Shown: positions 1-64,000 of the stretch, piece by piece
Layout of the letters: each line of letters opens with the position of its first letter
How positions within the stretch are numbered: position 1 is the stretch's first letter
NCBI GenBank assembly: GCA_963807525.1
Contig: CAWECI010000025.1
Coordinates: 26,062 to 90,061 of the forward strand
DNA: 64,000 nucleotides
DNA from: Candidatus Aminicenantes bacterium
GTDB lineage: Bacteria > Acidobacteriota > Aminicenantia > Aminicenantales > Saccharicenantaceae
Direction: 5' to 3'
Notes under the pieces: model-generated
Databases searched by the model: none
The model's input: only the letters and a program-made list of their open reading frames with translations
What the model was told of the DNA's origin: nothing
Position numbers and translations under genes: made by a program

Positions 1-355
1 GCGCGTTGACGCCGCAAGGCCGCGGAAAGAGGGATGAGGGGTGTCGTCGGAATGAGCATAAAGCGGTGAAGGCGCTGCGCACGCGGCCCCTTCTGCTTCT
101 TTTCTCACCCGGCCATCATTTGTCCGTCGTATCGCCTGATCAAAAAGTTGACGAGGTACTTATATCTGAATCGCCGCGATGCGAAGGAGGGATGACGCAA
201 CGGCGTGGGGGCCCCCCGCCTGCGCGCAGGCGCTGATGCCGATGAGCCCTTTGGAGCGCCGAGCACAGCCGGGGGTGACGCCGAGGGAGGAATCCCGACT
301 GAGCAAGCTAACTTGACTTGGCTCCAGCGCGTGGACATAATGATGGCCACACCCC

Positions 356-1246
356 ATGCTTCTCAAGCAGCAGGATTTCTATCGCTCCTTGACCGCTCTC
401 TCGCCGGGTCTCGTGGAGCGCGTCCGCCGGACGATCGAGGAGGCGGAGAAGAAGTTCTCGAAAAAGAAGGACGGCAAGCCGGGCTTCCTGTGGGAGCACA
501 CGGTCCTCGTCGCGTCCCAGTCCTTTCGCTTGGCCAAGGCCGAGAAGGAAGACCCCGATCTGGCCGCTCTGGTCGCCCTCTTCCATGATTCGGGCAAGTT
601 CGCCGGCGGCCGCTATCATGCCGACGACAAGCCCGAAGAGGAGGAGGGGGCCCGCCTGGCCCGGGCTACGCTGGAGGAGGCCGGCTTGAAGATGGCCGAT
701 ACCGGCCACGTCGTCCGGGCCCTCCGCTCGCTCTATCAGGCCGGCGCCAGCCGCAGCCGCTTGGCCGACATCGTCCATGACGCCGATTTCCTGTCCAAGT
801 TCGGCTATCTCGGGGTGGCCAATTTTTTCGTTAAATCGACGCTGCGCGGCCGCAACCTGGAGTCGGCGGCCATGGATTATCTCAGCAAGGAACTGACCTA
901 CGCGACCGTGCTCCCGGCCAACATGCGGACCGCGGCGGCCCGGCGCCTGGCCGTCAAGAAATCTGCCGACACCCTGAAGTTCTACAAGTCCTATCTGGCC
1001 GAGCTCAAAGAGGCGCAGGGCATCGACTTCCGCATCCGGGCCGTCGAGGTGCCGACCGCGGGCCGGGGCCGCCGGGCCAAGGTGACCCTGGTCCTGCCCG
1101 TTTCGTGCGGCGCCTGCGGCGGCAAATGGTCGACCGACCTGCGGACCGAAAAGGGGCTCAAGTGCGAGAAGCTCGAAGCCTCGCTCCGCTGCCCGGGCTG
1201 CGACGAGCGGCGCTCGATCTCGTTCTGCCTGCCGGAGATGGGGTGA
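356..1246 (+). CDS. HD-domain phosphohydrolase with C-terminal double CxxC zinc ribbon
   Basis: 296-aa ORF; motifs LFHDSGKF and VHDADFLSKFGY typical of HD superfamily; C-terminal CGACGG...CPGCDE. Confidence 0.55.
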   Translation: MLLKQQDFYRSLTALSPGLVERVRRTIEEAEKKFSKKKDGKPGFLWEHTVLVASQSFRLAKAEKEDPDLAALVALFHDSGKFAGGRYHADDKPEEEEGARLARATLEEAGLKMADTGHVVRALRSLYQAGASRSRLADIVHDADFLSKFGYLGVANFFVKSTLRGRNLESAAMDYLSKELTYATVLPANMRTAAARRLAVKKSADTLKFYKSYLAELKEAQGIDFRIRAVEVPTAGRGRRAKVTLVLPVSCGACGGKWSTDLRTEKGLKCEKLEASLRCPGCDERRSISFCLPEMG

Positions 1247-1268
1247 CCGGTACTCCCCGGGAGGGATC

Positions 1269-2408
1269 TTGAAACACGCTCCGATCGCTGCCCTACCAGC
1301 TTTCGCGGTCCTCATCTCGCTCCTGGCCCCCGCCTGCGTCAAGGGAGACCGGTCCGCCGCCGCGACTCAAGCCGCTGCGGCCCCCACCGTCGCCTCGCGC
1401 CCCATCGTCGGGGTCAAGATCTACGAAGCCTCGCCGCCCTTCGGAGGGCTCTTCTCCAAGTGGCGCGAACTCGGGATCAATACTCTGTTCGTCAGCGAGA
1501 CGCTTCTCATGAACGCGGATTTCCGGACCCTGGCCCGGACTGCCGGCCTGGCTCTCTTCCTCATCTATCCCGTCTTCCAGAGCCCCGAGGCCATCAAAGA
1601 GAACCCGGAGATCGCGGCCGTCACCGCCTCCGGCGCCCCGGCCCGCGACGAATGGGTGGAGTTCGTCTGCCCGACCAAGGGCGACGAATATCTCGAACGC
1701 CGGATCGGCCATCTCCGGGACCTCGTCGCGGCAGGCGATCCCGACGTCGTGAGCCTGGACTTCATCCGCTTTTTTGTCTTCTGGGAGAAGGTCGCCCCGG
1801 ATCGGGCACCAGGGTCCTTGCCCCAGACATGTTTCTGCCCGCTCTGCCTGCGCCTTTTCCAGAATGAGTTCGACGTCCATGTTCCCGCCTACCTCACCCG
1901 GACCGCCGACCAGGCGAAATGGATCCTCGAGAACCATGCCGCCGCGTGGGCCGATTGGAAGTGCGAACGGACCGTCAACGCGGTCACGCGCCTGGCCAGG
2001 GCCGCCCGCGAGGCCAAGCCGTCGGTCAAGATCAATCTCCACGCCGTGCCCTGGCGCCGCGACGATTTCGGGGGGGCGATCCGGTCCGTGGCCGGACAGG
2101 ACTTCGCCCTCCTGGCCCCGCTCGTCGATTTCATCTCGCCCATGACCTATCACCACATGGTCCGCCGAACACCGGCCTGGGTCCACGACGTCGTCGCCGG
2201 CATCTCCGCGGAGACCAAGGGCGCCGCGGTCCTTCCGAGCATCCAGGTCTCGGAAGCCTACATCGAGGACAAGCTCTCCCCCGACGAATTCCGGGCCGCA
2301 CTCGAGCAGGCCCTCAAACCTCCCTCCAAGGGCGTCGTCCTTTGGTCCTGGGACGCGCTGGCCAAGTCGCCTGAGAAACAAGCCCTTCTCCAGCGCCTGG
2401 TCCATTGA
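1269..2408 (+). CDS. lipoprotein, glycoside-hydrolase-like TIM-barrel (GHL/DUF4015-like)
   Basis: TTG start preceded by GGGAGGG; signal peptide ending LLAPAC (lipobox); fold-like motifs VSLDFIRFF, PMTYHHM; family assignment by recall only. Confidence 0.4.
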   Translation: MKHAPIAALPAFAVLISLLAPACVKGDRSAAATQAAAAPTVASRPIVGVKIYEASPPFGGLFSKWRELGINTLFVSETLLMNADFRTLARTAGLALFLIYPVFQSPEAIKENPEIAAVTASGAPARDEWVEFVCPTKGDEYLERRIGHLRDLVAAGDPDVVSLDFIRFFVFWEKVAPDRAPGSLPQTCFCPLCLRLFQNEFDVHVPAYLTRTADQAKWILENHAAAWADWKCERTVNAVTRLARAAREAKPSVKINLHAVPWRRDDFGGAIRSVAGQDFALLAPLVDFISPMTYHHMVRRTPAWVHDVVAGISAETKGAAVLPSIQVSEAYIEDKLSPDEFRAALEQALKPPSKGVVLWSWDALAKSPEKQALLQRLVH

Positions 2409-2451
2409 AAAAAAGCGCCGATAAGATAAGAATAGGCGTCTGAGACAGATC

Positions 2452-3570
2452 ATGTTCCGCCCGCGACGCCGGATATCCTTGCCCTCCGCCGCGGCCGTGC
2501 CCTTCCTTCCGCTGGTCATCGTTCTGGCCGGCTGCCAGGTTTCTCAGATCCCCTCCGAGCCGATCCGCCCTAATAAGGTCGTCATGGGCTACTATCGGAC
2601 CTCGAACCGGGCCGTGCTCGATCATACCCAGATCGCCTACCGATATCTGACCCACATCGCCCACGCCTTTGCCTGGCCCGACGCCTCCGGCAACCTGGTC
2701 GTACCCGACGGCTTCCTTTACCCGGAGCTCAACGCCGCCGCTCACGCGAGCGGCGTCAAGATGATCCTCAGCCTCGGCGGCTGGGGCAACTGCGACGGCT
2801 TCCCGGGCATGGCCTCGACGGCCGAGAACCGGGCCCGGTTCATCGGCCAGCTCGTCGGCTTCTGCAAGTCCCATGCGTATGACGGCGTCGACATCGATTG
2901 GGAGTTCGTCTCGAACGATCAACAGAAGTCCGATTTCAGCCTCTTCGTTGAGGCCCTCAGCGCCGCCTTCAAGGCTCAGTCCCCGCCCCTCCTTCTGACC
3001 ACAGCCACCCCGTCGGATAAGTACTACGGCCGCTGGATCGATTACGAACGCCTGGCCGACGACTTCGACTTCATCGGTTTCATGACTTACGATTATCATG
3101 GCAACTGGTCCGACCACGCGGGCCACAATTCTCCGCTCTATACGCCCTCGTGGGACGCCTGCGGCTCGGTCGACGGTACGTTCATTTACGCCCGGAGCCG
3201 CCAAGTCCCGCTGGCCAAGCTCCTCATCGGGGTGCCGTTCTTCGGCCGGTCCTTCGATTGCGGCGGCATGGGCCGGGCCTTCACCGCGAGCCAGGGCTGG
3301 GATTACACGGCCGTCATGTCCCTCTCGGGTCCGTCCTGGTCCCGCGTCTGGGACAGCGAGGCCCAGGTCCCTTACATGCGCCGGAACGACGGCGGCATGG
3401 TCATCTCCTACGACGACATGAGCTCGGTCGGGCTCAAGTGCCAATACGTCAAGGACAAGGGCTCGGCCGGGGTCATCATCTGGGAGCTCAGCGGGGACTT
3501 CCGGTCCGGCGCCTCCGAGCTCTTGGAAGTCGTCGGGAAGTCTTTCGGGGCTTCGACCGGGCGCGATTGA
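2452..3570 (+). CDS. GH18 family chitinase/endo-beta-N-acetylglucosaminidase-like lipoprotein
   Basis: 372 aa; signal peptide + LAGC lipobox; canonical GH18 catalytic motif YDGVDIDWEF. Confidence 0.75.
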   Translation: MFRPRRRISLPSAAAVPFLPLVIVLAGCQVSQIPSEPIRPNKVVMGYYRTSNRAVLDHTQIAYRYLTHIAHAFAWPDASGNLVVPDGFLYPELNAAAHASGVKMILSLGGWGNCDGFPGMASTAENRARFIGQLVGFCKSHAYDGVDIDWEFVSNDQQKSDFSLFVEALSAAFKAQSPPLLLTTATPSDKYYGRWIDYERLADDFDFIGFMTYDYHGNWSDHAGHNSPLYTPSWDACGSVDGTFIYARSRQVPLAKLLIGVPFFGRSFDCGGMGRAFTASQGWDYTAVMSLSGPSWSRVWDSEAQVPYMRRNDGGMVISYDDMSSVGLKCQYVKDKGSAGVIIWELSGDFRSGASELLEVVGKSFGASTGRD

Positions 3571-3596
3571 CGATCCTATTCTGAGAGGTGATCACG

Positions 3597-5921
3597 ATGA
3601 GACACGCCGGGCCCATCGCGATGATGCTGGCCCTGCTCCTGGCCGCCGCTCCGCTGCTTTGCGGCTCCGGGACCGCGCCCGCCGGTGCGGCCGTCCCCGA
3701 TAAGACCCAGGGCTTTTTCCCCGTCTCCGTCTGGTACGCGGGCGGCAAGGCCCGGGCGCCCATGCTCGAGACCGTGACCCCTCAATCGCGCGAGGTCTGG
3801 AAGAAGGACATCGAACAGATCAAGCGGCTGGGCTTCAACACGGTCCGGACCTGGATCGAGTGGACGGCCTGCGAAAAGAACGAAGGGCGATACGACTTCT
3901 CGGCCCTCGAGCTCCTCACCGATCTGGCCGGCGAGGCCGGGCTGCGGGTCATCGCCCAGGTCTACATCGACTCGGCCCCCGACTGGGTCGGCCGGAAATA
4001 CCCCGACGCCAAGTTCGTTTCCTCGAACGGGGTGGCCGTCGAATCGCAGGCCTCGCCCGGGTTCTGCTTCGACCACGACGGCGTCCAGGAGAAGGTCCTC
4101 GATTTCTTCAAGGCCGCGGCCCGGGCCGTCAAGGGCAAGCCGGCCTTCTACGGCTGGGACCTGTGGAGCGAGCCCCACATCATCAATTGGGCCGAGGTCT
4201 ATTACGTCGGCGACCTCAACTCGGTCCAGTTCTGCTACTGCCATTCGACGCAGGACCGCTTCCGGGACTGGCTGCGGAAGAAATACGGCACCGTCGAGGC
4301 CCTCGACAAGGCCTGGTACCGGACCCTGCGGTCGTGGGACGAGGTCCAACCGCCTCGCTACGGCACCATCCTGACGTTTACCGACTACATCGACTGGAAG
4401 GAATTCATCTCCGACAAGCTGGCCGAGGACCTGGCCCTCAAAGCCGCGGCCGTCAAGTCGGTAATGCCGGACACGGTCGTCACCAGCCACTCGGCGGCGC
4501 CCGGCATCTTCACCCGGCCCGACTGGTCGGGGACACCCGACGACCGGAAGATGTCCGACAGCGTCGATTTCTACGGCGCCTCGATCTACCCCAAGCATGC
4601 CTGGACGGTCCGGCCGTGGTCGCCCTTCTACCGCTCCTCGGGGCTCGACTTCGTCCGGTCCATGGGGATCGGGAACGGCGGCTTCTATATCGGCGAGCTC
4701 CAGGCCGGCTACGGCGTCTTCGGCATGAAGATGAGCTATCCCGTGGTGGCGGCCGACACGCGCGACTGGATGTGGAGCACGATCGCCTACGGCGCCCGGG
4801 CGGTCAACATCTACGCCTATTACCCGATGAGCACGGGCTACGAGGCCGGCGGCTACGGCCTGGTCGAGCTCGACGGCAAGGTCACCGAGCGGGCTGAGGC
4901 CGGCGGCCGGATCGCCCGGGTGGTCACCGCCAACCAGGACCTCTTCCTCAAGGCCCGGCCGGCCCCGGCCCAGATCGCCATCCTTTATGATCCGCTCTCG
5001 CACATGGTCGGCGGCCAGCAGGCCTACACCGGCGAAGGCCAGACGATCGGCGTCAACAACCTGAGCGAATCGCTGCAGGGCGTCCACCGGGCTTTTTTCG
5101 AGAGAAACATCCCGGTCGACTTCCTCCACGTCCGCGACTTGGGCACGCCGCGGGCCGCGGGCTATAAGCTCATCATCGCCCCGTACCCGGTCATGATGTC
5201 CCGGCCGCACGTCCAGGCCCTGGTCGAGTACGTCCGCGCGGGCGGCACGCTTCTCACCGAGGCCCGCTGCGGCTGGGTCGACGAGAAGGGGGCCTCGAGC
5301 CCGATCGTCCCGGGCGGCGGGCTCGACCAGGTCTTCGGCTGCCGCGAGCTCGAGCTGACGCCGCTCGCCAAGACCGGCGTCGTCGAGATCAAGGCCGCCG
5401 ACGAGGCCTTCCCACTGCTCAAGCCGGGCGACAGGCTCGACAGCCTGTTCTTCGAGGAAAGCCTGGACGTCTTCGGCAAATCGAGCCGCGTCGTGGCCGT
5501 CTTCCCGGACGGGCGGCCGGCCGTCGTGGCCGCGCCCTTCGGGAAGGGGAGGGCCATCATCGCCGGCTCGTTCCTCGGCTCGGCCTACCATCACTTCAAG
5601 AACCCCAACAATGGCAAGTTCTTCGCCGGGCTAGCCGACTGGCTCAAGATCGCGCCGGCCGTCCGGGTCAGTGCCTCGGCGCCGGACGCCGTCGTCGAGG
5701 CCCGCCTGCTCCAGGGCGACGGTTACGCCCTCCTCTTCGGATTCAACCGCGGCGACAGACCGGTCACCGCCAAGTTCGGCGTATTGACCTCGGCCGCCAA
5801 GCCCGTTGCCGCAGACCTCGAAATGGGTCAGGCCGTGGGAACCGGGCGCGACGGGGACCGCGTCGTCGTCGAAAAGACCCTCCAGCCGGCCGAGGTCTGG
5901 GTCGTGCATATTAAATGGTAG
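3597..5921 (+). CDS. GH42 beta-galactosidase
   Basis: ATG at 3597, 9 nt after GAGAGG; signal peptide; GH42-like N-terminus (KRLGFNTVRTWIEWTACE...) and trimerisation-like C-terminus; ORF track start 3588 is GTG overlapping the RBS. Confidence 0.75.
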   Translation: MRHAGPIAMMLALLLAAAPLLCGSGTAPAGAAVPDKTQGFFPVSVWYAGGKARAPMLETVTPQSREVWKKDIEQIKRLGFNTVRTWIEWTACEKNEGRYDFSALELLTDLAGEAGLRVIAQVYIDSAPDWVGRKYPDAKFVSSNGVAVESQASPGFCFDHDGVQEKVLDFFKAAARAVKGKPAFYGWDLWSEPHIINWAEVYYVGDLNSVQFCYCHSTQDRFRDWLRKKYGTVEALDKAWYRTLRSWDEVQPPRYGTILTFTDYIDWKEFISDKLAEDLALKAAAVKSVMPDTVVTSHSAAPGIFTRPDWSGTPDDRKMSDSVDFYGASIYPKHAWTVRPWSPFYRSSGLDFVRSMGIGNGGFYIGELQAGYGVFGMKMSYPVVAADTRDWMWSTIAYGARAVNIYAYYPMSTGYEAGGYGLVELDGKVTERAEAGGRIARVVTANQDLFLKARPAPAQIAILYDPLSHMVGGQQAYTGEGQTIGVNNLSESLQGVHRAFFERNIPVDFLHVRDLGTPRAAGYKLIIAPYPVMMSRPHVQALVEYVRAGGTLLTEARCGWVDEKGASSPIVPGGGLDQVFGCRELELTPLAKTGVVEIKAADEAFPLLKPGDRLDSLFFEESLDVFGKSSRVVAVFPDGRPAVVAAPFGKGRAIIAGSFLGSAYHHFKNPNNGKFFAGLADWLKIAPAVRVSASAPDAVVEARLLQGDGYALLFGFNRGDRPVTAKFGVLTSAAKPVAADLEMGQAVGTGRDGDRVVVEKTLQPAEVWVVHIKW

Positions 5922-5924
5922 ATA

Positions 5925-5997
5925 AAATGGGGACGTTTCTATTTATTTTTTTCATGATGGACGAAGATGAATAAAAAAAATAGAAACGTCCCCATTT
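5925..5997 (+). terminator. palindromic element (20-bp arms AAATGGGGACGTTTCTATTT / AAATAGAAACGTCCCCATTT) followed by TTTCTTTCTCC; likely rho-independent terminator of GH42 gene; member of a repeated family
   Basis: perfect inverted repeat read directly; starts 4 nt after GH42 stop; T-rich tail. Confidence 0.6.
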
Positions 5998-6090
5998 CTT
6001 TCTCCCGGTCGTCAACTGCGCCATGATCGTCGGCCTGACCCTCGTCGGCAGACTGAGGGCGGGCCGGCCGGCGCGGAAGGAGAGCGCATC

Positions 6091-8856
6091 ATGAGGCCAC
6101 GGAACGGATCCCGGTCCCTTTTCCCGCTCGTCGCGGGTTTCCTCTTCGTCTTCGGCGCGATGGCCTTTGCCCAGGACGCCGCGACCGCTGCGGCGCAAAA
6201 GGAGCTCAGCCAAAAATACGCCCAGCTCCTGGCCGAAAAGGGCGTCACCGACGAGGCCGGCCGGGAGATCGGCGGCCGCTTGGAAAAGATCTTCGCCGAG
6301 GCCCGCGCGGCCGGCGCCAGGACCTCCAAGGACCTGGTCAGGTTCGCCCTCACGGCCATGAACTACGCGGCCTCGAACCTGGCCGGCTTCCCGCAGGCCG
6401 CGTTCGACCGGCCCATCGGCACGCGGCTCGAGAAGTTCGGCCACGCCATCGCGCCGGGCGATATCGAGGCCCGGGCCGAAGGCTCCGGCTGTCCGGTCGG
6501 CGGCCTCGGCGCCGGCGGCTTCGAGCGGCTCATGAACGGCAATTTCTCGACCTGGTTCCTCAAGCTCGGCTGGATGGTCGAGGACACGGTCTGGGCCGAC
6601 CAGTTCCATGTCTTCGTCAGGTCCGGCGGCCGGACGGTCGCCAAGACCCTCTCCACGACCGCCCCGCCCGCCGCCGCCGGCCTGGGCGCCTGGGCCTGGA
6701 GCTATCCCGTCGGCCGGGGCGACTATTTCGCCCTCTTCCCCAAGTCCGGCTTCTCGTACGAAGAGAACGCCGACCTGCCCGTCAGGCTGGCCGTCGTTCA
6801 GTTCTCGCCGATCCTGTCGGGCAACTATAGGGAGACGAGCTATCCCGTCGCCATCTATAAATGGATCGCCCAGAATCCGACCCAGCAGCCGGCCCAGGTC
6901 AGCATTCTCCTGACCTGGGAGAACATGGTCGGCTGGGAGCCGGTCGAGGCCCGCCCGGCGGCCGGCCAGGCGCCCCAGGCCTCCTTCGTCTGGGACCGCC
7001 GCAGCGCCGGGAACTTGAACGAGACCGTGCAGGACGGCCGGGCCAAGGGCGTCTTGTTCCGCCGGCAGGGCCAGAACGTCCGGACGGGGAACGCCATGTC
7101 CGGGTCCATGGCCATCGCCGCCCTGGAGAGCCCGGACAAGTCCCGGGTCCTCATCCAACCCGCCTTCGACCCGCGCGGCGACGGCACCGACGTCTGGGCG
7201 AAGTTCGCCGCGGACGGGACGCTCGAGACGTCCCGGACCTCCTCGCCCGCGGGGCCGGGCCAGGAGACGGGCGCGGCCGTGGCCGTCACCTTCACCCTCA
7301 AGCCGGGCGAGCGTCTCGAAGTGCCCTTCGCCGTCGCCTGGGACCTGCCGTACTACGAGTTCGAGGCCGGGGCCAAGCACAAGAAGAAATACACGGACTT
7401 CTTCGGCGACGGCGGCCTGAGCGCCTTCCGCATCGCTGCCGAGGCCCTGGTCCGGGCGGGGGAGTGGGAACAGGCCATCGACGCCTGGCAGAAGCCGAGC
7501 CTGACAAACCCCGCCCTTCCGGACTGGTTCCGGCAGGCCCTGCTCAACGAGCTCTACGTCCTCGTGGAGACCAGCATCTGGGACGCGGCGACCAACCTTC
7601 ACACCTATCTCGAGAGCGCGGACTACCTCATGTACGGGACGACCGACGTCGATTCCTATTGCTGGCACGTCCTGCGCCTCTGGCCGGAGCTCGAGACGAC
7701 CCACATGAGCTATCTCGCCGGGACCATCCCGCTCGAGGACGCCTCCTACCGGGCCTTCCAATACGCGACCGTGTTCCCGAACGAAGTCCCAGCCGACAAG
7801 AAGGACTATTACTGGAACACGATCAAGCAGGCCGGCATGGTCCCCCACGACGTCGGCTCGCCGCGCAAGCGCCCGTGGACGATCCTGAACGCCTTTGATT
7901 GGCAGAACGCCAACTACTGGAAGGACATCAACCCGAAATTCCCGCTTCGCGCCTACCGGGACTTCCTGGCCACCGGCGGCATCGACATCGGCTTCCTGAT
8001 GAAGATGTTCCAGGCCTCGGTCCTGGCCCTGGACACGCTGGAGGCCCGCTTCGGTGACAGGATCAGCCACGTCCCGCTCGCCGAGGGCATCCCCGACCAG
8101 ACCTATGACACCTGGCGGATGAAAGGGGAGAGCGCCTACGTCGGGCTGCTATGGCTGGCCGGGCTCAAAGCCACGGTCCGCATGGGCGAGACGCTGGCCT
8201 CGCGCGGCCTCGTCCGGGCCGGGGACTTGGATATCCGCGAGATCCTAGTTAAATACAGGGGTTGGCTCGAAAACGGCCGGGCCTCTCTGCGCAAGCTCTG
8301 GGACGAGAGGGCCGGCTACTTTCATATCGACGCGACGAAGGACGACATCATGACCGACCAGCTGTTCGGCGTCTGGTACGCGGACATGCTCGGGCTCGAG
8401 GACGACGGCCGGGACCCGATCGTGCCGCCTGCGGACGCGGCCCGGGCCCTGCGGACGATCTACGACAAGAACGTTCTCGGCTTCGGCGGCGGCGTCATGG
8501 GCGCGGTCAACGGCCGCAAGGCCGACGGCGGCCAGCTCCGCAGCCAGCAGGGCGACGAGGTCTGGGTCGGCACGGCTTACGCCTTCGCCGCCGACCTCGT
8601 TCTCCACGGTCTCCCGGCCGAGGGCCTTCACACCGCTTACGGCGTCTATCAGGTCGTCTATAGTCCCTATGGACAGGGTTATTTCTTCAAGACGCCGGAG
8701 GCCTATCTCGACCCCGACGAAACCCTCTGGAACGATCCGGCCGGGAAGTACGGCGAGAAGACCTTCCGGGCCATGAAGTACATGCGGCCGGGCGCCGTCT
8801 GGGCCCTTTATGAGGTTCTCAGAAAAAATGCGGAAAAGCCGGTACAGAACAAGTAA
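6091..8856 (+). CDS. large secreted (alpha/alpha)6-type glycoside hydrolase, GH116/glucosylceramidase-like
   Basis: 921 aa, signal peptide (AMAFAQDA); size and two-domain layout resemble GH116 (DUF608); family call is tentative recall. Confidence 0.4.
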   Translation: MRPRNGSRSLFPLVAGFLFVFGAMAFAQDAATAAAQKELSQKYAQLLAEKGVTDEAGREIGGRLEKIFAEARAAGARTSKDLVRFALTAMNYAASNLAGFPQAAFDRPIGTRLEKFGHAIAPGDIEARAEGSGCPVGGLGAGGFERLMNGNFSTWFLKLGWMVEDTVWADQFHVFVRSGGRTVAKTLSTTAPPAAAGLGAWAWSYPVGRGDYFALFPKSGFSYEENADLPVRLAVVQFSPILSGNYRETSYPVAIYKWIAQNPTQQPAQVSILLTWENMVGWEPVEARPAAGQAPQASFVWDRRSAGNLNETVQDGRAKGVLFRRQGQNVRTGNAMSGSMAIAALESPDKSRVLIQPAFDPRGDGTDVWAKFAADGTLETSRTSSPAGPGQETGAAVAVTFTLKPGERLEVPFAVAWDLPYYEFEAGAKHKKKYTDFFGDGGLSAFRIAAEALVRAGEWEQAIDAWQKPSLTNPALPDWFRQALLNELYVLVETSIWDAATNLHTYLESADYLMYGTTDVDSYCWHVLRLWPELETTHMSYLAGTIPLEDASYRAFQYATVFPNEVPADKKDYYWNTIKQAGMVPHDVGSPRKRPWTILNAFDWQNANYWKDINPKFPLRAYRDFLATGGIDIGFLMKMFQASVLALDTLEARFGDRISHVPLAEGIPDQTYDTWRMKGESAYVGLLWLAGLKATVRMGETLASRGLVRAGDLDIREILVKYRGWLENGRASLRKLWDERAGYFHIDATKDDIMTDQLFGVWYADMLGLEDDGRDPIVPPADAARALRTIYDKNVLGFGGGVMGAVNGRKADGGQLRSQQGDEVWVGTAYAFAADLVLHGLPAEGLHTAYGVYQVVYSPYGQGYFFKTPEAYLDPDETLWNDPAGKYGEKTFRAMKYMRPGAVWALYEVLRKNAEKPVQNK

Positions 8857-8924
8857 GGCGCTGGCGGGGCGTCCAGGATTGCTCGGCGGGTGCGAATCGG
8901 CTAGATTGGTATGATGAGGTTCGA

Positions 8925-11006
8925 GTGAGATCCGCCCGGCTCTGGGCCATGGCCCTGCTTCTGGCCCTGGCCGCACCGCCGTCTTTCGGCCAGGCCAAGA
9001 CCGCCTTGCCCGAGCGCTTTAAAAAGTGGCTCGACGAGGAGGTCGTCTATATCATCACCCGGCATGAGCGGCAGGTCTTCCTCGAGCTCCGGACGGACCG
9101 GGAGCGCGACATCTTCATCGAGGCCTTCTGGAAGCACCGCGATCCGCTGCCGGAGACGCCGCGGAACGAGTTCGAGGAGGAATACCACCGCCGCGTGAGC
9201 TACGCCAACTCGACGTTCGGCCGGTCGACTCCGCTGCCGGGCTGGAGGACCGACCGCGGCCGCATCTATATCCTGCTCGGGGAGCCCAAGAACATCGAGT
9301 CCTACTCGAACGTCAACGGGGTCTATCCTGCGGAGATCTGGTTCTATCTGGGCGATGAATCGCTCGGCTTGCCCGCCGGCTTCAACGTCATCTTCTTCAA
9401 ACGTCACGGGACCGGCGACTACGTCCTTTACTCGCCGTCCGCGGACGGGCCGCAGGCCCTCATCGCCGATCCCTTGTCGGCCTACGATAGCCTGTCCTCC
9501 AGCCGCGCCATGACCGACGACCAGCGGGCTTACAGGGCCCTGCAGAATCTCGAGCCGAACCTGGCCCGCCAAAGCCTGAGCCTCGTCCCCAATGAAGGGA
9601 CCTCGGCCGGGATCGGGTCGCTGGCCTCCGACCGGCTCATCGCCAAGATCTTCGCGATCGCGGAGAAGGAAGTCCGGACCGACTACGCCGACGCCATCCT
9701 GAGATACAAGGATTCCGTCGAGGTCGAGTATACGGCCAACTATATCTCGAGCGACGTCCAGGTCCAGGTCATCCGCGACGCCGCGGGGGCGGGCTTCGTC
9801 CATTACACCATCGAGCCGGACAAGATCACGGCCGAGGAGATCGACGGGAAGTACGACATCCATTTCAAGCTGAACGGGCGGGTCTCGGACGCGGCGGGGA
9901 AAACGATCTACCAATTCGATAAGGACTTCCCCTTCGCCCTGAAGGCGTCTGAGCTCGAAGACTTGAAAGCGAAATCGCTCTCCATCCAGGACGTCTTTCC
10001 GCTCGTCCCCGGCACCTACAATTTCGACCTCCTCCTCAAGAACGTCCTGTCCAAAGAATTTACGGGGACGGCGAAAACCTTGGTCGTGCCCAGTCCCGGC
10101 GAGTCCGTCCGGATGGGTCCGCTTCTCTTGGCTTACGGCCTCCAGACCAAACCGGCCGCGGCCGGCGAACGCGTGCCCTTCAAGGTCGGCGATGATCAGC
10201 TGCTCTGTCAGGCCCGCAAGACGTTTGGGACCGGCGATTCCCTCGTCCTCTTCTTCCAGGTCTTTGGGATCACCGATGGCCTGAAGACCGCAGGCGCGAT
10301 CCGCACGGACTTCCTGAAAGAGGACAAGCCCTTTTTGTCGCGGACGGCGAAGGCCGCGACCGTGGGGCCCGCCGGCAGCATCTTGGACGTCCAGCCCCTC
10401 AAGGATTTCCCTCCCGGCTATTACCAGGTCAGAGTGACGCTCGTCGACGGGCAGGGGAACGAGGTCGCTGGCAGCAAGGAGAACTTCGAGGTCTCTCTCG
10501 CCCCGGCCGTGCCCCGCCCGCTCGTCGTCTCCAGCGTCACCAAGTCTCCCGGCGACGCGGACAGCCTCTACGCCACGGGTCTGCAGCTGCTCAACCGGGG
10601 CGACCTCGCGCCAGCTCGGGCCCGCCTGGCCGAGGCCCATGCCCAGGCGCCCGGACGGGCCGATGTGGCGATCTCGTTCGCCCAGGCCCTCTATCTGCTC
10701 AAGGAATATCAGCGAGTGAAGGACATCCTGGCGCCCTGGGCGGGCGAGGCGGCGCCGGCTCCTCAGGTCCCCGCCCTTCTCGGCCAGGCCTGCCACGCCC
10801 TAAGGCAATACGAGGAGGCGGCAAAGCACTACGCGTCCTATCTCACCCGGTTCGGCGCGAACATCGACATCCTGAACGATCTCGGGATGTGCCAGTATCA
10901 AATGGGGAACACCGCCGAAGCGCTCAAAGCCTGGACGAAATCGCTCGAGCTTAATCCGGACCAGGGCCAGGTCCGGTCGCTGGTCGAGTCCCTGAAGAAG
11001 AAGTGA
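8925..11006 (+). CDS. GWxTD-domain protein with C-terminal TPR repeats
   Basis: 693 aa; signal peptide; hallmark GWRTDRGRIYILLGEP (GWxTD domain); TPR-like C-terminus. Confidence 0.75.
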   Translation: MRSARLWAMALLLALAAPPSFGQAKTALPERFKKWLDEEVVYIITRHERQVFLELRTDRERDIFIEAFWKHRDPLPETPRNEFEEEYHRRVSYANSTFGRSTPLPGWRTDRGRIYILLGEPKNIESYSNVNGVYPAEIWFYLGDESLGLPAGFNVIFFKRHGTGDYVLYSPSADGPQALIADPLSAYDSLSSSRAMTDDQRAYRALQNLEPNLARQSLSLVPNEGTSAGIGSLASDRLIAKIFAIAEKEVRTDYADAILRYKDSVEVEYTANYISSDVQVQVIRDAAGAGFVHYTIEPDKITAEEIDGKYDIHFKLNGRVSDAAGKTIYQFDKDFPFALKASELEDLKAKSLSIQDVFPLVPGTYNFDLLLKNVLSKEFTGTAKTLVVPSPGESVRMGPLLLAYGLQTKPAAAGERVPFKVGDDQLLCQARKTFGTGDSLVLFFQVFGITDGLKTAGAIRTDFLKEDKPFLSRTAKAATVGPAGSILDVQPLKDFPPGYYQVRVTLVDGQGNEVAGSKENFEVSLAPAVPRPLVVSSVTKSPGDADSLYATGLQLLNRGDLAPARARLAEAHAQAPGRADVAISFAQALYLLKEYQRVKDILAPWAGEAAPAPQVPALLGQACHALRQYEEAAKHYASYLTRFGANIDILNDLGMCQYQMGNTAEALKAWTKSLELNPDQGQVRSLVESLKKK

Positions 11007-11084
11007 CCCCGGCCTCCCGCGCCCGCCGCGCTTGAAAATGGCCTCCAGCCGCGTTATCCTTGGAGGCCGCTCTGGCGGACAGTC

Positions 11085-13430
11085 ATGAAGCCCAAGATCG
11101 CGGTGCTCACCGTGGCGGCGCTCGCGTTCGCCGCCGGGCTGTGGTTCGTTCTCCATCCCGCGGGAGATCCGGCGCGGACGGTCGCCCGGCGCTGGTCGTC
11201 CCTCGGCGTCGAAAAGCCCAACATCATCCTCTTCTCTCTCGACACGACGAGGGCCGACCACCTCGGGTGCTACGGCTATGGCGAGGCCCAGACCCCGACC
11301 ATCGATGCTCTGGCCGCTCGCGGCGTCCTGTTCGAACAAGCGGCGACAGCCGTCCCGCTGACCCTTCCGGCGCATTGCACGATCATGACCGGCCTGTATC
11401 CGACCTACCATGGGGTCCGGCTCAACGGGAACACCGCGCTCGGGGACGAGCAGACGACCCTGGCGGAGATCTTCGCCGCCCGCGGGTATCAGACGGGAGC
11501 CTTCATCGGGGCCTTTGTCCTCGACGGGCGATGGGGATTGAAGCAGGGCTTCCAGCATTACGACGACCGGTTCGACCTGAAGAAGTACAAACATCTCGAC
11601 CTGGGCGCGATCCAGAGACCCGGCGATCAAGTCATGGATGCCGCGCTGGCCTGGCTCGGGGAGCACCGCCGGGACCCGTTCTTTGCCTGGATCCATCTCT
11701 ACGATCCCCATATCCCCTATGAGCCGCCAGAGCCCTATGCCAGCGAATTCCGCGGGCGCGGGCTCACGGGCCTCTATGACGGCGAGATCGCGTTCATGGA
11801 TGCGCAGATCGGCCGGTGCGTGGCCTGGCTGGCGGCGAACGGCCTGGCCAAGACCACGGTCCTCCTCCTCATCGGCGACCACGGGGAGGGGCTGGGAAGC
11901 CATGGCGAGGCCACACACGGGTTCTTCATCTATGACTCCGTCGTCCACGTGCCGTTCCTCATCGTCACGCCTTTCCCCGAACTTCAAGGCCGCCGCGTGG
12001 CCGCCCAAGTCAGCTCGGTCGACGTGGCCCCGACCCTTTTAGATCTCGCCCGGCTCCCGGCCTTGCCTCAGATGCAAGGACGTTCCCTTCTGCCCGCGAT
12101 GTTGCGGCCGGGGAAGGGACGGGAGGGCCAGGCCTATTCGGAATCCCTGGTGCCGGACCTCCAGTTCGGCTGGAGCCCCCTGCATTCCCTGCGGACGGCA
12201 GGGTTCCAATTCATCGATGCCCCCAGGCCAGAGCTTTATGACATTCACCGGGACCCGGACGAAGGGACGGATCTTTCCCCGCGGCGGGCCGATCTCGCCC
12301 GGACGATGAAGAGCGAGCTGGACCGCCTCATGGAGGAGACAAGCCGGGACGCCCCGAAGCCGCAGGCGGCGAATCTGGACAAAGAGACGATGGAGCGATT
12401 GTCGGCCCTGGGATACATCGGCGCGCCCGTCGGCCGTAGGAGCCGGTCCGGGGACCGCTCCAAGCCACTCGCCGATCCCAAGGACAAGCTGGCGATCTTC
12501 GAGGCCGTGACCCAGGCCGGCGCGATGATCATGACCGAGCAGTATGACGCCGCGGCGGGCCTCCTCGAAACCGCTCTCAAAGACGATCCGACGATCACCC
12601 AGGGCCTGCTCCTCCTCGCGACCTGCGATGTCCACCGGGGACGGCGGGACGAGGCCAAGGCCCATCTCGACTTCATCCTCCGGGAGGATCCCGAGAACAT
12701 CCAGGCCCTCATCGCCTTGGCCGATATCCTGGTCGGGGACGGGAAGAGCGAGGATGCCATCGCCCTCTGCCGGCGAACCCTTTCCGTCGACGAGAACAAC
12801 GTCGAAGCATACATGCTGATCGGCGAGACCTATGCCGGTCAGGACGACCATGTCCACGCCCTTCCTTATCTGGAAAAGGCGGTCGAGCTCCAGCCGAAGC
12901 TGACCCGCAACCGCTTCAACCTGGCGGCCAGCCTGATAGGGGTCAAGCAGTTCGACCGGGCCGAGGCCCTCCTGAAGGACATCATCCGGGAAGCTCCGAG
13001 ATTCCCCCGCGCCAACTACGATCTCGGGCTGCTCTGCGAAGAGCAGGGCCGGCTCGAAGAGGCCCGGGCCGCCTACACCCAAGAGCTGTCCCTATTCCCC
13101 CAGGAATTCCAGGCCCGGTTCAACCTGGGCAAGGTCCTGCTTCGGCTCGGCGACCGTTCCGGATACATGGACTGCATGCGTAAGGTCGTCGAGGTGGCTC
13201 CCCGGCGAGCCGAAGGATACCTGTTTCTTGCCCGGGGCCTCCTCCTCGAGCCGGGGCCGCTCGACGGAATTAGGGACCTCATCGAAAAAGGTCTTTCGTT
13301 CGCCCAGACGTCCGAGCTCAAGGCCTTCGGCTTTTTTCTCCTCGCTGACGTCTATAACCGAAGCGGGGAGCCGGGCAAGATGAACGACGCCTTGAGGAAA
13401 GCCAACGCCTACAGGTCCAAGAAGGAGTAA
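11085..13430 (+). CDS. membrane-anchored sulfatase-like (alkaline phosphatase superfamily) hydrolase fused to TPR repeats
   Basis: 781 aa; N-terminal TM; FSLDTTRADHLGCYGY, LLLIGDHGEGLGSHGE sulfatase-like motifs; long TPR tail. Confidence 0.7.
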   Translation: MKPKIAVLTVAALAFAAGLWFVLHPAGDPARTVARRWSSLGVEKPNIILFSLDTTRADHLGCYGYGEAQTPTIDALAARGVLFEQAATAVPLTLPAHCTIMTGLYPTYHGVRLNGNTALGDEQTTLAEIFAARGYQTGAFIGAFVLDGRWGLKQGFQHYDDRFDLKKYKHLDLGAIQRPGDQVMDAALAWLGEHRRDPFFAWIHLYDPHIPYEPPEPYASEFRGRGLTGLYDGEIAFMDAQIGRCVAWLAANGLAKTTVLLLIGDHGEGLGSHGEATHGFFIYDSVVHVPFLIVTPFPELQGRRVAAQVSSVDVAPTLLDLARLPALPQMQGRSLLPAMLRPGKGREGQAYSESLVPDLQFGWSPLHSLRTAGFQFIDAPRPELYDIHRDPDEGTDLSPRRADLARTMKSELDRLMEETSRDAPKPQAANLDKETMERLSALGYIGAPVGRRSRSGDRSKPLADPKDKLAIFEAVTQAGAMIMTEQYDAAAGLLETALKDDPTITQGLLLLATCDVHRGRRDEAKAHLDFILREDPENIQALIALADILVGDGKSEDAIALCRRTLSVDENNVEAYMLIGETYAGQDDHVHALPYLEKAVELQPKLTRNRFNLAASLIGVKQFDRAEALLKDIIREAPRFPRANYDLGLLCEEQGRLEEARAAYTQELSLFPQEFQARFNLGKVLLRLGDRSGYMDCMRKVVEVAPRRAEGYLFLARGLLLEPGPLDGIRDLIEKGLSFAQTSELKAFGFFLLADVYNRSGEPGKMNDALRKANAYRSKKE

Positions 13431-13433
13431 CCC

Positions 13434-14396
13434 ATGAACGACCGGATCCGTCGATGGCGGAGCGTCCTTGTCCTTCTCCCGGTCCTTGTCGTCGTGGGTC
13501 GGGGCTTCGGCCAGTACCGTGAATATTACGTCACCGGCAAGGTCCTGGACACGCAGAAGGCGCCCCTCGAAGGGGTGGAGGTCACCCTCGTCGACGTCCA
13601 GACGAACCTGAACTTCACCGAGAGGACGAAAAAGGACGGCGCCTTCAAGTTCGCCGGCCTGTCGCACGGGCGCTACCGGGTCGTCTTCAAGAAAGCCGGG
13701 TTCGCCGAGAAGAAGGACGAATGGAATTTCGAACGGCCTCAGGAGCGGATGGTGAGATTCGAGGTCCCGCCCGTCATCCTCGCCACCCAGGAATTCGCTC
13801 TGGAGTCCGCGCGCCTGAAAGAGGCGGCCGCGGGCGACAAGGAAGCGGCCGAGAAGGTCCGGCAAGGCGATTATGACGCCGCGATCGTTAAACTGGAAGC
13901 GATCCTCGAAAAGAGCCCCAAGGACACCAACGCGCTCTATCTCCTGGGGTTGGCCCATCTCAAGAAAAAGGAGTTCGCCGCGGCGCTGCCGCCGCTCCTC
14001 CAGGTCGTCGAATTGACCCCGGCCTTCCCGGCGGCCCATTATTATCTCGGCGTCTGCTATCAGCAGCAGAACGAGCCGGAGAAGGCCCTCGAAAGCTACC
14101 GGAAAGCCTCCGAGCTCGATCCCTCCAATCCCGACAACCTCTATGATACGGGCCTGGTCCTTTTCGGCCTGAACCGGATCGACGAGGCGCTGGCCTCCTT
14201 TGCCAAGACGCTGGCCCTGAAGCCGGACGATCCGGCCGCCCTCGAAATGATGGGCCGGTGCTACATCAATCAAGCCAATTTCCCCAAGGCCGCCGAGTAC
14301 CTGGAAAAAGCCAAAGCCGGATACGCCGCCGACCCCGAAAAGGTCAAGTTCCTGGACGATCTCATAGCCCGTGTGAAGGAGCAGATCAAGAAGTAA
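13434..14396 (+). CDS. CarboxypepD_reg-like domain protein with TPR repeats
   Basis: 320 aa; 4-nt gap to upstream gene; YYVTGKVLDT...GRYRVVFKKAGF beta-sandwich motif; TPR repeats. Confidence 0.6.
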   Translation: MNDRIRRWRSVLVLLPVLVVVGRGFGQYREYYVTGKVLDTQKAPLEGVEVTLVDVQTNLNFTERTKKDGAFKFAGLSHGRYRVVFKKAGFAEKKDEWNFERPQERMVRFEVPPVILATQEFALESARLKEAAAGDKEAAEKVRQGDYDAAIVKLEAILEKSPKDTNALYLLGLAHLKKKEFAAALPPLLQVVELTPAFPAAHYYLGVCYQQQNEPEKALESYRKASELDPSNPDNLYDTGLVLFGLNRIDEALASFAKTLALKPDDPAALEMMGRCYINQANFPKAAEYLEKAKAGYAADPEKVKFLDDLIARVKEQIKK

Positions 14397-14490
14397 AGAG
14401 GCTTGACAAAGGGGGCCGACTTAAAGAAAAATCAGAGCCAGAGTTTTCGCGGATCGGCGCGATCGAGGGTTCACCTCGGGAGGAGGAAAA

Positions 14491-17400
14491 ATGGAACGGC
14501 TCAAGAAGATCCTAGCTCTGTCATTTGTCCTGATCTTCGGTCTCGCGGGCCTGACCGTGACTGCGGCCCGGGCCCAGTCCGTCCTCGAGGGGAAGATTCT
14601 GGGCACGATCACCGATGATCAGGGCGAAGCCCTGCCCGGCGTGTCCGTCCAGATCGAGGGTCCGAAACTCATGGGCAAGAAGACCGCCGTCACCACGGCC
14701 AAAGGGGCGTTCGTGTTCCTGGCCATGCCGGCCGGGACCTATTCGATCACGGCCAGCCTGCCCGGTTTCAAGACCATGAAGGAGGACCATGTCATCCTGC
14801 CGGTCGGGACGACGATCACGGTCAACCTCGTCCTGCCGGCCGGGAAGATCGAGGAAACGGTGACCGTCACCGTCGCGTCCCCCGTGATCGATGTCAAGAC
14901 CTCCACGATCGACTCCAAGATCAACCAGGACATGCTGGCCAAGCTGCCTACGAGCCGCGATTCGTGGTACGACCTGTCCCTCACGACTCCGGGCATGTTC
15001 GACACGGGCGCGGCCATGCAGTCGAGTCCCACGGCCTACGGGGAATCGGGGCAGGGGAACATCTTCCTGGTCAACGGCGTCGATACGACCAACCCGTCCG
15101 GCGCGGGCTTCGGCTCCATGATCAACGTCAACTACAACACCATCCAGGAGGTCCGGGTCATCTCCCTGGGTTCCAAGGCGGAATTCGGGAACTTCTCGGG
15201 CGCGGCCATCGACGTCGTGACCAAATCGGGGTCCAACACCCTCTCGGGTTCCCTGAGCCTGTACAGCCAGGTGGGCGTCCCGAAGACCGGGGTTCCGTCC
15301 GCCAACAGTCTAGGGCGCGATTGGCTGTTCGTGGCCCCAGGAACGACGTTCGATTTCTACCCGAAGCGGGACTGGGAGCTGGACCTGACGTTGGGCGGCC
15401 CCGTGATCAAGGACAAGCTCTGGTTCTTCGCGGCCGGGAACCTCCTCGGCAACAAGGAGAAGCTGTTGAATTGGACGCCGCTGTCCCACTGGAACGGGCG
15501 CTACGCCGACATCAAGATCTCAGCCAATCCGTTGAAGAACCATCGGGCCTGGGTCGCCTACCACTACGAGGACAACAACAGCGGCGGCACGACCGACGGG
15601 ACCCTCAATTGGGACCAGAGCATGGAATACGACAACAAGACCAAGAGCCAGTCCCTCTCTGCCCAGTGGCAATGGTTCCCCTCGACCACGACGTTCCTGT
15701 CGGCGAAATTCCTCGGCTTCATGGTCGATGGCCGGCCCGCGCTCCCGAGCGGACACGCGACCTTTCCGGGACTGATCAATTGGTGGAAGGCCCTGCCGAC
15801 CGACGGCGCGGCCGGCGGCGCTTTCGAAGCCTTCTATGGGAACGTCTCGAGCCGGTCCACGATCCAAGCGGACCTGTCCCATTACGCCGAGAATTTCCTG
15901 GGCGAGCATGACATCAAGTTCGGGGTCCAGTACACCCGCGGCCGCAAGAACGACCTCATTGGGAATTTCTTCTCCAAGAACCTGACCAACCCGGACACGA
16001 GCGAGGACCTGGGCCTCATGGGCTATTACCAGTTCGGCTACATCGCCGGCTACACGTATTCCAGCATCGACGCGCAGAACTATTATTATGGCATCGCCGG
16101 CCAGGACGGCCTGGTCATGAATGTCAATACGTATTACGCGGCCCCGCGGAAGACTGTCCGCACGGCCGACTCCGTAGGGTTCTTTTTTGACGACCAATGG
16201 ACCCCCACCAAGCGCCTGACCTTCAACATCGGCGTGCGGTACGACCTCATGACCGCCAAGTTCGGCCAGGGCGCGATCTACCTACAGCCCTCGACGCCCG
16301 AGGGCTTCGCCGGCTCGCTCGACATTGTCCGGACCCGCCAGGGTTCGGGGAACCTGTTCGACTTCAAGTGCTTCTCGCCGCGGTTGGGCCTGACCTACCA
16401 ATTGACCAAGGACGGGAAGACAGCCCTGCGGGCCAGCTACGGCAGGTATTACACGCCGCTCGGCGTCGAGAGCTTCGGGTCCGGCGGTCCCGACCAAGAC
16501 CGGACCTATAGCACCACCCAGTACTACCTCATCCCCTGGGATGACCTGGACGCGAATGGGGACGGCGTTCTCTTCGATGCGGAGACCATGAACGCCACGC
16601 GCTACCTGCTGAATGGCATCCAGGACGGGACGCTGACGCCGATCAACGCCGTCGTGACCTCCAATTCAGGCGGCGAGCTGGACTATCGCAATACCTTCGC
16701 GATCTACGATCCCACTTTGAATCCTTGGTCGCTGAAGGTCAGTCCCGGCCTGAAAAACCAGCACACCGATCAGTTCACGATCAGCCTGGAGCGCGAGATC
16801 TTCCCCAATTTCTCCTTGGCCCTGACGTACATCAACCGGGACACGAGGGACATGATCGTGGAGTGGCCGATCAATAAGGTCACCGGCCAGCCTTGGGACT
16901 ACGAACCGAAGACGGAGGTCGTCAACGGCCAGACGGTCACCCTCTGGAGCATCATCCTCGATGACTACAACGGGGACGGGGTCATCACCAACGGGCAAGG
17001 CGGCGATATCCAATGGGTCGGCCAGAACCATGACATCGTCTGGATGAACCTTCCGGCCTGGGATGGCCATAAGCCCCGGCGCCTGTTCCAGGGCCTGCAG
17101 CTGACCTTCTCCAAGCGCTACTCCGACCGCTGGCAGCTGTTTGGATCGCTCCTCTGGAATCATTCGAGCGGCCCGGCGGGCCGCAATAAGCGCCAGGACG
17201 AGGACTATAACCTCGAAGGCAGCAACATCTGGAGCGATCACTGGGTCGCCGGGGTCAACCAGCTGGTCAACAACATGATCGGCCCCCTGCCCTTCACCCC
17301 GCGTTTCGAATTCAAGATCAACGGCAACTACACCATCCCCGGGATCGAGCTCGATGTGGCCCTGCGCTTCCGTTTGCACACGGGCCGTCCGGTTTGGGTC

Positions 17401-17742
17401 CTCACGCAGATCCCGGACTTGATCACCACGCTGACCGATCTCGACGATACGGAGGCTTTGGCCCACGCCGTGCTGACCACGGGCGGGAACCAGATCATCG
17501 CCCAGGATCCCACCAAGCCGCTCTATATGCCGGCCCTGAAGATCCTCGACCTGCGCCTCGAGAAGAGTTTCCGGCTGGGCCGGGTGAAGACGTCTTTCAT
17601 TTTAGACGTCTTCAATCTCTTCAATTCCCAAGACGTGACCAACGCTTATACCAAGTTCGTCGAAGGAGTCGACCAAGTCGGCCAGATCACTGGCATCGTG
17701 GCTCCCCGCAAGTATCGGGCGGGCCTCGAGTTCACGTTCTAA
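14491..17742 (+). CDS. TonB-dependent receptor-like outer-membrane protein with N-terminal CarboxypepD_reg domain
   Basis: 1083 aa; AGGAGG 5 nt upstream; signal peptide; CarboxypepD_reg N-term; plug-like region; C-terminal ...GLEFTF (terminal Phe of beta-barrel OMPs). Confidence 0.75.
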   Translation: MERLKKILALSFVLIFGLAGLTVTAARAQSVLEGKILGTITDDQGEALPGVSVQIEGPKLMGKKTAVTTAKGAFVFLAMPAGTYSITASLPGFKTMKEDHVILPVGTTITVNLVLPAGKIEETVTVTVASPVIDVKTSTIDSKINQDMLAKLPTSRDSWYDLSLTTPGMFDTGAAMQSSPTAYGESGQGNIFLVNGVDTTNPSGAGFGSMINVNYNTIQEVRVISLGSKAEFGNFSGAAIDVVTKSGSNTLSGSLSLYSQVGVPKTGVPSANSLGRDWLFVAPGTTFDFYPKRDWELDLTLGGPVIKDKLWFFAAGNLLGNKEKLLNWTPLSHWNGRYADIKISANPLKNHRAWVAYHYEDNNSGGTTDGTLNWDQSMEYDNKTKSQSLSAQWQWFPSTTTFLSAKFLGFMVDGRPALPSGHATFPGLINWWKALPTDGAAGGAFEAFYGNVSSRSTIQADLSHYAENFLGEHDIKFGVQYTRGRKNDLIGNFFSKNLTNPDTSEDLGLMGYYQFGYIAGYTYSSIDAQNYYYGIAGQDGLVMNVNTYYAAPRKTVRTADSVGFFFDDQWTPTKRLTFNIGVRYDLMTAKFGQGAIYLQPSTPEGFAGSLDIVRTRQGSGNLFDFKCFSPRLGLTYQLTKDGKTALRASYGRYYTPLGVESFGSGGPDQDRTYSTTQYYLIPWDDLDANGDGVLFDAETMNATRYLLNGIQDGTLTPINAVVTSNSGGELDYRNTFAIYDPTLNPWSLKVSPGLKNQHTDQFTISLEREIFPNFSLALTYINRDTRDMIVEWPINKVTGQPWDYEPKTEVVNGQTVTLWSIILDDYNGDGVITNGQGGDIQWVGQNHDIVWMNLPAWDGHKPRRLFQGLQLTFSKRYSDRWQLFGSLLWNHSSGPAGRNKRQDEDYNLEGSNIWSDHWVAGVNQLVNNMIGPLPFTPRFEFKINGNYTIPGIELDVALRFRLHTGRPVWVLTQIPDLITTLTDLDDTEALAHAVLTTGGNQIIAQDPTKPLYMPALKILDLRLEKSFRLGRVKTSFILDVFNLFNSQDVTNAYTKFVEGVDQVGQITGIVAPRKYRAGLEFTF

Positions 17743-17763
17743 GCAGAGTGAGAACTTTTGAGA

Positions 17764-17797
17764 GGGGAGTGCCCCGCACTCCCCCCGGTTCTTTTCA
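17764..17797. terminator. bidirectional rho-independent terminator between convergent TBDR and deacetylase genes
   Basis: GGGGAGTGC-ccc-GCACTCCCC 9-bp stem followed by CCGGTTCTTTTC. Confidence 0.65.
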
Positions 17798-17818
17798 GCC
17801 CGGAGCGCTAAGAGGGAG

Positions 17819-18648
17819 TTAAATCGAGCCCAGCATCTTGTCGATGCGGACGAACTCGTAACCCCTTTTCTTGAGTTCGTCGATCAAGTCGCCCAGCCTC
17901 AAATAGAATTTATCGGTGCGGGCGGGGTCCGTCCCGATGTGGATGAGCAGGATGAAGCCGTCGAGGCCGTGGGGGTCCTTCTTCTCGTAGGCCAGGACGC
18001 GGTCGTAGATCGCCTGCGACGCGAGGTATTCCGGCATGTCGGGGGTCGTATAGTCGGCGTTCGACGATGTGCCCGGGGTGAAATTGAAGAGGACGAGATC
18101 GAGCTCCCGGGCCCAGGCGGCGATCGTCCGGTTGTACCATTCGTACGGCGGGATGAAGAGGTGGCCCTTCTCGCGGGCGATGCCGAACCGGCCCATCTCG
18201 CGGAAATTGGCCTCGAGGTCGGCCCGGAATTCCGCTTGCGTGACGAGCGTCTTGTCCCGGTCGTCCCAGGGGCAATAGAGCAGGTGCTTGTCGGAGTGAG
18301 GCCCCAGATAATGGCCGTCGGCGGCGAGGCCCCGGATGAGACCTTCGAATTCGGGGGCCCGATAGAAATCCCCGGTGAAGAAAAAGCCCGCCTTGACGGC
18401 CCTGTCGCGGAGGACCTTGCGGATGGACTCGCCGCCCTCCCCGAACGACCCGCCGGTGAAGATCAAGGCCAGGCGCCGGACCGATGCGTCGCCGCGGATA
18501 ATGCCGTCGTGGTCCTTGGCGAAGGCGCCCGGCCCCGGGCGGCCCGGCAGGACGGCGCGGCGAGAACGGCCGCCGCCAGCGCCAGGGCCAGGGCGATCGG
18601 CCGGGAACCGGCCGCGGCGCCGCCCCGGCGCTTTCGGACGGACGTCAT
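17819..18648 (-). pseudogene. polysaccharide deacetylase (CE4/NodB-like) with apparent -1/+1 frameshift between signal peptide and catalytic domain
   Basis: signal peptide ORF 18648..18463 (MTSVRKRRGG...ALALALAAAVLA) is in a different frame from the catalytic body 18466..17819; body frame reads open upstream (…PGPGAFAKDHDGIIRGDASVRRLALIFTGG) without a start codon; shift lies in GC homopolymer run ~18540-18560. Confidence 0.5.
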
Positions 18649-21458
18649 TTCTCGGAAGCCACGACGTTCCAGCCCCGGACCTTGACCACCGGCAGCTCGC
18701 CGCCGAGGTCCTCGGTCGAGAACATCACCGAGATCTTCCGCGTCTCCTTCGGGAGCAGCGTGACGTAGTTGTCATCGAAATAAACGGGCAGAACGATCTC
18801 GCCGGAGACGTCACGGACGACCCGCATCTCGATCATCAGGGCCAGGTCGTCCGAGGGGTTCGCGAGCTCGACCGTGATCTTGGTCATCGGCCCTTCCGTG
18901 GACGATCTGTCCTTGACCTTGAGGGTCACCGTCTTGAGGGCGTTGAGAGCGGTCAGATCGGCGAAATCCTTGATCGGCGTGACGTACCAGGTGGAGTTGG
19001 CTTCGTCGAGCGTCTCCGGCTTCGTCGACAGGCAGTAGAAGTTGGCGTCGACGAGCGTGTTCTTATCCTTGAAGACGCGGAGGTCCAGGAAGTAGGTCGG
19101 GGACAGGCCCGCCGGCAGCCGCAGCACGTCGATCGTCTTGACCTCGTCGGCCAGGAGCCCGAAATCGACCGATTTGGCGATGACCTCCTTCAGGCCGAAG
19201 TCGAGGACCCGGATGGCCGCCCGGAGCTTCGGCGCCGGCTCGGCCGCGCTGCTGACGGCGACGATCTCCTGGTTGCCGTAGTTGTAGAGGATGTGGACCG
19301 GCTCGCCGGCCTTGCGGGCGCCGTAGAAGGCCCCCGTCGGCTGGAGGGAATAGTCGTAGAGCTGCCACCAGAGCTTGGGCCAGGCCGAGTTGTACATCCA
19401 CTGGATGACCCCCGTCGCCTTGTACTTGTTGGCGACGAAGGCCTCGAACATGGCCCGCATGGCCTCGTAGTTCAGGAACTGGGCCTTGCGCAGGTAGTCC
19501 TCGAGGTCCTTGGCCGGCCCGAGCCTTTTCTCCAGGGCCTGGTTGTAGCGGCCGAGGTCCTTGAACATGCCGCGGCTGCAATGGAAGTTCCAGACGTCGT
19601 TGATGGGCCAGAGCTTGTCCTCCGGGATCATCTTGCGCAGGCTCTCGAGGGGAGGGACCTGCGGCCCGGGCCCGGTCTCGGTGTTGAAGCCGTAAGCGCC
19701 GCCGTTCTCCGTGTCGACGTACCAGTAGACCGGCGGGACGTAGTCATAGGGCCCGCGCATCTTGACGCCGGAGGGGCCGGTGATCGTGCTCGTCTTGTCC
19801 TTGGTCGAGACGAGCGTCGGCCGGGTCGGGTCGATCTCCTTCATGATCTCGATGTAGCGCTTTTCGAGGTCAGGATGGGGGATCATGTCGCTGCCCTCGG
19901 CCCAGGCGAAGATGGACGGATGGTTGCGCAGCCACAGGATCTGGTCCTTCCAGGAGGCGGCCACGAGGTCCATGAGCTCCGGGGTGACGATGCCGCCGTA
20001 AGGCTCGTCGGCCGGGCGGCCCAGGTAGTCGGTCCATTCCCAGTGGCAGCTCCAGCCGACCATGATCAGGATGCCGTTCTCGTCGCAGAGGTTGTAGAAG
20101 TCCTGACCCGTCCCCCAGAAGCCCTCGAGCCGGAGCGCGTTGAGGTTGGCCTGCCGGGCGTAGAGGATCTGGGCCCGGAGCTTGCGGGGCTTGGCGTCGA
20201 GGAGCATGTCGTCGGCCCAGCCGCCGCCGCGGATGAGGATCTTGCGTCCGTTCAGCTTGAAGCCGCGGAAGCCGGCCTCGGTGCGGTAGTCCGAGATCTC
20301 GCGGATGCCGAACCGGACGGCCCGGGAATCGGACGGCATGACGCGCGGCGTCCCGGGCATGCGGCGAAGCTCCGTCTTTTCGGGCTTTTCGCCCTTCTCC
20401 TGGGTCTTGTCGGGCGGGGCGGCCGGCGCGCCGGCTTTCTCGGCGCCCTTGAGGGTGAAGGACAGGCCGAGCAAATAGAGCTCAGGCTTGCCCAGGTCGT
20501 GCGTCCACCAGACCCGCGGGTCCTTGATGACGAGCTCGGGGGTCGTCTCCGGCGCGAGCTCGATCTTTTTCGTCTCGCCCCGCAGCAGGGTCACCTCGCG
20601 CGAAAAGCTCGTGCCGCCGATCCGGCCCTCGAGGGTGCCCGTCAGGTCCCGGTCGGCGTGGTTCACGAGATCCGCCGTCACGGTCAGGCGGGCCTCTTTG
20701 AACGCGGCCAGGTCGAGCTTGGTGATGACAAAGGGGTTCTCGATCGAGACGTCGCCGGTCGCGCGGACCCGGATGTCGCGGAACAGGCCCATGGCCTTGT
20801 CGGGCGGCTCCGGGCTCCAATCGACCCAGCCGATCGTCGGCTCGCCGGGCTTCGGCGGGAAGACCTCGACCGCCAGGACGTTCTTCTCCGTCCGCTTGAC
20901 GTGCGCCGTGACGTCGATCGTAAAGCGCCGGTAGGCGCCGAAGATCTGCCCGGCGTCGCCGATCTTCTGGCCGTTGAGCCAGATGTTGGCCCGATAGTTG
21001 ATGCCGTCGAACTCGAGCCACGTATGGGTCAGGCCCGGTCCGCCGGGAACGGTGAACTCCTTGCGATACCACCACGACACCTCGAACGGGGCCGTGGGCA
21101 CCTTGTCCAGGTTCTTGTCGAAGAAGATGTCCTGATAAACGTTGTTCTCGACCAGCGTGCCGAGAACGGACGAAGGCACCACGGCGGGATACCAAGTGTC
21201 GATCTTGAACCCCGGCTTGGAGATCTGCTCGCCCGGGCCCTTGACCTTCTCGGAGGACTGAATGTACCAAAGTTCGCCGAGGCTGACACTGCGGTCGAAG
21301 ACGGGGCCCATCTTGGCCCGGGGCTCGGGCCGTTCCTGCATCGGGTTCATGTACTGGGCCCAGCCCGACGGCGGCAGGGCGAACAGGGCGGCCAGGAGAG
21401 CGGCGGCCGCGGCGAGCTTAAGGGCGGGACGAAGGGCTCGAGTCGGCTGGATGGTCAT
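18645..21458 (-). CDS. GH2 family glycoside hydrolase (exo-beta-D-glucosaminidase / beta-mannosidase-like)
   Basis: 937 aa; signal peptide; GH2 sugar-binding motif NIWLNGQKIGD, FRGFKLNGRKILIRGGGW, NHPSIFAWAEGSD. Confidence 0.7.
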   Translation of the reverse strand: MTIQPTRALRPALKLAAAAALLAALFALPPSGWAQYMNPMQERPEPRAKMGPVFDRSVSLGELWYIQSSEKVKGPGEQISKPGFKIDTWYPAVVPSSVLGTLVENNVYQDIFFDKNLDKVPTAPFEVSWWYRKEFTVPGGPGLTHTWLEFDGINYRANIWLNGQKIGDAGQIFGAYRRFTIDVTAHVKRTEKNVLAVEVFPPKPGEPTIGWVDWSPEPPDKAMGLFRDIRVRATGDVSIENPFVITKLDLAAFKEARLTVTADLVNHADRDLTGTLEGRIGGTSFSREVTLLRGETKKIELAPETTPELVIKDPRVWWTHDLGKPELYLLGLSFTLKGAEKAGAPAAPPDKTQEKGEKPEKTELRRMPGTPRVMPSDSRAVRFGIREISDYRTEAGFRGFKLNGRKILIRGGGWADDMLLDAKPRKLRAQILYARQANLNALRLEGFWGTGQDFYNLCDENGILIMVGWSCHWEWTDYLGRPADEPYGGIVTPELMDLVAASWKDQILWLRNHPSIFAWAEGSDMIPHPDLEKRYIEIMKEIDPTRPTLVSTKDKTSTITGPSGVKMRGPYDYVPPVYWYVDTENGGAYGFNTETGPGPQVPPLESLRKMIPEDKLWPINDVWNFHCSRGMFKDLGRYNQALEKRLGPAKDLEDYLRKAQFLNYEAMRAMFEAFVANKYKATGVIQWMYNSAWPKLWWQLYDYSLQPTGAFYGARKAGEPVHILYNYGNQEIVAVSSAAEPAPKLRAAIRVLDFGLKEVIAKSVDFGLLADEVKTIDVLRLPAGLSPTYFLDLRVFKDKNTLVDANFYCLSTKPETLDEANSTWYVTPIKDFADLTALNALKTVTLKVKDRSSTEGPMTKITVELANPSDDLALMIEMRVVRDVSGEIVLPVYFDDNYVTLLPKETRKISVMFSTEDLGGELPVVKVRGWNVVASEK

Positions 21459-21557
21459 GACGCCTCCGATAGCGAGAGTCCTTATATTATATCGAAACCC
21501 GCGCGGCCGGCCAAACGTTCCCCTGGGGAGGCCCCCCCCATAAAAGAGGGACAGTCC

Positions 21558-24500
21558 TCATCTCTTAATAACGAGGGTCAGGATCCCATATGCAGGCAGT
21601 TCGAGCGGGACCGCGAGGCGAGGGCCGGGAGCCCCATCGATATCGCTGACGAAGACGCGGCCCCGGTCGGGCGCTTCCCCCCGCAGGGCCAGCGTCTGGG
21701 GCTGGGATGAGGCGTTGAAGAGCCGCAGCAACCAGGCCCGACCGTCCGCGGCGGGTCTCAGGCGGGTGGCCACGACGTCCGGGTTCGTGACGACAAGGGG
21801 GAAGCAGGGCGGCGGCGAGGCCGGGTCGGCCGGGACGGGGATGAGCGGCGCGGCCGCTTCCAAGCCCAGCCTCTTGGCGGCCGCCGTGTCGGCGCCCCGG
21901 TGGGGGGCTACGACATAGCGGAGCGTCACCGGCCCTTCCTGGTCGGCTTTGTAATTCGTGTGCCAATAATTATTCATGGCGTAGGAAAAGACGCGCGAGG
22001 ACGGGATCGGCTCCTCGCGCCAGGCCCGCCGTTCGCCGCGCCGGGGCGTCTCGTCGGTGAGGCCGCCGATCTCGACGAGCGGAGCGTCGAGCGAGGTCCA
22101 GGTCAAACCCACGTCGCGATCCGAGATGTCGACGCTGTCCCGGGCGCAGAAGAAGTCGCGGCAGGCGCCGGGGATCTGGTCCACCCCGGGACGGACGAAG
22201 CCCCAGCCGGCGTCGACGCGGACCGTCCCGTTCGGAACGGCGAAGGGAAAGGCGAGGTGGACGCTTTCCTTGTCCCGGACCTTCTCCTTGTCGATCGTGA
22301 CGGCGATCTCGAGCCGCGCCAGGCCGTCGATGACCCGGTACTCGCGGCAGAGGCTCCTGGCCCCGGGCGCCGCCGATTCGACGATGAGCGAGGCCACCAG
22401 CGGGCCCGTCTCGCCGGGCCTGACCCGGACCTCCGAGACCGTTCGGGCCGCCTTCGGGTCGAGACCCGGAACATAGAGATAATGGGCCAGGCCGGGCCAT
22501 TCGCTGCCGTCCACGAGCTCCCGTCCCTGGCCGTCCTTCCAGCGCAGGCTCCCGACCGCCCCCGTCGCGGGCTCGACGGCCGCCCTGATCTTATGGGAAT
22601 GGATCTCGTCGGGACCGCAGCGGGCCGATCCGCCGGCGCCGACCCGGCCTTGGCCCACGACATAGCGCTTGGCCCCGAAGCCGGAGACGCCCGCCGCCAG
22701 GAAGGCCAGACGGCCGTCCCTGAGCCGCTGAGACGGAACGATCACGCCCGCGGCGTCCCGGACGAGCTCGCCCCGGCCGCTCTGGCCGGCCGGCACGACG
22801 ACCAGGTCCGTCCGGTCCCACGAACAGGTGTTGACGACGTCGAACGCGACGGCGTTTTCCGCTCCCGGCGAGCGGACGGGACCGCCCGCCGCCTCCTCGA
22901 GAAGCCGGACCGACAGCCGCGCGGCCTCGTCGGCGAAGGCTTTCTTGTATTCCCATTGGGCCCGCGGCCCGTCCCCGTCCGGGTTCGAAACGCTATCGGA
23001 CGCGCCCCACGTGTGCTCGCTGAAAAGGACGACCTGGCGCCAGGCCTCTTCGTCCCGGCCGTCCGGGAAGCCGGCCCGGCCCCGAATGGACCACAACGCT
23101 TCGGCCTGCACGAGACGGCCGGCCGCGACGCGGGCCGCGGCCGTTTCCTTGGCCGTCGAAGCCGCCCCGTCTTCCCAATAGCCGGTGAAATCGCCTCGCA
23201 CTTCAGGGACCGACGCTCCGTAGCGCCGCTCGAACTCGGCGAACATCTCGGAGGCCGTGGCGATGACCATCCGGGGCGAGGCGTACTTCTCGTTCCAGCG
23301 GCGGACGCCATCGGCCAGCTCCGGGTCGGGCGGGCCGTTGTCGCCGCCGACCGTATAGCGCACCTGGACCATGCCGTAGGGATAGCCCTTGGCCTCGAGC
23401 TCTTCCATGTATTCGAAGATCCGATAAGCCGGAGCTTGGGCCAGCGAACCCATGTTCAGGCCGTGGAACCAGGAATACCCGCGGCCGGCCATCCAGAAAA
23501 GAACTCTCTCCCGGCCGGACGGCGAGAGCCAATAGAACGGCCGGTCGCCCCATGTCTTGAGGGCCCAGCCGACCCGATCGCCCCCGTCGAATAGGCTGGG
23601 CATGTAGTTCGGACCGCTCGAGACGTATTTGATCCCGGCCAGGGCCAGGGCCGGGACCAGGGACCAGGACTGGCTCGGGATGTCGGTGACCATGACCGAA
23701 TCGACAGGCCGACCGGCCATGCGTCCGAGGTCGCGGGCGAATCGGGTCAGAGGAAAGAACTCCTCGGGATGACAGAGCCCGGTCAGCACGCCGGCCAGCG
23801 TCGCCTGGAGCCCGATCCAGCCGCGCCGGATGGCCTCGAGAAAGGCCGCCTTCTCTCGTTCGGAAGCCTGGCGGAAATAGGTCTCCACGGCCCAGGCCTG
23901 CTCGGTGTTCCACTTGAACCGGGCGCCTTCCGGATAGCCGGCCGTCCGCTCCGCGAGCCCGATGGCCTCGCGGTAATAGCGCCAGTGGTTCTTTTCGACG
24001 ACCGGCTGCGGGTCGGAGTAGCCGATGTCGACGTGGGAGTGGGGGAGGAGCCAGATCTCGCGGGGGACGACGGGCTTGACCGGGAGCTCGCCGCGGCGGA
24101 CCGATCCGTCGTCGAGGACCACTTCGACGGCGACGCGCGCCTCGCGCTCGACCGCCGGGATGAGGAACTCGAGAGCGTTGTAGCCCAGCTTGAGCTCGAG
24201 CCTGGCCTTTTCGCCGCCGCAGGAGACGACGGCTCCGGCAGGCGGGGCCAGGTGGCTGACCTCGACCCGGACGATCTGGAAGAGACGTCCGCCCTCCTTG
24301 CGGACCAGGGCCTGTTCGCTCCGGGCCCAGACGTCGCGGCGGAGATCATCGCGAAAGACCATGAACCAGTCGTTCGAGCCCGCCGCCTCTCCCGTCACGC
24401 GGACCGTGACCGGCCGTCCCGCGCGGATGAGACCGGCCGGGACCTCGAGCCACATGAACCCGAAGAGCTCATCGAACTGGTCGACCATGACCGTTTGGAA

Positions 24501-24884
24501 CGACAGGGCGATCCCCGACGCCCCGGTCTCTCGCCAGTCCCGGCGGGACGAGTCGGCGGAGGTGTTAAAGCTCAGCGCCGCCCGGCCATCGACGGCGAGA
24601 TCGAACCGGTGGCCGCCCTTGCCCGTCGCGTGGCCGGCCAGCCAGACGAACGTCGCCGGGCCGCCGGCCCAGTCGGCCGGCACGGGCTCGGTCTCCCATT
24701 CGACGGCCATGGACCCGTCCGAAGCCCGGCTGATGAGGGCGGACGAGATGTCGGGATAGGGGGAATGATAGGTGAGCTCGGCGCCCGAGAGAGTGCGGCT
24801 GTAACCCCTGAGCCAGTCCGCCCCCGAAGGCTTGGCGGCCGCGGTCACAAGGGACAGAAGGGCTCCGGTTCGTCGCATCGTCAT
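21558..24884 (-). CDS. GH38 alpha-mannosidase family protein
   Basis: 1108 aa; GH38 N-terminal metal-site motif IWLLPHSHVDIGYSD; overall size. Confidence 0.65.
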   Translation of the reverse strand: MTMRRTGALLSLVTAAAKPSGADWLRGYSRTLSGAELTYHSPYPDISSALISRASDGSMAVEWETEPVPADWAGGPATFVWLAGHATGKGGHRFDLAVDGRAALSFNTSADSSRRDWRETGASGIALSFQTVMVDQFDELFGFMWLEVPAGLIRAGRPVTVRVTGEAAGSNDWFMVFRDDLRRDVWARSEQALVRKEGGRLFQIVRVEVSHLAPPAGAVVSCGGEKARLELKLGYNALEFLIPAVEREARVAVEVVLDDGSVRRGELPVKPVVPREIWLLPHSHVDIGYSDPQPVVEKNHWRYYREAIGLAERTAGYPEGARFKWNTEQAWAVETYFRQASEREKAAFLEAIRRGWIGLQATLAGVLTGLCHPEEFFPLTRFARDLGRMAGRPVDSVMVTDIPSQSWSLVPALALAGIKYVSSGPNYMPSLFDGGDRVGWALKTWGDRPFYWLSPSGRERVLFWMAGRGYSWFHGLNMGSLAQAPAYRIFEYMEELEAKGYPYGMVQVRYTVGGDNGPPDPELADGVRRWNEKYASPRMVIATASEMFAEFERRYGASVPEVRGDFTGYWEDGAASTAKETAAARVAAGRLVQAEALWSIRGRAGFPDGRDEEAWRQVVLFSEHTWGASDSVSNPDGDGPRAQWEYKKAFADEAARLSVRLLEEAAGGPVRSPGAENAVAFDVVNTCSWDRTDLVVVPAGQSGRGELVRDAAGVIVPSQRLRDGRLAFLAAGVSGFGAKRYVVGQGRVGAGGSARCGPDEIHSHKIRAAVEPATGAVGSLRWKDGQGRELVDGSEWPGLAHYLYVPGLDPKAARTVSEVRVRPGETGPLVASLIVESAAPGARSLCREYRVIDGLARLEIAVTIDKEKVRDKESVHLAFPFAVPNGTVRVDAGWGFVRPGVDQIPGACRDFFCARDSVDISDRDVGLTWTSLDAPLVEIGGLTDETPRRGERRAWREEPIPSSRVFSYAMNNYWHTNYKADQEGPVTLRYVVAPHRGADTAAAKRLGLEAAAPLIPVPADPASPPPCFPLVVTNPDVVATRLRPAADGRAWLLRLFNASSQPQTLALRGEAPDRGRVFVSDIDGAPGPRLAVPLELPAYGILTLVIKR

Positions 24885-24985
24885 CGGGGTTTGCCAGGCC
24901 CCACATCATAACAGCGCCGCCGCCTGGTTTTCAATCGGGGACAGCCCGCCGCCGGGATCATCTCTTGACAAATTAAAAAGATATA

Positions 24986-25012
24986 TTAAGATATAACTTA
25001 GATATATCTTAA
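24986..25012. promoter_or_regulatory. AT-rich palindromic operator TTAAGATATA-N7-TATATCTTAA upstream of padR, with TTGACA at 24965
   Basis: 10-bp perfect inverted repeat in a 60-bp AT-rich island within 70% GC DNA, 25 bp upstream of PadR start. Confidence 0.55.
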
Positions 25013-25036
25013 TTATCGTTATCTTAGGAGGCTGTT

Positions 25037-25558
25037 ATGTTCAACAGGCACGATTTCAGGGGTTGGGGACCGGAGCGCATGTTCCACAAAGGCGACTTCA
25101 AGTATCTCATCCTCGACCTTCTCAAGGACAAGCCCCGGCATGGCTACGAGATCATCCGCGAGCTCGAATCGAGATCTCACGGCTTCTATTCCCCGAGCCC
25201 CGGGACCGTCTATCCCACCCTCCAATATCTCGAAGATATGGGCTACGTGACCGGGATCGAGCAGGACGGCAAGAAGATCTATACCGTCACCGAAGAGGGC
25301 CTCAAATTCCTGGACGCCCAGGCCGGCACGGTCAACGATATCAGGGACCATGTCCGCAGCCATTGGCATGATCTGGGCTCCGAATTCGGGGTCCAATTCC
25401 GCGAGGTCATGCGCGAATACGGCGAGATCGGACGGGTGCTCGGTCAACGGGTCCGGCGGATGTCCGCCGACAAGCTGCCTCGGATCGGCGCCGTGCTGAA
25501 GACGGCCCTGGGCGAGATCGAGAAGATCGTCACCGAGGAAACGCCGCCCCAGAGATGA
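25037..25558 (+). CDS. padR: PadR family transcriptional regulator
   Basis: 173 aa; FKYLILDLLKDKPRHGYEIIRELE...GTVYPTLQYLEDMGYV winged-helix signature; GGAGG RBS. Confidence 0.85.
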   Translation: MFNRHDFRGWGPERMFHKGDFKYLILDLLKDKPRHGYEIIRELESRSHGFYSPSPGTVYPTLQYLEDMGYVTGIEQDGKKIYTVTEEGLKFLDAQAGTVNDIRDHVRSHWHDLGSEFGVQFREVMREYGEIGRVLGQRVRRMSADKLPRIGAVLKTALGEIEKIVTEETPPQR

Positions 25559-25825
25559 GCCAACACCTTGACGAAGGTAGCATGATATTTCGCAGGACAA
25601 CGGCTTCGAGTGCTCAGCCGGGCTTCTGCCGCTCGCTCGCGTGAGAAAGGAAGCAAGGAGGGCCTGGAGAGGAATCCCCGTTCCTGCCCCGTCTTTCGCA
25701 ATAGCCTTGGATGGGGCCCTCCTTGCGTTGGCCCCATTCTCTGTCTGCGCCCTGCGGCGGTCAATCGCCGGAAGCGGCGGTTGCCGAGGTGAAATCCCCT
25801 CTCGCAAGGGGGTGAGGCCAGCCTC

Positions 25826-25890
25826 AAGAAGGGGTCAAACCTACGCAATGCCAGTTCCGTACTGGCATTGCGTAGGTTTGACCCCTTCTG
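25826..25890 (+). other. perfect 30-bp-stem hairpin (5-nt loop) closing a structured ~330-nt noncoding region
   Basis: CAAGAAGGGGTCAAACCTACGCAATGCCAGT-tccgt-ACTGGCATTGCGTAGGTTTGACCCCTTCTG read directly. Confidence 0.8.
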
Positions 25891-25924
25891 TTATCATGAG
25901 GCGACATCGGAGGAGGGAGGCCCC

Positions 25925-26857
25925 ATGAACGTCAAAAAGTTCATCGAAACCCAGGTCGACGAGATCAAAAAGTCCGTCGGCTCCAGCAAGGCCATCTCGG
26001 CCCTGTCCGGCGGCGTCGACAGCTCCGCCTGCACGGTCCTGGCCCACCGGGCCCTTGGCCCGCAGCTCAAATCGGTCTTCATCGACCATGGCCTGATGCG
26101 GGCCGGCGAGCCGCTGGAGATCGCCAATGTCTTCGCCGGCCTCGGCATCGCCGTGGACGTCGCCGACAAGCGGAAAGAATATTTTGCCGCGCTCAAGGGC
26201 AAGGCCGATCCGGAGGAGAAGCGCAAGGCTTTCCGCTACGCGTTCTACAGCTCCTTCGGCAAGGAGGTCCTCAAGAGCAAGGCCCGTTTCCTCATCCAGG
26301 GCACGATCGCCGCCGACATCATCGAGACCCAGAGGGGGGTCAAGACCCAGCACAATATCCTCGAGCAGATCGGCATCGATCCGGAGAAGGGCTTCGGCTT
26401 CAAGGTCATCGAGCCGCTCAAGGAGCTGTTCAAGCACGAGGTCCGGCTGGTGGCCAAGGAGCTCGGCCTGCCCGAGTCGATCTGGAACCGCATGCCCTTC
26501 CCCGGGCCGGCCCTGGCCACCCGCATCATCGGCGAAGTGACGCCCGAGCGGGTCGATCTCGTCCGGGCCGCGACCACGATCGTCGAAGAGGAAGTGGCCG
26601 CCCACAAGCCGTTCCAGGCCTTCGCCGTCCTGCTCGAGGACAAGGGCACCGGGCTCGTCAAAGGCGAGCGCCTGTTCGGCCACATCATCATCGTCCGCTC
26701 GGTCGAGAGCAGGGACGCCATGACGGCCGAGCCCTCGGCCCTGCCCTGGCCCACGCTGATGAAGATCACCCAGCGGATCACGACGGAGCTGCCCCAGGTC
26801 ACCCGCGTCGCCTACGAGCTCACGGCCAAGCCACCGGCCACGATCGAATACATCTAG
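25925..26857 (+). CDS. guaA: GMP synthase ATP-pyrophosphatase/dimerisation subunit (GuaA C-terminal half, no glutamine amidotransferase domain)
   Basis: ATG preceded by GGAGGAGGGAGG; PP-loop SGGVDSS; C-terminus KPPATIEYI matches the GuaA C-terminus; only ~310 aa. Confidence 0.75.
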   Translation: MNVKKFIETQVDEIKKSVGSSKAISALSGGVDSSACTVLAHRALGPQLKSVFIDHGLMRAGEPLEIANVFAGLGIAVDVADKRKEYFAALKGKADPEEKRKAFRYAFYSSFGKEVLKSKARFLIQGTIAADIIETQRGVKTQHNILEQIGIDPEKGFGFKVIEPLKELFKHEVRLVAKELGLPESIWNRMPFPGPALATRIIGEVTPERVDLVRAATTIVEEEVAAHKPFQAFAVLLEDKGTGLVKGERLFGHIIIVRSVESRDAMTAEPSALPWPTLMKITQRITTELPQVTRVAYELTAKPPATIEYI

Positions 26858-26922
26858 CCTGGACAATTCGTAAACTCGGCTCGTGAATTATCCAGGCTGA
26901 AATCGTTCATTTGGAGGACGTC

Positions 26923-28666
26923 ATGCCCTATTCGGGAAAGAAAAAAGGCGGCCTGCCCACCTTGGGCATTTTTGTGCCCTGCGATCCCCGCATCGACAAG
27001 GGATCGCGCGACCGGGCCTTCAATATCGGCCAGATGACGGCCGGGCTGCTGGCCAAGCGCCTGCGCCTGCCCGACGGCGCCGCCCCCAACATCTTCACCT
27101 GCTCGCAGCTCGTCGACAGCGAGTCCACGGCCGACCTCGGGGCCCGGGAGATGAAGGACGCCGGCGTCGAGGCCATCCTCGTCGTCCCCGACACCTGGTT
27201 CTTTCCCGGCAAGACGGCCATGGCCCTGACGGCCCATTTTCCGCCGTCCACCCCGCTGGCGTGCGTCGGCGGCAACAACGCGCCCAAGCCGGGCGTCGTC
27301 GGCATCGATGCCCTCGTCGGCGCCTACGCCCAGACCGGCCGGCTCTGCCCCATGGTCATCGGCTCCATGCCCGAGACCGGGCTTCATCCCGAGTTCGACG
27401 CCGGGACGCAGGAGGAGATCGTCGATCTCGCCTACGCCATGCTGACGCGCGTGGCCCTCCGGGGCCGGCGCTATGTCTCGATCGACACCGACTCCATGCA
27501 GATGGAGACGGCCCTCAACCACGTCCATGCGGCCCGCCGTTTCTTCGGCCTGGAGAGCACCCGCGAATCGATGAAGCTCTTCGCCGACATGGTCCGCAAG
27601 AAAGGCGGCTACGATCCCGAGGAGCTCAAGGCCCTCCACGACTGGATCGTCAACGTCAAGTTCAAGGACCGCATCTACGCCAATTCCGAGGACATCGTCC
27701 GGCACGGGCATCCTGTCCTCACGGGGAAGGCCCCCAAGCCGCCGGCCCTGAGGCGCCGCCGACAAGGCCAAGCTCGACGAGGGTCTGGCCCTCTACCTCA
27801 TCCTCCGCAACTACATGCGCGACGTCAACGCCATCGGGGGCGGCTGGACGAACCAGCTCGGCTGGGGCTCCGACCGCCGCGGCCTGCCGCTTTCGACGGC
27901 GGACATCGCCGAATCGCTCTTCAACTCGACCGAGGACCACACCGGCAAGAAGATGGTCGTCCCGTTCGCCACCGAGAACGACATCCAGGCCCTGCTCACG
28001 ATGATCGCCTATTGCTATCTCGCCGGGGGCCAGCCGACGCTGTTCATGGATTTCCGCAAGGTCTACGAGCCCTGGGAGATCGAGAAGAACGCCCGGGCCC
28101 TCGGCCTGGACCTCAAGAAGCTCGCCGGGGAACCCTGGATGGAGCGGGGCTTCATCGACGGCAACAATTCCGGTTCGGCCTCGCTCGATTTCGGCCGCCG
28201 GTGGTTCCTGTTCAAGGCCGTCGAGTTCTATTTCCCCGGGCTCGGCTTCTCGGTGAGCTACCTCTCGCCGAAGGGGATCAAGGGCCTGGCCGGACGCATC
28301 GCCTTCTCCGACCTCTCCGGTCTCTTCACCATGGTCCAGGACGAGGCCCAGTCGGTCGAGCTCCCCGCGGCGCTGGCCGAGAAGGTCTGCCACGCCTCCG
28401 ATTACACGTGGCCGCACACCTTTCTCACCTTCGACCATGTCCCGGCCAGCTTGGCCAAGATGGGCATGCCGGCCAACCATTTTCATATGGTCGCCGGCCT
28501 GCCGCGCCGCCGTTGGCAGCATCTTTCCGACTACGCCAACATCCTCAACTACCGATGGGAGGACGCGCCGGAGTTCGTCGAGGGTTTGGACCGGCCCCTG
28601 CCCATGCTCTACCGCATCAACGGCGGGGAGACGGCGGCGAAGATGCTGCTGGCGGGGCGGAGGTGA
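26923..28666 (+). pseudogene. fucI: L-fucose isomerase with single frameshift near 27745-27760
   Basis: N-terminus LPTLGIFVPCDPR...AGLLAKRLR parallels E. coli FucI LPKIGIRPVIDGR...AALLTEKLR; downstream half in another frame (ORF 27815..28666) contains FATENDIQALLTMIAYCYLAGGQPTLFMDFRKVYEPWEIE matching FucI [41 protein letters not shown]; an in-frame TGA at ~27752 in the downstream-half frame separates the two halves. Confidence 0.65.
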
Positions 28667-28731
28667 CGAAGGGCCGACCCAGGCGCCGCCCCGGGCCGTC
28701 CGGGGCTCCGCCGGCGAGCCTCGCGCCGGAG

Positions 28732-30879
28732 ATGCCGAGCCGGCCGGCCCCGAAGCGCCGGGTCGGGGCGGTCTGGCTCATCGCGGGGATCCTGCTGCTC
28801 GCCGCCGCCGTTTGGCTGACCCTGGCCAAGCCATCCTCTTTCACGGACCTCACCACCGCGTCGCTGTCCGCCTCGAACCTCCTGAACGGGGTGGCTGAGG
28901 ACTGGCCCGTGATCAGGTCCGTGGCCGGAGCGTATGTCAAGGCCTTCGCCGCGGAGAACCTCCTGCCCGTGTTCGTCCTGCTCTTGCCCGCGCTGCTGCT
29001 CATCGCCCAGGGCCTGTCGCGGCTGGGAAAGACCGATCGGAGCCTCTTCGGGTTCCTGGCCCGGCCTGGCGCCCGGAAGGCTTTCCTGGCTGGGCTTTTT
29101 GGCCTGACCCTGGCCGCCGGCCTGGCCGGGCACTTTTTGGTCATCGGTCACTATCCCGCCGTCGGCGACGAATTCTGCTATCTTTTCGGCGCGGACCAGC
29201 TTGCCGCGGGGAAGCTCACTCTCGAATCGCCGCCGATGCGCGATCATTTCCAGACTTGGAGCATCGTCAACGACGGCCGTTGGTACAGCAAGGTGACCGT
29301 GGGTTGGCCCCTTCTGCTGGCGGCGGGCCGCGCCGTCCGCCTGCAGGTCCTGCTGAATCCGCTTCTCGCGGCGCTCTCCGTCGTCTTGCTCTTCCTCATC
29401 GGGGAGGTCCTCTTCGGCCCCGAAGCCGGATGTTTGGCCGCGTTATGGGGCCTCGTGACCCCGTTCGTCATCATTCTCTCTGGGACCCTCTTTCCCCACT
29501 CGGCCAACGCCTTCCTGGATCTCCTCTATATCTACTTCCTGCTCAGGGCCGTCGAGACCCGGCGTCGGACTCCCTCTGTCCTAGCCGGGCTGGCCCTGGC
29601 CTTTCTCCTCCTGGTCCGTCCGGCCGACGGCGGCGTCCTGCTCCTGGGGACGCTGCCGCTCCTCGGCTACGAATTCCTCAAGGCCGGGGCCAAGCGGCGG
29701 ACCGCCGGCACGGCCGCCGTCATCATCGCCTTTTTCATGGCCGGGCTCGGCTTGCTCATGGCCGTCAATCTGGTCCAGAACGGGCATCCCTTCGTTTTCG
29801 GCTATCAAAAATACCTGGCCGAAGACGCCTGGGGTTTCGGCGCCAACGGCCACACGCTCCTGAGAGGGGCCTGGCACACGCTGTATTCCGTGATGCGGGC
29901 GGGCGTCTGGGGCGTTCCTTTCCTGGGCTTGTTCATCCTGGTTTCGATCGCCGCCAAGGGACGCCGGCCGGCCTGGCTCTTCCTCGTGCCGGTGGCCGGC
30001 TCGATGGCGCTTTATGCGGGGTATTACACCCTGGCAGGGTTCGAGTACGGGCCCCGCTATTATCTTCCGCTGTATATCCTGGCCCTCATCCCCGCCGCGG
30101 CCGGAGTCCTCCATATCCGGGACGCGCTGGCCCGGAGGCGCCTGGCCGGGGCCGGGTCTCTCGTGAGCGCTCTCATCCTGTCGACGGTCCTGTTCACGGC
30201 CGCGGGCACATGGCCGCGCCTGGTGAAGGCCGTGAAGGCCCAGACCCCGAGCCTGATCCAGGTCTCCCGCCTTCTGAGTGCTCCTCCGGTCGAGGCCCCC
30301 TCCCTGATCTTTCTCCGCGACCACCGGGACCTGAAAAACACCTATCTGACCCGCAACCTCCGCGGCTATCGGACCAGCCGTCATATCTGGGCCCTCTATC
30401 TGTCGCCGGAAGAGAACGAAAAGCTCGTGGCCCTGTTCCCGGACCGAAAGGTCTATACGACGGTCCGCGATCCCGCGACCGGAGGCCTCGAGTTCCTGTC
30501 CGGCGTGGACGATTCCCCGAGCGCGTTGAGTTACCTCGTTGCCGGGTTGAATTATATCGAATTCGATCCCCACAAGGCCGTTCTGGCCTTTGCCAAGGCC
30601 CTCGAGATCGCCCCGGACCAGCCGACGATCATGATGAACCTCGCCCGCGCCGGGGACTTGGATGGGGACCGATGGAGCGCCGTGGGGCTCTATGCCCGGG
30701 TCCTGCAAAGCGGGGAGACGTCCCTGCGGGACCAGGCGTTCTTCTTCCTGGCCACGGACCTTCGCCTTCTCGGCCGGCCCGACGAGGCCCTCAAGGTCTA
30801 CGCCGAACTGGCCGGGTCGGGTGCCGATCCGTCCTATAGGGACAGGGCTGCGGCGTGGGTCGAGAAGCTCAACCGATAG
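28732..30879 (+). CDS. GT-C fold glycosyltransferase (PMT/ArnT-like, GT39/GT83-like) with C-terminal TPR repeats
   Basis: ~715 aa; many TM helices; DE motif in first loop (YPAVGDEFCY); TPR C-terminus; start ambiguous (ATG 28732 or GTG 28660); was fused into a 1322-aa artefact ORF in the track. Confidence 0.55.
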   Translation: MPSRPAPKRRVGAVWLIAGILLLAAAVWLTLAKPSSFTDLTTASLSASNLLNGVAEDWPVIRSVAGAYVKAFAAENLLPVFVLLLPALLLIAQGLSRLGKTDRSLFGFLARPGARKAFLAGLFGLTLAAGLAGHFLVIGHYPAVGDEFCYLFGADQLAAGKLTLESPPMRDHFQTWSIVNDGRWYSKVTVGWPLLLAAGRAVRLQVLLNPLLAALSVVLLFLIGEVLFGPEAGCLAALWGLVTPFVIILSGTLFPHSANAFLDLLYIYFLLRAVETRRRTPSVLAGLALAFLLLVRPADGGVLLLGTLPLLGYEFLKAGAKRRTAGTAAVIIAFFMAGLGLLMAVNLVQNGHPFVFGYQKYLAEDAWGFGANGHTLLRGAWHTLYSVMRAGVWGVPFLGLFILVSIAAKGRRPAWLFLVPVAGSMALYAGYYTLAGFEYGPRYYLPLYILALIPAAAGVLHIRDALARRRLAGAGSLVSALILSTVLFTAAGTWPRLVKAVKAQTPSLIQVSRLLSAPPVEAPSLIFLRDHRDLKNTYLTRNLRGYRTSRHIWALYLSPEENEKLVALFPDRKVYTTVRDPATGGLEFLSGVDDSPSALSYLVAGLNYIEFDPHKAVLAFAKALEIAPDQPTIMMNLARAGDLDGDRWSAVGLYARVLQSGETSLRDQAFFFLATDLRLLGRPDEALKVYAELAGSGADPSYRDRAAAWVEKLNR

Positions 30880-30922
30880 TAACGGCCCGATCGATTCTCC
30901 CGGCGGACCCGCTCCCGGCGGG

Positions 30923-30951
30923 TTGACAGTCCAGGGGGATTCTGGTATTTT
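30923..30951 (+). promoter_or_regulatory. sigma70-like promoter GGGTTGACA-N17-TATTTT for tRNA-Glu
   Basis: TTGACA 30923-30928, 17-nt spacer, TATTTT 30946-30951, tRNA starts 13 nt downstream. Confidence 0.55.
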
Positions 30952-30964
30952 CTAGCCCCTCTGC

Positions 30965-31037
30965 GGCGCCATCGTCTAGAGGCCCAGGACAGGTGGTTCT
31001 CAGCCATCAGACCGGGGTTCGAATCCCCGTGGCGCTG
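30965..31037 (+). tRNA. tRNA-Glu (anticodon CUC)
   Basis: cloverleaf folded by hand: acceptor GGCGCCA/TGGCGCT, 3-bp D-stem with UAGAGGCCCAG loop as in E. coli tRNA-Glu, anticodon loop UUCUCAG, T-arm CGGGG-TTCGAAT-CCCCG; no encoded CCA. Confidence 0.8.
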
Positions 31038-31164
31038 CTTCCGACTGACGCGAGCGTCAGCGAGCGGAAGGCAGAAATCCCCCGGAGATACACGGAGGAG
31101 GATTTCTGCGACCTGAATCAGGGTGTGGCCCTTGTTCGCGATCCTGATGATATAATGGCCGGGC

Positions 31165-32277
31165 ATGTATCTTCAGAATGAGATCCTTCTATCCCTTCCT
31201 CTGGCCCTTTATGCCGGCCTCCGGGTCCGGTCGCTCTTCGGGTCCCGGCTCCTCAAGAACCTCTGGACGGTCCTGTTCGTCCTTATCGCCGCCGGCTACC
31301 CGGTGGCCGAAGCGCTGTCTCATCGGACCGGGGGCCGGGGCTTGTCCGCGCTCATTTTCCTCGGGTACTGCATGCTGCCGCTTCTCCTTTATCTCATCCT
31401 GACCGTTCTCGCCGTGGACGGCCTGACCGGCCTGCTTCGGCTCACCGGGGCCGTTTCCCGGGAGACGGTCCGGACGCCGCGGTTCAGGACCGGTCGGCTC
31501 GTCGTTTCTGTGGCCATCCCGTTCGTCGTTGTCGTCCTGGGCGCCGTCAACCACCGCATCCTCCGGGTCCATGAGTACCGGGTCGAGATCCCACGCCGCT
31601 CGGCTCCGGCCGGGGAGATGACCATCGTCTTCATGTCCGATCTGCACCTGCGGGACCTCGTCCCGAACCGGCTCCTCGACGAGCTCAGCGACAAGGTCAA
31701 CGCCCGGAAACCGGACCTGATCCTCCTCGGCGGCGACCTCCTGGAGGGCGACCGCCGGGACGAGAACACCGGCCGCTATGAGCGGGCCTTCCGCCGCATG
31801 AGCGCCCGCTACGGCATCTTGGCCGTGCCCGGAAACCACGAAGGCTATCACGGCGCCGGGCTGGGCGGCTTCCTCGAGCGCTCGGGGATCCGTCTTCTCC
31901 AGGACGAGGCCGTCGCCGTCGGAGGTTCGCTCGTTGTCGCGGGCCGCCGGGACTCCCGTTCGAGGAACCGAGAGACGGTGGCCGAGCTTCTGAAAAGCGC
32001 CCGGCCCGACCTGCCGGTCCTCTTGCTTGTCCATCGACCGAAGGAATTCGACCAGGCCCGGGCCGCCGGCGTGGATGTCCAGCTTTCGGGCCACACCCAC
32101 CACGGCCAGATCTTTCCGGTCAACTTCATCACCGCCCTCCAATACGACCTGAGCTGGGGGCATCTCGAGAGGGGCGGCGCCCACCTGTTCGTCACCAGCG
32201 GGGTCCAAGGCTGGGGCCCGCCCGTGCGCACGGTGGGTGCTTCGGAGATCATGGTCATTCATCTTGTCCTCCGATAA
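31165..32277 (+). CDS. membrane-anchored calcineurin-like metallophosphoesterase
   Basis: 370 aa; N-terminal TM helices; motifs IVFMSDLHL, LGGDLLEGD, VPGNHE, GHTHHGQ; TATAAT 31151-31156 directly abuts ATG 31165 (possible leaderless). Confidence 0.75.
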   Translation: MYLQNEILLSLPLALYAGLRVRSLFGSRLLKNLWTVLFVLIAAGYPVAEALSHRTGGRGLSALIFLGYCMLPLLLYLILTVLAVDGLTGLLRLTGAVSRETVRTPRFRTGRLVVSVAIPFVVVVLGAVNHRILRVHEYRVEIPRRSAPAGEMTIVFMSDLHLRDLVPNRLLDELSDKVNARKPDLILLGGDLLEGDRRDENTGRYERAFRRMSARYGILAVPGNHEGYHGAGLGGFLERSGIRLLQDEAVAVGGSLVVAGRRDSRSRNRETVAELLKSARPDLPVLLLVHRPKEFDQARAAGVDVQLSGHTHHGQIFPVNFITALQYDLSWGHLERGGAHLFVTSGVQGWGPPVRTVGASEIMVIHLVLR

Positions 32278-32304
32278 ACTCCCGGAGGGACAGTCCCCGA
32301 CGGG

Positions 32305-32334
32305 TTGACACCGCCTCGCCAAACCCCCTAGAAT
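32305..32334 (+). promoter_or_regulatory. sigma70-like promoter GGGTTGACA-N18-TAGAAT overlapping annotated ATG 32333; implies leaderless start at ATG 32342
   Basis: hexamers read directly; -10 overlaps first ATG. Confidence 0.45.
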
Positions 32335-33586
32335 GTTGCTAATGGCGAATGCGGGGCACATCGATCTCGTCAGGGACCGGATCGATCACTGGAACGACTG
32401 GCGCCGGAAGAACACCCGCGTCATCCCCGACCTTGCGGGCGCCGACCTGTCCGAGCTCAACCTGGCCGGGGCCAACCTGGCCAAGGCCGATCTCTCCGGG
32501 GCCCGTCTCGGGGGGGTGAACCTGGGCGGCGCCAACCTGGCCCGGGCCAAGCTCTTCCGCGCCGACCTGAGCCAGGCCGACCTCAGCAAGGCCTCCCTCT
32601 TCAAAGCCAACCTCAGCCAGGCCGACCTCGCCGGGGCCAATCTGAACAGCGCCGATCTCAGCGGCGCGTTCCTGGTCCGGTCGAACCTGAGCGGCGCGTC
32701 GCTCATCGGCGCCTGCCTCAACGGGGCCAGCCTCGGCCAGGCCTCCCTCTTCCGGGCCCGCTTGAACAAGGCCATTCTCAGGGGAGCCTCGTTCTTCAAG
32801 GCCGACCTCACCGAGGCCGACCTCACCGGGGCCGACCTGCAGGGCGCCAATTTACAGGAGGCGGTCCTCGAGGGGACGAACCTCCGGTCCGCCAATGCGG
32901 CCAACGCCAACCTCTGCTTTGCCACCCTGCTCCGGACGAACTTGGAGGGTGCGGTCCTCGACGGCTGCGCCGTCCACGGCACCTCGTGCTGGGATGTCAA
33001 CCTGGCCGGCACGCGCCAGCGCGACCTCGATATCATGCCGGCCCAGCAGCCGGTCCTGTCCGTCGACAGCCTGCAGACGGCCCAGCTCGTCGGGCTGCTC
33101 CTCCACAACGAGCGGTCCCGCCAGGACGTCTTCGACATCACCCTGAACACGGTCCTCGTCATCGGCCGCTTCCCGCCGGAGCGTCAGGACGTTCTGGCCG
33201 CGATCAAGGGAGCGCTCCGGCAGGCCGGCTATTCGCCGCTCGTCCTGGATTTCCATCAGCCGGGCCCGGGGGACAAGAACGAGATGGTCAAGACGCTCGG
33301 CCGGATGTCCCGCTTCGTCGTGGCCGACCTGACCGGAGACCTGCGCGTCGCGGAGACACTCGACGCGGTCGTCCACTTCTTGCCGTCCCTCCCCATCCAG
33401 CCGATCGGCCAGGCCGAGGATCCCTCCGAGGCGATCGAGAGCCATTACCAGAAATACCGCTGGGTCCTGCCCTTCTGGGGTTTCCGCGATCCCCACGACC
33501 TGGCCGCGCGTTTCGGGGCGGAAGTCGTCGCGCCGGCCGAGCGGAAGGCGGCCGAGATCCGCCAGAAGATGAGCTTCGGCGTCTGA
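32333..33586 (+). CDS. pentapeptide-repeat protein fused to an uncharacterised ~190-aa C-terminal alpha/beta domain
   Basis: ~45 tandem A(D/N)LxG pentapeptides (ADLSELNLAGANLAKADLSGARLGG...), then VLVIGRF...LVLDF...RFVVADLTGD beta-alpha-beta pattern; true start may be 32342. Confidence 0.7.
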   Translation: MLLMANAGHIDLVRDRIDHWNDWRRKNTRVIPDLAGADLSELNLAGANLAKADLSGARLGGVNLGGANLARAKLFRADLSQADLSKASLFKANLSQADLAGANLNSADLSGAFLVRSNLSGASLIGACLNGASLGQASLFRARLNKAILRGASFFKADLTEADLTGADLQGANLQEAVLEGTNLRSANAANANLCFATLLRTNLEGAVLDGCAVHGTSCWDVNLAGTRQRDLDIMPAQQPVLSVDSLQTAQLVGLLLHNERSRQDVFDITLNTVLVIGRFPPERQDVLAAIKGALRQAGYSPLVLDFHQPGPGDKNEMVKTLGRMSRFVVADLTGDLRVAETLDAVVHFLPSLPIQPIGQAEDPSEAIESHYQKYRWVLPFWGFRDPHDLAARFGAEVVAPAERKAAEIRQKMSFGV

Positions 33587-33638
33587 AGCCTTTCCTCCTC
33601 ATCCGTCTCGTGATAGACTCCGGCCTGAAGGAGAGACC

Positions 33639-34802
33639 ATGGACCCGCTCGTTTCCGCCGTCGCCGAACGCTTCCGCCGCCATTTCCCGGGGAAGCCCCG
33701 GCTCGTCGTTTCGCCGGGCCGGGTCAATCTCATCGGCGAGCACACCGACTACAACGAGGGGTTCGTCCTTCCGGGAGCGACGGACAAGGCCGTGGTCTTC
33801 GCCGTCGCGCCGCGGTCCGACGGCCTGTGTCATTTCGTCTCCCGCGATTTCGACCAGGAGTTCCGCTTCGAGTCGGGTCAGTTCCACCGGTCCCCGCTGC
33901 GCTGGCCCGATTATCTCCAGGGCGTCCTCGACCAGTTCGTCAAGGCCGGGCACCCCATCCGGGGCCTCAACTGCGTCTTCGGCGGCGACATCCCGATCGG
34001 CGCCGGCATGTCCTCGTCGGCGGCGATCGAGGGCGGCCTGGCCTTCGCCGTCAACGCCCTGTTCGGCTTGGGCCTGGACAGCCTGACCCTGGTCCGGATG
34101 GCCCAGAAGGCCGAGAACGAGTTCGTCGGCGTGCGCTGCGGCATCATGGACCAGTTCATCAACATCTTCGGCCGCGCCCGGAGCCTCCTGAAGATCGATT
34201 GCCGCACCCTCGAGTTCGAGGCCGTTCCGTTCGAGCGCGACGACCTCCGCGTGGTCATCAGCGACACCCTGGTGCGGCGCGAGCTGGCCTCCTCGGAGTA
34301 CAACGTCCGGCGCGGGCAGTGCGAAGCCGGCGTCAAGGTCCTCGGGGCCCACGACCCCTCGGTCCGCTCCCTGAGGGACGTCACCCTGGACCTTCTGCGC
34401 GACCATCGGGCCGAGCTCGACCCCGTCGTCTATAAGCGCTGCGAGTACGTCGTGCGCGAGAACATCCGGGTCACGGAGGCCTGCGCCGCCCTGGCCCGCA
34501 ACGATTTCGCCGTCTTCGGCGGCCTGATGAACCTGTCCCACGCCGGGCTGCGGGACGACTACGAGGTCTCCTCGGCCGAGCTCAACGCCCTGGTCGAGGC
34601 GGCCCGCCGGGTCCCGGGCGTCCTGGGTTCGCGGATGATGGGAGCCGGCTTCGGCGGCTGCACGATCAGCCTGGTCGAGGCCGGGGCCGTGCCCGAGTTC
34701 GAGACCCGGGTCAGCCGCGAATATGAGGCGGAGACCGGGCGGCCTCCCAAGGTGCATGTCGTCCGGATCGAGGCCGGGACCCACGCCGTCGACCTCGGCT
34801 GA
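33639..34802 (+). CDS. galK: galactokinase
   Basis: 387 aa; signature GRVNLIGEHTDYNEGFVLP; GHMP kinase motif PIGAGMSSSAA; RBS AAGGAGAG. Confidence 0.9.
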   Translation: MDPLVSAVAERFRRHFPGKPRLVVSPGRVNLIGEHTDYNEGFVLPGATDKAVVFAVAPRSDGLCHFVSRDFDQEFRFESGQFHRSPLRWPDYLQGVLDQFVKAGHPIRGLNCVFGGDIPIGAGMSSSAAIEGGLAFAVNALFGLGLDSLTLVRMAQKAENEFVGVRCGIMDQFINIFGRARSLLKIDCRTLEFEAVPFERDDLRVVISDTLVRRELASSEYNVRRGQCEAGVKVLGAHDPSVRSLRDVTLDLLRDHRAELDPVVYKRCEYVVRENIRVTEACAALARNDFAVFGGLMNLSHAGLRDDYEVSSAELNALVEAARRVPGVLGSRMMGAGFGGCTISLVEAGAVPEFETRVSREYEAETGRPPKVHVVRIEAGTHAVDLG

Positions 34803-34848
34803 GCCCCTTTTCCTTGTTCCCCCCTGGCCGGCCCCCCCAAAACCACCC

Positions 34849-34877
34849 TTGACATCTTATTCGCGCATTCTTAACAT
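34849..34877 (+). promoter_or_regulatory. sigma70-like promoter TTGACA-N17-TAACAT upstream of 5'-nucleotidase gene
   Basis: hexamers read directly; RBS AAGGAGG 6 nt before ATG 34983. Confidence 0.45.
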
Positions 34878-34982
34878 AATCTTGACAACTCGGGAGTGGG
34901 GTTTCCTTACGTTAGGTCCATGACGGAACGGTCATTTCCCCATCCTTCCTTGAGGGTGGATCTCGGACTATAAGGAGGAACC

Positions 34983-36704
34983 ATGAAAAGGACTGCGGGG
35001 AAGATTCTTGCCGTTCTGGCCCTGGTCCTGGGCTTGGCCGTCCTGGGCTCGGCCCAGCAGGCCAAGATCCTGACCATCCTGCACACGAACGACACCCATT
35101 CGGCCATGCTGCCGTTCACGCACCAGCCCTATCCGGCGCCGTTCGCGGGGCGGCTGGCTGACCACATCGTCACCTGGTGCGACGATTTCCGGACCCCGTT
35201 CGGCTTCGACCGCGACTATGCCGGCATCGCCCGGATGGCCACGCTGATCAAACGGATCAGGACGGCCAAAAGGGATGTCCTGGCCCTCAACGCCGGGGAC
35301 GTCTTCGTCGGCAGCTTCGAGTTCAACGAGTACCTGGGCTATCCCGAGCTCAAGATCATGGAACGGCTCTATGACGCCATGGAGCTCGGCAACCACGAGT
35401 TCGATCTGGGGCTCGATGCCCTGACGGGGATCGTCACGGGGACGCTGGCCCAGAGCGATCCGGTCACCCTGCCCCTGCTCAACTCCAACTTCGACCTGTC
35501 GAACGTCCCGGTCCTTTCCGGCATTATCCAGAAGAGGATCATCAAGACCATCGGCGGCGTCAAGATCGGCATCTTCGGGCTGCTCACCGAAGACCCGGTG
35601 AATTACAGTCCGGACGTTGTCCCCCTGTTCTCCGGCGACATCCCCGGCGTCGCGGCCGCCCAGGTCCAAGCCCTCAAAGGCCAAGGCTGCCGGGTCATCA
35701 TCTGTCTGTCCCACCTGGGGACCTCCGGCGACATGGACCTCGCGGACAGCGTCGAGGGCATCGATATCATCGTCGGCGGGCACAGCCACGAGCTGTTCAA
35801 CAAGGCGGTGATCCGGAACGGGAAGATCATCGTGCAGGCCGGAAGCCATGGCCGGTTCCTGGGCGAGCTCCAAGTGAAGGTCGATGCCGGCGGGGTCAAG
35901 CTCCTGAAATGGCAGGTCCATCAGGTCGACAAGACCGTCATGCCCGACCCGGCCGTCAATGCCCAGCTGGCGGCGCTGCGCGCCGGGATCCTCCAGGACC
36001 CGCGCTTCAGCATCTTCGGGAACGTCTATGCGGATACGGTCGCCACGGCGGTCCGGAATATCGCCCACGATCCGCCCGCGTTCGGGAACCGTCGGGACGC
36101 GGCCCTGGCCGACCTTGTGACCGACGCGATGAGGACCGCCCTTCAGTCCGCCTCCGGCGTTCCCCCGGTCGATTGCGTCCTGGACGCCCTCGGCTACACG
36201 GAGTTCGGGATCCCGGCCGGACGGATCGTCGGCAACGACATCATGCGGGCGGTGCCCTACGGCTACGATCCGGCCTCGGGGCTCGGCTTCAAGGTCGTCA
36301 TCACGGCCCTGCCGCCCGAATTGATCCTCGGGGGGCTGGAATATTCACTGGCCGCTTCGCTCAGCATTCAGGCCTCGGGCCTGACGTTCGCCTATGATTC
36401 GAGCCTGCCCCCGTCCCAATACCTGGGCCAGATCAGCCAGTTGGACCCGATGTCCGTCGAGATCGGCGGGACCCCGATCCTCGCGAGCGGCCGCCCGTAT
36501 TACTTCGTCGGGATGACCGACCAGGTCTTCGATTTCCTGAACGCCCTGGTCGGGGGCCAGCTCCAGAGGTTCGATCCGGACCCGCCCATCTTCGAATATG
36601 CCGCGGTCAGAAGCTACATGCAGTCGCTCGGGACCGTCGATTACAAGTCGGAGGGACGGATCATCGACACGGCCGCGGCCCCCAAGGCCGTGAGAAGGCA
36701 CTAG
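34983..36704 (+). CDS. secreted 5'-nucleotidase / UDP-sugar hydrolase family metallophosphoesterase (UshA-like)
   Basis: 573 aa; signal peptide; ILHTNDTHS, GNHEFD, GGHSHE motifs. Confidence 0.8.
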   Translation: MKRTAGKILAVLALVLGLAVLGSAQQAKILTILHTNDTHSAMLPFTHQPYPAPFAGRLADHIVTWCDDFRTPFGFDRDYAGIARMATLIKRIRTAKRDVLALNAGDVFVGSFEFNEYLGYPELKIMERLYDAMELGNHEFDLGLDALTGIVTGTLAQSDPVTLPLLNSNFDLSNVPVLSGIIQKRIIKTIGGVKIGIFGLLTEDPVNYSPDVVPLFSGDIPGVAAAQVQALKGQGCRVIICLSHLGTSGDMDLADSVEGIDIIVGGHSHELFNKAVIRNGKIIVQAGSHGRFLGELQVKVDAGGVKLLKWQVHQVDKTVMPDPAVNAQLAALRAGILQDPRFSIFGNVYADTVATAVRNIAHDPPAFGNRRDAALADLVTDAMRTALQSASGVPPVDCVLDALGYTEFGIPAGRIVGNDIMRAVPYGYDPASGLGFKVVITALPPELILGGLEYSLAASLSIQASGLTFAYDSSLPPSQYLGQISQLDPMSVEIGGTPILASGRPYYFVGMTDQVFDFLNALVGGQLQRFDPDPPIFEYAAVRSYMQSLGTVDYKSEGRIIDTAAAPKAVRRH

Positions 36705-36720
36705 CGCGTCGTCTTCCAGG

Positions 36721-36754
36721 CGGCCCCGGACCTCCCTCCTGGCGGGTCCGGGGC
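36721..36754 (+). terminator. GC-rich hairpin GGCCCCGGACC-N12-GGTCCGGGGC downstream of 5'-nucleotidase gene
   Basis: 10-bp stem, followed by TGCCTTCCGTTT. Confidence 0.5.
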
Positions 36755-36764
36755 TGCCTTCCGT

Positions 36765-36794
36765 TTGACACGCCGGGGCGCTCCTGACTATAAT
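36765..36794 (+). promoter_or_regulatory. near-consensus sigma70 promoter TTGACA-N18-TATAAT upstream of ntrC-like gene
   Basis: TTGACA 36765-36770, TATAAT 36789-36794, ATG at 36818. Confidence 0.7.
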
Positions 36795-36817
36795 CTCCGT
36801 CAGTCTAGAGTGCCCCC

Positions 36818-38230
36818 ATGGCTAAAGTCCTGATCGTCGACGACGACCCTCTCGCCAGGGACTCTCTGGCCCGCATCGTCAAGAAGATGGGCCATGAAGC
36901 CTCCGAGGCAGGGTCCATCAGCGCGGCCCGGGAGCATATCCCGCACGAGCCCTTTGACCTGGTCTTCTGCGATGTCCGCATGCCCGACGGGTCCGGCCTC
37001 GACATCCTGCCCGAGATCCGCGCTTCGGCCTCCGCGCCCGAGGTCATCATCGTCACCGGGTTCGGCGATCCCGACGGGGCCGAGCTGGCCATCAAGAAGG
37101 GGGCCTGGGATTACATCGAGAAACCGCTCTCCGTCAAGCCCGTCATGCTCTGCATCGAGCGGGCCCTCCAGTACCGGGAGAAGAAGCGCGCCTCCTCCCA
37201 GCCGGTGGCCCTCAACGTCGAAGGCATCGTCGGGACGAGCCCCAAGCTCAGGGCCTGTCTTGATATCCTGGCCCAGGCGTCGAAGAGCGAGGCCAACGTC
37301 CTGGTCACGGGGGAGACGGGGACGGGCAAGGAGCTGTTCGCCCAGGCCATCCACAGGAACAGCGGCCGGTCCAACCGGAGCTTCGTCGTGGTCGATTGCG
37401 CCGCCCTGCCTGAAACGCTGGTCGAGAGCACGCTCTTCGGCCACGTCCGGGGCGCCTTTACCGGCGCCGACAAGCCGCGGGACGGGCTGGTCCGGCAGGC
37501 CGACGGCGGCACCCTCTTTCTCGACGAGATCGGCGAGCTCTCCATCTCCATCCAGAAGGCCTTCCTGCGCGTTCTCCAGGAGAAGCGGTTCCGGCCGGTC
37601 GGGGGCGGCCAGGAGGTCACCAGCGACTTCCGCCTGGTCGCCGCCACGAACCGGCACCTCGAGGATCTCACCAAGTCCGGAGGGTTCCGCGAGGACCTGT
37701 TGTTCCGGCTGCGGACGCTGGTCCTCGAGTTGCCGTCGTTGCGGGAGATGAAAGAGGACATCAAGGAGCTCATGCTCCATTACATCGTCCGCTTCTGCGA
37801 GCAGTACGAACTGCCCGTCAAGGGCTATACCCCCGATTTCCTCGACACTCTTTTGGCTTACGAATGGCCCGGGAACACCCGCGAGCTCATTCAGGCCCTG
37901 GAGAAAGCCGTCATCAGCGCCAAGGAGGAGCCCGTCCTCTTCCCGAAGCATCTGCCCGACCATATCCGCATCCATCTGGCCCGGGCGGCCGTCCTCCAGA
38001 AGCGGACCCCGGCGCCGGGTCTCTTGCCGGGCCCGTCGGCCGCAGCCGACACCTCCCTCAACCTCAAGGATTTCCGGGAGGCGGAGCTGGCCAGGATCGA
38101 GAAGGACTACCTGGCTTCCCTGATGCGCCGGACGAACGGCGAGGTCGGAGAGGCCTGCCGGATCTCGGGCCTGTCCCGGTCCCGGCTCTATACCCTCCTG
38201 AAGAAATACGGGCTCAAGCCCTCCGGTTGA
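36818..38230 (+). CDS. sigma54-dependent response regulator (NtrC family: REC-AAA+-HTH)
   Basis: 470 aa; receiver domain with DDDP...D; Walker A GETGTGKE, GAFTGA motif (sigma54 contact), C-terminal Fis-type HTH. Confidence 0.85.
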   Translation: MAKVLIVDDDPLARDSLARIVKKMGHEASEAGSISAAREHIPHEPFDLVFCDVRMPDGSGLDILPEIRASASAPEVIIVTGFGDPDGAELAIKKGAWDYIEKPLSVKPVMLCIERALQYREKKRASSQPVALNVEGIVGTSPKLRACLDILAQASKSEANVLVTGETGTGKELFAQAIHRNSGRSNRSFVVVDCAALPETLVESTLFGHVRGAFTGADKPRDGLVRQADGGTLFLDEIGELSISIQKAFLRVLQEKRFRPVGGGQEVTSDFRLVAATNRHLEDLTKSGGFREDLLFRLRTLVLELPSLREMKEDIKELMLHYIVRFCEQYELPVKGYTPDFLDTLLAYEWPGNTRELIQALEKAVISAKEEPVLFPKHLPDHIRIHLARAAVLQKRTPAPGLLPGPSAAADTSLNLKDFREAELARIEKDYLASLMRRTNGEVGEACRISGLSRSRLYTLLKKYGLKPSG

Positions 38231-38322
38231 GTTTTTCCGCGCTCCGCCGGTCCCAATAGGCTTCAGGATCATCCTTTCCTGTCAGCCCTTCGCCTGGACC
38301 CTGCCTGGAGGGGCCGCGGTCT

Positions 38323-38337
38323 TGGCACGAATCTTGG
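38323..38337 (+). promoter_or_regulatory. sigma54-type -24/-12 like element TGGCAC-N5-TTGG
   Basis: TGGCACgaatcTTGG read directly, ~190 bp upstream of hybrid HK start, next to sigma54 activator; -12 is TTGG not TTGC. Confidence 0.35.
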
Positions 38338-38526
38338 TTAAAGTTTTGGCCTTAGGGCGAATGCCTGCCCCGAGCGAGTGCCATGAACTTGTTCTTCTTG
38401 ACCAGGGGATGCGGAGAGCCGGCCGGAATATTCCTGGCGGAGGCGACCCCTCTTGTCCCGGAGGACAAAGCCGATGGCCGGGGCGGGCCCTCCGGACGGG
38501 AGGAAAGTCCCCAAAGGGGCCGGAAA

Positions 38527-40082
38527 TGAGCGGCGTGGCTGAAACCTCCGCCGGAGGCCCCGGGATCAGAGGCTCGCTCGGACAAGCCATTTGGCTGGCC
38601 GAAGCCATCGAGCAGATCGCCGAGGGGGTGGCCATCCTGGACGTGCGGGGCCGCATCCTCTTTGCCAACCAGGCCTTTTCGACCCACCATGGGATGCCCC
38701 GAGACAAGGTCTTGGCCAGGTCGATCGTCGAGATCCTGGGGATCGAGAAGGACGAACAGAAGGCCTGGCTGGCCGAGGCCCTCGGGTCCTCGCGGGCCTG
38801 GAGCCTCACGGTGCGTGGGGCCGCCAACCAGGTCCGCGAGCTGTCCATGACCGTCTATCCCATCCTGGATGCCTCGGGCCGTCTTGTCGAAGGCGTGGCC
38901 ATCGAACGGGACGTCACAAGGGAAGCGCTGATCGAGGGCCGGCTTAGCCAGTGGCAGAAGATGGAGGCGCTGGGCACGCTCGCCGGGGGCATCGCCCACG
39001 ATTTCAACAGCCTCCTGCTGCCGATCCAGATCAACGCGGAGCTGATGCTGGCGGCGGCGAAGGCGGGCAGCCCGGAGGCCAGGCGCTTGTCCCAGATCCT
39101 GGACGCCGCCCGCCGCGGCCGGGACATGGTCGGGCAGATCCTGGCCTTCGCTCGGCAGAAAGACCAAGACCGCCGTCCCGTGGACATCGCCGCCGTCATC
39201 AGGGAATCCCTCAAGCTCCTCCGCATCTCCATGCCCAAGACGATCACCATCGCCGAAAAGATCGACGTTCCCTCCGCCTACGCGCTGGCCGATCCCACCC
39301 AGATCGGCCAGGTCCTGATGAACCTGGGCAGCAACGCCGCCCACGCGATGCGCGACCGCTGCGGGACTTTCGAGGTCAGGTTGGCCGAGGTCACGCTCGA
39401 CGCCGAGGACGCCGCTCGGTTCATCGGCCTGAAGCCCGGCGCCTATCTGCGCCTGACCGCGTCGGACACGGGGCCCGGCATGCCCCCGGCGATCCTGGAC
39501 CGGATCTTCGAGCCCTTCTTCACGACCAAGAAATCCGGCGAGGGGTCGGGCCTGGGATTGAGCGTTGTCCACGGCATTGTCAAGTCCCACGACGGGGCCA
39601 TCGCGGTGTCGAGCGAGCCCGGCCGGGGCACGAAATTCACGATCCTTCTTCCCCGGATCACCCCGCCCGCCCGGGGCTTCTCGGAAAACTCCGTCGACGT
39701 CCCTACCGGGAGCGAGCGGGTGCTGTTCGTCGACGACGAGATCCTCCAGGCCAAGGCTATGAGCAGGCTGCTGGGACACTTAGGGTATCGGGTCACCGCC
39801 TTTACCGACCCCGTCGAGGCCCTGGAAACCTTCCGACGCGACCCCACGGCCTATGATCTGATGATCCTGGACCAGACCATGCCCCGAATGACCGGCGGCG
39901 AGCTGGCGACGGAGGTCCTCAAGCTCCGGCCGGCCTTGCCGATCATCCTCTGCACGGGCTTCAGCGAAGGCTTGAGCGAAGGCCAGGCCGCGGCCCTCGG
40001 CATCCGGGCCTTTCTCTGGAAACCCTTCTCGTTGAAGGAGATCGCCCTCATCATCCGTCAGGTCCTGCAGCCGAAGCTCTAG
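38527..40082 (+). CDS. hybrid sensor histidine kinase (PAS-HisKA-HATPase-REC), cytoplasmic
   Basis: H-box GIAHDFNSLL, N/G-box motifs, C-terminal receiver domain with D in MILDQTMP; start placed at ATG 38527 rather than track 38322. Confidence 0.75.
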
Positions 40083-40324
40083 GTCCCGGACCGCTCATTC
40101 CCGCTCGACAGGACGCATTCTCGCCGATTTGGATTCCAGGCGGCCCGATAGGAGTCGAGGGCTCACGGCCGCCCCGGGTTTCGAGGACTTTCTCCCTGCC
40201 CAGGGTCGGCTGCGAGGCTGGCACGTTTCTTGTAAGTTAGGGGGCGTTCGCGAGAAGTCGTGTCAGAGAGGAGGTGCTGGATGGCGATCGTCCGACCCAG
40301 ATCCAGCCCGCCGGGAGAAAAGCC

Positions 40325-40441
40325 ATGAAAATGAAGATCAGGAGCGCCAACGGATTGAGGGTCTTGATCCTGGTTTCGCTGGCCCTGGGATTTTTGCTCG
40401 GGAAACGAGTCGCCTCTACGAAAGTGACCGAAGCCAAGTAA
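40325..40441 (+). CDS. 38-aa small hydrophobic protein (MKMKIRSANGLRVLILVSLALGFLLGKRVASTKVTEAK)
   Basis: below ORF-track size cutoff; single TM/signal-like helix; stop 13 nt before next gene's GTG; speculative. Confidence 0.2.
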   Translation: MKMKIRSANGLRVLILVSLALGFLLGKRVASTKVTEAK

Positions 40442-40454
40442 GGAGGAGGGTGCC

Positions 40455-40790
40455 GTGGATGGGAGATGCCCGTTCTGCTGGAATCGGAACGTGGTCCCCG
40501 TTGGCCAAGCGCGGACGGGCCCGGGGGGTCCGTCCGCCTCGCGCGTGCTAATGGAGTGCGGCGACTGCGAAAAGTGGTACTGGGCCGATTCAGGCGAGGA
40601 AGTCGTACGGCTCTTCGAGATCTGCTCGACGTCGATCGTCGACCCCAAGAGCTGTCTCGAGGACGTCCGCGAGGTCTTGAATTCCGGCGGGACGGGATTT
40701 CCCCGCCGGCGCACGGCGGAGTTCAACCGGCTCTGCAGCGATTGCCTGAACGCCAGGTTCGTCCAAAAACGATCGGTCGCCCATGCCTAA
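40455..40790 (+). CDS. small Cys-rich zinc-ribbon-like hypothetical protein
   Basis: GTG start 5 nt after AGGAGGAGG; CPFC...CGDC...CSDC. Confidence 0.35.
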   Translation: MDGRCPFCWNRNVVPVGQARTGPGGPSASRVLMECGDCEKWYWADSGEEVVRLFEICSTSIVDPKSCLEDVREVLNSGGTGFPRRRTAEFNRLCSDCLNARFVQKRSVAHA

Positions 40791-40838
40791 GATAGCGCTT
40801 TGCTTTTGGCCCAAAAACGTGGATAATAGCCCATCGTT

Positions 40839-42074
40839 ATGGGCAAAACGAAAAGCGAACGGGCATTAAAAGGGGGGACGGCGTCCCTCCTCCTTCTTTT
40901 ATTCCTTTCTGTCGCGATCCCCGGGTGCCAGAAGCCGGCGGGGCCCGGTCCTCAGGCGAGCTCGCCTCCCGCGGCTCAGGCCGAGGTTCTGAGGCCTCAA
41001 AAGGCCGAGTCCGGGCTCGACCGCCTGTTCTATCACATCGGGGGGTTGCCGGACCCGGCCGGTCGGCCCTGGCCCGAGGAGGCCTCCTGGTCCGCGTTCG
41101 CGGAGCTGGCCGGCCGAGAATGGGCCAATTTCGACGGCACGGTCCTTGGCCCCATGAAGAACTGGGCCTGGACCGAGCTCCGTGACGCCAGGGCCGGGAC
41201 GCAGTCGCTCTTCTATCCGTTCGGCGGGCCTGATTTCGTCACCGCCTACACGCTTTTTCCCGAAGCCAGGGAGACAGTACTGCTCGGCCTCGAGCAGGTC
41301 GGGAACCTCCCCGATCTCGAGGGCGCCTCGCCAGCATGGCGGGAAGCCTACTTCGCCGACATGAGCTTTCTCATCGCGGAATTCTTCAAACGGGGCTACT
41401 TCATCACCAAGGACATGACCGACGTCTACGGGCGGGGCAAGGTCGATGGGGCCCTATCGATCATCGCCTTCTTTCTGGCTCGGGGTGGGTACTCCGTGGT
41501 TGAGGTCACTCGCCTAACCCCGGACGGGCAAGGCGGCTGGAAGGAGATGCCGTACGAGCGTCTGACGTCCCTGCCCCACCGACCCTACGGCGCCCGGATC
41601 GCTTACCGAAAGTCCGGCGACCCCGAGGTCCGCAGCGTCGTCTATTTCTCCTGCGATATCGAGAACAAGGCCTTTCCGGCGGGCTCGCCTCTCCACAAGT
41701 ATTTCGCCGGGCTGGAAGGGACGACGACCTTCGTCAAGTCCGGCTCCTACCTCCTTCAGTACACCGATTTCTCGATCTTGAGGGACCTCATCCTGGACCG
41801 CAGCCTCTATGTCCTCCAGGATGATTCGGCCGTGCCGTATCGGTACTTCAAGAACGGCGGCTGGGAGATCAAGCTGTTCGGGCAGTACGCGGCGCCGATC
41901 AAGGATTTCAGCAACAACGTCGAGCAGTCGGACCTCAAGCAGGCCTACGAGGCGGACGGCGCGGCCGTGGCGCCCCTGCCCTTCAAGTTCGGCTATCACT
42001 GGCGCACCCAGATCGATAATCTTCTGCTGGCCAAGCGGCCGCAACGCCCCGCCAAGACGCCGGTCCCGCGCTGA
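40839..42074 (+). CDS. lipoprotein of unknown function
   Basis: 411 aa; signal peptide with lipobox AIPGC; no recognisable catalytic motif. Confidence 0.5.
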   Translation: MGKTKSERALKGGTASLLLLLFLSVAIPGCQKPAGPGPQASSPPAAQAEVLRPQKAESGLDRLFYHIGGLPDPAGRPWPEEASWSAFAELAGREWANFDGTVLGPMKNWAWTELRDARAGTQSLFYPFGGPDFVTAYTLFPEARETVLLGLEQVGNLPDLEGASPAWREAYFADMSFLIAEFFKRGYFITKDMTDVYGRGKVDGALSIIAFFLARGGYSVVEVTRLTPDGQGGWKEMPYERLTSLPHRPYGARIAYRKSGDPEVRSVVYFSCDIENKAFPAGSPLHKYFAGLEGTTTFVKSGSYLLQYTDFSILRDLILDRSLYVLQDDSAVPYRYFKNGGWEIKLFGQYAAPIKDFSNNVEQSDLKQAYEADGAAVAPLPFKFGYHWRTQIDNLLLAKRPQRPAKTPVPR

Positions 42075-42087
42075 CCTGCATATCCTA

Positions 42088-42116
42088 TTGACTGAGACCC
42101 GTCCGGATCTTACAAT
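42088..42116 (+). promoter_or_regulatory. sigma70-like promoter TTGACT-N17-TACAAT upstream of ORF 42154
   Basis: hexamers read directly. Confidence 0.45.
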
Positions 42117-42153
42117 CCATCTCAGCTCCAAGGAATGATAGGGGAGGGCAGAC

Positions 42154-42513
42154 ATGAATCCTCTAACCATTAGGGATTTCGATCTTTCCGGCGACGCCCG
42201 GCCGATCGTCGACGCCTGGGCGGCGGAGAACGGCTTCCGGCTTATCGATGGGACCGGCCCCGCCCGGCTGTTCCAGAAAGGCCATGGCTTCTGGACGGCG
42301 CCGGTCAGGCTGGCTATCTCTCAGGAGGGATCGAAGGTCCATCTGGAGGCTTGGATACCCATCAACCTTTTTGTGAGGGCGATGGCTCTTTTTATGCTTC
42401 CCAGGCAAATGGCCCTGGAATCGGGCGGTTTTCGCGGGAGCTTGCCACGCAAGATCGGCCGCCAGGCCGTGAACAAGCTCTTGGAGAAGCTTTCCCAGTC
42501 GCCGATCGCTTAA
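42154..42513 (+). CDS. hypothetical protein
   Basis: 119 aa ORF with GGGGAGGG RBS; no recognisable domain. Confidence 0.35.
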   Translation: MNPLTIRDFDLSGDARPIVDAWAAENGFRLIDGTGPARLFQKGHGFWTAPVRLAISQEGSKVHLEAWIPINLFVRAMALFMLPRQMALESGGFRGSLPRKIGRQAVNKLLEKLSQSPIA

Positions 42514-42572
42514 CGGCTCACGGGCCTTCCGGCCCGATCAGGCATGACGAGGACGAGCCGGAAAAAGAGGGT

Positions 42573-44558
42573 TCAAGCTGAATCACGTTGATTCCTTTTA
42601 TCGACGAAGAAATGCACTTTGCATGATGCAACTTGATCAAAGGAAGTCCTCGAAAAGCGATCACCGAGGATCTGCGTAGAGGCGATACCCGCCATTGCCA
42701 TGGCCTCAACCTCGCTGACCCTTTCCCTGGACTTTGCCTTCTCCATCAGGGAGAAGACCTTTCCGGGGTCGAAAACGGCCTGGCGCTTGATTTCCGATTC
42801 AGACAAGACATGACGGCCATATTCGGTGCCGGCGAAGTGCAGCAAGCTTCTGTGAACCGGGGCTCGATAAGGGTGCTTCGTCCGCGTTCGCACGGACTCG
42901 GGAATGATCCCCTTCAAGGCCTTCTTCAATATGAACTTTTCGTTCAAGCCAAGGATCTTCCAGGTGGACGGGATGCGGCCCGCAAACTCGATCAGCCGCT
43001 TATCGAGGAAAGGCATCCGGATCTCAATGGAGTGGGCCATGGCCACTCGGTCCCCCTGCGACGAAAGCAGGTAATTGCTCAAGAATATGCGGGCCTCCAG
43101 ATACTGAGCTTTAGAGAGTGCATCAAGATCGCTGAAATCCGGCGGCAAAAGATCGAGGGCTTGACCGATGGCATCATAGCCGTCCAAACGAGCCGCGAAG
43201 TCAGGAGAATAGAACTGCTTGACGCGGGACGTGTTCCTCCAGCGGACCTTGTGAGAAAAGAAAGGATCGGCGGACTTGTCGATGTCCTGGGCGAAAAAAT
43301 AGGGAAGGGCTCGCCGGGATTCTGGGTCGCGGAAGATGTCCGGATAAAGCCGCGTGAATAATCGCGGCCGGCAATGAGACCGGGGCTGCCGGGCGCAAAA
43401 AGCCCGGATCCGGGTTTCCTTAAAAATATCGTAGCCGCCAAAAAACTCATCCGATCCTTCTCCCGTCTGGACGACCTTGATTCCGTTATCGGCCACGAGT
43501 TTGGAAAGAAGGAACAGGGGAACAGGGGCCGTCCTCAGCAAGGGCTTTTCACAATGCCAGATGACGTCTTCAAAGGCGTCCCCGATGGTCCGGTGATCCG
43601 CGACGATGTCGTGGTGTTCACAGCCGAGATAACGGGCCATTTCGCTTTGATGGTCGCCTTCGTCATAGCCTTCCTCTTCGAAACGGACGCCGAATGTTTT
43701 TAGATGAGGATTGATCTCGCGCGCGATGACGGCGCTGACGGCCGATGAATCGAGGCCGCCGCTCAAATAGGCCCCGACAGGGACATCGGCTCTTTGGCGG
43801 ATCCTAATGGAGTCTATAAAAAGGTCCCTGATGTTCCGGGCCATGTCTTCCGGCGAATCCCGGGAGTGTTCTGAAGGCGGGAAAAAGGGCAAGTCCCAAT
43901 ATCGGCGGGCGCGCCTTTTCCCCTTTTCAATGAGCATCGTAGTTCCTGGTTCGAGCTCCTCGATGCCCTGGAAAGGGGTCCGCCCCGGCAAGGTCGACCA
44001 GAACGTGAAGACTTGGTCCATAGCTGGCGGATCGATGCGGGGGGATATTGAAGAACCCGCGAAAATGGCTTTCATTTCGGACGCGAAATAGAAGCGATCA
44101 TTTTCCGAAGCATGATAAAGCGGGCGTATCCCGACGCGATCCCGGGAGAGCATGAGAAGCTCTTTTTTTGAATCCCAGAGCGCAATGGCCCATTGGCCGT
44201 TCAGTTCGGAGGCCATCTCCTCGCCGCGTTCCTCATAAAGGTGAATGATCACCTCGGTATCGGACTTCGTCGAAAAACGATGTCCGCGGCTCTCCAATTC
44301 CTCCCGGAGTTCGAGATAATTGAATATTTCTCCGTTGAAGACGATCCAGATCGTCCCGTCCTCATTGCTTATCGGTTGGCGGCCGCTGGCCAGGTCGATG
44401 ATGCTCAGCCGCACCTGTCCTAGGCCGATCTTATCATCGAGGTAGATCCCGTTTTCGTCCGGGCCCCGATAGTGCATGCTGGACAGCATGCGGATCAAAG
44501 GCTGAGGCTCCGGATTGGCCGATGGTCCCGACGATAAGATGCCCGCGATCCCACACAA
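42573..44558 (-). CDS. asnB: asparagine synthetase (glutamine-hydrolysing)
   Basis: 661 aa; N-terminal MCGIAG Ntn nucleophile; PP-loop SGGLDSS; lower GC than flanks. Confidence 0.85.
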   Translation of the reverse strand: MCGIAGILSSGPSANPEPQPLIRMLSSMHYRGPDENGIYLDDKIGLGQVRLSIIDLASGRQPISNEDGTIWIVFNGEIFNYLELREELESRGHRFSTKSDTEVIIHLYEERGEEMASELNGQWAIALWDSKKELLMLSRDRVGIRPLYHASENDRFYFASEMKAIFAGSSISPRIDPPAMDQVFTFWSTLPGRTPFQGIEELEPGTTMLIEKGKRRARRYWDLPFFPPSEHSRDSPEDMARNIRDLFIDSIRIRQRADVPVGAYLSGGLDSSAVSAVIAREINPHLKTFGVRFEEEGYDEGDHQSEMARYLGCEHHDIVADHRTIGDAFEDVIWHCEKPLLRTAPVPLFLLSKLVADNGIKVVQTGEGSDEFFGGYDIFKETRIRAFCARQPRSHCRPRLFTRLYPDIFRDPESRRALPYFFAQDIDKSADPFFSHKVRWRNTSRVKQFYSPDFAARLDGYDAIGQALDLLPPDFSDLDALSKAQYLEARIFLSNYLLSSQGDRVAMAHSIEIRMPFLDKRLIEFAGRIPSTWKILGLNEKFILKKALKGIIPESVRTRTKHPYRAPVHRSLLHFAGTEYGRHVLSESEIKRQAVFDPGKVFSLMEKAKSRERVSEVEAMAMAGIASTQILGDRFSRTSFDQVASCKVHFFVDKRNQRDSA

Positions 44559-44633
44559 GGGCCCTTCTCCTCTTCTCCGTAGAACGTTAGACCATTGTTC
44601 GATTCGGGATCATCCGCCCATGCGCCGCTCCGG

Positions 44634-45456
44634 TCAGAAGCCGAACGTCAGAGTCGTCCCGAATACCAGGACGCTCGCGAGATGGCCATTGATGTTATAC
44701 GAATGTCCTTCAATCGTCCTCCTGGCTGCCGCCGAAAGAGGGAAGCAGAATTGGGTTCCGGCCTGTAGGCCGAGGTTCTTGGCCAAGGGGATCGTCAGCC
44801 CGGCCTTGATCACGCCATCGTGGAACGCCCGGTACTTTTCTCCCGCGTAGCCTCCGGCGCTAGGCAGGTAGGTCCTCCAATAATCGGCCGACCCCGAAAA
44901 ATAAGCGGCCGACGCGCCGAGGTCGAGGGTTATCCCCCTTTTCAAGGCCACGGAATGGGCCAGGGACAAAAGGAAATAGGTTCCCGGATACGCGTCGATG
45001 TCCCGGTAGATCGTCAGGGTCGGCTTTCCCGGGACGGCCAGGCTGGCACCCACGTAAAGCTCCTGCGTTTCGGCCGTGTATTTCGTTCCGTAATAAATGA
45101 AGCCGGCCGTTAGGCCGAACCTTCCTAAACTGTGCGTATAAGAGAGCGTCAGGTCGGTTTCATTAAAGCTCTTCCGGCCGGGCCTGTCCGGAACGAAACA
45201 GGGCGTGGCCTTTTCCCTCATGTCGATGTTGCCCCAGAATGCGGCCGAGAATCCCCGGTAGGACACCGATAGAGCGGGCTCGAAAACGATGCTGTCCCGG
45301 CCGAGCCGGTATCCCCGGAAGATGTAGCGGTTGAAGGTTCCGAGAGACAAGCTCCCCGTTACCGCCTCCGGACCCGTCTCGCCTGACAGGGCAACGTTCA
45401 GAGCGAGCGACGCGAGGAGCGCCAGGCCGGCCGAGCCCAGCCGCTTAGGTGCCTTC
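44634..45456 (-). CDS. outer-membrane beta-barrel protein (porin-like), unknown substrate
   Basis: start MKAPKRLGSAGLALLASLALNVA (signal peptide); alternating amphipathic strands; C-terminal ...TLTFGF. Confidence 0.5.
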
Positions 45457-45489
45457 ATGGTGGCCCCGTCTATAGACTCCTGGTCAAGA

Positions 45490-46785
45490 TCAATCGGGCA
45501 TATACGCTTCTTCCCCGTGGAGGACCGTATCCAGGCCCATGTTCTCCTCTTCGGCCGTGATCCTGACCTTGGTGATCTTATTGATGAGGAACAGCGCGAC
45601 ATAGGTAAAAATGAACGCATAGGCGCTGAAGCCGAGCACGGCCACGGCCTGTTTGAGGAAAAAGGAGGTCCCGCCCAAGAGCAGGCCATTGGCCCCTCCC
45701 GGGTTGACCTTCATGGTGGCGAAAACCCCGAGGAGCAGGATGCCGAGCGTGCCTCCGACCCCGTGGACGCCCCAGACATCCAGGGCGTCGTCCCAACCCA
45801 TCTTGTTCTTCCAGGATATCGCCGCGTAGCAGATGATCCCGGCGGAGATGCCGATCAGGGCCGAGACGGGGACGGTGACGTAGCCGGCGGCCGGAGTGAT
45901 GGTCGCGAGGCCGGCGATGGAACCCGTCAGCAATCCCAAAAACTTGGGCTTTTTCTCGAAGACCCAGGCCATGAGCAGCCAGGTGACGGCGGCGAACGAG
46001 GCGGCGGTGTCCGTGTTGAGGAACGCCAGCGACGTAATATGGTCGACGCGGAGCTCGCTCCCGGCGTTGAATCCGTACCACCCGAACCACAGCAGCCCGG
46101 TGCCGAGCGCGACCAGGGGAATGCTGTGAGGGCCTTTCTCGCTGACCTTGCGCCGGCCGACGAAGAAGACGGCGGCCAAAGCCGCCATGCCGGCTATGGC
46201 ATGGACGACGATCCCTCCCGCGAAGTCCAGGACGCCCCATTTCTGGAGAAGCCCTCCGCCCCAGATCATATGGACGGCCGGAAAATAGACGAAAAGCAGC
46301 CAGACCGTCAGGAACACCATGTAGGCCGTGAAGCGGACCCGGTTGGCGAAGGCGCCCGTGATCAGGGCCGGGGTGATGATCGCGAACATCATCTGATAGG
46401 CGATGAATACGAGGAGCGGGATGTTGTTGGCGGGAGATAGAACCATCTCAGGCGTCACCCCGTGCAGGAAGGCCATCTTGAAATTCCCGATGATGCCGCC
46501 GACGTCGCCGGAAAAACACATCGAGTAGCCGACCGTGAACCAGATGACCGAGGTCCAGCCCATGGACAAGAAGCTCTGGATCATGATCGCCAGTACGTTT
46601 TTCCGGCCGACAAGGCCTCCATAAAAGAACGCCAGGCCCGGAGTCATGAGCATGACCAGGCTGGTCGCCAGAAGCATGAATCCCGTGTTGCCCGTGTCGA
46701 ACATCTCAAACACCTCCTCATAAGATGCGCCGGGGGCGCTCAGGAAGGCATTTGAAATATAGGGCCGGACCGGTAGGGGAGGCAA
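45490..46785 (-). CDS. amt: ammonium transporter
   Basis: 431 aa; Amt signature FDTGNTGFMLLATSLVMLMTPGLAFFYGGL...; alternative start at 46704. Confidence 0.85.
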   Translation of the reverse strand: MPPLPVRPYISNAFLSAPGASYEEVFEMFDTGNTGFMLLATSLVMLMTPGLAFFYGGLVGRKNVLAIMIQSFLSMGWTSVIWFTVGYSMCFSGDVGGIIGNFKMAFLHGVTPEMVLSPANNIPLLVFIAYQMMFAIITPALITGAFANRVRFTAYMVFLTVWLLFVYFPAVHMIWGGGLLQKWGVLDFAGGIVVHAIAGMAALAAVFFVGRRKVSEKGPHSIPLVALGTGLLWFGWYGFNAGSELRVDHITSLAFLNTDTAASFAAVTWLLMAWVFEKKPKFLGLLTGSIAGLATITPAAGYVTVPVSALIGISAGIICYAAISWKNKMGWDDALDVWGVHGVGGTLGILLLGVFATMKVNPGGANGLLLGGTSFFLKQAVAVLGFSAYAFIFTYVALFLINKITKVRITAEEENMGLDTVLHGEEAYMPD

Positions 46786-46856
46786 TCGGGGAAAACGGAG
46801 GTTGTCGCTTCGAAAACCCTGACACCCCGGCCGGGAGATACGGCCGGGCCCGAGCC

Positions 46857-47504
46857 CTAAAGGGAGGTGATGCCTTCCCGGATGGCGTACTTGGTGAGCT
46901 CGGCGACGCTGTGGATATCCAGCTTCTCCATGATCTGGACCCGGTAGGTTTCCACGGTCTTGACGCTGACCCCAAGGCGGGCCGCTATTTGTTTGGTGGA
47001 CAGACCTTCGGACAGCGATTGAAGGACTTCCCGCTCCCGGGGGGTCAGCACGGAAAAGACCCCGGAGTCCGTCTTCTCGAGGTGACGGATATAGTCCTTT
47101 ATCACCAGGTCGGCTATGGCCGTGCTCAGGTAGCTCGCTCCTTTCATGACGGTGCGGATGGCGGCGGTGAGCTCATCGAAGGCCGATTCTTTCAATAAGT
47201 AGCCCACCGCTCCGTTCTTGAGCGCCTCGGCGATGTAGCGGCCGTCCTTGTGCATGGAAAGGGCGATGACCTTCACCCGGGGATTCGCCTCCAGAATTCG
47301 ACGGGTGGCATCGATGCCGTTCAGCCCGGGCAAGGAGATGTCCATGATGACGAGGTCAGGAGAGAGCTCCGCGGCCAAGCGGACCGCAGACAGCCCATCA
47401 GAGGCCTGTCCGATCACTTTAAAGGCGTCGTTTTTTTCGAGAAGGCTGCGCAGGCCGTCCACGATGATCTTATGGTCGTCGGCGAGGAGAATGCGGACGA
47501 TCAT
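46857..47504 (-). CDS. NarL/FixJ-type response regulator (REC + LuxR HTH)
   Basis: 215 aa; ILLADDH...D; C-terminal LuxR-type HTH (LTPREREVLQSLSEGLSTKQIAARLGVSVKTVETYR). Confidence 0.85.
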   Translation of the reverse strand: MIVRILLADDHKIIVDGLRSLLEKNDAFKVIGQASDGLSAVRLAAELSPDLVIMDISLPGLNGIDATRRILEANPRVKVIALSMHKDGRYIAEALKNGAVGYLLKESAFDELTAAIRTVMKGASYLSTAIADLVIKDYIRHLEKTDSGVFSVLTPREREVLQSLSEGLSTKQIAARLGVSVKTVETYRVQIMEKLDIHSVAELTKYAIREGITSL

Positions 47505-48802
47505 GGTGCTTCCCCAGTCCCGACGCCTCCGGCAAGAGGCACATCCAGAGTGAACGCGGCCCCCCGGCCCGGTGAGGAAGAAACGCCGAGGGCGCCGCCC
47601 AGGATCCTCAGACGCTCCCTGATGCTGAATAAGCCAAACCCTCCGTGATCGTCCATCGACGCCGCTTCGCGCGAGGCGTCAAAACCCTCACCGTCGTCCC
47701 GGACCTCGACCCTGAGCGCCGCCGGCAGCTGGGCCAGGTGGACCCGCACGGACGAGGCCCTGGCATGCTTGGCGGCGTTCAAGAGAAGCTCTTGGACCGA
47801 GCGGAATATGGTGATCTGGATGTCGTCGGGGATGGACGGCCCCGATCCCTCGGATGTCATCTCGGCCCGGAGCCCGTGCTTTTTTTGAAACTGCCGGCAA
47901 AGCCACTGCAGGGCCGGTCCCAGGCCCAGATCATAGAGCACGGGTGGGCTGATCTCGAAGGTCAGGGTCCGGGCGCTCTGGATGGTCTGGTCCAAGAGTG
48001 CCAGCGTATCTTCGATGTCTTTTTCCATGCCGCTGAACATGGCCGTGCTCTGCATCTGCCGGAGGCGAGCCCGGATCACGGCCAATGCCTGGCCGATATG
48101 ATCATGAAGGTCGGAGGCGATGGCCCGGCGTTCCCGCTCTTCCGCCAGGGTCAATTCCGACGCTAGGCGCCTGAGCTGGGCTTGGGAATGCCTGATGGCC
48201 TCCTCCGCCCTCATACGCTCGGAGATCTCGTCCCGAAGGGTCTGGTTTATCCGCTCGAGATCAGCGGTCCGGTCCTGGACCTGACATTCCAGATCTTTGT
48301 AGGCGTTCCTGGCCTTTTCCTCGGCCGCCTGGCGCTCGAAATAAGATGCCAGCATCTGGGCCAGCGATTGAATGAGCGCCCGTTCCTCTTTCAAGAAAGG
48401 CCCTTCGAAAATCACCGGTCTGTCCTCAAGGTAAACGACCTCGATCAGGCCCTCGACCCCTTCACCGGCAGAGAAGGCGGCGGTCTGCGACCAGGGGGTC
48501 CGGCGGAAGTTGGGCGTCGCCGTTTCGGCGTCGCCGAGGCTTATCTTGGCGGCGGTAATCTCCGGATATTGCCAAGCCGGAGGCAAGAGGGCGACGATCT
48601 CCTCTAAGATCATGGCCGGCGGTCTTCCCGCGCGCTCGAGGACGCGGGCCGCTCCGTGGAGCGCGCTCAACTCCTTGACGCGCTCTTTTAGCGCCCAGAC
48701 GACCTCATTTTTTTCCGCGGCGTTTTTGTCAAATGGGCTCGGGGGGTCTATCGGGAAGGACATAACCGGACTCATTGTATGCCAGGGTGTCGGAAATATC
48801 AA
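47501..48802 (-). CDS. cytoplasmic sensor histidine kinase (HisKA_3/NarX-type) with N-terminal GAF-like domain
   Basis: H-box ASDLHDHIGQALAVI, HATPase motifs; overlaps response regulator start by 4 nt. Confidence 0.75.
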   Translation of the reverse strand: MIFPTPWHTMSPVMSFPIDPPSPFDKNAAEKNEVVWALKERVKELSALHGAARVLERAGRPPAMILEEIVALLPPAWQYPEITAAKISLGDAETATPNFRRTPWSQTAAFSAGEGVEGLIEVVYLEDRPVIFEGPFLKEERALIQSLAQMLASYFERQAAEEKARNAYKDLECQVQDRTADLERINQTLRDEISERMRAEEAIRHSQAQLRRLASELTLAEERERRAIASDLHDHIGQALAVIRARLRQMQSTAMFSGMEKDIEDTLALLDQTIQSARTLTFEISPPVLYDLGLGPALQWLCRQFQKKHGLRAEMTSEGSGPSIPDDIQITIFRSVQELLLNAAKHARASSVRVHLAQLPAALRVEVRDDGEGFDASREAASMDDHGGFGLFSIRERLRILGGALGVSSSPGRGAAFTLDVPLAGGVGTGEAP

Positions 48803-48944
48803 TGAATTGAACCGGTCCGCTCCAGTGGTCCCGGGGGTCCCTGCCTCTCTTGGGCAAAGGCTGTGCTCAGTTGCCAGACAATCAAACAGACAAACTGCTC
48901 CGCCGCGTCATCGACAACTCACAGAGTATTCCGAATCCCCCATA

Positions 48945-50777
48945 TTATTTATTTGTGTTCTTGAGCTTCACTGTGCGCTTCTCCCAATGATGGAACTTCG
49001 TCCAACGATCAAGCGCGGCCTTTGAGTTCTTTGTCGACTCTCCCTCTAAGAGGGCATTAATCCTTGACCAGGTAAGGTCTTGGGCATAGGACAGGTGCAT
49101 GATCCAGCGGAGCTCGCTCAGCGTGGGCGTCTCGAATGAGGGATCGATGGCTTGCCATTCCTTGAGGGCCTGCGCCTCCATGCGGTTGTCCCAAAAGAGG
49201 CCGCCCATCGCATATCTGGCCCGGCTCCCGGTCTTGCCGCCTTGCTCGATCAGAAGCCGGTAGATCCGTTCCTGCTCATCAACATAATCCTGGAGAACAG
49301 CATCAATTCTTTCAAGGCCGCGATGTCCGAGGGCCGAAGCGAGATCACGGTGGATCCCGCCGAGTACAAAGGCTTTTGCCCGTCTGTCGAAGACCTCGGC
49401 TCGGCCCCCGAAGTGACCTGCGAGCACGTCCTCTATCTCATAGACCGAATCGGTAAGATAGGCCAGGGCCCGGCGTTCGAAGTCGTAGAGCGAGGCTAGG
49501 AAAAATAGGATCTCGATCCCTGTGCGGCTGGTAAAGTTCTTAAGCCCATAGGAGATGAGGTCGCTCTGCGTCGTCTTGACATAAAAGAGCTCCTCAAGGA
49601 AGTCGAACGCCGTTGAAACCCGATTTCCCAAGTTGAAGGCTCCGGCGAGGTTCTCGTAAAGGAAACGCCGAGTGAGTTGGGCCAGAATGGGGTCGTTGAG
49701 GTCCCGGCCGACCAGGTATCTCTCCATGAACACCCGGACTTGTTCTCCGTCGTCGAGCTCCATCAGGTCGTCCAGGATCTTCGGGATATTCTTCTCGGAG
49801 AGCCCGGGCAGCTCGGGGAGCTTTTCCGCGGCGGTCGGTCCCTCACGCTTCGACGATGACGGCATATAGACGATCTTGATGGCGTCCGGCGGACCGGGAA
49901 TATCGGCCGAATTCGGGCGGCTGCCCGAAGCGTCCGCCTCCCTGGAAGATGCTGACTTAGCCGGGATCTCAAGCTTTGGGAAGCCCGACACGGTAAAGAA
50001 GACGCTCGCGCCGAGGGCGATCATGCCCTCATAAGGGCAACTCCTGTAATAGTATTCCTCGGGGACCCGGGTGAAGCCCGTGTCAGTGGGGATCTCGACC
50101 TCGTCGACGTGGCTCCTCTTGCTCGGCTCTTCATTTTCCGACCTTAGGGACGCGAGCCTTTTTAGAGTGGCAGAACCGGTTCGATAAAGGACGGGCCGCT
50201 CGTCGGGAGACGTCTTAAGAGGATAGAGAGTGTCTCCGCTCTCCGTTTTAATGGGACCCTGAAGATCTGTCCCCAGCGATAGCCCCCAGGGGGGATTATC
50301 CAACGCCGACAGCCCGGAGCGTCTTTCCTTGAGTTGCCCGAGAGAAGCCCGCATAAGAGAGCGGAAGATTTCCGTCTGTTCCCGTTGGCCGAGGCGAGGG
50401 TCGAGCTGGGGAGAGTGCTCGAAGATGTAATCGTAAAGGTCGTCATTGAGCGTGGCTAAAGCTTCTTTCAATACCTTTGCCTCCTGTGGATCAAGCTGCA
50501 TGCTTGCCACGGCCTGCTTGACAGCTTCCTTGCTCCGGCTGACTTGATTAGGCTTCAGAGGCCGTTGAGTGGCATATTGGGAAATCACCAATAGGCCAAG
50601 AATCGTGAGATGGAGGGTGAGTGACAGGATGACAGAGCTCGCGAATCGTGCTCTTAGATTTCGGAAATAGCTTAGACAACGGGAAGTGCATCTATACGGC
50701 CATGAACGCCGCGATACGAAACCGAACAGGTCATCAACCGGTTGACCCATCCTCCGGTCTCCATCTAACAAGATCAT
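48945..50777 (-). CDS. membrane-anchored hypothetical protein (610 aa), low GC
   Basis: single TM (SVILSLTLHLTILGLLVISQY) then large soluble domain without recognisable motifs; at edge of low-GC islet. Confidence 0.45.
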   Translation of the reverse strand: MILLDGDRRMGQPVDDLFGFVSRRSWPYRCTSRCLSYFRNLRARFASSVILSLTLHLTILGLLVISQYATQRPLKPNQVSRSKEAVKQAVASMQLDPQEAKVLKEALATLNDDLYDYIFEHSPQLDPRLGQREQTEIFRSLMRASLGQLKERRSGLSALDNPPWGLSLGTDLQGPIKTESGDTLYPLKTSPDERPVLYRTGSATLKRLASLRSENEEPSKRSHVDEVEIPTDTGFTRVPEEYYYRSCPYEGMIALGASVFFTVSGFPKLEIPAKSASSREADASGSRPNSADIPGPPDAIKIVYMPSSSKREGPTAAEKLPELPGLSEKNIPKILDDLMELDDGEQVRVFMERYLVGRDLNDPILAQLTRRFLYENLAGAFNLGNRVSTAFDFLEELFYVKTTQSDLISYGLKNFTSRTGIEILFFLASLYDFERRALAYLTDSVYEIEDVLAGHFGGRAEVFDRRAKAFVLGGIHRDLASALGHRGLERIDAVLQDYVDEQERIYRLLIEQGGKTGSRARYAMGGLFWDNRMEAQALKEWQAIDPSFETPTLSELRWIMHLSYAQDLTWSRINALLEGESTKNSKAALDRWTKFHHWEKRTVKLKNTNK

Positions 50778-50865
50778 TATAACCCCTCGGGACCGGTACG
50801 CAAAACCTTATCTTAAGGCCGAGATAGCGGAGTTGACATAATTTCACGAGGGATGACTTCGGGGC

Positions 50866-51022
50866 CGCTAATTAGAAAACTTGCCCCTGGTTACGGTTCC
50901 GGACTGATAAGAAAGAGAGAGTTGGCCTTTATGGCATATCGCCGAATTCTCAGGGCAAAAGGGAGAAGGGGAGATGGCTGGGGAGCGAGGATTCGAACCT
51001 TGATTGCATGATCCAGATCATG
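50866..51022 (-). repeat. repeat copy A: degenerate 3' half of tRNA-Gln plus ~110 bp of its 3' flank (direct repeat of 55027-55219)
   Basis: ...GGGAGAAGGGGAGATGGCTGGGGAGCGAGGATTCGAACCTTGATTGCATGATCCAG matches copy C ...GGGAGAAGGGGAGTTGGCTGGGAAGCAAGGATTCGAACCTTGATTGCATGATCCAG; 5' half of tRNA absent. Confidence 0.75.
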
Positions 51023-51052
51023 AACGACTCCAGTTCCGTTGCTCGCGATGGG

Positions 51053-51784
51053 CTACCGGCCTAGAAGCCAAGCCTCTGAGCCTCTGAAAAAGAACATGAT
51101 GAGCAAAACGAGCACAAATAGTACCGGCAGCGTTATGGAATAATACGTCCCCATCTGAAGCTTAAGGGGCCTGGCGTCCATCTTCTTAAAGGTCAACCAG
51201 AAGGCCATACCGAAAGGAACGAGAAGAACTGCGGCGGAAACCAACTGTGGAACAAGCGAGCCTAAGTGACTGGCGAAGTTCCCTCCGAGCCTTGAAAGGA
51301 GGTAACCGAAGGTGTGCCCTCCTTGGAAAAAGATAAGGTACATAAGTACGACGCCGAAGACGTTGATAGCGATGGAGAAGACCCCGATGCTCAAGAAGAT
51401 CGAGCTGAAAAATAGGACAAGAATCGTGATGCCCGCATCGGCAAGAAGGGTTCGGCCGACGATAATCGTCGCCGCTAAGCCCAATACCATGAGAAGTCCG
51501 AAACGAGGCAGGATCTTTGCCAGGATGACCTTCCTTCGAGTCACCGGCAGTGAGAACAGATACTCGAACGCCCGATCTTTTCTCTCCGTTTGAAAGATCG
51601 TCGCCCCGGCATAAATGGAATATATGACGAGCGTAAGAATGAACCCTGTATTAATAAGGCTGGCGTAGTCGAGCCCCACTTTAAAGACCAGCCTATCTCC
51701 TATATACATAAAAGGGATAACGGCAAGGACCACCAAGCTCTCAACAAACCTCTTCAGAGCATCCCGGACTTCTTTTCTAATCAT
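51053..51784 (-). CDS. ABC-2-type transporter permease / polytopic membrane protein
   Basis: 243 aa, ~6 TM helices, overlaps upstream ABC ATPase gene by 8 nt; ~45% GC. Confidence 0.5.
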   Translation of the reverse strand: MIRKEVRDALKRFVESLVVLAVIPFMYIGDRLVFKVGLDYASLINTGFILTLVIYSIYAGATIFQTERKDRAFEYLFSLPVTRRKVILAKILPRFGLLMVLGLAATIIVGRTLLADAGITILVLFFSSIFLSIGVFSIAINVFGVVLMYLIFFQGGHTFGYLLSRLGGNFASHLGSLVPQLVSAAVLLVPFGMAFWLTFKKMDARPLKLQMGTYYSITLPVLFVLVLLIMFFFRGSEAWLLGR

Positions 51785-52601
51785 ATTCGCCTCCTATGAA
51801 AGCCGAGACGATTTCCGTGAGATTTAGATCAATTATGTCACCCTCGATCGTCCCTCGGAGACCGTTGTCAAAAGGGTAGACGAAGAACTCAGAATGCTCC
51901 GAGTAGTCAATTTGGGAGAGCACGTTCAGAGAATCTGGCCGGTTTCTGGCAACAATCCTCTTCACCTTGGACTTGAGGTCTTCAATATTCTCATCGACAG
52001 CGATTTCGCCTGATTTCAGGAGAATGACTCGTTCGATCAGGTGCTCAATATCGTGGAAATTCACATTGACCATGACCACCGTCACGCGGCGTTTGGAGAG
52101 GATCTGGACGATCTGCTCAAGGAAGACTCTTCGGAGGTATGCGTCAATCGAGTGGATGATCTCGTCGATCAACAGCACCGCTGGCTCTAGGGAGAGGATG
52201 AGGTTCAGATGAAAGATGGTCCTCTGGCCAATCGAAAGTTCGCGAACCTTTTGACCATAGCCGATCTTCGTATGCCGGACGAGTGAATCATCAAATGAGG
52301 AGAGACCATAAACCGACTTATGAAATCCGATGGCCTCGGCGATAGTCAAGCTCTCATAAAGGCTCAAAGCATCAGAGACGAAGCCGATCTTCCGCCGGGG
52401 ATCGGCACCCAGTTTAGTATCGTAACTGATTTTCCCATTATCTGGCCTCAGGACGCCGGCCATGAGGCGCAAGAGCGTGCTCTTGCCGACACCGTTGATG
52501 CCTGTGATAAGACAGACTTGGCCTTCGGGGATGCTGAGGCTAAGATCCCTGAAAACCCCAGTTTTTCCATAACTAAAGGACGCTCCCCTAATATCGATCA
52601 T
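51777..52601 (-). CDS. ABC transporter ATP-binding protein
   Basis: Walker A GINGVGKST, signature LSIGQRT, Walker B LLIDE. Confidence 0.8.
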   Translation of the reverse strand: MIDIRGASFSYGKTGVFRDLSLSIPEGQVCLITGINGVGKSTLLRLMAGVLRPDNGKISYDTKLGADPRRKIGFVSDALSLYESLTIAEAIGFHKSVYGLSSFDDSLVRHTKIGYGQKVRELSIGQRTIFHLNLILSLEPAVLLIDEIIHSIDAYLRRVFLEQIVQILSKRRVTVVMVNVNFHDIEHLIERVILLKSGEIAVDENIEDLKSKVKRIVARNRPDSLNVLSQIDYSEHSEFFVYPFDNGLRGTIEGDIIDLNLTEIVSAFIGGEYD

Positions 52602-53023
52602 TTCCGTGTTCCTTTCTCCTGGCGGACGGGGGTGCCGATATTTGTCATCGCGGCGACCTCCCGGAGTATTTGTTCCGCTGAGTAACCGAGCTCCAAGGCC
52701 TTCGAAATATATTCCTCCGTAACCGCCCTGAAAAGTTCAGGGCTGCCCTTGCGAAATCTAGCTGGGTCGAGTTTGACGTAATATCCGGCACCAGGCCGCG
52801 AATAAATGTAGCCTTCATTTTCGAGCTGCCAATAAACTTTGATGATTGTGTTAGGATTGACCATGAGCTTAAGGGCCATTTCCCTAAGCGTCATGAGTTG
52901 CTTTCCGTTTTCCCACCGCCCCGATAGGATGGCTAGCTTGATGGCCCGCTTGATCTGCTCATACGCCGGGACAGCAGACTTGGCGTCTATCTTGATTTGG
53001 CGAAATTCCTCCAGTCTTTCCAT
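52598..53023 (-). CDS. GntR family transcriptional regulator, YtrA-like short subfamily
   Basis: 141 aa; GntR HTH (MTLREMALKLMVNPNTIIKVYWQLENEGYIYSRPGAGYYV); directly upstream of ABC ATPase/permease as in ytrA operons. Confidence 0.8.
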   Translation of the reverse strand: MERLEEFRQIKIDAKSAVPAYEQIKRAIKLAILSGRWENGKQLMTLREMALKLMVNPNTIIKVYWQLENEGYIYSRPGAGYYVKLDPARFRKGSPELFRAVTEEYISKALELGYSAEQILREVAAMTNIGTPVRQEKGTRK

Positions 53024-53041
53024 TGCTATACTGATATAGCA
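53024..53041. promoter_or_regulatory. palindrome TGCTATA-ctga-TATAGCA immediately upstream of the GntR start; candidate autoregulatory operator
   Basis: 7-bp perfect inverted repeat read directly. Confidence 0.45.
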
Positions 53042-53144
53042 TAGTAGAGCACATTGTCAAGAGCTATTTTCGCTCACAGACTTGGCGATAGGTAAGAGCC
53101 TATCCTCTTTTTCCGGACCTCTCCCTATTTGTCTACAATTTGTC

Positions 53145-53265
53145 TGTGGCGTGCCCAAATAGGCTGAAAGCGCCGCTAAATTACGGTTTCGGACCGAAAA
53201 CGATGAGAGTCGGGTCTTATCGCAAGCCGTTGAAACCTCGGGAGCCAAGAGGGGAGGGTGGATAA
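53145..53265 (-). repeat. repeat copy B of the tRNA-Gln 3'-flank element (no recognisable tRNA part)
   Basis: GGCGTGCCCAAATAGGCTGAAAGCGCCGCTAAATTACGGTTTCGGACCGAAAACGA...TCGGGTCTTATCGCAAGCCGTTGAAACCTCGGGAGC ~85% identical to 55027-55135. Confidence 0.7.
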
Positions 53266-53471
53266 GTATCAAGGGATTGGACCCGACCATTAGCGCATTC
53301 ATTAACGGTATTCGGTATAAGTCAATCGAATCCGAGATTCAGGCACTTCAGCAACATGTCCGGGTCGCTGGGCCCAAATAGGGAGTCATTCCCTCAGACC
53401 ATCCCGCGCTTTACTCCGGTGGGTCCTTTTGGATAAAATCATTGTGCGCTTGTGAGGGCAAAGTGAAGGGA

Positions 53472-54134
53472 ATGGACGGTCGGCTAGTCTTGACGATTTT
53501 GGCCAGCTTTAGTGTGTTCTTGATAGCTGCAGGAATCGCTTCGACTAATCCTGCCGGCCCGTCCGATTCCGTCTTGCAAGCACTAATAGCCCTCTCGGTT
53601 TCGGCGCTGCTATTCATAGTCATCCGGCTTATCCTGTTTGTATGCCATCGAAAGCGGCATAGGCATGACCCTCCTCTCCTGACTGAATCTGGTGGCGGTC
53701 GCGCAGGCTTTTTTCATAGGAGATCGGCCATCCTCTTCATCGTCTTCCTGGTGGGGAGGTTTGCATTGGGTGCTCTGGTAAATAGTCGATTGAGTATCTC
53801 GACCCTTCTTATTATTTCATTCCATGTTCTGCTGACTGTCTCTTTAGGGTTTTTATATTCCCGCTGGGCTTATTCTGAAGAATACGTCCCGATCCTGGTT
53901 GCGCTGATTGTGACGGTTGCCGATTCCGCATTATATGCGTTTAATTACGCTAGTGATCCGTCCCATCAATTCAGATATGGGCCCGAAATTTTCTGGTTCG
54001 CGGCTTCCGGTGTGTCTGGGAGGCTAATGCTTGTCCCAATAATCTCGGTGATCATATGGGGGAGCTGGAAGTTGTCAGCGCCAAGGCAGACTATAGATAT
54101 AGCTGACCCACCAGCACTTATCGGGCTGAGCTAA
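53472..54134 (+). CDS. hypothetical polytopic membrane protein
   Basis: ~220 aa, 5-6 TM helices, low GC. Confidence 0.4.
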   Translation: MDGRLVLTILASFSVFLIAAGIASTNPAGPSDSVLQALIALSVSALLFIVIRLILFVCHRKRHRHDPPLLTESGGGRAGFFHRRSAILFIVFLVGRFALGALVNSRLSISTLLIISFHVLLTVSLGFLYSRWAYSEEYVPILVALIVTVADSALYAFNYASDPSHQFRYGPEIFWFAASGVSGRLMLVPIISVIIWGSWKLSAPRQTIDIADPPALIGLS

Positions 54135-54180
54135 AAAAGGGTGGGTTGGGGTGGGTGAGGGGAATTGAACCCCCAACCTT

Positions 54181-54214
54181 CGGGTCCGGAGTCCGACCCC
54201 CATTTTTTTTTCTA
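54181..54214 (+). terminator. rho-independent terminator (GGGTCCGGAGTCCGACCC hairpin + T9)
   Basis: read directly after membrane-protein gene; preceded by G-rich tract with tRNA T-arm-like GGGGAATTGAACCCC on the opposite strand. Confidence 0.55.
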
Positions 54215-54326
54215 GACCTTCCCTCTTTGCCCGCCATTTGTCTGTGGCGTGCCAAAGAGGAGCGGTACCTGCTTTGACTTTCATTGCCAGTTGAGGTCTT
54301 ATTTAGTTATCAAGACCAGGGAGGGA

Positions 54327-54890
54327 ATGATGAAAAAGTATCTCCGGGTTGTTCCGTTGGTCCTTCTTCTTTGTTTCGTCATCAACTGCCAAGACAAGGC
54401 GGCTATGGCAGAATTGGAAAAGTACAGGGCTCAAGCCGCCGTTGAGGGGCAAAACAAGGCCCTGGCGCTTCGCTGTGCGGATGCGTTTCAAAGGGGAGAT
54501 GTCGCTGCCCTAAAGGGTATCTTTTCTCCCGATTATGTTGGGTATTTACATGATAACATCGTACCCGATAACACCACCCGTACCCAAACCTATGAAATGG
54601 CGCTTGAATCCTGTAAGAATCTCTCGGCATCGTATTCTGATGTTGCCATAATCGTTGAAGAAACGATTGCAAAGGGAGACAAGGTAACAATTAGGTATAC
54701 TGCTAAAGGAACATATACAGGGGCTGACTTGGGTTTACGGGATGTGCGAAAGAAGATAGAGATAAGCGGTATTGCCATAGAACGGATTGAAAATGGGAAA
54801 ATTGTCGAAGTCTGGGACGCGGCAGATAGCTTGAGTTTCTTTAGACAACTTGGCGCTGAACTTACGCTAAATTTAGAAAAGAAGAAGTGA
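54327..54890 (+). CDS. SnoaL-like (NTF2 fold, ester-cyclase-like) lipoprotein
   Basis: start MMKKYLRVVPLVLLLCFVINC (lipobox) preceded by GGGAGGGA; SnoaL-like pattern ALALRCADAFQRGDVAALKGIFSPDYVGY...KVTIRYTAKGTYTG...VWD. Confidence 0.55.
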   Translation: MMKKYLRVVPLVLLLCFVINCQDKAAMAELEKYRAQAAVEGQNKALALRCADAFQRGDVAALKGIFSPDYVGYLHDNIVPDNTTRTQTYEMALESCKNLSASYSDVAIIVEETIAKGDKVTIRYTAKGTYTGADLGLRDVRKKIEISGIAIERIENGKIVEVWDAADSLSFFRQLGAELTLNLEKKK

Positions 54891-55026
54891 GCCATACCAC
54901 AGCATCCAACTCGCTGATCTTCTTGAGTCAACAGAGGGGAAAATAAAAGCGCGCCCGGGTGATTCGAACGTAGCCAGAGGGTCCCCTAGTTCCTAGCACT
55001 CTCCCTCAAACTCGCCGTGTGACCAT

Positions 55027-55145
55027 GGCGTGCCCAAACGGACTGGAAGCGCCGCTAAGTTACGGTTTCGGACTGAAAACGAAAGAGAGAGTCGGGTCTT
55101 ATCGCAAATCGTTGAATTCTCGGGAGCAAAAGGGAGAAGGGGAGT
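55027..55145 (-). repeat. repeat copy C: 3' flank of intact tRNA-Gln (reference copy of repeats A and B)
   Basis: see copies A/B. Confidence 0.7.
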
Positions 55146-55219
55146 TGGCTGGGAAGCAAGGATTCGAACCTTGATTGCATGATCCAGAGTCATGAGTCCT
55201 GCCGTTGGACGACTTCCCA
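55146..55219 (-). tRNA. tRNA-Gln (anticodon CUG), CCA encoded
   Basis: hand-folded: acceptor TGGGAAG/CTTCCCA, D-arm GTCC-AACGGCA-GGAC, anticodon arm CATGA-CTCTGGA-TCATG, T-arm CAAGG-TTCGAAT-CCTTG, discriminator G, CCA; resembles E. coli tRNA-Gln acceptor UGGG...CCCAGCCA. Confidence 0.8.
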
Positions 55220-55340
55220 GCAGGGAGGACTATCTTAAAGAAATCGGCGGGGAAATTCAAGTCGAAAATCGTCAGGGAAAGTCGATATCGAAAATAGGGG
55301 ACACGATCCCATTCCCCCCAGTTGAGGGGCCCCAGCCTTC

Positions 55341-56387
55341 ATGGTAAGATGCCCTCCCGTGAAGTCCAACGTCCTAAAGATCGTCCTCGGTCTCGTCCTG
55401 ACCCTGGCCCTGCTCTATTTCTTCGGGCGCAGCGTCGACTGGAAGGATGTCCCGGCCCAGATCACGCACGTCAGCATCCCCCTCTTCCTTCTGGCGGTCC
55501 TGCTCTCGGCCTCCCATTTCGTCTTTCGGGCGGCGCGCTGGCACGTCCTCGTGGCCCGGGAGAAGATCGACGTCCGCTTCCGGAACCTCGTCGCGGCCAA
55601 CGTCATCGGCTTCACCGTCACTTTCATCTTTCCTGGCCGCCTCGGCGAGCTGGTCAAGCCCTTATACCTGGCCCGGAAGGAGGGCCTGAGACCGGGCTTC
55701 ACGATCGGCACGGTCGTGGTCGAGCGCCTGTTCGACATGGCCACCATGTGCCTGCTCTTGGGCCTGTTCCTGATCTCGCGGCCCCTTTTCGCGGCGTCCT
55801 GGCCGATCGGCGAGGAGGCCGGCCGGCGTCTGACGTTCCTCGGGACGGTCGGCATCGCCATCGCCGCGGGCGCGCTCGTGGTCGTCCTTCTACTCTATTT
55901 TTACAGGGAGCGGGCCCTGAGGGTCATCGCCTTCCTCCTCCGTCCGTTGTCTGAGAAGGCCCGGCTGGCCGCCCTGAAACTCGTCGTCGAGTTCATCGAC
56001 GGGCTGCGCTTCTTCCGGACGCGGAGCCAGCTGGCCCTTTATTCCGTGATGTCGCTGGTCGTCTGGCTCGGCATCACGCTCTTCTATTGGGTTTTTTTCG
56101 CCGCCTATTACGTCCACCTGCCGTACTTCCTGGTCATTCCCTACGTGTTCCTGACCGCGGTCGGCGCCTCCATCCCGACGCCGGGCATGGTCGGCGGCTT
56201 CGACTACTTCAGCAAGCTCGGCATGGTCCTGGTCCTGGGGCTCGCGGCCGGCCCGGCCGCGGGCATCACCCTGGCCTTCCACGCCGTCCAGCTCGCCGTG
56301 ACTTGCGCCCTGGGATATGCTATATTGGCGCGGGAGGGGCTGACCGTCCTCCAGCTCAGGAAGTTGGGAGAGAGCGAAATCCGATGA
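55341..56387 (+). CDS. UPF0104 / lysylphosphatidylglycerol-synthase-TM-region-like (flippase-like) membrane protein
   Basis: 348 aa, ~8 TM helices, family call by recall of pattern (…GRLGELVKPLYLARKEGL…). Confidence 0.5.
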   Translation: MVRCPPVKSNVLKIVLGLVLTLALLYFFGRSVDWKDVPAQITHVSIPLFLLAVLLSASHFVFRAARWHVLVAREKIDVRFRNLVAANVIGFTVTFIFPGRLGELVKPLYLARKEGLRPGFTIGTVVVERLFDMATMCLLLGLFLISRPLFAASWPIGEEAGRRLTFLGTVGIAIAAGALVVVLLLYFYRERALRVIAFLLRPLSEKARLAALKLVVEFIDGLRFFRTRSQLALYSVMSLVVWLGITLFYWVFFAAYYVHLPYFLVIPYVFLTAVGASIPTPGMVGGFDYFSKLGMVLVLGLAAGPAAGITLAFHAVQLAVTCALGYAILAREGLTVLQLRKLGESEIR

Positions 56388-56839
56388 GGTGCTCCTACTG
56401 CGGTTTCCTCGAAAGCAAGGTCATCGATTCCCGGGAGAGCAAGAAGGGGATCTCGATCCGGCGGCGCCGCGAATGCCTGTCCTGCCACCGCCGGTTCACC
56501 ACCTACGAGAAGATCGAGGAGATCCCCTACATGGTCGTCAAGAAGGACGGCTCCCGCCAGCCCTTCGACACCCAGAAGCTCCTCCGGGGGATGATGAAGG
56601 CCTGCGAGAAGCGGCCGATCCAGATCAGCCAGCTCGAGGAGATCGCCGAAGAGATCGAGTCCCTGCTCCAGGAGCGGCCGGACAAGGAGATCGGCGTGGC
56701 CGAGATCGGCCAGCTGGTCATGGACCGGCTCAAGGAGCTGGATAAGGTCGCCTACGTGAGGTTCGCCTCGGTCTACCGCGAGTTCGGCGACGTCGCCGAG
56801 TTCCGCCGGGAGCTCGAGGACCTCATGAAGGAAAAATAG
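56384..56839 (+). CDS. nrdR: transcriptional repressor NrdR
   Basis: MRCSYCGFLESKVIDSRE...CLSCHRRFTTYE zinc ribbon + ATP-cone; ATGA overlap with upstream gene. Confidence 0.9.
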   Translation: MRCSYCGFLESKVIDSRESKKGISIRRRRECLSCHRRFTTYEKIEEIPYMVVKKDGSRQPFDTQKLLRGMMKACEKRPIQISQLEEIAEEIESLLQERPDKEIGVAEIGQLVMDRLKELDKVAYVRFASVYREFGDVAEFRRELEDLMKEK

Positions 56840-56854
56840 CCCCCGCCGTCCGCC

Positions 56855-57304
56855 ATGGTCCGTCGCATCAAGCCCGTTGCCCGACCCGCCAAGGCCGTCC
56901 CGCGCGTCCACACGACGGCCCTGGCCAGGCGGATGAGCGAGCCGCGCCTGCCCGCCCCCGGCGAGGTGACCATCCCGGCCATCGACATTTACGAGACGCC
57001 GACCGAATACATCGTCGAGATGGAACTGCCCGGCGTGGACGGCGAGGACATCAAGGTCCTGCTCTTCGCGAGCCGGCTCGAGGTCACCGGCTTCAAGCGC
57101 GAGCTGGACACGCCCCACGGCTCGCGCTACACGCGCCTCGAGCGGGAGTACGGCGCCTTTCGGCGGGATGTCGTGGTGCCCGGCGCGTTCGATCCCGGCC
57201 AGGCCTTCGCCGGGCTCGAGAAGGGCGTCCTGACCATCATTCTGCAGAAGCCGCCCCGGAAGCGGCGGGACGTCGAGATCAAGGTCCGGCGCGGCGCCGG
57301 CTAA
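56855..57304 (+). CDS. Hsp20/alpha-crystallin family small heat-shock protein
   Basis: 149 aa; alpha-crystallin domain IDIYETPTEYIVEMELPGV...GVLTIIL. Confidence 0.75.
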   Translation: MVRRIKPVARPAKAVPRVHTTALARRMSEPRLPAPGEVTIPAIDIYETPTEYIVEMELPGVDGEDIKVLLFASRLEVTGFKRELDTPHGSRYTRLEREYGAFRRDVVVPGAFDPGQAFAGLEKGVLTIILQKPPRKRRDVEIKVRRGAG

Positions 57305-57323
57305 GCCCGATTGGAGAACTCTC

Positions 57324-59762
<2,439 letters not shown>

Positions 59763-59767
59763 AAGAA

Positions 59768-59829
59768 GGTACCGGGTTTACGCATTACGCAAGATCCGGA
59801 GAAGACGCGTAATGCGTAAGCCCGGTACC
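59768..59829 (+). terminator. long imperfect hairpin (23-bp arms GGTACCGGGTTTACGCATTACGC / GCGTAATGCGTAAGCCCGGTACC, 16-nt loop) after lon
   Basis: read directly, 1 mismatch; no U-tract. Confidence 0.45.
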
Positions 59830-59854
59830 TTCCGGGGATTCCGGGGGAAGACGA

Positions 59855-60829
59855 ATGCGGCTGAGGCACCTGGGCGAACGGCGCGTCATCTCGCGCATTC
59901 GGCGCGCCTTCGCCGAAAAGCGGTCCGATGTCCTGCTGGGCATCGGGGACGACGCGGCCCTGGTCCGGGGCCCGGAGCGTCTCCTCGTGACGATGGACAT
60001 CCTGGTCGAGGACGAGGATTTCCGGCGGGACGATCATCCGCCGCGCCTGCTCGGCCGCAAGGCCCTGAACGTCAACCTGTCCGATATCGCCGCCATGGGC
60101 GGGCGGCCGCTGCACGCGCTCGTCGGTCTGGCCCTGCCGGGCGACGTCGAGGAGAGCTGGCTGCGGCAATTCATGGCCGGACTGCGCAGCGCCGCCCGCG
60201 CCGCGGGCGTGGCCCTGGTCGGGGGAGACCTGTCCCAGTCCCGCGAGATCATGATCGCGGTGACCGTGACGGGCGAGTCCCGCTTTCACGTGACCCGGTC
60301 CGGCGCCAAGCCCGGCGACGCGATCTTCGTCTCCGGCACGCTCGGCGACGCGGCCGGGGGTCTGCGGCTGCTCGAAAAGGGAGGCATCTCCGGGGTGGCC
60401 AAGCCCGTCGAGCCCCTGCTCGCGGCCTTCCTGGACCCCGAACCTCGGCTGAAGCTCGGCGCCCTGCTGGCCCGCCGGCGGCTGGCCTCGGCCATGATCG
60501 ACCTTTCCGACGGCCTGTCGGTCGATCTGAGGCATATCTGCGAGGAAAGCGGCACCGGCGCCGAGGTCGAAGCGGCCCGGGTCCCGATCTCGCCGGCCCT
60601 GGCCCGGTTCGCCCGGGACCCACTGGACATGGCCCTCAACGGGGGAGAGGATTTCGAGCTGCTGTTCACGGTCCGGCCGGCCAAGGTCGCGGCGATCGAG
60701 GCTCTGGCCCGGACGAACCGGCTCACCAGGATCGGCCGCGTGACCTCCGGCCGGACGGTCCGGCTGATCACCGCGAAGAACAGGAAGACGGTCCTTCGCC
60801 CCAGGGGCTTCGAGCATTTTTCCGGGTGA
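59855..60829 (+). CDS. thiL: thiamine-monophosphate kinase (PurM-like fold)
   Basis: 324 aa; LGIGDDAALV, AIR-synthase-related N- and C-domains; ThiL-like length. Confidence 0.65.
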   Translation: MRLRHLGERRVISRIRRAFAEKRSDVLLGIGDDAALVRGPERLLVTMDILVEDEDFRRDDHPPRLLGRKALNVNLSDIAAMGGRPLHALVGLALPGDVEESWLRQFMAGLRSAARAAGVALVGGDLSQSREIMIAVTVTGESRFHVTRSGAKPGDAIFVSGTLGDAAGGLRLLEKGGISGVAKPVEPLLAAFLDPEPRLKLGALLARRRLASAMIDLSDGLSVDLRHICEESGTGAEVEAARVPISPALARFARDPLDMALNGGEDFELLFTVRPAKVAAIEALARTNRLTRIGRVTSGRTVRLITAKNRKTVLRPRGFEHFSG

Positions 60830-60852
60830 TCGGGGGGGCGCCGCGCGGGCGC

Positions 60853-61703
60853 TCAGGCGGCGGGATAGTCTCCGGAAAACGCGACCTCGGCCGGTCCGGT
60901 CTGGAAGAGCTCGCCGCCCTCGGGCCACTCGATCTTCAAGCTCCCGAGCGCCGTGCGCACGGTGACCGTTCTGTCAACCAACCCCTTGGTCATGGCCGCG
61001 GCCGCCGCGGCCGCCGAGCCCGTCCCCGAGGCCAGGGTCTCGCCGACGCCGCGCTCCCAGAAACGGACCTCGATCTCCGAGCGGCTCAGAACCCGGATGA
61101 ACTCCACGTTCGTCCGCTTGGGAAAGAAGGGGTGGGTTTCGATGCCGGCGCCGATCGCGTGCCATTCGCCGCGAGGCGGCAGCTCGTCGAAAAAGAGGGA
61201 GCAGTGGGGATTGCCCATGGACAGGCATGTGACCGGGAACGTCTTCTTGACAACGAAGAGGGGATAGTCGGCCACGCGGTCGAGGCTCCGGCCGTCGTCG
61301 AACGGGATGTCCTTGGCCGCGAGGCCCGGCACGCCGAGGCCGATCCGGACCTCGAACCGGGGGCCCTGGGAGGACAGGACCTGGGCCGGCCGGTCGCCGG
61401 CGGCCGTGTGGAAGAGGATCCGCGGCGTCTGGACTGCGCCGCACCAGGCGAGATAGGCGGCCGCGCAGCGCAGGCCGTTGCCGGAGATCTCGGCCTCGCT
61501 GCCGTCGGCGTTGAAGACCCGGAAACGGACCTCGGCGGGATCCGTCCGCTCGAGACCCAGCAGGATGAGTCCGTCCGCGCCGACGCCGGTGTGGCGCTCG
61601 CAGATCCGCCGGGCCAGGTCCCCGGCCGCGGCCGGGGATAGGCCCGCTCCGGACTCGGTTAACAGGAAGTCGTTGCCGAGCCCGTGGACCTTGACGATCC
61701 GCA

Positions 61704-61707
<4 letters not shown>
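60853..61707 (-). CDS. dapF: diaminopimelate epimerase
   Basis: 284 aa; N-terminal KVHGLGNDFLL; second-half active-site MGNPHCSLF. Confidence 0.85.
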
Positions 61708-63263
<1,556 letters not shown>

Positions 63264-63345
63264 ATCAGGCCTGAAAATTCAATTTTCCCAGGTCTTCCCA
63301 AAACTCGGCCGGCCCGGGGATGGTTGCGGAAAGCGGGGACGTCTC

Positions 63346-63413
63346 GGAAAATGGGGACGTTTCTATTTTCCCCAACCGGTGACCCTGGGAAAATAGAAAC
63401 GTCCCCATTTTCC
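63346..63413. repeat. second copy of palindromic element (arms GGAAAATGGGGACGTTTCTATTTTCC, 16-nt loop) in degP/tmk divergent intergenic region
   Basis: 26-bp perfect inverted repeat read directly; core identical to 5925-5997. Confidence 0.75.
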
Positions 63414-63438
63414 CCGATTTTTGCTATCATGGCGCCGC

Positions 63439-64000
63439 CATGCCCGCTAAGCGCCGCGGCCTGCTCATCGTCCTGGAAGGGATCGACGGCTCCGGCAAGA
63501 CGACCCAGGCCCGGTCGCTTCTCCGCCGCCTCCGGCGGCGGGGCTTCGAGGCCGTCTTTTCCCGCGAGCCGACCCGAGGGCGATGGGGCCGCGAGATCAA
63601 GCGGCACGCCCTCCGGGCCGATTCGCTGACGCCGGAGCAGGAGCTCGATCTCTTCGTCAAGGACCGGCGGGAGCACGTCGCCAAGGATCTCAGGCCGGCC
63701 CTCGCCGCCGGGAAGATCGTCGTCCTGGACCGCTACTATTTCTCGACGATCGCCTACCAGGGAGCCAAGGGCATCGACCCTGGCCGGATCCGCTGCCTGA
63801 ACGAAACTTTTGCCGTCAAGCCAGACCTCGTCCTCTTCCTCGACGTCGCCGCGGCCTCTGGCTTGAGCCGGATCGCCGGCCGGAAGACGCGCGACGCGCT
63901 CTTCGAGCGCCAGGACTACCTCGTTCGCGTGGCCCGCATCTTCGCCGGCTTCAGGGGCCCCCGCTTCGTCCATATCGACGGTCGCGGCGACAAGCGCGCC
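63439..64000 (+). CDS. tmk: thymidylate kinase (3' end beyond window)
   Basis: MPAKRRGLLIVLEGIDGSGKTT P-loop, DRYYFSTIAYQGA; not in ORF track because no stop in window. Confidence 0.85.

Follow-up and report, generated by a model that had tools for sequence, protein, structure and literature searches.

The window, that is, the whole 64-kb stretch of DNA analysed in this study, contains two inverted-repeat elements, at 5924-5998 (copy 1) and 63346-63413 (copy 2), which have the arm AAAATGGGGACGTTTCTATTTT in common and enclose unrelated loops. Copy 1 is located downstream of a GH42 gene (3597..5921, plus strand; Pfam PF02449), the TAG stop codon of which occupies 5919-5921, and the first arm begins about 3 nt past this stop. 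On the other side of copy 1 lies a GH116-like gene (6091..8856, plus strand), at the place where relatives carry a ROK kinase gene. Copy 2 is not located at a gene end: it sits between two divergent genes, an HtrA-like protease gene (61704..63227, minus strand), whose start faces copy 2 at a distance of 120 nt, and a thymidylate-kinase-like gene (tmk; 63441..64000, plus strand), which reads MPAKRRGLLIVLEGIDGSGKTTQ..., starts 29 nt past copy 2 and is cut by the window end. In the HtrA-like open reading frame (61704-63263, minus strand), the middle part encodes a low-complexity run rich in Arg, Gly, and Pro in place of the expected PDZ-domain sequence, and this points to either a frameshifted segment or an error of the assembly. 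Elsewhere in the window, the GC content is lower between approximately 42000 and 55000, at 0.49-0.58 compared with about 0.65 before, with a minimum at 51-55 kb, and this stretch may be a horizontally acquired segment.

Reading of the sequence, pattern matching and folding defined the parts of both elements, all of which are given on the plus strand. In copy 1, the left arm AAAATGGGGACGTTTCTATTT (5924..5944), the same arm that brackets RAYT genes in relatives, faces the right arm AAAATAGAAACGTCCCCATTTC (5977..5998), which is the reverse complement of the arm. Their exact complementarity amounts to 20 bp (5925-5944 with 5978-5997), and they enclose an AT-rich loop of 33 nt (5945-5977) that also pairs within itself in the computed fold; 3′ of the element, the sequence reads CTTTCTCCC. 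By comparison with the RAYT unit of locus L081, the interior of copy 1 (5945..5976) was classified as a B-type loop, TTTCATC...GATGAA, and loops of the same type were found in L016, L017, L022, L036, L041, L054, L071, and L076. In copy 2, each arm consists of a perfect 22-nt core (63348-63369 on the left, 63390-63411 on the right) within a longer stem; the left arm (63346..63372), in which the core is extended by GG and CCC, pairs with the right arm (63387..63413) over 27 bp and leaves a GC-rich loop of 14 nt (63373..63386). This loop is unlike that of copy 1 and has no relatives as a type, and comparable GC-rich loops occur in L045, L046, L051, and L079. A partial arm-like core, GGGGACGTCTC, was detected by pattern match directly upstream of copy 2 (63335..63345, plus strand), and tandem partial arms also occur in L026, L047, L060, L065, and L083.

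The initial annotation had described two distant loci with shared inverted-repeat arms around different loops and had proposed to fold them as RNA. Both points were borne out, since the 16-mer core and the 22-mer each gave four matches in the window, where shuffles predicted 0.00, and the RNA fold energies were −39.7 kcal/mol for copy 1 and −52.1 kcal/mol for copy 2 (z −7.3 and −7.5, respectively). The corresponding DNA folds reached −25.6 and −30.6 kcal/mol, and strong hairpins formed from both strands of each copy, whichever of the two nucleic acids was folded. A lone arm folds weakly as DNA (−3.5 kcal/mol, z −2.1).

A scan of species-representative genomes, in which all counts are lower bounds, revealed the exact 20-mer AAATGGGGACGTTTCTATTT in more than 89 stretches, which belong to at least 35 genomes at species level, well above the two copies known from the window. 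Among the matches listed, nine assemblies were labelled Aminicenantes and 13 Omnitrophota, with scattered singles elsewhere, and the host GC around the matches ranged from 0.36 to 0.72. The NCBI taxon labels of some TPA_asm genomes are unreliable, and isolated matches on short contigs assigned to other phyla may stem from faulty binning. At several element sites, for instance, the flanks in a genome labelled 'Eubacteriales' (CAZFZU) are nearly identical to those in a genome of Aminicenantes. The family is therefore claimed here for Aminicenantes and Omnitrophota only.

In the 89 loci together with the window (about 750 kb, allowing up to five substitutions), 70 inverted doublets and 51 solo arms were counted, versus 1 in shuffled sequence. 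The results showed that a core of about 17 nt, GGGGACGTTTCTATTTT, is almost invariant, including in arms that had not been used to find their locus, and that the outer AAAAT of the arm varies. The doublet loops measure 2-74 nt and fall into several types. No compensatory changes were seen in the pairing of the arms, and C/T mismatches between arms are kept, which implied that the sequence is conserved and not the structure. With many copies in many genomes, and with arms that bracket a RAYT-type Y1 gene in relatives, the dispersed REP- or MITE-like palindromic family proposed in the initial annotation was supported. The possibility, also raised there, that the arms are conserved coding sequence does not agree with their location, as 63 of the 70 doublets are intergenic.

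Viral contigs contained no exact copy of the arm, and carriage of the element by phages is therefore not evident. A search of both copies against Rfam at a permissive threshold returned only generic hairpins of miRNA models, scoring 30-35 bits against gathering thresholds of 69-230, and a literature search with the arm sequence returned only unrelated primers and no paper containing it. On sequence inspection, none of the sigma-54 promoter, parS, dif, KOPS, integron attC, CRISPR repeat, and rRNA or tRNA complementarity fitted the arm.

Solo arms were also observed within coding regions, namely those of lipoprotein signal peptides that are orthologous to one another (L073 around 6955, minus strand; L077 around 3459 and L081 around 3581, both plus strand), where they follow a GGGAGGG ribosome-binding site and read, for example, ATGAGGAAAATGGGGACGTTTCTATTT... 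or MRKMGTFLFISVIFLLFPGCG; in the predicted reading frames of these three loci, the arm is now part of the N-terminus of the lipoprotein gene. A different palindrome of 55 nt, GGGGTCAAACCTACGCAATGCCAGT...ACTGGCATTGCGTAGGTTTGACCCC, perfect except for its central base, occupies 25831-25885 of the window, in an intergenic position just 5′ of a gene. A 14-mer of it is also present in L018, L036, and L176, and in L176 it adjoins a RAYT-flanking doublet. The palindrome may represent a second family of the GGGG[AT][CG] type, rarer than the first.

Clustering of all open reading frames of the 89 loci showed that only one family recurs beside the arms, a Y1 transposase of about 225 aa. It matches Pfam Y1_Tnp (PF01797) with an E-value of 1e-16, above the cut-off, and among the NCBIfam models the one for the REP-associated tyrosine transposase scores best, although its 58-64 bits fall short of the equivalog cut-off of 80. 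Of the relatives with a solved structure, a profile search ranked E. coli TnpA_REP (4ER8) first and ISDra2 TnpA lower; a phmmer search of one RAYT against PDB sequences gave no match, and a profile was needed to reach 4ER8. Inverted arms, arm(+) ... arm(−), bracket the Y1 gene in all ten loci examined (L015, L060, L081, L090, L091, L092/L093, L176, L177, L178, and L179). The order in the unit is an arm(+), often as a full doublet, then a leader of about 70-100 nt, the gene, and an arm(−) that overlaps or adjoins the stop codon. The search for a RAYT or TnpA(REP) gene suggested by the initial annotation thus succeeded in related genomes, where such a gene is found with the same arms. Within the 64-kb window, tblastn detected no RAYT homologue, and we infer the presence of one in this genome from the relatives only; arms and RAYT occur together in the Aminicenantes genome CAVTOI.

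The members inspected (L015, L060, L081, P0007, P0069, and P0088) have 201-229 aa and carry the motifs NH[VIL]H, [WF]Q (VQ in P0007), YIELNP, and SSY. In Table 1 of PMC6006769, subclass 2.1 of TnpA_REP is defined by NHVH or NH[YF]H, W[EQ] or FQ, YIELNP, and an SS tail, with a median length of about 238 aa, and this subclass corresponds to RAYT group 1 of Bertels and to the TIRYTs of Di Nocera et al. (PMC6006769). By motif match to that table, the transposase is a member of TnpA_REP subclass 2.1/RAYT group 1/TIRYT. The C-terminal HTH of TIRYTs (Bac_DnaA_C, HTH_23, or HTH_28) was not detected by Pfam, which gave only PF01797 for three members, and a C-terminal tail of about 80 aa (...GS..F......RGRP) is conserved.

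Most clusters of RAYT homologues have one contig each, and L090 and L176 have the synteny SSF-RAYT-DsbD_N-SelA in common. The RAYT clades track the host group, with 60-67% identity within and 45-48% identity between the Aminicenantes and Omnitrophota types, and both types use the same arm, in which about 17-20 nt are unchanged. Since the RAYTs of the two groups are only 45-48% identical, recent cross-phylum horizontal transfer does not explain the identical 20-mers and was rejected as their source. The comparison instead points to a long-term constraint on the recognition sequence, stronger than the 8-nt GGGGWSAS motif noted before. Some Omnitrophota RAYTs (L091, L092, and L177) have a one-base variant of the arm, GGGGACGGTTC, on their flanks, and in L092 this variant recurs in the hairpins nearby.

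Several further features were observed around the transposase genes. A hairpin upstream of Omnitrophota-type RAYT genes (L015 4100-4140, L060 7205-7240, L091/L092 around 2955-2995, and L178 around 1460-1495) has a conserved loop, ...CGTCTATTAATAG..., and the 3′ strand of the hairpin holds a GGAGG ribosome-binding site, which suggests that translation of the transposase may be kept low by sequestration of that site. Toxin-antitoxin pairs lie directly 3′ of the RAYT in L091 (3877-4484, RHH_3 with Fic) and in L092 (3767-4427, RHH_1 with PIN_3). Another Y1 transposase gene is present in L091 as well, with a repeat of a different kind, GGGGTCAGAATTATTTT, on its flanks.

The interior of copy 1 was compared with the RAYT of L081, which lies inside a B-type element: the left arm is followed by ATTTTTTTCATCTTC, and the end of the gene, ...CGAAGATGAATAAATAAAATAG, continues into the right arm. 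The corresponding order in copy 1 is arm-ATTTTTTTCAT...CGAAGATGAATAAAAAAAATAG-arm. Its 5945-5955, ATTTTTTTCAT, equals the 11 nt just inside the left arm of the L081 unit, and its 5962-5975, CGAAGATGAATAAA, equals the 14 nt just inside the right arm of the unit, which comprise the last RAYT codons (KMNK) and the stop. Copy 1 thus looks like an internal-deletion derivative of a transposase unit, as judged from these two matches. MITEs arise from parent elements by internal deletion of this kind.

The history of the junction that holds copy 1 was examined in 80 metagenome loci encoding GH42 relatives (62-100% identity), in most of which a ROK kinase gene follows GH42. The junction is empty, with an ATGA overlap of the two genes, in L101, L105, L108, and L173; the element is absent and a short spacer is present in L103, L104, and L106; and a B-type element fills the junction in the window, L016, L048, L050, L109, and L142. 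Remnants were found in L099 and in L115/L116 (half an arm in the latter), and a different palindrome family, GGGGACAYGTACC ... GGTACRTGTCCCC, is situated just past the GH42 stop in L107, L110-L113, and L123. Judged from these alleles, the GH42/ROK junction is a repeated landing site for palindromes of the GGGG type. In filled alleles, the GH42 stop codon lies inside the left arm (TAATGGGG) in L142 and a few nucleotides upstream of it in L109, L016, and the window. In L099, the closest ROK-carrying relative (91%), a collapsed palindrome, AAAATGGCGACGCCCATTT, is found 2 nt past the GH42 stop, and this remnant may have formed through a deletion from the ACGT motif of one arm to that of the other, or it may be a scar left by excision.

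The junction element is common to relatives that are 87-100% identical in GH42, and because the loops of the filled alleles are related yet diverged, the insertion was regarded as old and vertically inherited. The homology of the window to the relatives (L016, L099, L109, and L142) ends at 6000, the right edge of copy 1. Copy 1 accordingly marks a synteny breakpoint, at which the ROK gene is absent and the GH116 gene stands in its place. Outside the junction, the DNA of the relatives contained one further element in 471 kb, and the copy number is probably moderate, in the order of tens per genome.

The reading that best accounts for these results, and that we consider very probable, is that both loci are non-autonomous, REPIN-like copies of a RAYT/TIRYT-linked family, copy 1 being a deletion derivative. 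The repeat unit would consist of two inverted copies of a recognition sequence of about 22 nt, built on the near-invariant core, around a dispensable interior. The Y1 enzyme would recognise the arm, probably once the doublet has folded in single-stranded DNA, and its catalytic tyrosine would cut and rejoin the DNA and so seed copies in short intergenic spacers; both steps are modelled on IS200/IS605 and E. coli TnpA_REP, the biochemistry of which is established knowledge. Background on that biochemistry is given in PMC6006769, and a biochemical demonstration of a group 1 RAYT moving its repeats is contained neither there nor in PMC3733652. Effects on the host, such as service as a terminator or mRNA 3′-end stabiliser and the provision of stop and start codons at operon junctions, would be secondary. 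The arm carries no GTAG and its lone copy folds weakly, and recognition may therefore differ from that of the E. coli REP. Against the transposase-linked reading, the junction element is old, further elements are sparse in the relatives, and no recent transposition was seen. Moreover, the identity of the arms despite transposases that are only 45-48% identical could reflect a function at the level of the host rather than selfish spread.

In the first competing explanation, the hairpins are host-selected intrinsic terminators or mRNA 3′-end stabilisers and resemble each other through selection for that function. In its favour, copy 1 follows the GH42 stop closely, and many doublets fill nearly the whole spacer, with 0-16 nt left on the side of the stop codon and 2-30 nt before the gene that comes next. 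Folding is very stable for both strands, and every arm ends in CCCC with ATTTT behind it, so that a short U-tract would result whichever strand is transcribed. On the other side, a simple terminator scan called neither window copy, because their loops are too long (they exceed 8 nt). Among the 58 doublets for which the orientation of the flanking genes could be classified, 38 lie between genes of the same direction and nine between convergent genes, but 11, copy 2 included, have divergent genes on their two sides, a setting that calls for no terminator; solo arms are frequent as well. The arms keep their sequence rather than their pairing, with mismatches that persist uncompensated, and termination would leave the bracketing of RAYT genes by the same arms unexplained. 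A terminator-only function is thus inadequate in view of the divergent cases, the solo arms, and the conservation of sequence rather than pairing, and we regard this explanation as unlikely. A terminator role of the doublets is possible but not general, and any such effect would be a side effect of a repeat element and not its main role.

The near invariance of the core of about 17 nt over hosts of 36-72% GC, together with solo arms near gene starts, would also suit an operator, bound on double-stranded DNA by a transcription factor or nucleoid protein and unrelated to transposition. However, the distance between the two arms ranges from 2 to 74 nt, the adjacent genes are unrelated, with no recurring gene family except the RAYT, and orthologous sites are polymorphic for the presence of the element, which makes an operator very unlikely. 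Still less credence is given to a classical MITE, mobilised by a DDE transposase and defined by 22-bp terminal inverted repeats and target-site duplications. The elements are indeed short and non-coding, they have terminal inverted repeats, and copy 1 resembles a deletion derivative; however, the sole type of gene found between the arms encodes a Y1/HUH transposase, no DDE transposase recurs near the elements in the clustering of open reading frames from the 89 loci, and no target-site duplication was evident at the element boundaries inspected.

For B-type doublets (L016, L017, L022, L048, L050, L088, and others), it was observed that the outward ATG of the loop (GATGAA...) can be in frame with a downstream open reading frame of 100 codons or more, which holds for 11 of 66 cases. 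Read from the ATG in the loop, the ROK gene, for example, would begin with MNKLNRNVPIYCGAVDVGGTK. These frames suggest that the element may supply start codons after splitting overlapping genes.

Compared with known systems, the family described here, as a set of RAYT-linked copies, comes closest to the TIRtrons/TIRYTs (PMC3733652; Quentin 2018, PMC6006769; Bertels 2017, PMC5581495). In both, a RAYT-like gene is flanked by long inverted repeats that start with GGGG[AT][CG], and the protein, of roughly 230 aa, carries the motifs NHVH, WQ/FQ, YIELNP, and SS. The terminal inverted repeats that flank TIRYT genes share GGGGWSAS and occur elsewhere in moderate abundance as singles and dimers (PMC3733652), and the present repeats likewise occur elsewhere in moderate numbers, as singles and as dimers or groups (70 doublets and 51 solos). 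The TIRYT class is widely distributed and includes Acidobacteria. Some differences were also noted. The arm, GGGGACGT/GGGGACGG, agrees with GGGGWSAS at six of the eight positions, whereas the repeat of the second Y1 gene of L091, GGGGTCAG, matches it in full. About 17-20 nt of the arm are kept here between transposases that are 45% identical. RAYT group 1, the largest and most widely distributed group, was scored as having no REP repeats, with flanking 16-mers in about 12 copies (PMC6006769, PMC5581495); in contrast to this 'REP: no' score of subclass 2.1, the repeats found here are mostly tight hairpin doublets.

The REPIN-RAYT systems of Pseudomonas and Escherichia (groups 2/3; Nunvar 2010; Bertels and Rainey 2011, PMC3116915) are similar in that inverted units form an extragenic hairpin, in that a Y1 gene, here probably single-copy, is flanked by the repeat at what appears to be a conserved chromosomal position, and in that the elements persist at orthologous sites. 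They differ in that the arm here lacks GTAG and a lone unit has no clear palindrome, and in that the RAYT belongs to a different group and the copy number is apparently lower. With bacterial MITEs (Correia/NEMIS, RUP, and Nezha), the elements have in common a short length, terminal inverted repeats, a location beside genes, RNA hairpins, and, in copy 1, a derivation by deletion from a transposase-carrying unit, but their partner is a Y1/HUH and not a DDE enzyme, and no target-site duplication was seen.

Taken together, the repeats belong to the known RAYT group 1/TIRYT class, which is now found in phyla without an earlier description of it; none of PMC3733652, PMC6006769, and PMC5581495 links such repeats to Aminicenantes or Omnitrophota. 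RAYT group 1 is thereby tied to a clear population of hairpin doublets in these uncultivated lineages, and deletion derivatives as well as filled and empty orthologous sites become visible for group 1 RAYT repeats. The core GGGGACGTTTCTATTTT constitutes a defined candidate substrate for the study of these enzymes. The results also explain a recurrent AT-rich palindrome that is otherwise open to misannotation as a terminator, a small open reading frame (MGTFLF...), or an RNA gene. Finally, we tentatively propose, as a conjecture that we hold to be less probable than its negation, that the arm is the frozen recognition sequence of an ancient partnership between RAYT and repeat in at least two phyla, kept as portable operon-junction modules. 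If this is true, such a module would not be purely selfish, as it would provide the upstream gene with a stop codon and the downstream gene with an outward ATG, besides contributing a hairpin.

Follow-up and report, generated by a model that had tools for sequence, protein, structure and literature searches.

Several described systems with TonB-dependent transporters (TBDTs) are comparable to the locus reported here. Carbohydrate utilisation (CUT) loci with TonB-dependent receptors are known from Xanthomonas and Caulobacter (PMC1790865), and in the SusC/SusD PULs of Bacteroidota a TBDT with a CarboxypepD_reg-type extension adjoins the gene for a helical-repeat protein, within a cluster of glycosidases of which one is a lipoprotein. 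The Oar subclass of TBDTs is defined by a CarboxypepD_reg (PF13620) N-terminal extension followed by a TonB box, a plug and a barrel, and Myxococcus xanthus depends on Oar to export the protease PopC (PMC6434023).

Here we describe a quartet of genes from the window, by which we mean the whole 64-kb stretch of Aminicenantes DNA that was analysed. Four + strand ORFs, at 8925-11006, 11085-13430, 13434-14396 and 14491-17742, encode a GWxTD protein with TPRs, a sulfatase-fold protein with TPRs, a CarboxypepD_reg-TPR protein and a TBDT made up of CarboxypepD_reg, plug and barrel, each assignment having HMM support. ORFs and domain calls thus agree with the original prediction of four co-directional envelope genes at 8925-17742. 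Its further description, a four-gene operon of unknown function, is incomplete, as the quartet appears to be the envelope core of a larger glycan locus. Our preferred reading, to which we assign a probability of about 0.5, is that this larger locus is a conserved Aminicenantes CUT/PUL-like carbohydrate locus, in which an Oar-class TBDT imports glycans and is served by three TPR-tailed periplasmic accessories; what we infer within it is the direction of transport, the substrate, any physical complex that the quartet's products form and what each accessory does.

Gene content and conservation of the locus

The co-directional run begins upstream of the quartet, at 2452-8856. Its first gene, which is context outside the quartet, encodes a GH18 glycosidase (2452-3570, + strand; PF00704, 218.6 bits) with a lipoprotein-type signal (LAGC; N-terminus ...LVIVLAGCQ). 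It is followed by an exported GH42-type, beta-galactosidase-like protein (3588-5921, + strand; PF02449, 152.9 bits; PF08532, 69.5 bits) with a signal peptide and a weak GlmA-like second-domain match (PF22369), and by an exported GH116 glycosidase (6091-8856, + strand; PF04685, 282.5 bits; PF12215, 274.8 bits), which synteny identifies as the conserved upstream neighbour in most close orthologous loci. At the other end, 22 nt past the TBDT stop codon, starts a terminator-like hairpin (17764-17784, + strand) with a 9-bp stem, 7 of whose pairs are GC, and a T-rich tail. Beyond it the genes lie on the opposite strand: a convergent CE4 polysaccharide deacetylase homologue (17819-18466), 80% identical to a PF01522 gene of one related locus (L004); an exported GH2 enzyme with a signal peptide and an exo-beta-glucosaminidase-type Ig domain (18645-21458; PF18368, 103.8 bits, with PF22666, PF00703 and PF02836); and a GH38-like protein (21558-24884; PF01074, 33.8 bits) that is a conserved neighbour across loci. 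A fucose-isomerase domain and a galactokinase are encoded further along the window.

This clustering of a TBDT with carbohydrate-active enzymes is shared with CUT loci. So, in relatives, is the company of inner-membrane sugar transporters and a sugar-responsive regulator, although no homologue of such a transporter was found within the 64-kb window. In one related locus (L033) and, by homology, in two others (L037 and L044), a ROK-HTH regulator gene lies between the CarboxypepD_reg-TPR and TBDT genes and a sodium:solute symporter gene between the TBDT and GWxTD genes, with MFS, ROK kinase and GH9 genes following. MFS genes occur in 12 further loci; in all, SSF genes are present in four related loci and a ROK regulator in eight, and relatives' loci also encode GH29. 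The described CUT loci, by contrast, lack the three TPR-tailed proteins (GWxTD, CarboxypepD_reg and alkaline-phosphatase-like), and the module seen here is also present outside sugar loci.

The original prediction described the module as conserved-looking and staked this on synteny, which bore it out. Of 80 Aminicenantes genome loci sampled, 43 were orthologous and 30 of these had at least 8.5 kb of upstream flank; the quartet is complete in 22 of the 30. The module is conserved in the 43 orthologous loci and likewise in 5 metagenome or MAG loci. The usual order is AP-like (alkaline-phosphatase-like, our name for the sulfatase-fold protein), CarboxypepD_reg-TPR, TBDT, GWxTD, the GWxTD-first order of the window being the minority arrangement. 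As every locus retrieved comes from one class, Aminicenantia, the adjacency might reflect the shared ancestry of close genomes and have no functional meaning. We regard this as very improbable, because the same genomes have the four families together a second time, at paralogous loci (L077 with L002, L078 with L022 and L074 with L053) that sit amid housekeeping genes. A further paralogous locus (L049, paralogous to L031) has three of the four families, the AP-like gene being absent. The neighbours of paralogous modules are either GroEL and LptFG or, alternatively, a TolC-like gene together with LepA, and glycosidases are absent. Such recurrence with other flanks indicates that the linkage is functional and not an inherited neighbourhood alone. 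Also against mere ancestry are the duplication of the CarboxypepD_reg-TPR and TBDT genes as a pair in another locus (L001) and the conserved tight spacing between the AP-like and CarboxypepD_reg-TPR genes. The glycosidase-free copies equally imply that the module itself is not tied to one substrate, and it might act in a different process of the envelope.

The Oar-class transporter and the direction of transport

The TBDT (14491-17742, + strand; 1083 aa) has a signal peptide, a CarboxypepD_reg N-terminal extension (aa 36-115), a plug, a long barrel and a C-terminal Phe, and so ends in an aromatic residue. It exceeds the cut-offs of PF13620 (58.5 against 32.3 bits), PF25183 (130.7 against 30 bits) and PF00593 (34 against 27 bits). 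The plug of the single sequence scores 17.4 bits with PF07715, under the cut-off of 23.9; 34 homologues combined into a profile give matches to the plugs of Cir, FepA, YncD and PqqU with E values of 2.7e-7 to 1.7e-5, and in the L049 paralogue the plug reaches 25.5 bits. HMM matches and plug profile thus agree with the TBDR-like barrel of 1083 aa, opening with a CarboxypepD_reg domain, that had been predicted. Just past the extension, the segment E-E-T-V-T-V-T-V (aa 121-128; 14851-14874, + strand) is a candidate TonB box: E122 is invariant and E121, T125 and V126 are nearly invariant among the 34 homologues, and its sequence is compatible with such a role at a position comparable to the TonB box of Oar, in which E118 and I122 have been mutated (PMC6434023). 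The likeness to Oar is one of architecture, comprising signal peptide, PF13620 extension, putative TonB box, plug and barrel. It stops at the genetic setting, since no TPR partners have been described for Oar, whereas the window TBDT lies among glycosidases and three TPR proteins.

With the SusC/SusD PULs the locus shares a TBDT that has a CarboxypepD_reg-type extension and is encoded beside a helical-repeat protein, among glycosidases that include a lipoprotein, but this comparison is likewise limited. The SusC/RagA model TIGR04056 gives 17.6 bits against a cut-off of 368.25, and a Pfam search of the four quartet proteins returned no SusD family match. Moreover, the TPR protein encoded beside the transporter has no lipobox Cys, and its gene precedes the transporter gene.

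Of the "uptake or assembly" system that had been suggested, uptake is the better-supported half and assembly the weaker. We prefer uptake because the TBDT bears a plug and because the orthologous loci contain exported glycosidases, inner-membrane sugar transporters, ROK regulators and sugar kinases. The only characterised Oar-class transporter serves protein export, not import, which counts against an import reading (PMC6434023). The quartet might accordingly be an envelope assembly or export machine, whose plug-barrel works in the outward direction, like Oar with PopC, or which resembles the exopolysaccharide export systems PgaA/B, BcsC/G and AlgK/E in combining a barrel, a TPR scaffold and periplasmic modifying enzymes. 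The AP-like enzyme would then decorate a lipid or polymer. Besides the Oar-class build of the transporter and the known example of secretion that depends on Oar (PMC6434023), this possibility draws on the paralogous modules that adjoin LptFG and GroEL, or a TolC-like gene, on the CE4 deacetylase gene next to the module, and on weak matches to PgaA, BcsC and LapB models. These matches, however, are far under the cut-offs and involve the TPRs only. Genes for glycosyltransferases, synthases and flippases are absent from the module and its conserved flanks, and divergent orthologues have genes for sugar importers, ROK regulators and kinases interspersed in the module. We therefore consider an outward-acting machine unlikely.

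The AP-like enzyme and its TPR-tailed neighbour

The AP-like protein (11085-13430, + strand) is an alkaline-phosphatase-superfamily enzyme with a sulfatase scaffold at aa 45-420 (PF00884, 163 bits; PF01663, 48.4 bits over aa 48-114; SGSH_C), an N-terminal hydrophobic segment and a TPR array at about aa 470-735. The predicted "sulfatase" holds as a statement about fold and fails as one about activity class. Among solved structures, S1 sulfatases acting on carrageenan, GAG and mucin come nearest (E 1e-33), and with them the protein shares its fold, the SGSH_C subdomain, the first metal-binding Asp and the GDHG metal-site residues. At the C/S-x-P-x-R site of sulfatases it has instead T-L-P-A-H (aa 93-97; 11361-11375, + strand). 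Alignment with wild-type 6pt4 (vplTLPAHctimTG against tglCSPSRaamfTG) places Thr at the formylglycine Cys and His at the Arg, and TLP[AS]H or TLAAH is kept in orthologues and paralogues wherever the motif region is covered. Because this motif offers no Cys or Ser for conversion to formylglycine, as S1 sulfatases do, we place the enzyme outside the sulfatases. The longer segment T-L-P-A-H-x-T-I-M-T-G-L-Y-P-x-x-H-G resembles the T-F-P-N-H motif of NPP-type enzymes of the same superfamily, from which the protein differs in that the remainder of its domain scores as Sulfatase. The membrane anchor and the TPR tail of about 270 aa set it apart from S1 sulfatases and NPPs alike. Judged by its sequence, it is predicted to be a membrane-anchored, phosphoesterase- or phosphotransferase-like enzyme with a Thr nucleophile.

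That the locus is instead devoted to sulfated glycans, with this gene encoding a true sulfatase that desulfates imported oligosaccharides, is suggested by the top Pfam match and the nearest solved structures. We find it barely credible given the conserved T-L-P-A-H replacement and the NCBIfam sulfatase models, all of which score far below their cut-offs (154.7 against 481 for arylsulfatase NF010322, 118.7 against 433 for choline-sulfatase). A non-exhaustive survey of the Pfam-annotated window ORFs also returned neither a formylglycine-generating enzyme nor an anaerobic sulfatase maturase. One consequence of a "sulfatase" without the sulfatase motif is that Pfam-based sulfatase counts in such genomes are inflated.

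AP-superfamily enzymes with a Thr or Ser nucleophile include the envelope transferases EptA, LtaS and BcsG, a point in favour of envelope assembly or export. EptA, LtaS and OpgB, however, carry a multi-helix lipid-access domain, whereas a single transmembrane segment is predicted for the AP-like protein, which speaks against it. The N-terminal segment resembles a signal anchor, so the protein is probably membrane-tethered rather than freely exported; of the three exported TPR proteins that had been predicted, the TPR fusions are present in all three, but free export probably does not extend to this one.

The next gene (13434-14396, + strand) encodes a CarboxypepD_reg beta-sandwich (aa 33-107; PF13620, 52.6 bits) followed by a TPR array with matches to TPR families. 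Its signal peptide is without a lipobox Cys, from which we take the protein to be periplasmic and not surface-exposed. Its start is coupled to the AP-like stop at the junction GGAGtaacccATG, with a GGAG inside the 3' end of the AP-like gene ahead of the ATG. The gap between the TAA stop and this ATG is 3 nt (13431-13433), not 4 nt as previously given, and in about 20 orthologous loci the spacing is either a 3-nt gap or a 4-nt overlap, matching the junction in the window.

The GWxTD protein and its domain family

The 693-aa GWxTD protein (8925-11006, + strand) comprises a signal peptide, the GWxTD alpha+beta domain, beta-sandwich domains and a C-terminal TPR array (about aa 540-690; TPR families). 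The GWxTD call, which had been left open to refutation by HMM, withstood it, with 116.3 bits for TIGR04514 and 51.6 bits for PF20094 against curated cut-offs of 28 and 26.9 bits. The motif itself, GWRTD (aa 106-110; 9240-9254, + strand), lies within the GW.TDRG block of the family consensus. Among the aligned orthologues G106, W107 and D110 do not vary and T109 hardly varies, and across three paralogue groups the first G is invariant and the D nearly invariant. The best 120 database clusters listed, out of 2108 hits, are 60-88% identical to the protein over its full length, which indicates that these proteins are real. An AlphaFold2 model of aa 24-535 has a pLDDT of 87.4 and a pTM of 0.76. Foldseek returned no convincing solved relative of the GWxTD fold, its matches (TM 0.13-0.18) appearing to stem from the tandem beta-sandwich domains. 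Clustered at 50% identity, the domain family comprises at least 8,505 clusters, and the literature searched held no mention of GWxTD. The locus thus supplies a first functional and testable context for it, periplasmic and genetically tied to TBDTs and sugar uptake.

According to our preferred reading, the exported GH18 lipoprotein, GH42, GH116, GH2 and GH38-like proteins, with CE4 and, in relatives, GH29, would process a glycan containing GlcNAc/GlcN, Man, Gal and Fuc, releasing oligosaccharides either outside the cell or in the periplasm. The Oar-class TBDT would move these through the outer membrane, and the three TPR-tailed proteins would act on its periplasmic side. There the inner-membrane-anchored AP-like enzyme, through its predicted Thr nucleophile, would act on phospho-ester groups and not on sulfate, either removing or transferring them, the small CarboxypepD_reg-TPR protein would be another partner of the TBDT, and the GWxTD N-terminal domain would serve as a binding or sensing module. 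MFS/SSF permeases, the ROK kinase, galactokinase and fucose isomerase would complete uptake and catabolism. Aminicenantes are abundant, uncultured degraders of sediments and digesters, and if the module is their counterpart of the Bacteroidota SusCD pair, it would explain glycan capture without SusD and add a new class of transporter accessories.

More tentatively, the three TPR proteins may form a hitherto unrecognised periplasmic complex that is an obligate partner of Oar-class TBDTs, with GWxTD binding the transporter, TonB or a ligand. Were this true, it would constitute a new trans-envelope uptake and sensing apparatus in Aminicenantes, perhaps in the wider Acidobacteriota. GWxTD would then count as a new domain of the periplasm, one that BlaR1-type transducers would also have adopted as their sensor.

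This second setting of GWxTD raises the possibility that the module is a trans-envelope signalling device, in which GWxTD is chiefly a sensor and the TPR proteins, instead of assisting transport itself, pass on to regulators whether the transporter is occupied or what the sugar status of the periplasm is. The ROK regulator embedded in L033-type loci is consistent with such a role. An output domain (protease, kinase or DNA-binding) is, however, absent from the window's GWxTD, AP-like and CarboxypepD_reg-TPR proteins, the window quartet has no internal regulator gene, and neither the window nor 85 related loci contain an M56 homologue; signalling as the main function thus seems to us quite improbable. 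In other Acidobacteriota GWxTD occupies the sensor position of M56 proteins beside a Penicillinase_R repressor gene, as in BlaR1/BlaI (MecR1/MecI), whereas the window protein is a soluble periplasmic protein of GWxTD, beta-sandwich and TPR domains without M56. Among 19 atypically built GWxTD representatives scanned, nine carry Peptidase_M56 (BlaR1) with GWxTD domains after it, in most cases two, and a BlaI-type repressor gene lies directly upstream in all three complete contexts. There GWxTD is likely the extracytoplasmic sensor domain of BlaR1-type transducers paired with BlaI, a reuse that adds a second context for the domain. One of the nine (P0127) also carries TonB_C.

A conserved module built around a TonB-dependent transporter

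The original prediction described the genes at 8925-17742 as an envelope operon of unknown function, possibly an outer-membrane uptake or assembly system. We confirm the genes as described and support that interpretation in part: the conserved module stands, its setting points to sugar uptake, and it is best read as a carbohydrate locus centred on a TonB-dependent transporter (TBDT), a kind already known, with three uncharacterised conserved accessories that are new. All domain calls for the four co-directional, forward-strand genes are backed by Pfam and NCBIfam. The first (8925-11006) encodes a GWxTD domain (TIGR04514, 116 bits against a cut-off of 28; PF20094, 51.6 bits) with C-terminal TPRs. 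The second (11085-13430) joins a sulfatase-fold domain (PF00884, 163 bits) to about 270 aa of TPRs, the third (13434-14396) a CarboxypepD_reg domain (52.6 bits) to TPRs, and the fourth (14491-17742) encodes a barrel protein matching CarboxypepD_reg (58.5 bits), OMP_b-brl_4 (130.7 bits) and TonB_dep_Rec_b-barrel (34 bits), with a weak Plug match under the Pfam cut-off (17.4 bits). The close spacing of genes 2 and 3 holds, at 3 nt from stop to start rather than the predicted 4, with GGAG shortly 5' of gene 3; a terminator-like hairpin follows gene 4. G+C across the region is 60-70%, and Rfam and tRNA scans found no RNA elements inside the module. The public GWxTD protein (P0001, 685 aa) begins at ATG 8949. 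Judged from sequence, the gene probably starts instead at GTG 8925, which adds eight residues including two arginines, gives a more typical signal-peptide n-region and agrees with the orthologue consensus.

Searched as a 34-homologue profile, the barrel protein hits plug domains, namely those of Cir, YncD, PqqU and FepA (E 3e-7 to 2e-5). Its C-terminal residue is Phe and a conserved EETVTVTV segment follows its N-terminal extension; it is therefore a TBDT. Its architecture matches that of the Oar subclass (PMC6434023). The precedent of Oar itself, a Myxococcus xanthus TBDT needed for export of the protease PopC, speaks for one of the two main rivals to uptake, namely that the module is an export or assembly machine. 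The locus resembles a Bacteroidota PUL in logic and differs from it in membership, because the SusC/RagA model TIGR04056 (cut-off 368 bits) reaches only 17.6 bits on the quartet, the quartet proteins gave no match to the SusD family, and the CarboxypepD_reg-TPR protein has no lipobox. We rejected that protein as a SusD analogue on three grounds: the missing lipobox, its canonical TPRs, and the identity of only 28% between its beta-sandwich and the N-terminal extension of the transporter.

The GWxTD protein has 2108 database matches, the best 120 of which are clusters of about 690 aa, 60-88% identical end to end, those with names being Aminicenantes or Acidobacteriota. We mapped the quartet families by BLAST and family-built HMMs across 80 genome loci, taken from a scan with one genome per species. 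Most record titles are Aminicenantes or Aminicenantales; many others are placeholders or non-Aminicenantes, such as "uncultured Eubacteriales", and are taken to be mislabelled. Counting as orthologous those loci whose GWxTD protein is at least 47% identical to that of the window (43 of the 80), the quartet is complete in 22 of the 30 whose upstream flank measures 8.5 kb or more, and synteny in other genomes, on which the predicted module depended, is thus borne out. The commonest order is sulfatase-fold-TPR, CarboxypepD_reg-TPR, TBDT, GWxTD, the last being shifted to the front in the window and in one other locus (L013); in about 20 loci the first two genes either have 3 nt between them or share a 4-nt overlap. 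One locus (L001) has a second CarboxypepD_reg-TPR and TBDT pair 3' of the GWxTD gene, so these two genes duplicate as one unit. Five metagenome or MAG loci found by exact protein look-up run MFS, GH116, sulfatase-fold-TPR, CarboxypepD_reg-TPR, TBDT, GWxTD, with GH2, GH38-like, GH29 and CE4 genes on the opposite strand.

Four genomes carry both an orthologous and a paralogous locus: CAZGJS (L002, L077), JAGNLW (L022, L078), JADBLN (L053, L074) and OY969586 (L031, L049). In the paralogous loci a GWxTD-TPR gene of 42-47% identity stands with a short GWxTD gene (310 aa) and another GWxTD-TPR paralogue, as well as a CarboxypepD_reg-TPR gene and a TBDT; the sulfatase-fold-TPR gene is present in L077, L078 and L074 and absent from L049. 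Each paralogue group is itself strongly conserved. From the recurrence we conclude that a functional link, and not inheritance alone, keeps the four families together. Housekeeping genes flank the paralogous loci: PHP, GroEL and fused LptFG in L077, and a TolC-like gene, a radical-SAM/B12 gene, ROK and LepA in L049. A paralogous module adjoining LptFG is a second point in favour of the export or assembly machine. The L077 gene in question, at 5047-7365 and adjoining both the GWxTD module and GroEL, is a single 772-aa ORF with two LptF_LptG matches, and from these looks like a fused LptF-LptG permease.

A predicted threonine-nucleophile enzyme on a sulfatase scaffold

The nearest solved structures for the 11085-13430 protein are S1 sulfatases (E 1e-33), and the alkaline-phosphatase/sulfatase-like fold originally proposed for it is upheld. 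The sulfatase label is not: the C/S-x-P-x-R motif is lost, T-L-P-A-H standing in place of the catalytic C-S-P-S-R in an alignment with wild-type iota-carrageenan sulfatase (6pt4), and no curated sulfatase model in NCBIfam attains its cut-off. Wherever the alignment covers the motif region, the T...H pair is kept as TLP[AS]H or TLAAH in orthologues and paralogues. Among its metal-site residues the protein retains the first Asp and GDHG, and its nucleophile segment also matches Phosphodiest (PF01663, 48 bits) and resembles the NPP motif, T-F-P-N-H...TGLYP..HG. On these motifs the annotation of gene 2 is corrected from "sulfatase" to a threonine-nucleophile enzyme of the alkaline phosphatase (AP) superfamily with a sulfatase scaffold, probably a phosphoesterase or phosphotransferase. 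The single N-terminal hydrophobic anchor would place its catalytic and TPR domains facing the periplasm. In L001 gene 2 is split between two ORFs that overlap (3199-3861 and 3806-5437), pointing to a pseudogene, a frameshift or an error in the assembly.

The GWxTD domain

Literature searches found no paper in the library covered that mentions GWxTD, and nothing on Acidobacteria with TonB and a carboxypeptidase regulatory-like domain; the quartet locus gives this family, of at least 8505 clusters at 50% identity (E up to 1e-3), its first functional context. A first AlphaFold2 model of the full protein, built from a shallow alignment of 43 orthologues at least 60% identical, was discarded (pLDDT 58, residues 94-303 disordered). 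Adding two paralogue groups to the orthologues (123 sequences, three groups) gave an improved model of aa 24-535 (pLDDT 87.4, pTM 0.76), in which several beta-sandwich domains come after a predicted alpha+beta domain of some 245 aa at the N-terminus. Foldseek against the PDB returned transglutaminases, RbmA and arrestin/VPS26 (E 1e-9 to 1e-6); these matches appear to stem from the tandem beta-sandwich domains, and with TM scores of just 0.13-0.18 we do not assign the protein a transglutaminase-like core. Searching the PDB with the GWxTD region, by sequence and by profile, found TPR matches only, and permissive Pfam scans of both its halves found only GWxTD_dom.

Domain fusions were more informative. 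In 9 of the 19 atypical-architecture representatives scanned, an N-terminal BlaR1-type Peptidase_M56 domain precedes GWxTD domains, usually two, and one of the nine, the Candidatus Acidoferrales protein P0127 (L088), has a TonB C-terminal domain at its end. Outside the nine, one more representative has a VWA domain; GWxTD repeats with Big_7 and VWA are seen in P0227/P0510. A BlaI/Penicillinase_R-type repressor gene lies immediately 5' of the M56-GWxTD gene in all three complete genomic contexts, and one of these has two CarboxypepD_reg-repeat proteins just upstream. Such transducer genes occur in other Acidobacteriota (L086 7612-10040; L087 6939-10105; L090 5493-8218), and none was found in the window or in 85 related loci. 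GWxTD thus occupies the BlaR1 sensor-domain position and once lies between a membrane domain and TonB_C, an arrangement that, at the level of domain architecture, identifies it as a module for binding or sensing in the periplasm and, without recourse to synteny, also connects it with TonB-dependent systems. The BlaR1 fusions also favour the other main rival to uptake, that the module is a signalling device.

Carbohydrate setting and a model for uptake

Taken together with that in related loci, the genomic context of the module has the make-up described for CUT loci, carbohydrate utilisation loci with a TonB-dependent receptor (PMC1790865). On the same strand the module is preceded by genes for a GH18 lipoprotein (lipobox LAGC), a GH42-type enzyme that also gives a weak GlmA-like match, and GH116; convergent genes downstream encode CE4, a GH2 whose Ig domain is of the exo-beta-glucosaminidase type, and a GH38-like protein. 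All these neighbouring enzymes carry export signals. A more divergent orthologous locus (L033) has a ROK-family HTH regulator between the CarboxypepD_reg-TPR and TBDT genes (2892-4079), a sodium:solute symporter between the TBDT and GWxTD genes (7692-9290), and an MFS transporter, a ROK kinase and GH9 after the GWxTD gene. L037 and L044 have ORFs at equivalent positions, and homology searches there recovered the symporter and GH9 and, in L044, the regulator; MFS genes lie beside the module in 12 other loci.

The case for the system is entirely comparative, and we give uptake as a whole about an even chance, with much less confidence in any single accessory role. According to the model, the exported glycosidases would generate oligosaccharides for import by the TBDT, at whose periplasmic face the three TPR-tailed proteins would gather; there the AP-like enzyme would take off or transfer phospho-ester groups, and GWxTD would bind the substrate or the transporter/TonB.

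Farther along the window are a fucose-isomerase domain and a galactokinase. The galactokinase (33639-34802) is in keeping with the glycan containing Gal that we infer as the substrate of the locus; its neighbours at 31165-36704 include a pentapeptide-repeat protein and two metallophosphoesterases of the calcineurin-like kind. In the 1322-aa ORF at 26911-30879 the N-terminal domain of an L-fucose isomerase (aa 16-185) is followed by a PMT_2 glycosyltransferase-like segment (aa 815-915) and TPRs (aa 1219-1306); this may be an unusual fusion, or several genes (at least two) merged into a single call; AT skew is unusually strong at 28-30 kb (-0.24). At 36818-40082 a sigma-54-dependent response regulator adjoins a PAS hybrid histidine kinase, and either could regulate nearby genes. 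Finally, the segment at 50001-55219, with a G+C of 0.50-0.55 against about 0.65 elsewhere, may be an island gained by horizontal transfer; it ends at a tRNA-Gln gene (55146-55219, reverse strand) and includes, besides ORFs without annotation, a gene for an ABC ATPase (51777-52601).

Follow-up and report, generated by a model that had tools for sequence, protein, structure and literature searches.

The window, which is the whole 64,000-nt stretch of Candidatus Aminicenantes DNA that was analyzed, contains a 366-nt spacer between two plus-strand genes. Upstream lies a padR-family regulator gene (25037-25558). Downstream lies a stand-alone gene for a GMP-synthase C-domain/ATP-pyrophosphatase-like protein, here called guaA-C, with its RBS GGAGGAGGGAGG at 25909-25920 and its ATG at 25925-25927. 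The gene ends at 26857 and encodes 310 aa that match Pfam NAD_synthase and GMP_synt_C, so both neighbors are what the first-pass annotation had called them. The spacer as a whole folds better than its shuffles on both strands (z = -7.4 on the plus strand and -6.9 on the minus strand), in agreement with the earlier description of a highly structured region. From left to right it holds a motif GATATTTCGCAGGA followed by an imperfect hairpin and TTCTGCC (25584-25638, no strand assigned), an inverted repeat with 12-bp arms, GCAAGGAGGGCC at 25653-25664 and GGCCCTCCTTGC at 25715-25726, a small hairpin CCCCT-CTCGCA-AGGGG (25796-25811, no strand assigned), and a long hairpin close to guaA-C. The 12-bp arms and the small hairpin had been flagged before and are indeed present. 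The small hairpin is partly kept in the related locus L008 and is absent in L011, L155 and L156. Motifs like GATATTTCGCAGGA, with compensated hairpins, occur upstream of an enolase-superfamily gene in L017 and L043.

The long hairpin occupies 25827-25889, with no strand assigned. Its left arm (25827-25855) and right arm (25861-25889) are 29 nt each and 100% complementary, and they enclose the 5-nt loop TCCGT (25856-25860). The reported perfect inverted repeat is therefore real, and its size is 29 bp of stem in a 63-nt element instead of 30 bp in 65 nt, since A25826 and G25890 at the base are unpaired. Folded as single-stranded DNA, the 78-nt hairpin stretch reaches -37.9 kcal/mol, with z = -14.5 for the plus strand and -12.9 for the minus strand. 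Shuffling the window 15 times gave no stem longer than 20 bp, even when 2 mismatches were allowed. Taken singly, an arm does not form a hairpin (-0.7 kcal/mol, z = +0.8). The outer part of the arm, (AAGAA)GGGGTCAAACCTA, is the conserved core of a repeat family; in the window the conserved core GGGGTCAAACC lies at 25831-25841 and its complement at 25875-25885, and the remaining inner arm, CGCAATGCCAGT, is specific to a subfamily.

A perfect palindrome of this length could be an artefact of assembly, and several contigs do end inside the hairpin. One strain group contributes several metagenome contigs that encode the PadR protein, and three of these stop there (PadR homologues are labelled Candidatus Aminicenantales). 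Against this, an independent JGI contig has the complete hairpin in a form identical to that of the window. That contig is 99.5% identical to the window and has the same spacer, and its flanks differ by 31 substitutions and one indel, so that a strain differing at 31 other positions carries the same hairpin. The left part of the hairpin is present in four further assemblies, and hundreds of family members exist in unrelated ones. An artefact is extremely improbable. Breaks at repeats and palindromes are the expected behavior of contigs.

Hairpins of the window and of its relatives were surveyed and sorted into families, and the hairpin under study belongs to a family with the core GGGGTCAAACCTA. 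Three further long intergenic hairpins in the window are all of other types. The arm sequence has one copy within the 64-kb window and is multi-copy in the lineage of the organism, an outcome that the first-pass annotation had itself set against a riboswitch. A scan of one genome per species with the pattern GGTCAAACCTA-N29-59-TAGGTTTGACC showed that at least 120 genome stretches match the core pair; nearly all are from Ca. Aminicenantes MAGs, with many copies per genome. The complete chromosome OY970261.1 has at least 17 copies in 15 matching blocks of 8 kb, from which roughly 10^2 copies per genome would be expected, and 17 to 25 copies were seen per single genome under partial sampling. The exact 22-nt arm of the window recurs in metagenomes on 18 stretches, which represent about 14 distinct loci including this one; the flanks and the loops of the other loci (~13) differ.

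The anatomy of the family was derived from 135 non-nested copies. Each repeat is made of two inverted units of ~25-30 nt, in which a conserved outer part, AAGA-N-GGGGTCAAACCTA, is joined to a genome-specific inner part. The inner arm measures 5-17 nt and the loop 1-58 nt, and the stem is free of internal mismatch in 89 of the 135 copies. Each genome has its own subfamily of inner arms: CTCGTTACGCA occurs in three genomes, AACTTTTAAACTTT in another single genome, TACSTTTTTAATTT in one further genome, and CGCGATGCCAG in three genomes and part of a fourth. In the CTCGTTACGCA group a non-palindromic center is conserved as well and is found in both orientations. The A-T pair that separates the window arms from CGCGATGCCAG is a subfamily marker. 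A reading of the G-to-A and C-to-T differences in the two window arms as a local compensatory change was rejected because the same variant is present at ~13 other loci. The tetranucleotide GTAG occurs in many subfamilies (as GCGTAGG), where it lies inside the stem of the doublet, and other subfamilies have TTAG or ATAG. Loops vary widely among copies with identical arms, which fits better with the independent pairing of single arms, or with fast loop turnover, than with the copying of one master doublet. A search for RNA-level selection in the stems (transition mismatches, G.U on the transcribed strand) gave 4 versus 5 and no signal.

A conserved ~12-mer that is found as inverted pairs after genes throughout a lineage also recalls the DNA-uptake sequences (DUS/USS) of Neisseria and Haemophilus, and the core could be a sequence of that type that accumulates as inverted pairs downstream of genes. 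This is highly improbable. The density is low, with one copy in the 64-kb window, and the core is seldom met outside the pairs or within coding sequence. Inner arms and some loops recur as well, and the arms flank a dedicated transposase.

The placement of the copies was analyzed with a simple self-trained gene finder. Intergenic location is the rule (131 of 135 copies). Convergent gene pairs flank 50 of the 112 fully classified copies, as compared with 94 of 453 background intergenic regions. From the stop codon to the GGGG of the repeat the distance is most often 3-5 nt (median 9 nt), and gene starts lie at a median distance of 70 nt. The extended consensus, TAAGAAGGGG...CCCCTTCTTA, often takes in the stop codon, and the consensus flanks are T-rich in this post-stop position; the window copy itself received no call in a terminator scan. 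Divergent gene starts flank 22 copies, including the orthologous copies in L009 and L039.

Such positions raise the possibility that the hairpin is mainly a transcription terminator or 3'-end stabilizer, which ends padR or other plus-strand transcripts and insulates guaA-C, and that the family is a reused terminator module. The preference for sites 3-5 nt after stop codons and for spacers between convergent genes speaks in its favor, as do the A-rich and T-rich flanks (AATAAGAA ... TTCTTATT), which resemble those of a bidirectional terminator. The window copy is followed by UUCUGUUAU, and a scan of the window found no canonical terminator after padR. A terminator, however, has no need for a 13-nt core conserved across the whole class, for genome-specific inner arms, or for a transposase gene flanked by the same arms. 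The 22 copies between divergent starts include those of L009 and L039, where there is nothing to terminate, and the lineage possesses canonical terminators with a GC hairpin and a U-tract (L008, positions 1-45). Termination as the main function is therefore unlikely. It is compatible with the repeat reading, in which it would be a secondary role.

The partner of the repeats appears to be a transposase. Genes for a REP-associated tyrosine transposase (RAYT) are flanked by the arm type of their own genome at all loci checked from six genomes, one of them in part: the flanking is complete in L141/L144, L048, L151, L152 and L153 and partial in L095. In L141, an ORF of 318 aa (239-1195) lies within a 1.1-kb segment of lower GC content that is bounded by arms of the window type. 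L144 is the L141 locus from another sample. The ortholog in L048 is preceded by the end of the same upstream gene and is flanked by CGCGATGCCAG arms, the type to which the dispersed copies of that genome belong. In L095, a distant transposase homologue adjoins a copy of the CTCGTTACGCA group with the arms CTCGCTACGCA and CTCACTACGCA. The homologues in L151, L152 and L153 are 53-58% identical and syntenic, and each lies between matching arms. The arms of L151 form doublets. In L152 they are single and inverted, and their core has co-varied (GGTCAAATCTAC / GTAGATTTGACC). L153 again has doublets, whose core has diverged (GGGGCCAGGTCTAC), and three more copies within 13 kb. Five genomes share one syntenic transposase locus, which is composed of a SIS-domain gene, the RAYT gene, and a radical-SAM/LAM_C gene on the opposite strand. 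Beyond the latter, an acetyltransferase gene and two ATP-grasp genes follow on the opposite strand at the L151, L152 and L153 locus. The presence of the gene at the same syntenic locus in five genomes suggests that the transposase may be inherited vertically.

The L141 protein matches Pfam Y1_Tnp with 47 bits and NCBIfam REP_Tyr_transpos with 81.1 bits (cutoff 80). It contains the transposase motifs NHYH, FQ (in FQGRF) and YVHLNP. Residues 253-277 give a weak match to Bac_DnaA_C, and DnaA also matches the C-terminus. With these motifs and a DnaA_C-like HTH, the protein falls into TnpA-REP subclass 2.1 on comparison with the table in PMC6006769. By its sequence features it is a transposase of the TIRYT type, with a predicted HUH/Y1 core and a DnaA-C-like HTH tail. 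The protein family has more than 6,000 database members, many of which are labelled RayT, and a search of PDB sequences with the transposase returned no significant match. Many of the family proteins sit on contigs of ~1.1-1.3 kb, a size that would result from assembly breaks at repeats on either side of the gene.

Terminal inverted repeats of 25-30 bp in a small intergenic element can also belong to a classical MITE, derived from an insertion sequence with a DDE transposase and carrying an outward-facing -35 box in its ends. An outward TTGACC near each end, as in many IS ends, agrees with such an origin. A direct target-site duplication was, on the other hand, not seen in the copy flanks inspected by eye, and no DDE transposase recurs near the copies; a search for another transposase among ORFs that recur near copies clustered ordinary gene families only. 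The one arm-bounded gene found encodes a Y1/HUH tyrosine transposase, which is syntenic rather than mobile. A DDE-derived MITE is accordingly a very unlikely identity for the hairpin. The Correia/NEMIS elements of Neisseria, which are MITEs of 100-155 bp with a DDE origin and TA target duplications, are similar in being small inverted-repeat elements near genes whose ends supply promoter boxes or hairpins. They differ in the partner enzyme, which here is a Y1 transposase, and in their target duplications, of which the flanks inspected by eye have none.

The closest known systems are built around Y1 transposases. Di Nocera et al. (2013) described TIRYT genes that lie between long inverted repeats sharing the sequence GGGGWSAS, and found that some of these repeats are moderately abundant dispersed families arranged as dimers (PMC3733652). 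TIRYTs correspond to TnpA-REP subclass 2.1 of Quentin et al. 2018 (PMC6006769), which is RAYT group 1 of Bertels et al. 2017 (PMC6006769, PMC5581495). The Aminicenantes system shares with these TIRtrons a subclass 2.1 transposase with the motifs NH[YF]H, FQ and Y[IV]HLNP and a C-terminal DnaA_C-like HTH. Its gene likewise lies between long inverted repeats, whose start, GGGGTCAA, fits GGGGWSAS at 7 of 8 positions, and its flanking repeat is also a dispersed family, often of dimers. It differs in its lineage, Ca. Aminicenantes, and in its repeat family, which seems to exceed the published "moderately abundant" TIR families in size and regularity. The transposase is kept at one syntenic locus across divergent genomes, the copies hug stop codons, and the inner arm is genome-specific.

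A second comparison is with the REPIN-RAYT systems of Pseudomonas and Enterobacteria (Bertels and Rainey 2011, PMC3116915; Nunvar 2010; Ton-Hoang 2012). Common to both are inverted doublets that form a long hairpin, extragenic location, tens to hundreds of copies in genome-specific sequence populations, and a repeat-flanked transposase that is apparently vertical. In contrast to classical REPs, whose units of 20-40 nt are imperfect palindromes that end in an unpaired GTAG or CGTC tag, the arm unit here is non-palindromic and lacks such a tag. A single arm without its own hairpin indicates that the unit is not a classical REP with a GTAG foot. The RAYT group is also different, and loops vary greatly between copies with identical arms. 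The multiplicity of the repeat, its extragenic location, its arrangement as an inverted hairpin-forming pair, and the presence of the same arms on both sides of a RAYT gene classify the hairpin as a REPIN-like doublet of TIR repeats associated with a TIRYT transposase. This is a known kind of system in a new lineage. The earlier suggestion of a miniature element was essentially right, since the family of inverted repeats that includes the arm is dispersed and has a link to a tyrosine transposase.

The window copy lies next to the guaA-C promoter, and this site was compared among orthologous loci with PadR 66-84% identical. Upstream of guaA-C, all relatives have (G)TTTGACCCC, a 17-nt spacer, TATCAT or TATGAT, GAGGC, the RBS and the ATG, and the promoter is conserved in nine loci. 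By sequence this is a promoter of the sigma-70 type, in which the -35 box is the repeat core TTGACC. The same promoter sequence in L011 precedes a fucose-isomerase-like gene, which elsewhere follows guaA-C. In the window, consensus and comparison with relatives identify a putative -10 box TATCAT at 25892-25897 on the plus strand, and T25889 and G25890 in front of it fit an extended -10 (TGnTATCAT). The repeat core TTGACC (25878-25883) is only 8 nt from this -10 in the window, an arrangement shared by L155, and a candidate -35, TTGCGT (25868-25873), is separated from it by an 18-nt spacer. A promoter scan of the window did not call the guaA-C -35/-10 pair, both of which are weak matches. In the window, as in L155, 2 nt separate the end of the right arm from the -10. 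The window copy is fresh and perfect and probably supplies both the TTGCGT -35 and the TG of the extended -10.

A family copy is present at this guaA-C site in L008, L009 and L039, decayed arms are present in L010 and L011, and L154 and L156 have a doublet of the current type just upstream of a separate TTGACCCC. The site of the window copy, just upstream of the guaA-C promoter, is an old one that is occupied at orthologous loci too. At the orthologous site each copy carries the subfamily of its own genome (L008, and CAWJKR in L039), and the own-subfamily inner arms indicate, at the level of sequence comparison, that the copy was homogenized or re-inserted. A remnant of the M20 peptidase gene that lies between padR and guaA-C in L009 and L010 was looked for in the window by tblastn, and the best match had E = 0.09. 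The spacer lies between divergent genes in L009, L039, L154 and L155. Because of this, and because it is upstream of the predicted guaA-C start, the hairpin should not belong to the guaA-C leader.

The inverted repeat with 12-bp arms is a separate unit and is far more conserved than the hairpin. Its closing stem (25653-25664 with 25715-25726) encloses ~50 nt. At the nucleotide level the element (25653-25726) is 89-99% identical in six genomes, as compared with 70-82% for padR and 78-91% for guaA-C, and indels of 1, 2 and 3 nt exclude that it is coding. A covariance model run over 0.88 Mb of Aminicenantes DNA recovered the orthologous copies only, at 109-115 bits, with other matches at 24 bits or less; in this DNA the element is single-copy and syntenic. 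RNAalifold on both strands showed an invariant closing stem, so covariation is uninformative. In L154, four tandem copies of the GATATTTCGCAGGA-type motif stand just before the element.

A sigma-70-like promoter on the minus strand (25736-25764), called by a promoter scan of the window, points toward the element. Its -35 TTGACC runs from 25764 to 25759 and its -10 GAGAAT from 25741 to 25736, with a 17-nt spacer. Across the six genomes the -35 is TTGACC (TTGACG in L156) and the -10 is GAGAAT, GACAAT, GACGAT or GAAGAT, at exactly 17 nt, and the sequence of the spacer is not conserved. Conserved hexamers at a fixed distance with a free spacer resemble a real promoter. The element is most likely a small RNA of ~90 nt, predicted to run from ~25729 to ~25640 on the minus strand (annotated as a candidate at 25640-25730 from conservation and promoter). 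The promoter is what assigns this candidate to the minus strand. After the stem, the minus strand has a C/U-rich tail, UUCCUUUCU, which is not a clean U-tract. Invariant C/U-rich stretches of the candidate RNA (CCUCUCC and CCCUCCUU) could pair with Shine-Dalgarno sequences. An sRNA with a strong terminator had been among the initial proposals; this does not hold for the hairpin itself, and the repeat with the 12-bp arms does resemble a small-RNA gene, on the opposite strand.

The location of the spacer upstream of a GMP-synthase-like gene, its strong folding and the high conservation of one part had also led to the proposal of a riboswitch or attenuator leader of a purine gene, with the long hairpin as the expression platform. 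The first-pass annotation had named purine, PRPP/ykkC and c-di-GMP models as candidates. At E<=10, positions 25300-26200 match no such Rfam family, nor the ZTP family, and no match falls on the 12-bp-stem element; the region gave only generic miRNA-precursor matches, to the long stem, of at most 33.6 bits, against thresholds of 71-200. At the gathering thresholds of Rfam the whole window has two tRNAs only. The hairpin is a dispersed repeat, and the conserved promoter of guaA-C lies downstream of it or overlaps it. The 12-bp-stem element is missing from L009, L010 and L039, where gene and promoter are retained, and it is present in L011, where the next gene is the fucose-isomerase-like gene and not guaA-C. 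With divergent genes on both sides of the same position in relatives, a purine riboswitch is very improbable here, and the proposal is not supported.

In summary, the hairpin is very probably, taken as a whole, one copy of a non-autonomous, transposase-linked palindromic repeat of Ca. Aminicenantes. By analogy with IS200/IS605 and E. coli TnpA-REP, whose biochemistry is the basis for attributing transposition to this enzyme, the transposase would recognize arms or hairpin in their single-stranded form while the DNA is replicated, and would cut and rejoin them. This cutting and rejoining may spread the copies and homogenize them within a genome. The window copy may also stop read-through from padR, as most family members lie right after stop codons in terminator-like positions.

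These results remove a false riboswitch lead and account for the breaks at such sites in assemblies of these uncultured bacteria. In Ca. Aminicenantes, a REPIN-like population is linked to a tyrosine transposase of group 1 (TIRYT, subclass 2.1). In the survey of Bertels et al., a clear repeat association was present only in RAYT groups 2 and 3, and the 16-mers flanking group 1 had ~12 occurrences and were scored as "no REP" (PMC5581495); surveys credit this class of transposases with little or no repeat association. Divergence of the repeat core goes along with that of the transposase, whose chromosomal locus is constant; this would extend the picture of a vertically inherited replicator beyond Pseudomonas and Enterobacteria. 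The guaA-C site provides a concrete case in which repeat arms are reused as a putative promoter -35 box. The adjacent element, conserved above its flanking genes, may encode a new small RNA, which can be tested, and is a more novel item than the hairpin. It is possible, though rather doubtful as a joint claim, that the locus combines an undescribed Aminicenantes regulatory RNA under its own minus-strand promoter with RAYT repeats that have been domesticated as promoter (-35) and terminator modules. If so, this would be a group-1 RAYT system outside the Proteobacteria that has become a lasting, vertically transmitted partner of its host.

The target family, the dispersed repeat family to which the hairpin upstream of guaA-C (25827-25889) belongs, has sister repeats with diverged cores in three stretches from other assemblies. 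The core is GGGGCCAGGTCTAC in the repeats of L153 (5402-5462, 5874-5934, 6949-7009 and 12323-12421) and L156 (10140-10196), and GGTGTCAGACCTAC in that of L154 (8331-8387). L156 also has a classical GGGGTCAAACCTAC copy at 678-763, indicating that two repeat types can coexist in one genome. Within the window, a 26-bp hairpin at 59765-59832 lies between a Lon-like gene (ending at 59762) and a thiL-like gene (starting at 59855), and its arm reads AAGAAGG-TACCGGGTT-TACGCATTACGC. It has its outer AAGAAGG and TACGCA spacing in common with the target family, of which it may be a diverged relative.

Other hairpin families are also present. One, with a common AAAATGGGGACGTTTCTATTT, occurs at 5922-6000 and 63342-63417 of the window and at 4791-4862 of L009, a stretch from a relative, with arms of 23-31 nt and loops of 14-33 nt. 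One copy is directly 3' of a stop codon, and another is between divergent genes. Since its arm begins with GGGGAC, this family may be part of another TIRYT-type (tyrosine transposase) system. Hairpins of a further family, with the arm GGTGACACACAACTAAATACACTT, are positioned 3' of glycoside-hydrolase genes (L010, 104-183 and 4994-5075; L009, about 4960-5030).

Between padR and guaA-C (25584-25638), the motif (A)GATATTTCGCAGRA precedes a hairpin, after which comes TTCTGCC. The same arrangement is found in L017 (721-777), L043 (6560-6607, minus strand) and L154 (about 7940-8130); the stem sequence varies between loci, yet pairing is kept. In L154, the motif forms four tandem copies immediately ahead of the conserved element, a candidate sRNA. 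The padR promoter, TTGACA-16-TAAGAT (24965-24992, within the region 24965-25016), overlaps an AT-rich palindrome, ATAACTTAGATATATCTTAATTAT, a probable operator for PadR. Of the 31 substitutions separating the window strain from that of the near-identical JGI contig L001, four fall inside this palindrome or just beyond it. Relative to L001, the window also has one additional G at 27750. This base, a frameshift or else an error of sequencing, divides a fucose-isomerase-like gene of 580 aa between two reading frames, with ORFs at 26911... and 27815-28666. Elsewhere, a low-GC island at 50000-55000 (49-54% GC versus about 65%) adjoins tRNA-Gln (55146-55219, minus strand) and may be an integrated element.

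The transposase genes of L141 (239-1195), L151 (6001-6945), L152 (3401-4348) and L153 (6001-6945) have a GC content of 46-51%, compared with 60-63% in their hosts, despite occupying one syntenic locus. Many transposase contigs are just ~1.1-1.3 kb long. The target hairpin is itself a break point in independent assemblies of the same strain: L002, L003 (ending at window position 25876) and L004 (ending at 25856). Repeats of the target family fragment Aminicenantes assemblies.

Follow-up and report, generated by a model that had tools for sequence, protein, structure and literature searches.

The tRNA-Gln(CTG) locus and its repeats

Here we analysed a window of 64,000 nucleotides from a Candidatus Aminicenantes bacterium, in which an intact tRNA-Gln(CTG) gene adjoins a low-GC islet (Table 1). 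ARAGORN and Rfam agree on the tRNA gene, which an initial annotation made from the sequence had placed at the same position and on the same strand. The gene lies upstream of an LPG_synthase_TM gene at 20 of 24 Aminicenantes genome loci, with contigs ending beside the gene in the other four, and the same order is found in L001, L002 and L005 (L numbers denote the loci and contigs compared). The tRNA-Gln/LPG_synthase_TM/NrdR synteny is kept in the 24 loci, and downstream of the tRNA no conserved content was found across them.

Table 1 Features of the tRNA-Gln(CTG) locus, in window coordinates.
Feature	Position	Strand	Basis or content
Intact tRNA-Gln(CTG), integration target	55146-55219	-	ARAGORN; Rfam tRNA 59.8 bits, E 2.4e-11
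att copy C: complete type-1 arm adjoining intact tRNA, P'-arm-like; SnoaL module	54990-55145	-	
Short tRNA-like T-arm/acceptor remnant, far end of arm C	54950-54989	-	By eye and motif only
SnoaL-like protein gene, M1 cargo	54249-54890	+	Pfam SnoaL 6.7e-20
Truncated att copy: distal ~50 nt of type-1 arm only; far border of module M1	54206-54260	-	
tRNA-Arg(CCG)-like 3' half: anticodon arm (loop CTCCGGA), T-arm, acceptor strand	54150-54201	-	Sequence reading
230-aa hydrophobic protein (mem230), M2 cargo	53442-54134	+	
att copy B: type-1 arm with conserved blocks intact and decayed tRNA remnant; heads module M3	53122-53284	-	
Putative promoter and palindrome at GntR start codon	53024-53060	-	Sequence reading
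M3 cargo operon	51053-53023	-	Pfam; three genes, ends overlapping
Small GntR-family regulator	52598-53023	-	Pfam
ABC ATPase	51777-52601	-	Pfam
ABC-2 permease	51053-51784	-	Pfam
att copy A: displaced tRNA-Gln 3' fragment and degenerate, truncated arm	50866-51023	-	
610-aa protein, Aminicenantes-only family, N-terminal hydrophobic segment; outermost variable gene	48945-50777	-	
Segment absent from islet-free haplotype L001 (6,204 bp)	48914-55117		
Intermediate-GC block, 59.3%	42075-48913		AsnB, 351-aa ORF, Amt, LuxR-type regulator/kinase pair

The 3' part of the tRNA, a downstream arm of ~150 nt, or both, are repeated directly at copies A and B and in truncated form at 54206-54260. The two downstream repeats of the tRNA flank first described thus correspond to copies A and B, in the same orientation. 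Copy A does retain the tRNA 3' half claimed for it, as a 48-nt fragment (50975-51023, tRNA positions ~26-74) that begins at the anticodon stem and is 95% identical to the gene (match to 55126-55188). Fragment and arm together share 86% identity with copy C across 145 aligned columns (87.6% for query positions 25-161), and in the arm comparison the distal conserved blocks are missing. Copy B (53122-53258) matches copy C at 83-89% identity in ungapped blocks, with query positions 50-194 at 78%, and its tail (53259-53284) is a heavily decayed remnant of the tRNA-Gln T-arm and acceptor; the L054 counterpart retains a 55-nt tRNA fragment. Usable cores are lacking in copy B and in the truncated copy. 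When copy C was aligned with 28 other arms from 19 loci, the blocks conserved at 90% or more were TTGCGAT, GTCCG.AACCGTAATTTA, CGGCGCTTTCAG and CACGCCA, and the arms are mutually 85-95% identical over ~150 nt.

The truncated copy is 84% identical to 53122-53158. Such orphan distal arms account for 3 of 33 copies, all beside SnoaL (in the window, L011 and L037), and the arm abuts different tRNA-like pieces in the window than in L011 and L037. A sub-repeat said to occur three times, TTTGTCTGTGGCGTGCC, is present at 53139 and 54237 (0.01 chance matches expected); the third site, 55011-55038, is only a weaker homologous part of copy C. The initial annotation did not mention two tRNA 3'-half-like pieces, at 54150-54201 and 54950-54989. 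The former can be aligned to half of an intact tRNA, the 3' half of tRNA-Arg(CCG) from L042, as well as to tRNA-like pieces that follow arms in L035, L044, L049 and L051, and Rfam recognised its T-arm alone. The latter carries a GTTCGAATC motif followed by CCCGGGCGCG, as does a longer Arg(ACG)-like piece in L044 and L049.

No further repeat copies were found elsewhere within the window. An arm-only pattern search recovered 22 metagenome loci, with copies always in direct orientation; most of the tRNA fragments at arm copies begin at tRNA positions 17-35. Apart from arm copies interrupted by a contig end, all of them in these loci lie directly against tRNA-Gln or one of its fragments, so the repeats belong with the tRNA and do not form the dispersed REP family considered at the outset. 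Three viral contigs that matched the repeat proved to be chance matches.

Modules and cargo genes

The array can be read as four modules, M1-M4, each without an integrase. M1 would comprise arm C and SnoaL; M2 the truncated arm, the Arg-like tRNA piece and the 230-aa membrane protein; M3 arm B and the GntR/ABC exporter operon; and M4 fragment A, its degenerate arm and the 610-aa gene. Pfam confirmed the proposed GntR, ABC ATPase, ABC-2 permease and SnoaL cargo. Modules recur as arm plus cargo in other Aminicenantes arrays (SnoaL, mem230 and GntR/ABC).

SnoaL likely starts at an ATG at 54327, preceded by GGAGGG, and its N-terminus is hydrophobic and signal-like. It is 94% identical in amino acids and 94.5% in nucleotides to its L011 counterpart, and 95% and 95.7% to that of L037, while the LPG and orf411 backbone proteins of those species are only 58-75% identical. 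The 230-aa protein has no Pfam or NCBIfam match; it recurs in array L052 at 83% amino acid and 87% nucleotide identity, again followed by a B-type arm. The entire M3 module recurs in L053 and L054 at 87-88% nucleotide identity. In L054 it lies between two att copies, each of which retains part of tRNA-Gln; the tRNA-proximal copy in L053 retains no more than the final ~11 nt of the gene. Over 2.2 kb, Logan contig L004 matches the window at 100%, with a break at each of the two repeats. The M3 genes have sub-threshold NCBIfam matches to PmtR, PmtA and DrrA. A putative promoter has TTGACA at 53055-53060, and a palindrome, TGCTATA-N4-TATAGCA (53024-53041), abuts the GntR start codon and would be a likely autoregulatory operator. 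The 610-aa protein has no Pfam, NCBIfam or PADLOC match, and its 19 homologue clusters are from Aminicenantes wherever they are named. Its gene is missing from L001; L055 and L056 have it in unrelated surroundings, where the homology is confined to the ORF.

Strain variation and extent of the islet

The content of this locus is not shared by related genomes, and a near-identical strain lacks 48914-55117. In metagenome contig L001, positions 196-5920 match window positions 55118-60843 at 99.46% and positions 1-195 correspond to 48720-48912. The junction (48913|55118) lies 28 nt beyond the tRNA, outside the tRNA core, and L001 is not a clean excision product. The far end of the array, at 48914, has no terminal displaced tRNA fragment. 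Together, the missing far-end fragment and the position of the L001 junction require at least one non-site-specific event, either deletion or illegitimate joining. In L002 and L005, 53243-55127 is replaced by another cassette, X, of 928 nt, and copy B of L002 looks chimeric, B-like distally and C-like proximally. The window arrangement is reproduced by L004 and L059.

The same comparison bears on the origin of the arm. The ~120-bp tRNA flank had been regarded as native; instead, the arm was brought by the most recently inserted module. L001 holds only the first 28 nt of the copy C arm, and that arm accompanies SnoaL in L011 and L037, so the arm is carried by the elements.

The low GC reported for the islet was recovered (49.9% over 50866-55145, with the segment of the 610-aa gene at 55.9%), but the background is about 65% rather than the ~70% first given: 65.5 +/- 2.6% in 1-kb windows, with a minimum of 58.6%. 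The claimed extent was too small, as the variable region between conserved backbone genes spans 42075-55145. Its outer part is the intermediate-GC block, which lies between the islet and the conserved pair orf187/orf411 (40163-42074) and was not found at the equivalent position in other species. The distance from the orf411 homologue to tRNA-Gln, or to the last of the tRNA fragments, is 0.04-9.4 kb in L011, L013, L019, L030, L040 and L051; in L015 the orf187 homologue alone was found, 1.8 kb away.

A cognate integrase in related arrays

As reported, the region has no integrase or recombinase ORF: a Pfam search of 35-57 kb found no integrase, and tblastn with cognate integrases returned nothing anywhere in the 64-kb window. 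The integrase family is present in the same kind of array in relatives. A tyrosine integrase of 465-483 aa occurs in six arrays, namely L052, L039, L043, L037, L035 and, partially, L045, where it is cut by the contig end. It contains HTH_17, SAM-like and Phage_integrase domains (E 1e-34 to 1e-40), with an excisionase-like N-terminal HTH, and in all but L045 it lies on the tRNA strand, ending 15-28 nt before a displaced tRNA-Gln fragment. The arrays mix small integrase-less modules with integrase-bearing elements of 4.8-10.7 kb. L037 also pairs its integrase with a primase-helicase gene.

The element had been described as either decayed or mobilised in trans. The lack of an integrase in cis stands, but origin by simple decay is not shown, because the window has no integrase remnants and a single 27-aa remnant was found across ~20 integrase-less modules.

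Proposed serial insertion and its alternatives

In our view (probability roughly 0.8), this Candidatus Aminicenantes genome has a strain-variable integration hotspot at tRNA-Gln(CTG), of which the region forms the part nearest the tRNA, and its best reading is tandem accretion of integrase-less, CIME-like modules. The proposal of serial site-specific insertion at the tRNA 3' end is supported by all the checks first suggested for it, including the strain variation, the tRNA-linked repeats and the integrase of the relatives. A family of tRNA-Gln-specific integrative elements would have inserted serially within the gene's 3' part. With each insertion the tRNA would be regenerated and the ~150-200-nt arm of the incoming element set beside it, pushing outward the older insert, which would keep its own arm and a displaced tRNA fragment at its head; the last module inserted would then have supplied the 3' part of the current tRNA-Gln. 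Complete relatives carry the tyrosine recombinase (465-483 aa, excisionase-type HTH) at the tRNA-distal end. Since the fragments keep the whole anticodon arm, we infer a crossover in or near the anticodon loop. The arm may hold putative accessory binding sites of the integrase, and integrase-less modules would arrive or leave by means of an integrase acting in trans or from a neighbouring element.

A possible, though doubtful, alternative is a flexible island kept mainly by homologous recombination, with no integrase acting today and the att repeats as fossils. DNA of relatives would enter through the conserved tRNA/LPG side and the 150-nt arms, or by an illegitimate join on the far side, and modules would be swapped in this way. 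Given the 85-95% identity of the arms over 150 nt and the chimeric look of some, such as the apparent B/C hybrid of L002, homologous recombination could explain part of the shuffling. The breakpoints of the replacement (53242 and 55128) and of L001 (55118) also lie in the arm rather than the tRNA core, the SnoaL distal arm is joined to differing tRNA-like pieces in the window and in L011/L037, and the window has no integrase. However, this leaves unexplained the origin of tRNA fragments that start at the anticodon arm and the fixed integrase position beside fragments in five arrays. The species between which modules move (backbone 58-79% amino acid identity) are also too divergent for efficient two-sided homologous exchange. 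Homologous recombination is best seen as a contributor to shuffling rather than an alternative origin.

Somewhat less likely is a working cassette platform, in which minimal modules (an att unit plus 1-3 genes) would be the usual mobile unit, circularised and inserted at tRNA-Gln by a resident integrase, by analogy with integrons but at tRNA-derived sites. Of 23 inter-att modules, about 20 have intact ORFs, a length of 0.7-2.3 kb and, apart from the 27-aa remnant, no integrase debris. In L052, L039 and L043, small modules lie between the tRNA and the integrase-bearing element and so arrived after it. Against such a platform, gene orientation is mixed, modules have their own promoters (GntR), and module order is reversed in L037. 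The sole apparent signature of second-level insertion, the orphan distal arm, is limited to one module lineage, and the integrase falls far under integron-integrase thresholds.

Chimeric assembly of low-GC contigs at the repeated tRNA is highly improbable. Breaks at this locus are frequent among assemblies: L004 stops at each of the two repeats, and for L010, L014 and L024 the underlying contigs terminate next to the expected tRNA gene position. The joins are nevertheless reproduced by independent assemblies of other samples. L005 starts on the LPG side and reaches the kinase by way of copies B and A; L059 takes in the ABC operon, the gene for the 610-aa protein and the pair of kinase and regulator; and L004 is 100% identical over 2.2 kb. 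Local tandem duplication of the tRNA and flank followed by decay, with no foreign DNA, would account for the direct repeats, but has a negligible probability and is contradicted by the absence in L001 and by modules recurring in other species and arrays; the inter-repeat DNA is unrelated between segments, ~15 GC points below background, missing or different in near-identical strains, and 87-96% identical in other species. A REP- or MITE-like family lying by the tRNA through chance is equally remote, as the short conserved blocks and small hairpins of the arm are outweighed by the tRNA-Gln linkage and direct orientation of uncut copies in the 22 metagenome loci, and by the lack of other copies in the window.

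Comparison with known systems

The general principle of tandem accretion has precedents in Islander islands (PMC4383910), CIMEs and accretion (PMC5704250) and tycheposons (10.1101/2020.12.28.424599). As in the tDNA islands and tandem arrays of Islander (Williams 2002; PMC4383910), where a tyrosine-integrase element splits and regenerates a tRNA gene, the far end carries a displaced 3' fragment, directly oriented, as its mark, and the composition of the inserted DNA is unlike that of the host. The retained anticodon arms resemble the anticodon-centred site class. Unlike those islands, the window modules have no integrase and would be rejected by Islander filters for that reason; three to four att copies lie inside 4.3 kb, and the repeat has an unusually long conserved arm (~150-200 nt) past the tRNA. 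Among its 3919 islands, Islander lists just 4 tandem arrays with at least three members (PMC4383910), few because an integrase is required in each.

CIMEs of the ICESt1/ICESt3 family in Streptococcus (PMC5704250) likewise keep attL and attR, miss integration and transfer genes, and form tandem arrays together with integrase-bearing elements at target-gene 3' ends; the route of movement proposed for them is accretion with a neighbouring element or use of that neighbour's functions (PMC5704250). The modules here are much smaller (0.7-2.3 kb) and belong to an uncultured Acidobacteriota lineage. Unlike the CIME/ICE setting, the arrays showed no genes for conjugation or mobilisation, and descent from a decayed ICE or IME is not shown, integrase debris being absent. 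The tycheposons and tRNA-proximal islands of Prochlorococcus (10.1101/2020.12.28.424599) are also tyrosine-recombinase elements at tRNA genes, where each new integration drives older elements deeper into the island, partial tRNAs are found throughout and cargo is strain-variable; the L037 pairing of integrase and primase-helicase is a further likeness. They differ in phylum, in the N-terminal excisionase-type HTH of the integrase here, and in the fragmented integrases reported there as remnants (10.1101/2020.12.28.424599), of which there are almost none here.

Dehalococcoides ssrA islands are described as horizontally acquired and inserted site-specifically at a single-copy small-RNA gene by a mechanism that the authors call common across strains (PMC3146451); the target described there is tmRNA and the cargo reductive dehalogenase operons. 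Integrons and CALINs are likewise arrays of short units, most of them with one gene, in which every unit has its recombination site and an integrase is often not nearby. By contrast, the sites here are tRNA-derived direct repeats rather than attC hairpins, gene orientation is mixed, and the recombinase scores 62-81 bits against the integron-integrase subfamily model (cut-off 265).

This low-GC stack of small foreign modules, with a relic recombination site at the head of each, is an ordinary kind of tRNA-anchored genomic island, with its matching integrase in related arrays rather than in the window. The integrase-less modules were possibly moved in trans. As good cores remain only in the tRNA and copy A, 51024-55145 would be the only unit that could still excise.

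Displaced tRNA-Gln copies in the islet

An intact tRNA-Gln(CTG) gene was called by both ARAGORN and Rfam, and repeat finding and alignment within the window determined that the DNA beyond its 3' end is present in three direct copies, A, B, and C. Both features, including a copy that carries the 3' part of the tRNA, had been recognized in the initial annotation. Here the repeat of approximately 150-200 nt beyond the tRNA 3' end is called the arm, and an arm with or without a tRNA-Gln 3' fragment is called an att copy. In copy A, which is on the same strand as the tRNA-Gln gene, the tRNA part matches that gene at 95% identity from the anticodon stem onward. Copy B is stretched to approximately 53284 by a very decayed remnant of the T-arm and acceptor. 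The repeat sequences do not occur elsewhere in the 64-kb window, where the chance expectation is approximately zero, and no displaced tRNA-Gln fragment was found near 42.1 kb or at 48914.

As in Islander-type islands, the boundaries are an intact tRNA at one end and, in direct orientation, a displaced piece of that tRNA at the other. Only the tRNA gene and copy A have usable cores (the tRNA-derived part of an att copy), and they bound 51024-55145 with no recombinase between them, the att retention that characterizes CIMEs. The inner copies (B and the truncated fourth copy) lack usable cores, and 51024-55145 is therefore the sole unit of the window that might still be excised.

Features of the tRNA-Gln locus and its surroundings in the window.
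Feature	Coordinates	Strand	Remarks
tRNA-Gln(CTG) gene	55146-55219	minus	intact
Copy C	54990-55145	minus	adjoins tRNA-Gln gene
Second tRNA-like piece	54950-54989
Truncated fourth copy	54206-54260	minus	distal ~50 nt of arm only
Second tRNA-like piece	54150-54201
SnoaL module	54206-55145
Copy B	53122-53258	minus	83-89% identity to copy C, ungapped blocks
GntR start region	53024-53060		contains palindrome
Copy A	50866-51023	minus	includes 48-nt tRNA-Gln 3' part (50975-51023)
610-aa gene	48945-50777
orf187/orf411	40163-42074		far-side backbone
Palindromic repeat	59763-59835		~70 nt, directly after lon
Related palindromic repeat	63348-63413		near 63.4 kb

The arm is tied to tRNA-Gln

A metagenome scan with a 22-nt pattern taken from the arm alone yielded 22 loci. 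Leaving aside arm copies truncated by the end of a contig, each one in these loci lies beside tRNA-Gln(CTG) or beside its 3' fragment, and all copies within one locus share the same orientation. Most of the tRNA fragments start at tRNA positions 17-35, so that the anticodon arm is retained in full. When 29 arms are aligned, blocks at least 90% conserved are seen outside the stretch used as the scan pattern. The initial annotation had taken the flank beside the tRNA to be native. Since the sequence differs in many species after the first 17-44 nt, and since the arm moves together with cargo, the arm is not native flank.

Several other identities for the arm were considered. Rfam gave no meaningful score besides the tRNA over 48.5-56 kb, leaving the arm unexplained by known RNA families. 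Small stems were checked by eye over the 29 aligned arms, and a structured RNA was rejected because variants break the pairs (TTTCG becomes CATCG with CGAAA unchanged). An attC-like reading has a match to RYYYAAC, but without a properly placed GTTRRRY partner, and a sigma-54 promoter in TTTGGGCACGCCA was rejected because the -12 TTGC element is missing. A dispersed REP or MITE family, the alternative raised in the initial annotation, is refuted: such families are defined by many copies at unrelated sites, whereas the arm has no other copies in the window and all of its metagenome copies are tied to tRNA-Gln. Viral contigs were scanned for a 17-mer from the arm, for the junction of tRNA end and arm, and for the 3' half of the tRNA; no related element was found, with only three chance matches of 17-18 nt.

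Haplotypes within the species

Contigs of the same species, with 97-100% identity to the window, were obtained by exact-protein look-ups; those with the kinase and the 610-aa ORF gave no match, probably due to differently called start codons. Comparison with related genomes, as proposed in the initial annotation, supported its reading of serial insertions. In contig L001, the tRNA-Gln gene and 28 nt of arm are joined straight to the kinase upstream region, and 48914-55117 is absent (6.2 kb, including the 610-aa gene). Contigs L002 and L005 retain the 610-aa gene, copy A, the GntR/ABC operon, and copy B, followed by an unrelated 928-nt cassette with one ORF of unknown family and then a different, "type-2" arm adjoining the tRNA. 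The joins of the window are reproduced in two further contigs, L004 and L059, which rules out an assembly chimera.

L001 resembles an empty site, but the terminal tRNA fragment that the occupied haplotypes should have at the far end of the array (48914) is missing from them. Together with the position of the L001 junction, 28 nt past the tRNA, this requires at least one deletion or illegitimate join. The replacement breakpoints between the window and L002/L005 lie within the first ~25 nt of the arms, and one arm in this comparison looks hybrid. Judging from these sequences, part of the shuffling is probably due to homologous recombination between arms.

Type-2 arms also adjoin tRNA-Gln in L009, L012, L021, L040, L048, and L054 (other compared loci), and have TAGGC motifs iterated approximately every 11 nt (ATTAGGCGAAATTAGGCGCGAGTAGGC). 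In L002, the distal 80 nt of the type-2 arm form direct repeats flanking the single ORF of the cassette (L002:320-400 and 1040-1120).

About ten type-1 arms end in a second piece resembling a tRNA 3' half, with Arg-type anticodon loops (CCG, ACG, TCG). Two are in the window, and others are in L035, L044, L049, L051, L052, L054, and L033. These pieces may be relics of a target used earlier, or they may represent a second att core. The junction between the distal arm and the tRNA-like piece was also considered as a second insertion site. Only 3/33 distal arms are orphans, and their confinement to the SnoaL lineage argues against a second tier of insertion. Locus L042 has an intact tRNA-Arg(CCG) 1.1 kb from tRNA-Gln. 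Near-complete tRNA-Gln copies within two arrays were called as genes by ARAGORN (L034:824-893 and L039:6992-7059), one with anticodon CTA (labelled Pyl) and the other a 68-nt tRNA-Gln; these are probably pseudo-tRNAs composed of a fragment and element DNA.

Composition, cargo, and missing integrase

Against a background of 65.5 ± 2.6% GC in 1-kb windows, 50866-55145 has a GC content of 49.9% and the segment with the 610-aa gene one of 55.9%. The low GC described in the initial annotation therefore stands, with the background at ~65% rather than the ~70% it gave. Foreign composition and presence/absence polymorphism are both as in Islander-type islands. The cargo calls also hold, with a small GntR regulator, ABC ATPase, ABC-2 permease, and SnoaL-like protein confirmed; the 230-aa and 610-aa proteins have no family match. 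Cargo genes occupy both strands.

The reported lack of an integrase was confirmed, with no Phage_integrase, resolvase, or transposase domains found by Pfam over 35-57 kb and no match in the whole window by tblastn with cognate integrases from related arrays. In this the window array differs from Islander islands, which contain an integrase, as do the related arrays L035, L037, L039, L043, L045, and L052.

Upstream of the GntR gene, the palindrome TGCTATA-N4-TATAGCA directly abuts the start codon, with TTGACA ~30 nt further upstream. From sequence, this region resembles a promoter with almost no leader and under autoregulation. The family of the 610-aa gene is restricted to Aminicenantes and has further copies in L055 and L056. 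The copy in locus L056 has homology (84% nt) confined to the ORF, which has 55-57% GC in surrounding DNA of 39-48%, and the L011 genome has a homologue close to its cluster of cell-division genes. The 610-aa proteins of the window and of L005 share only 91% amino acid identity, with their neighbours at 99-100%.

A related integrase and shared modules

An ORF of 465-483 aa adjoins displaced tRNA fragments in L052, L039, L043, L037, and L035; L045 has part of a copy. The L052 gene spans positions 11519-12946 of its locus and the L037 gene positions 3855-5264. Besides an N-terminal HTH_17 domain (excisionase-type), the protein has a SAM-like and a catalytic Phage_integrase domain (E 1e-34 to 1e-40). 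Scores of 119-137 bits against the PF00589 cut-off of 27.1 place it among the tyrosine recombinases, and the closest solved structures are Xer-type recombinases (E 1e-18 to 1e-20). The integrases fall into two clades that share 46-50% identity. Each of the five complete genes shares the strand of the tRNA, occupies the side of a 4.8-10.7-kb element that faces away from the tRNA gene, and ends 15-28 nt before the tRNA fragment. The cargo of a given element may be a PIN protein, type II methyltransferase, UvrD-like helicase, primase-helicase, ECF sigma factor, or ABC-2 permeases; in L037, the primase-helicase (Zn_ribbon_DnaG and AAA_25) adjoins the integrase. No conjugation genes were seen in the arrays examined.

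Module types of the window are also found in integrase-containing arrays (L037, L052) and in other species. The SnoaL module is 94.5% identical in L011 and 95.7% in L037, loci with LPG_synthase_TM and orf411 proteins only 58-75% identical to those of the window. In L037, it is inside the array, directly after the integrase gene and tRNA fragment. The 230-aa gene and copy B occur together in L052 (87% identity), and the GntR/ABC module is in L053 and L054 (87-88%). In L054, this module has att copies on both sides, each with a tRNA fragment of ~50-55 nt, and neighbours unlike those of the window. Across all loci there are ~23 inter-att modules, three with an integrase and ~20 without (0.7-2.3 kb). 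Integrase debris is absent from the window, and only one 27-aa remnant was found across all arrays, which argues against the short modules being freshly decayed elements.

Backbone and far side of the locus

Scanning species-representative genomes with the LPG_synthase_TM protein gave 24 loci, of which 17 are labelled Candidatus Aminicenantes or Aminicenantales and the others have broader or evidently mislabelled MAG names. The best match is only 79% identical, and the window's own species is thus absent from this collection. Wherever the contig extends there, tRNA-Gln(CTG) is directly upstream of LPG_synthase_TM and NrdR; no conserved content was found downstream of tRNA-Gln across these loci. 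Beyond NrdR, the window continues with HSP20 and then Lon. The ~70-nt palindromic repeat directly after lon matches itself in both orientations and occurs in L001 and L005 as well.

On the far side, the orf187/orf411 pair is found in eight other loci, 0.04-9.4 kb from the tRNA or the last tRNA fragment, so that the species-level variable region in the window is 42075-55145. Within it, the 42075-48913 block (AsnB, a 351-aa ORF, Amt, and a LuxR-type regulator/kinase pair) has an intermediate GC of 59.3%. It is fixed in the window's species and is located between orf411 and the islet in that species only. This block may be older inserted DNA.

Mechanism and comparison with known systems

In the standard tDNA-island model, an element splits and regenerates the tRNA, and its far end is recognizable by the displaced fragment (PMC4383910). 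As further elements integrate at the restored gene, older inserts are driven outward (10.1101/2020.12.28.424599; PMC5704250). The window pattern matches this model, and the islet is best read as a tRNA-anchored accretion array of integrase-less modules, which supports the serial insertions proposed in the initial annotation, as corrected here. Each arm would belong to the module distal to it: arm C to SnoaL, the truncated arm to the 230-aa gene, arm B to GntR/ABC, and fragment A with a degenerate arm to the 610-aa gene. We infer that crossover would occur in the anticodon loop, with the arm blocks as putative accessory binding sites and the modules served by an integrase in trans.

A further reading is that the array is a working capture platform rather than a graveyard of decayed islands, with minimal integrase-less modules as the normal mobile units, inserted at tRNA-Gln by an integrase encoded elsewhere. 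A unit would then consist of the tRNA-Gln core, the ~150-200-nt arm, and 1-3 genes, which the HTH-fused tyrosine integrase would circularize and re-insert at tRNA-Gln. The abundance of compact integrase-less modules keeps this reading under consideration, though we regard it as rather unlikely.

The closest systems to the accretion array are CIMEs and the islands of Prochlorococcus strewn with partial tRNAs. Tycheposons, the elements of the latter, have tyrosine recombinases of their own clades and a replication module, to which the primase-helicase beside the L037 integrase may correspond. It differs from integrons and CALINs in that the repeats are direct and tRNA-derived, genes are on both strands, and the related integrase scores 62-81 bits with the integron-integrase model TIGR02249, far below the cut-off of 265.

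Significance

A limited literature search found no description of a tRNA-targeted integrative element in Aminicenantes; on this basis the element family, the long arm, and the HTH-fused integrase are new, within a known kind of island. The general understanding of such islands is unchanged. The only point of possibly wider weight is the abundance of compact integrase-less modules without integrase debris; if the capture platform were true, it would function much as an integron does, but with sites derived from a tRNA, and would carry single genes from one Aminicenantes species to another.

Aminicenantes are an abundant uncultured lineage of sediment and soil. The locus documents a concrete gene-exchange hotspot in this group, the first such system described there as far as we found, and supplies a target (tRNA-Gln CTG), an att unit, a matching integrase family, and exchangeable cargo modules. 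Among the cargo are an exporter operon and a SnoaL-like protein; relatives have Septu, a DruE-like helicase, and methyltransferases at this site. In another Aminicenantes-clade MAG, for example, a defence island adjoins tRNA-Gln (L012:247-9304), comprising Septu PtuA (E 5e-156) and PtuB (E 2.5e-61), a DruE-like helicase of 1751 aa, and a methyltransferase. Metagenome assemblies break at the tRNA-Gln locus, which can also serve as a marker of strain-level variation.
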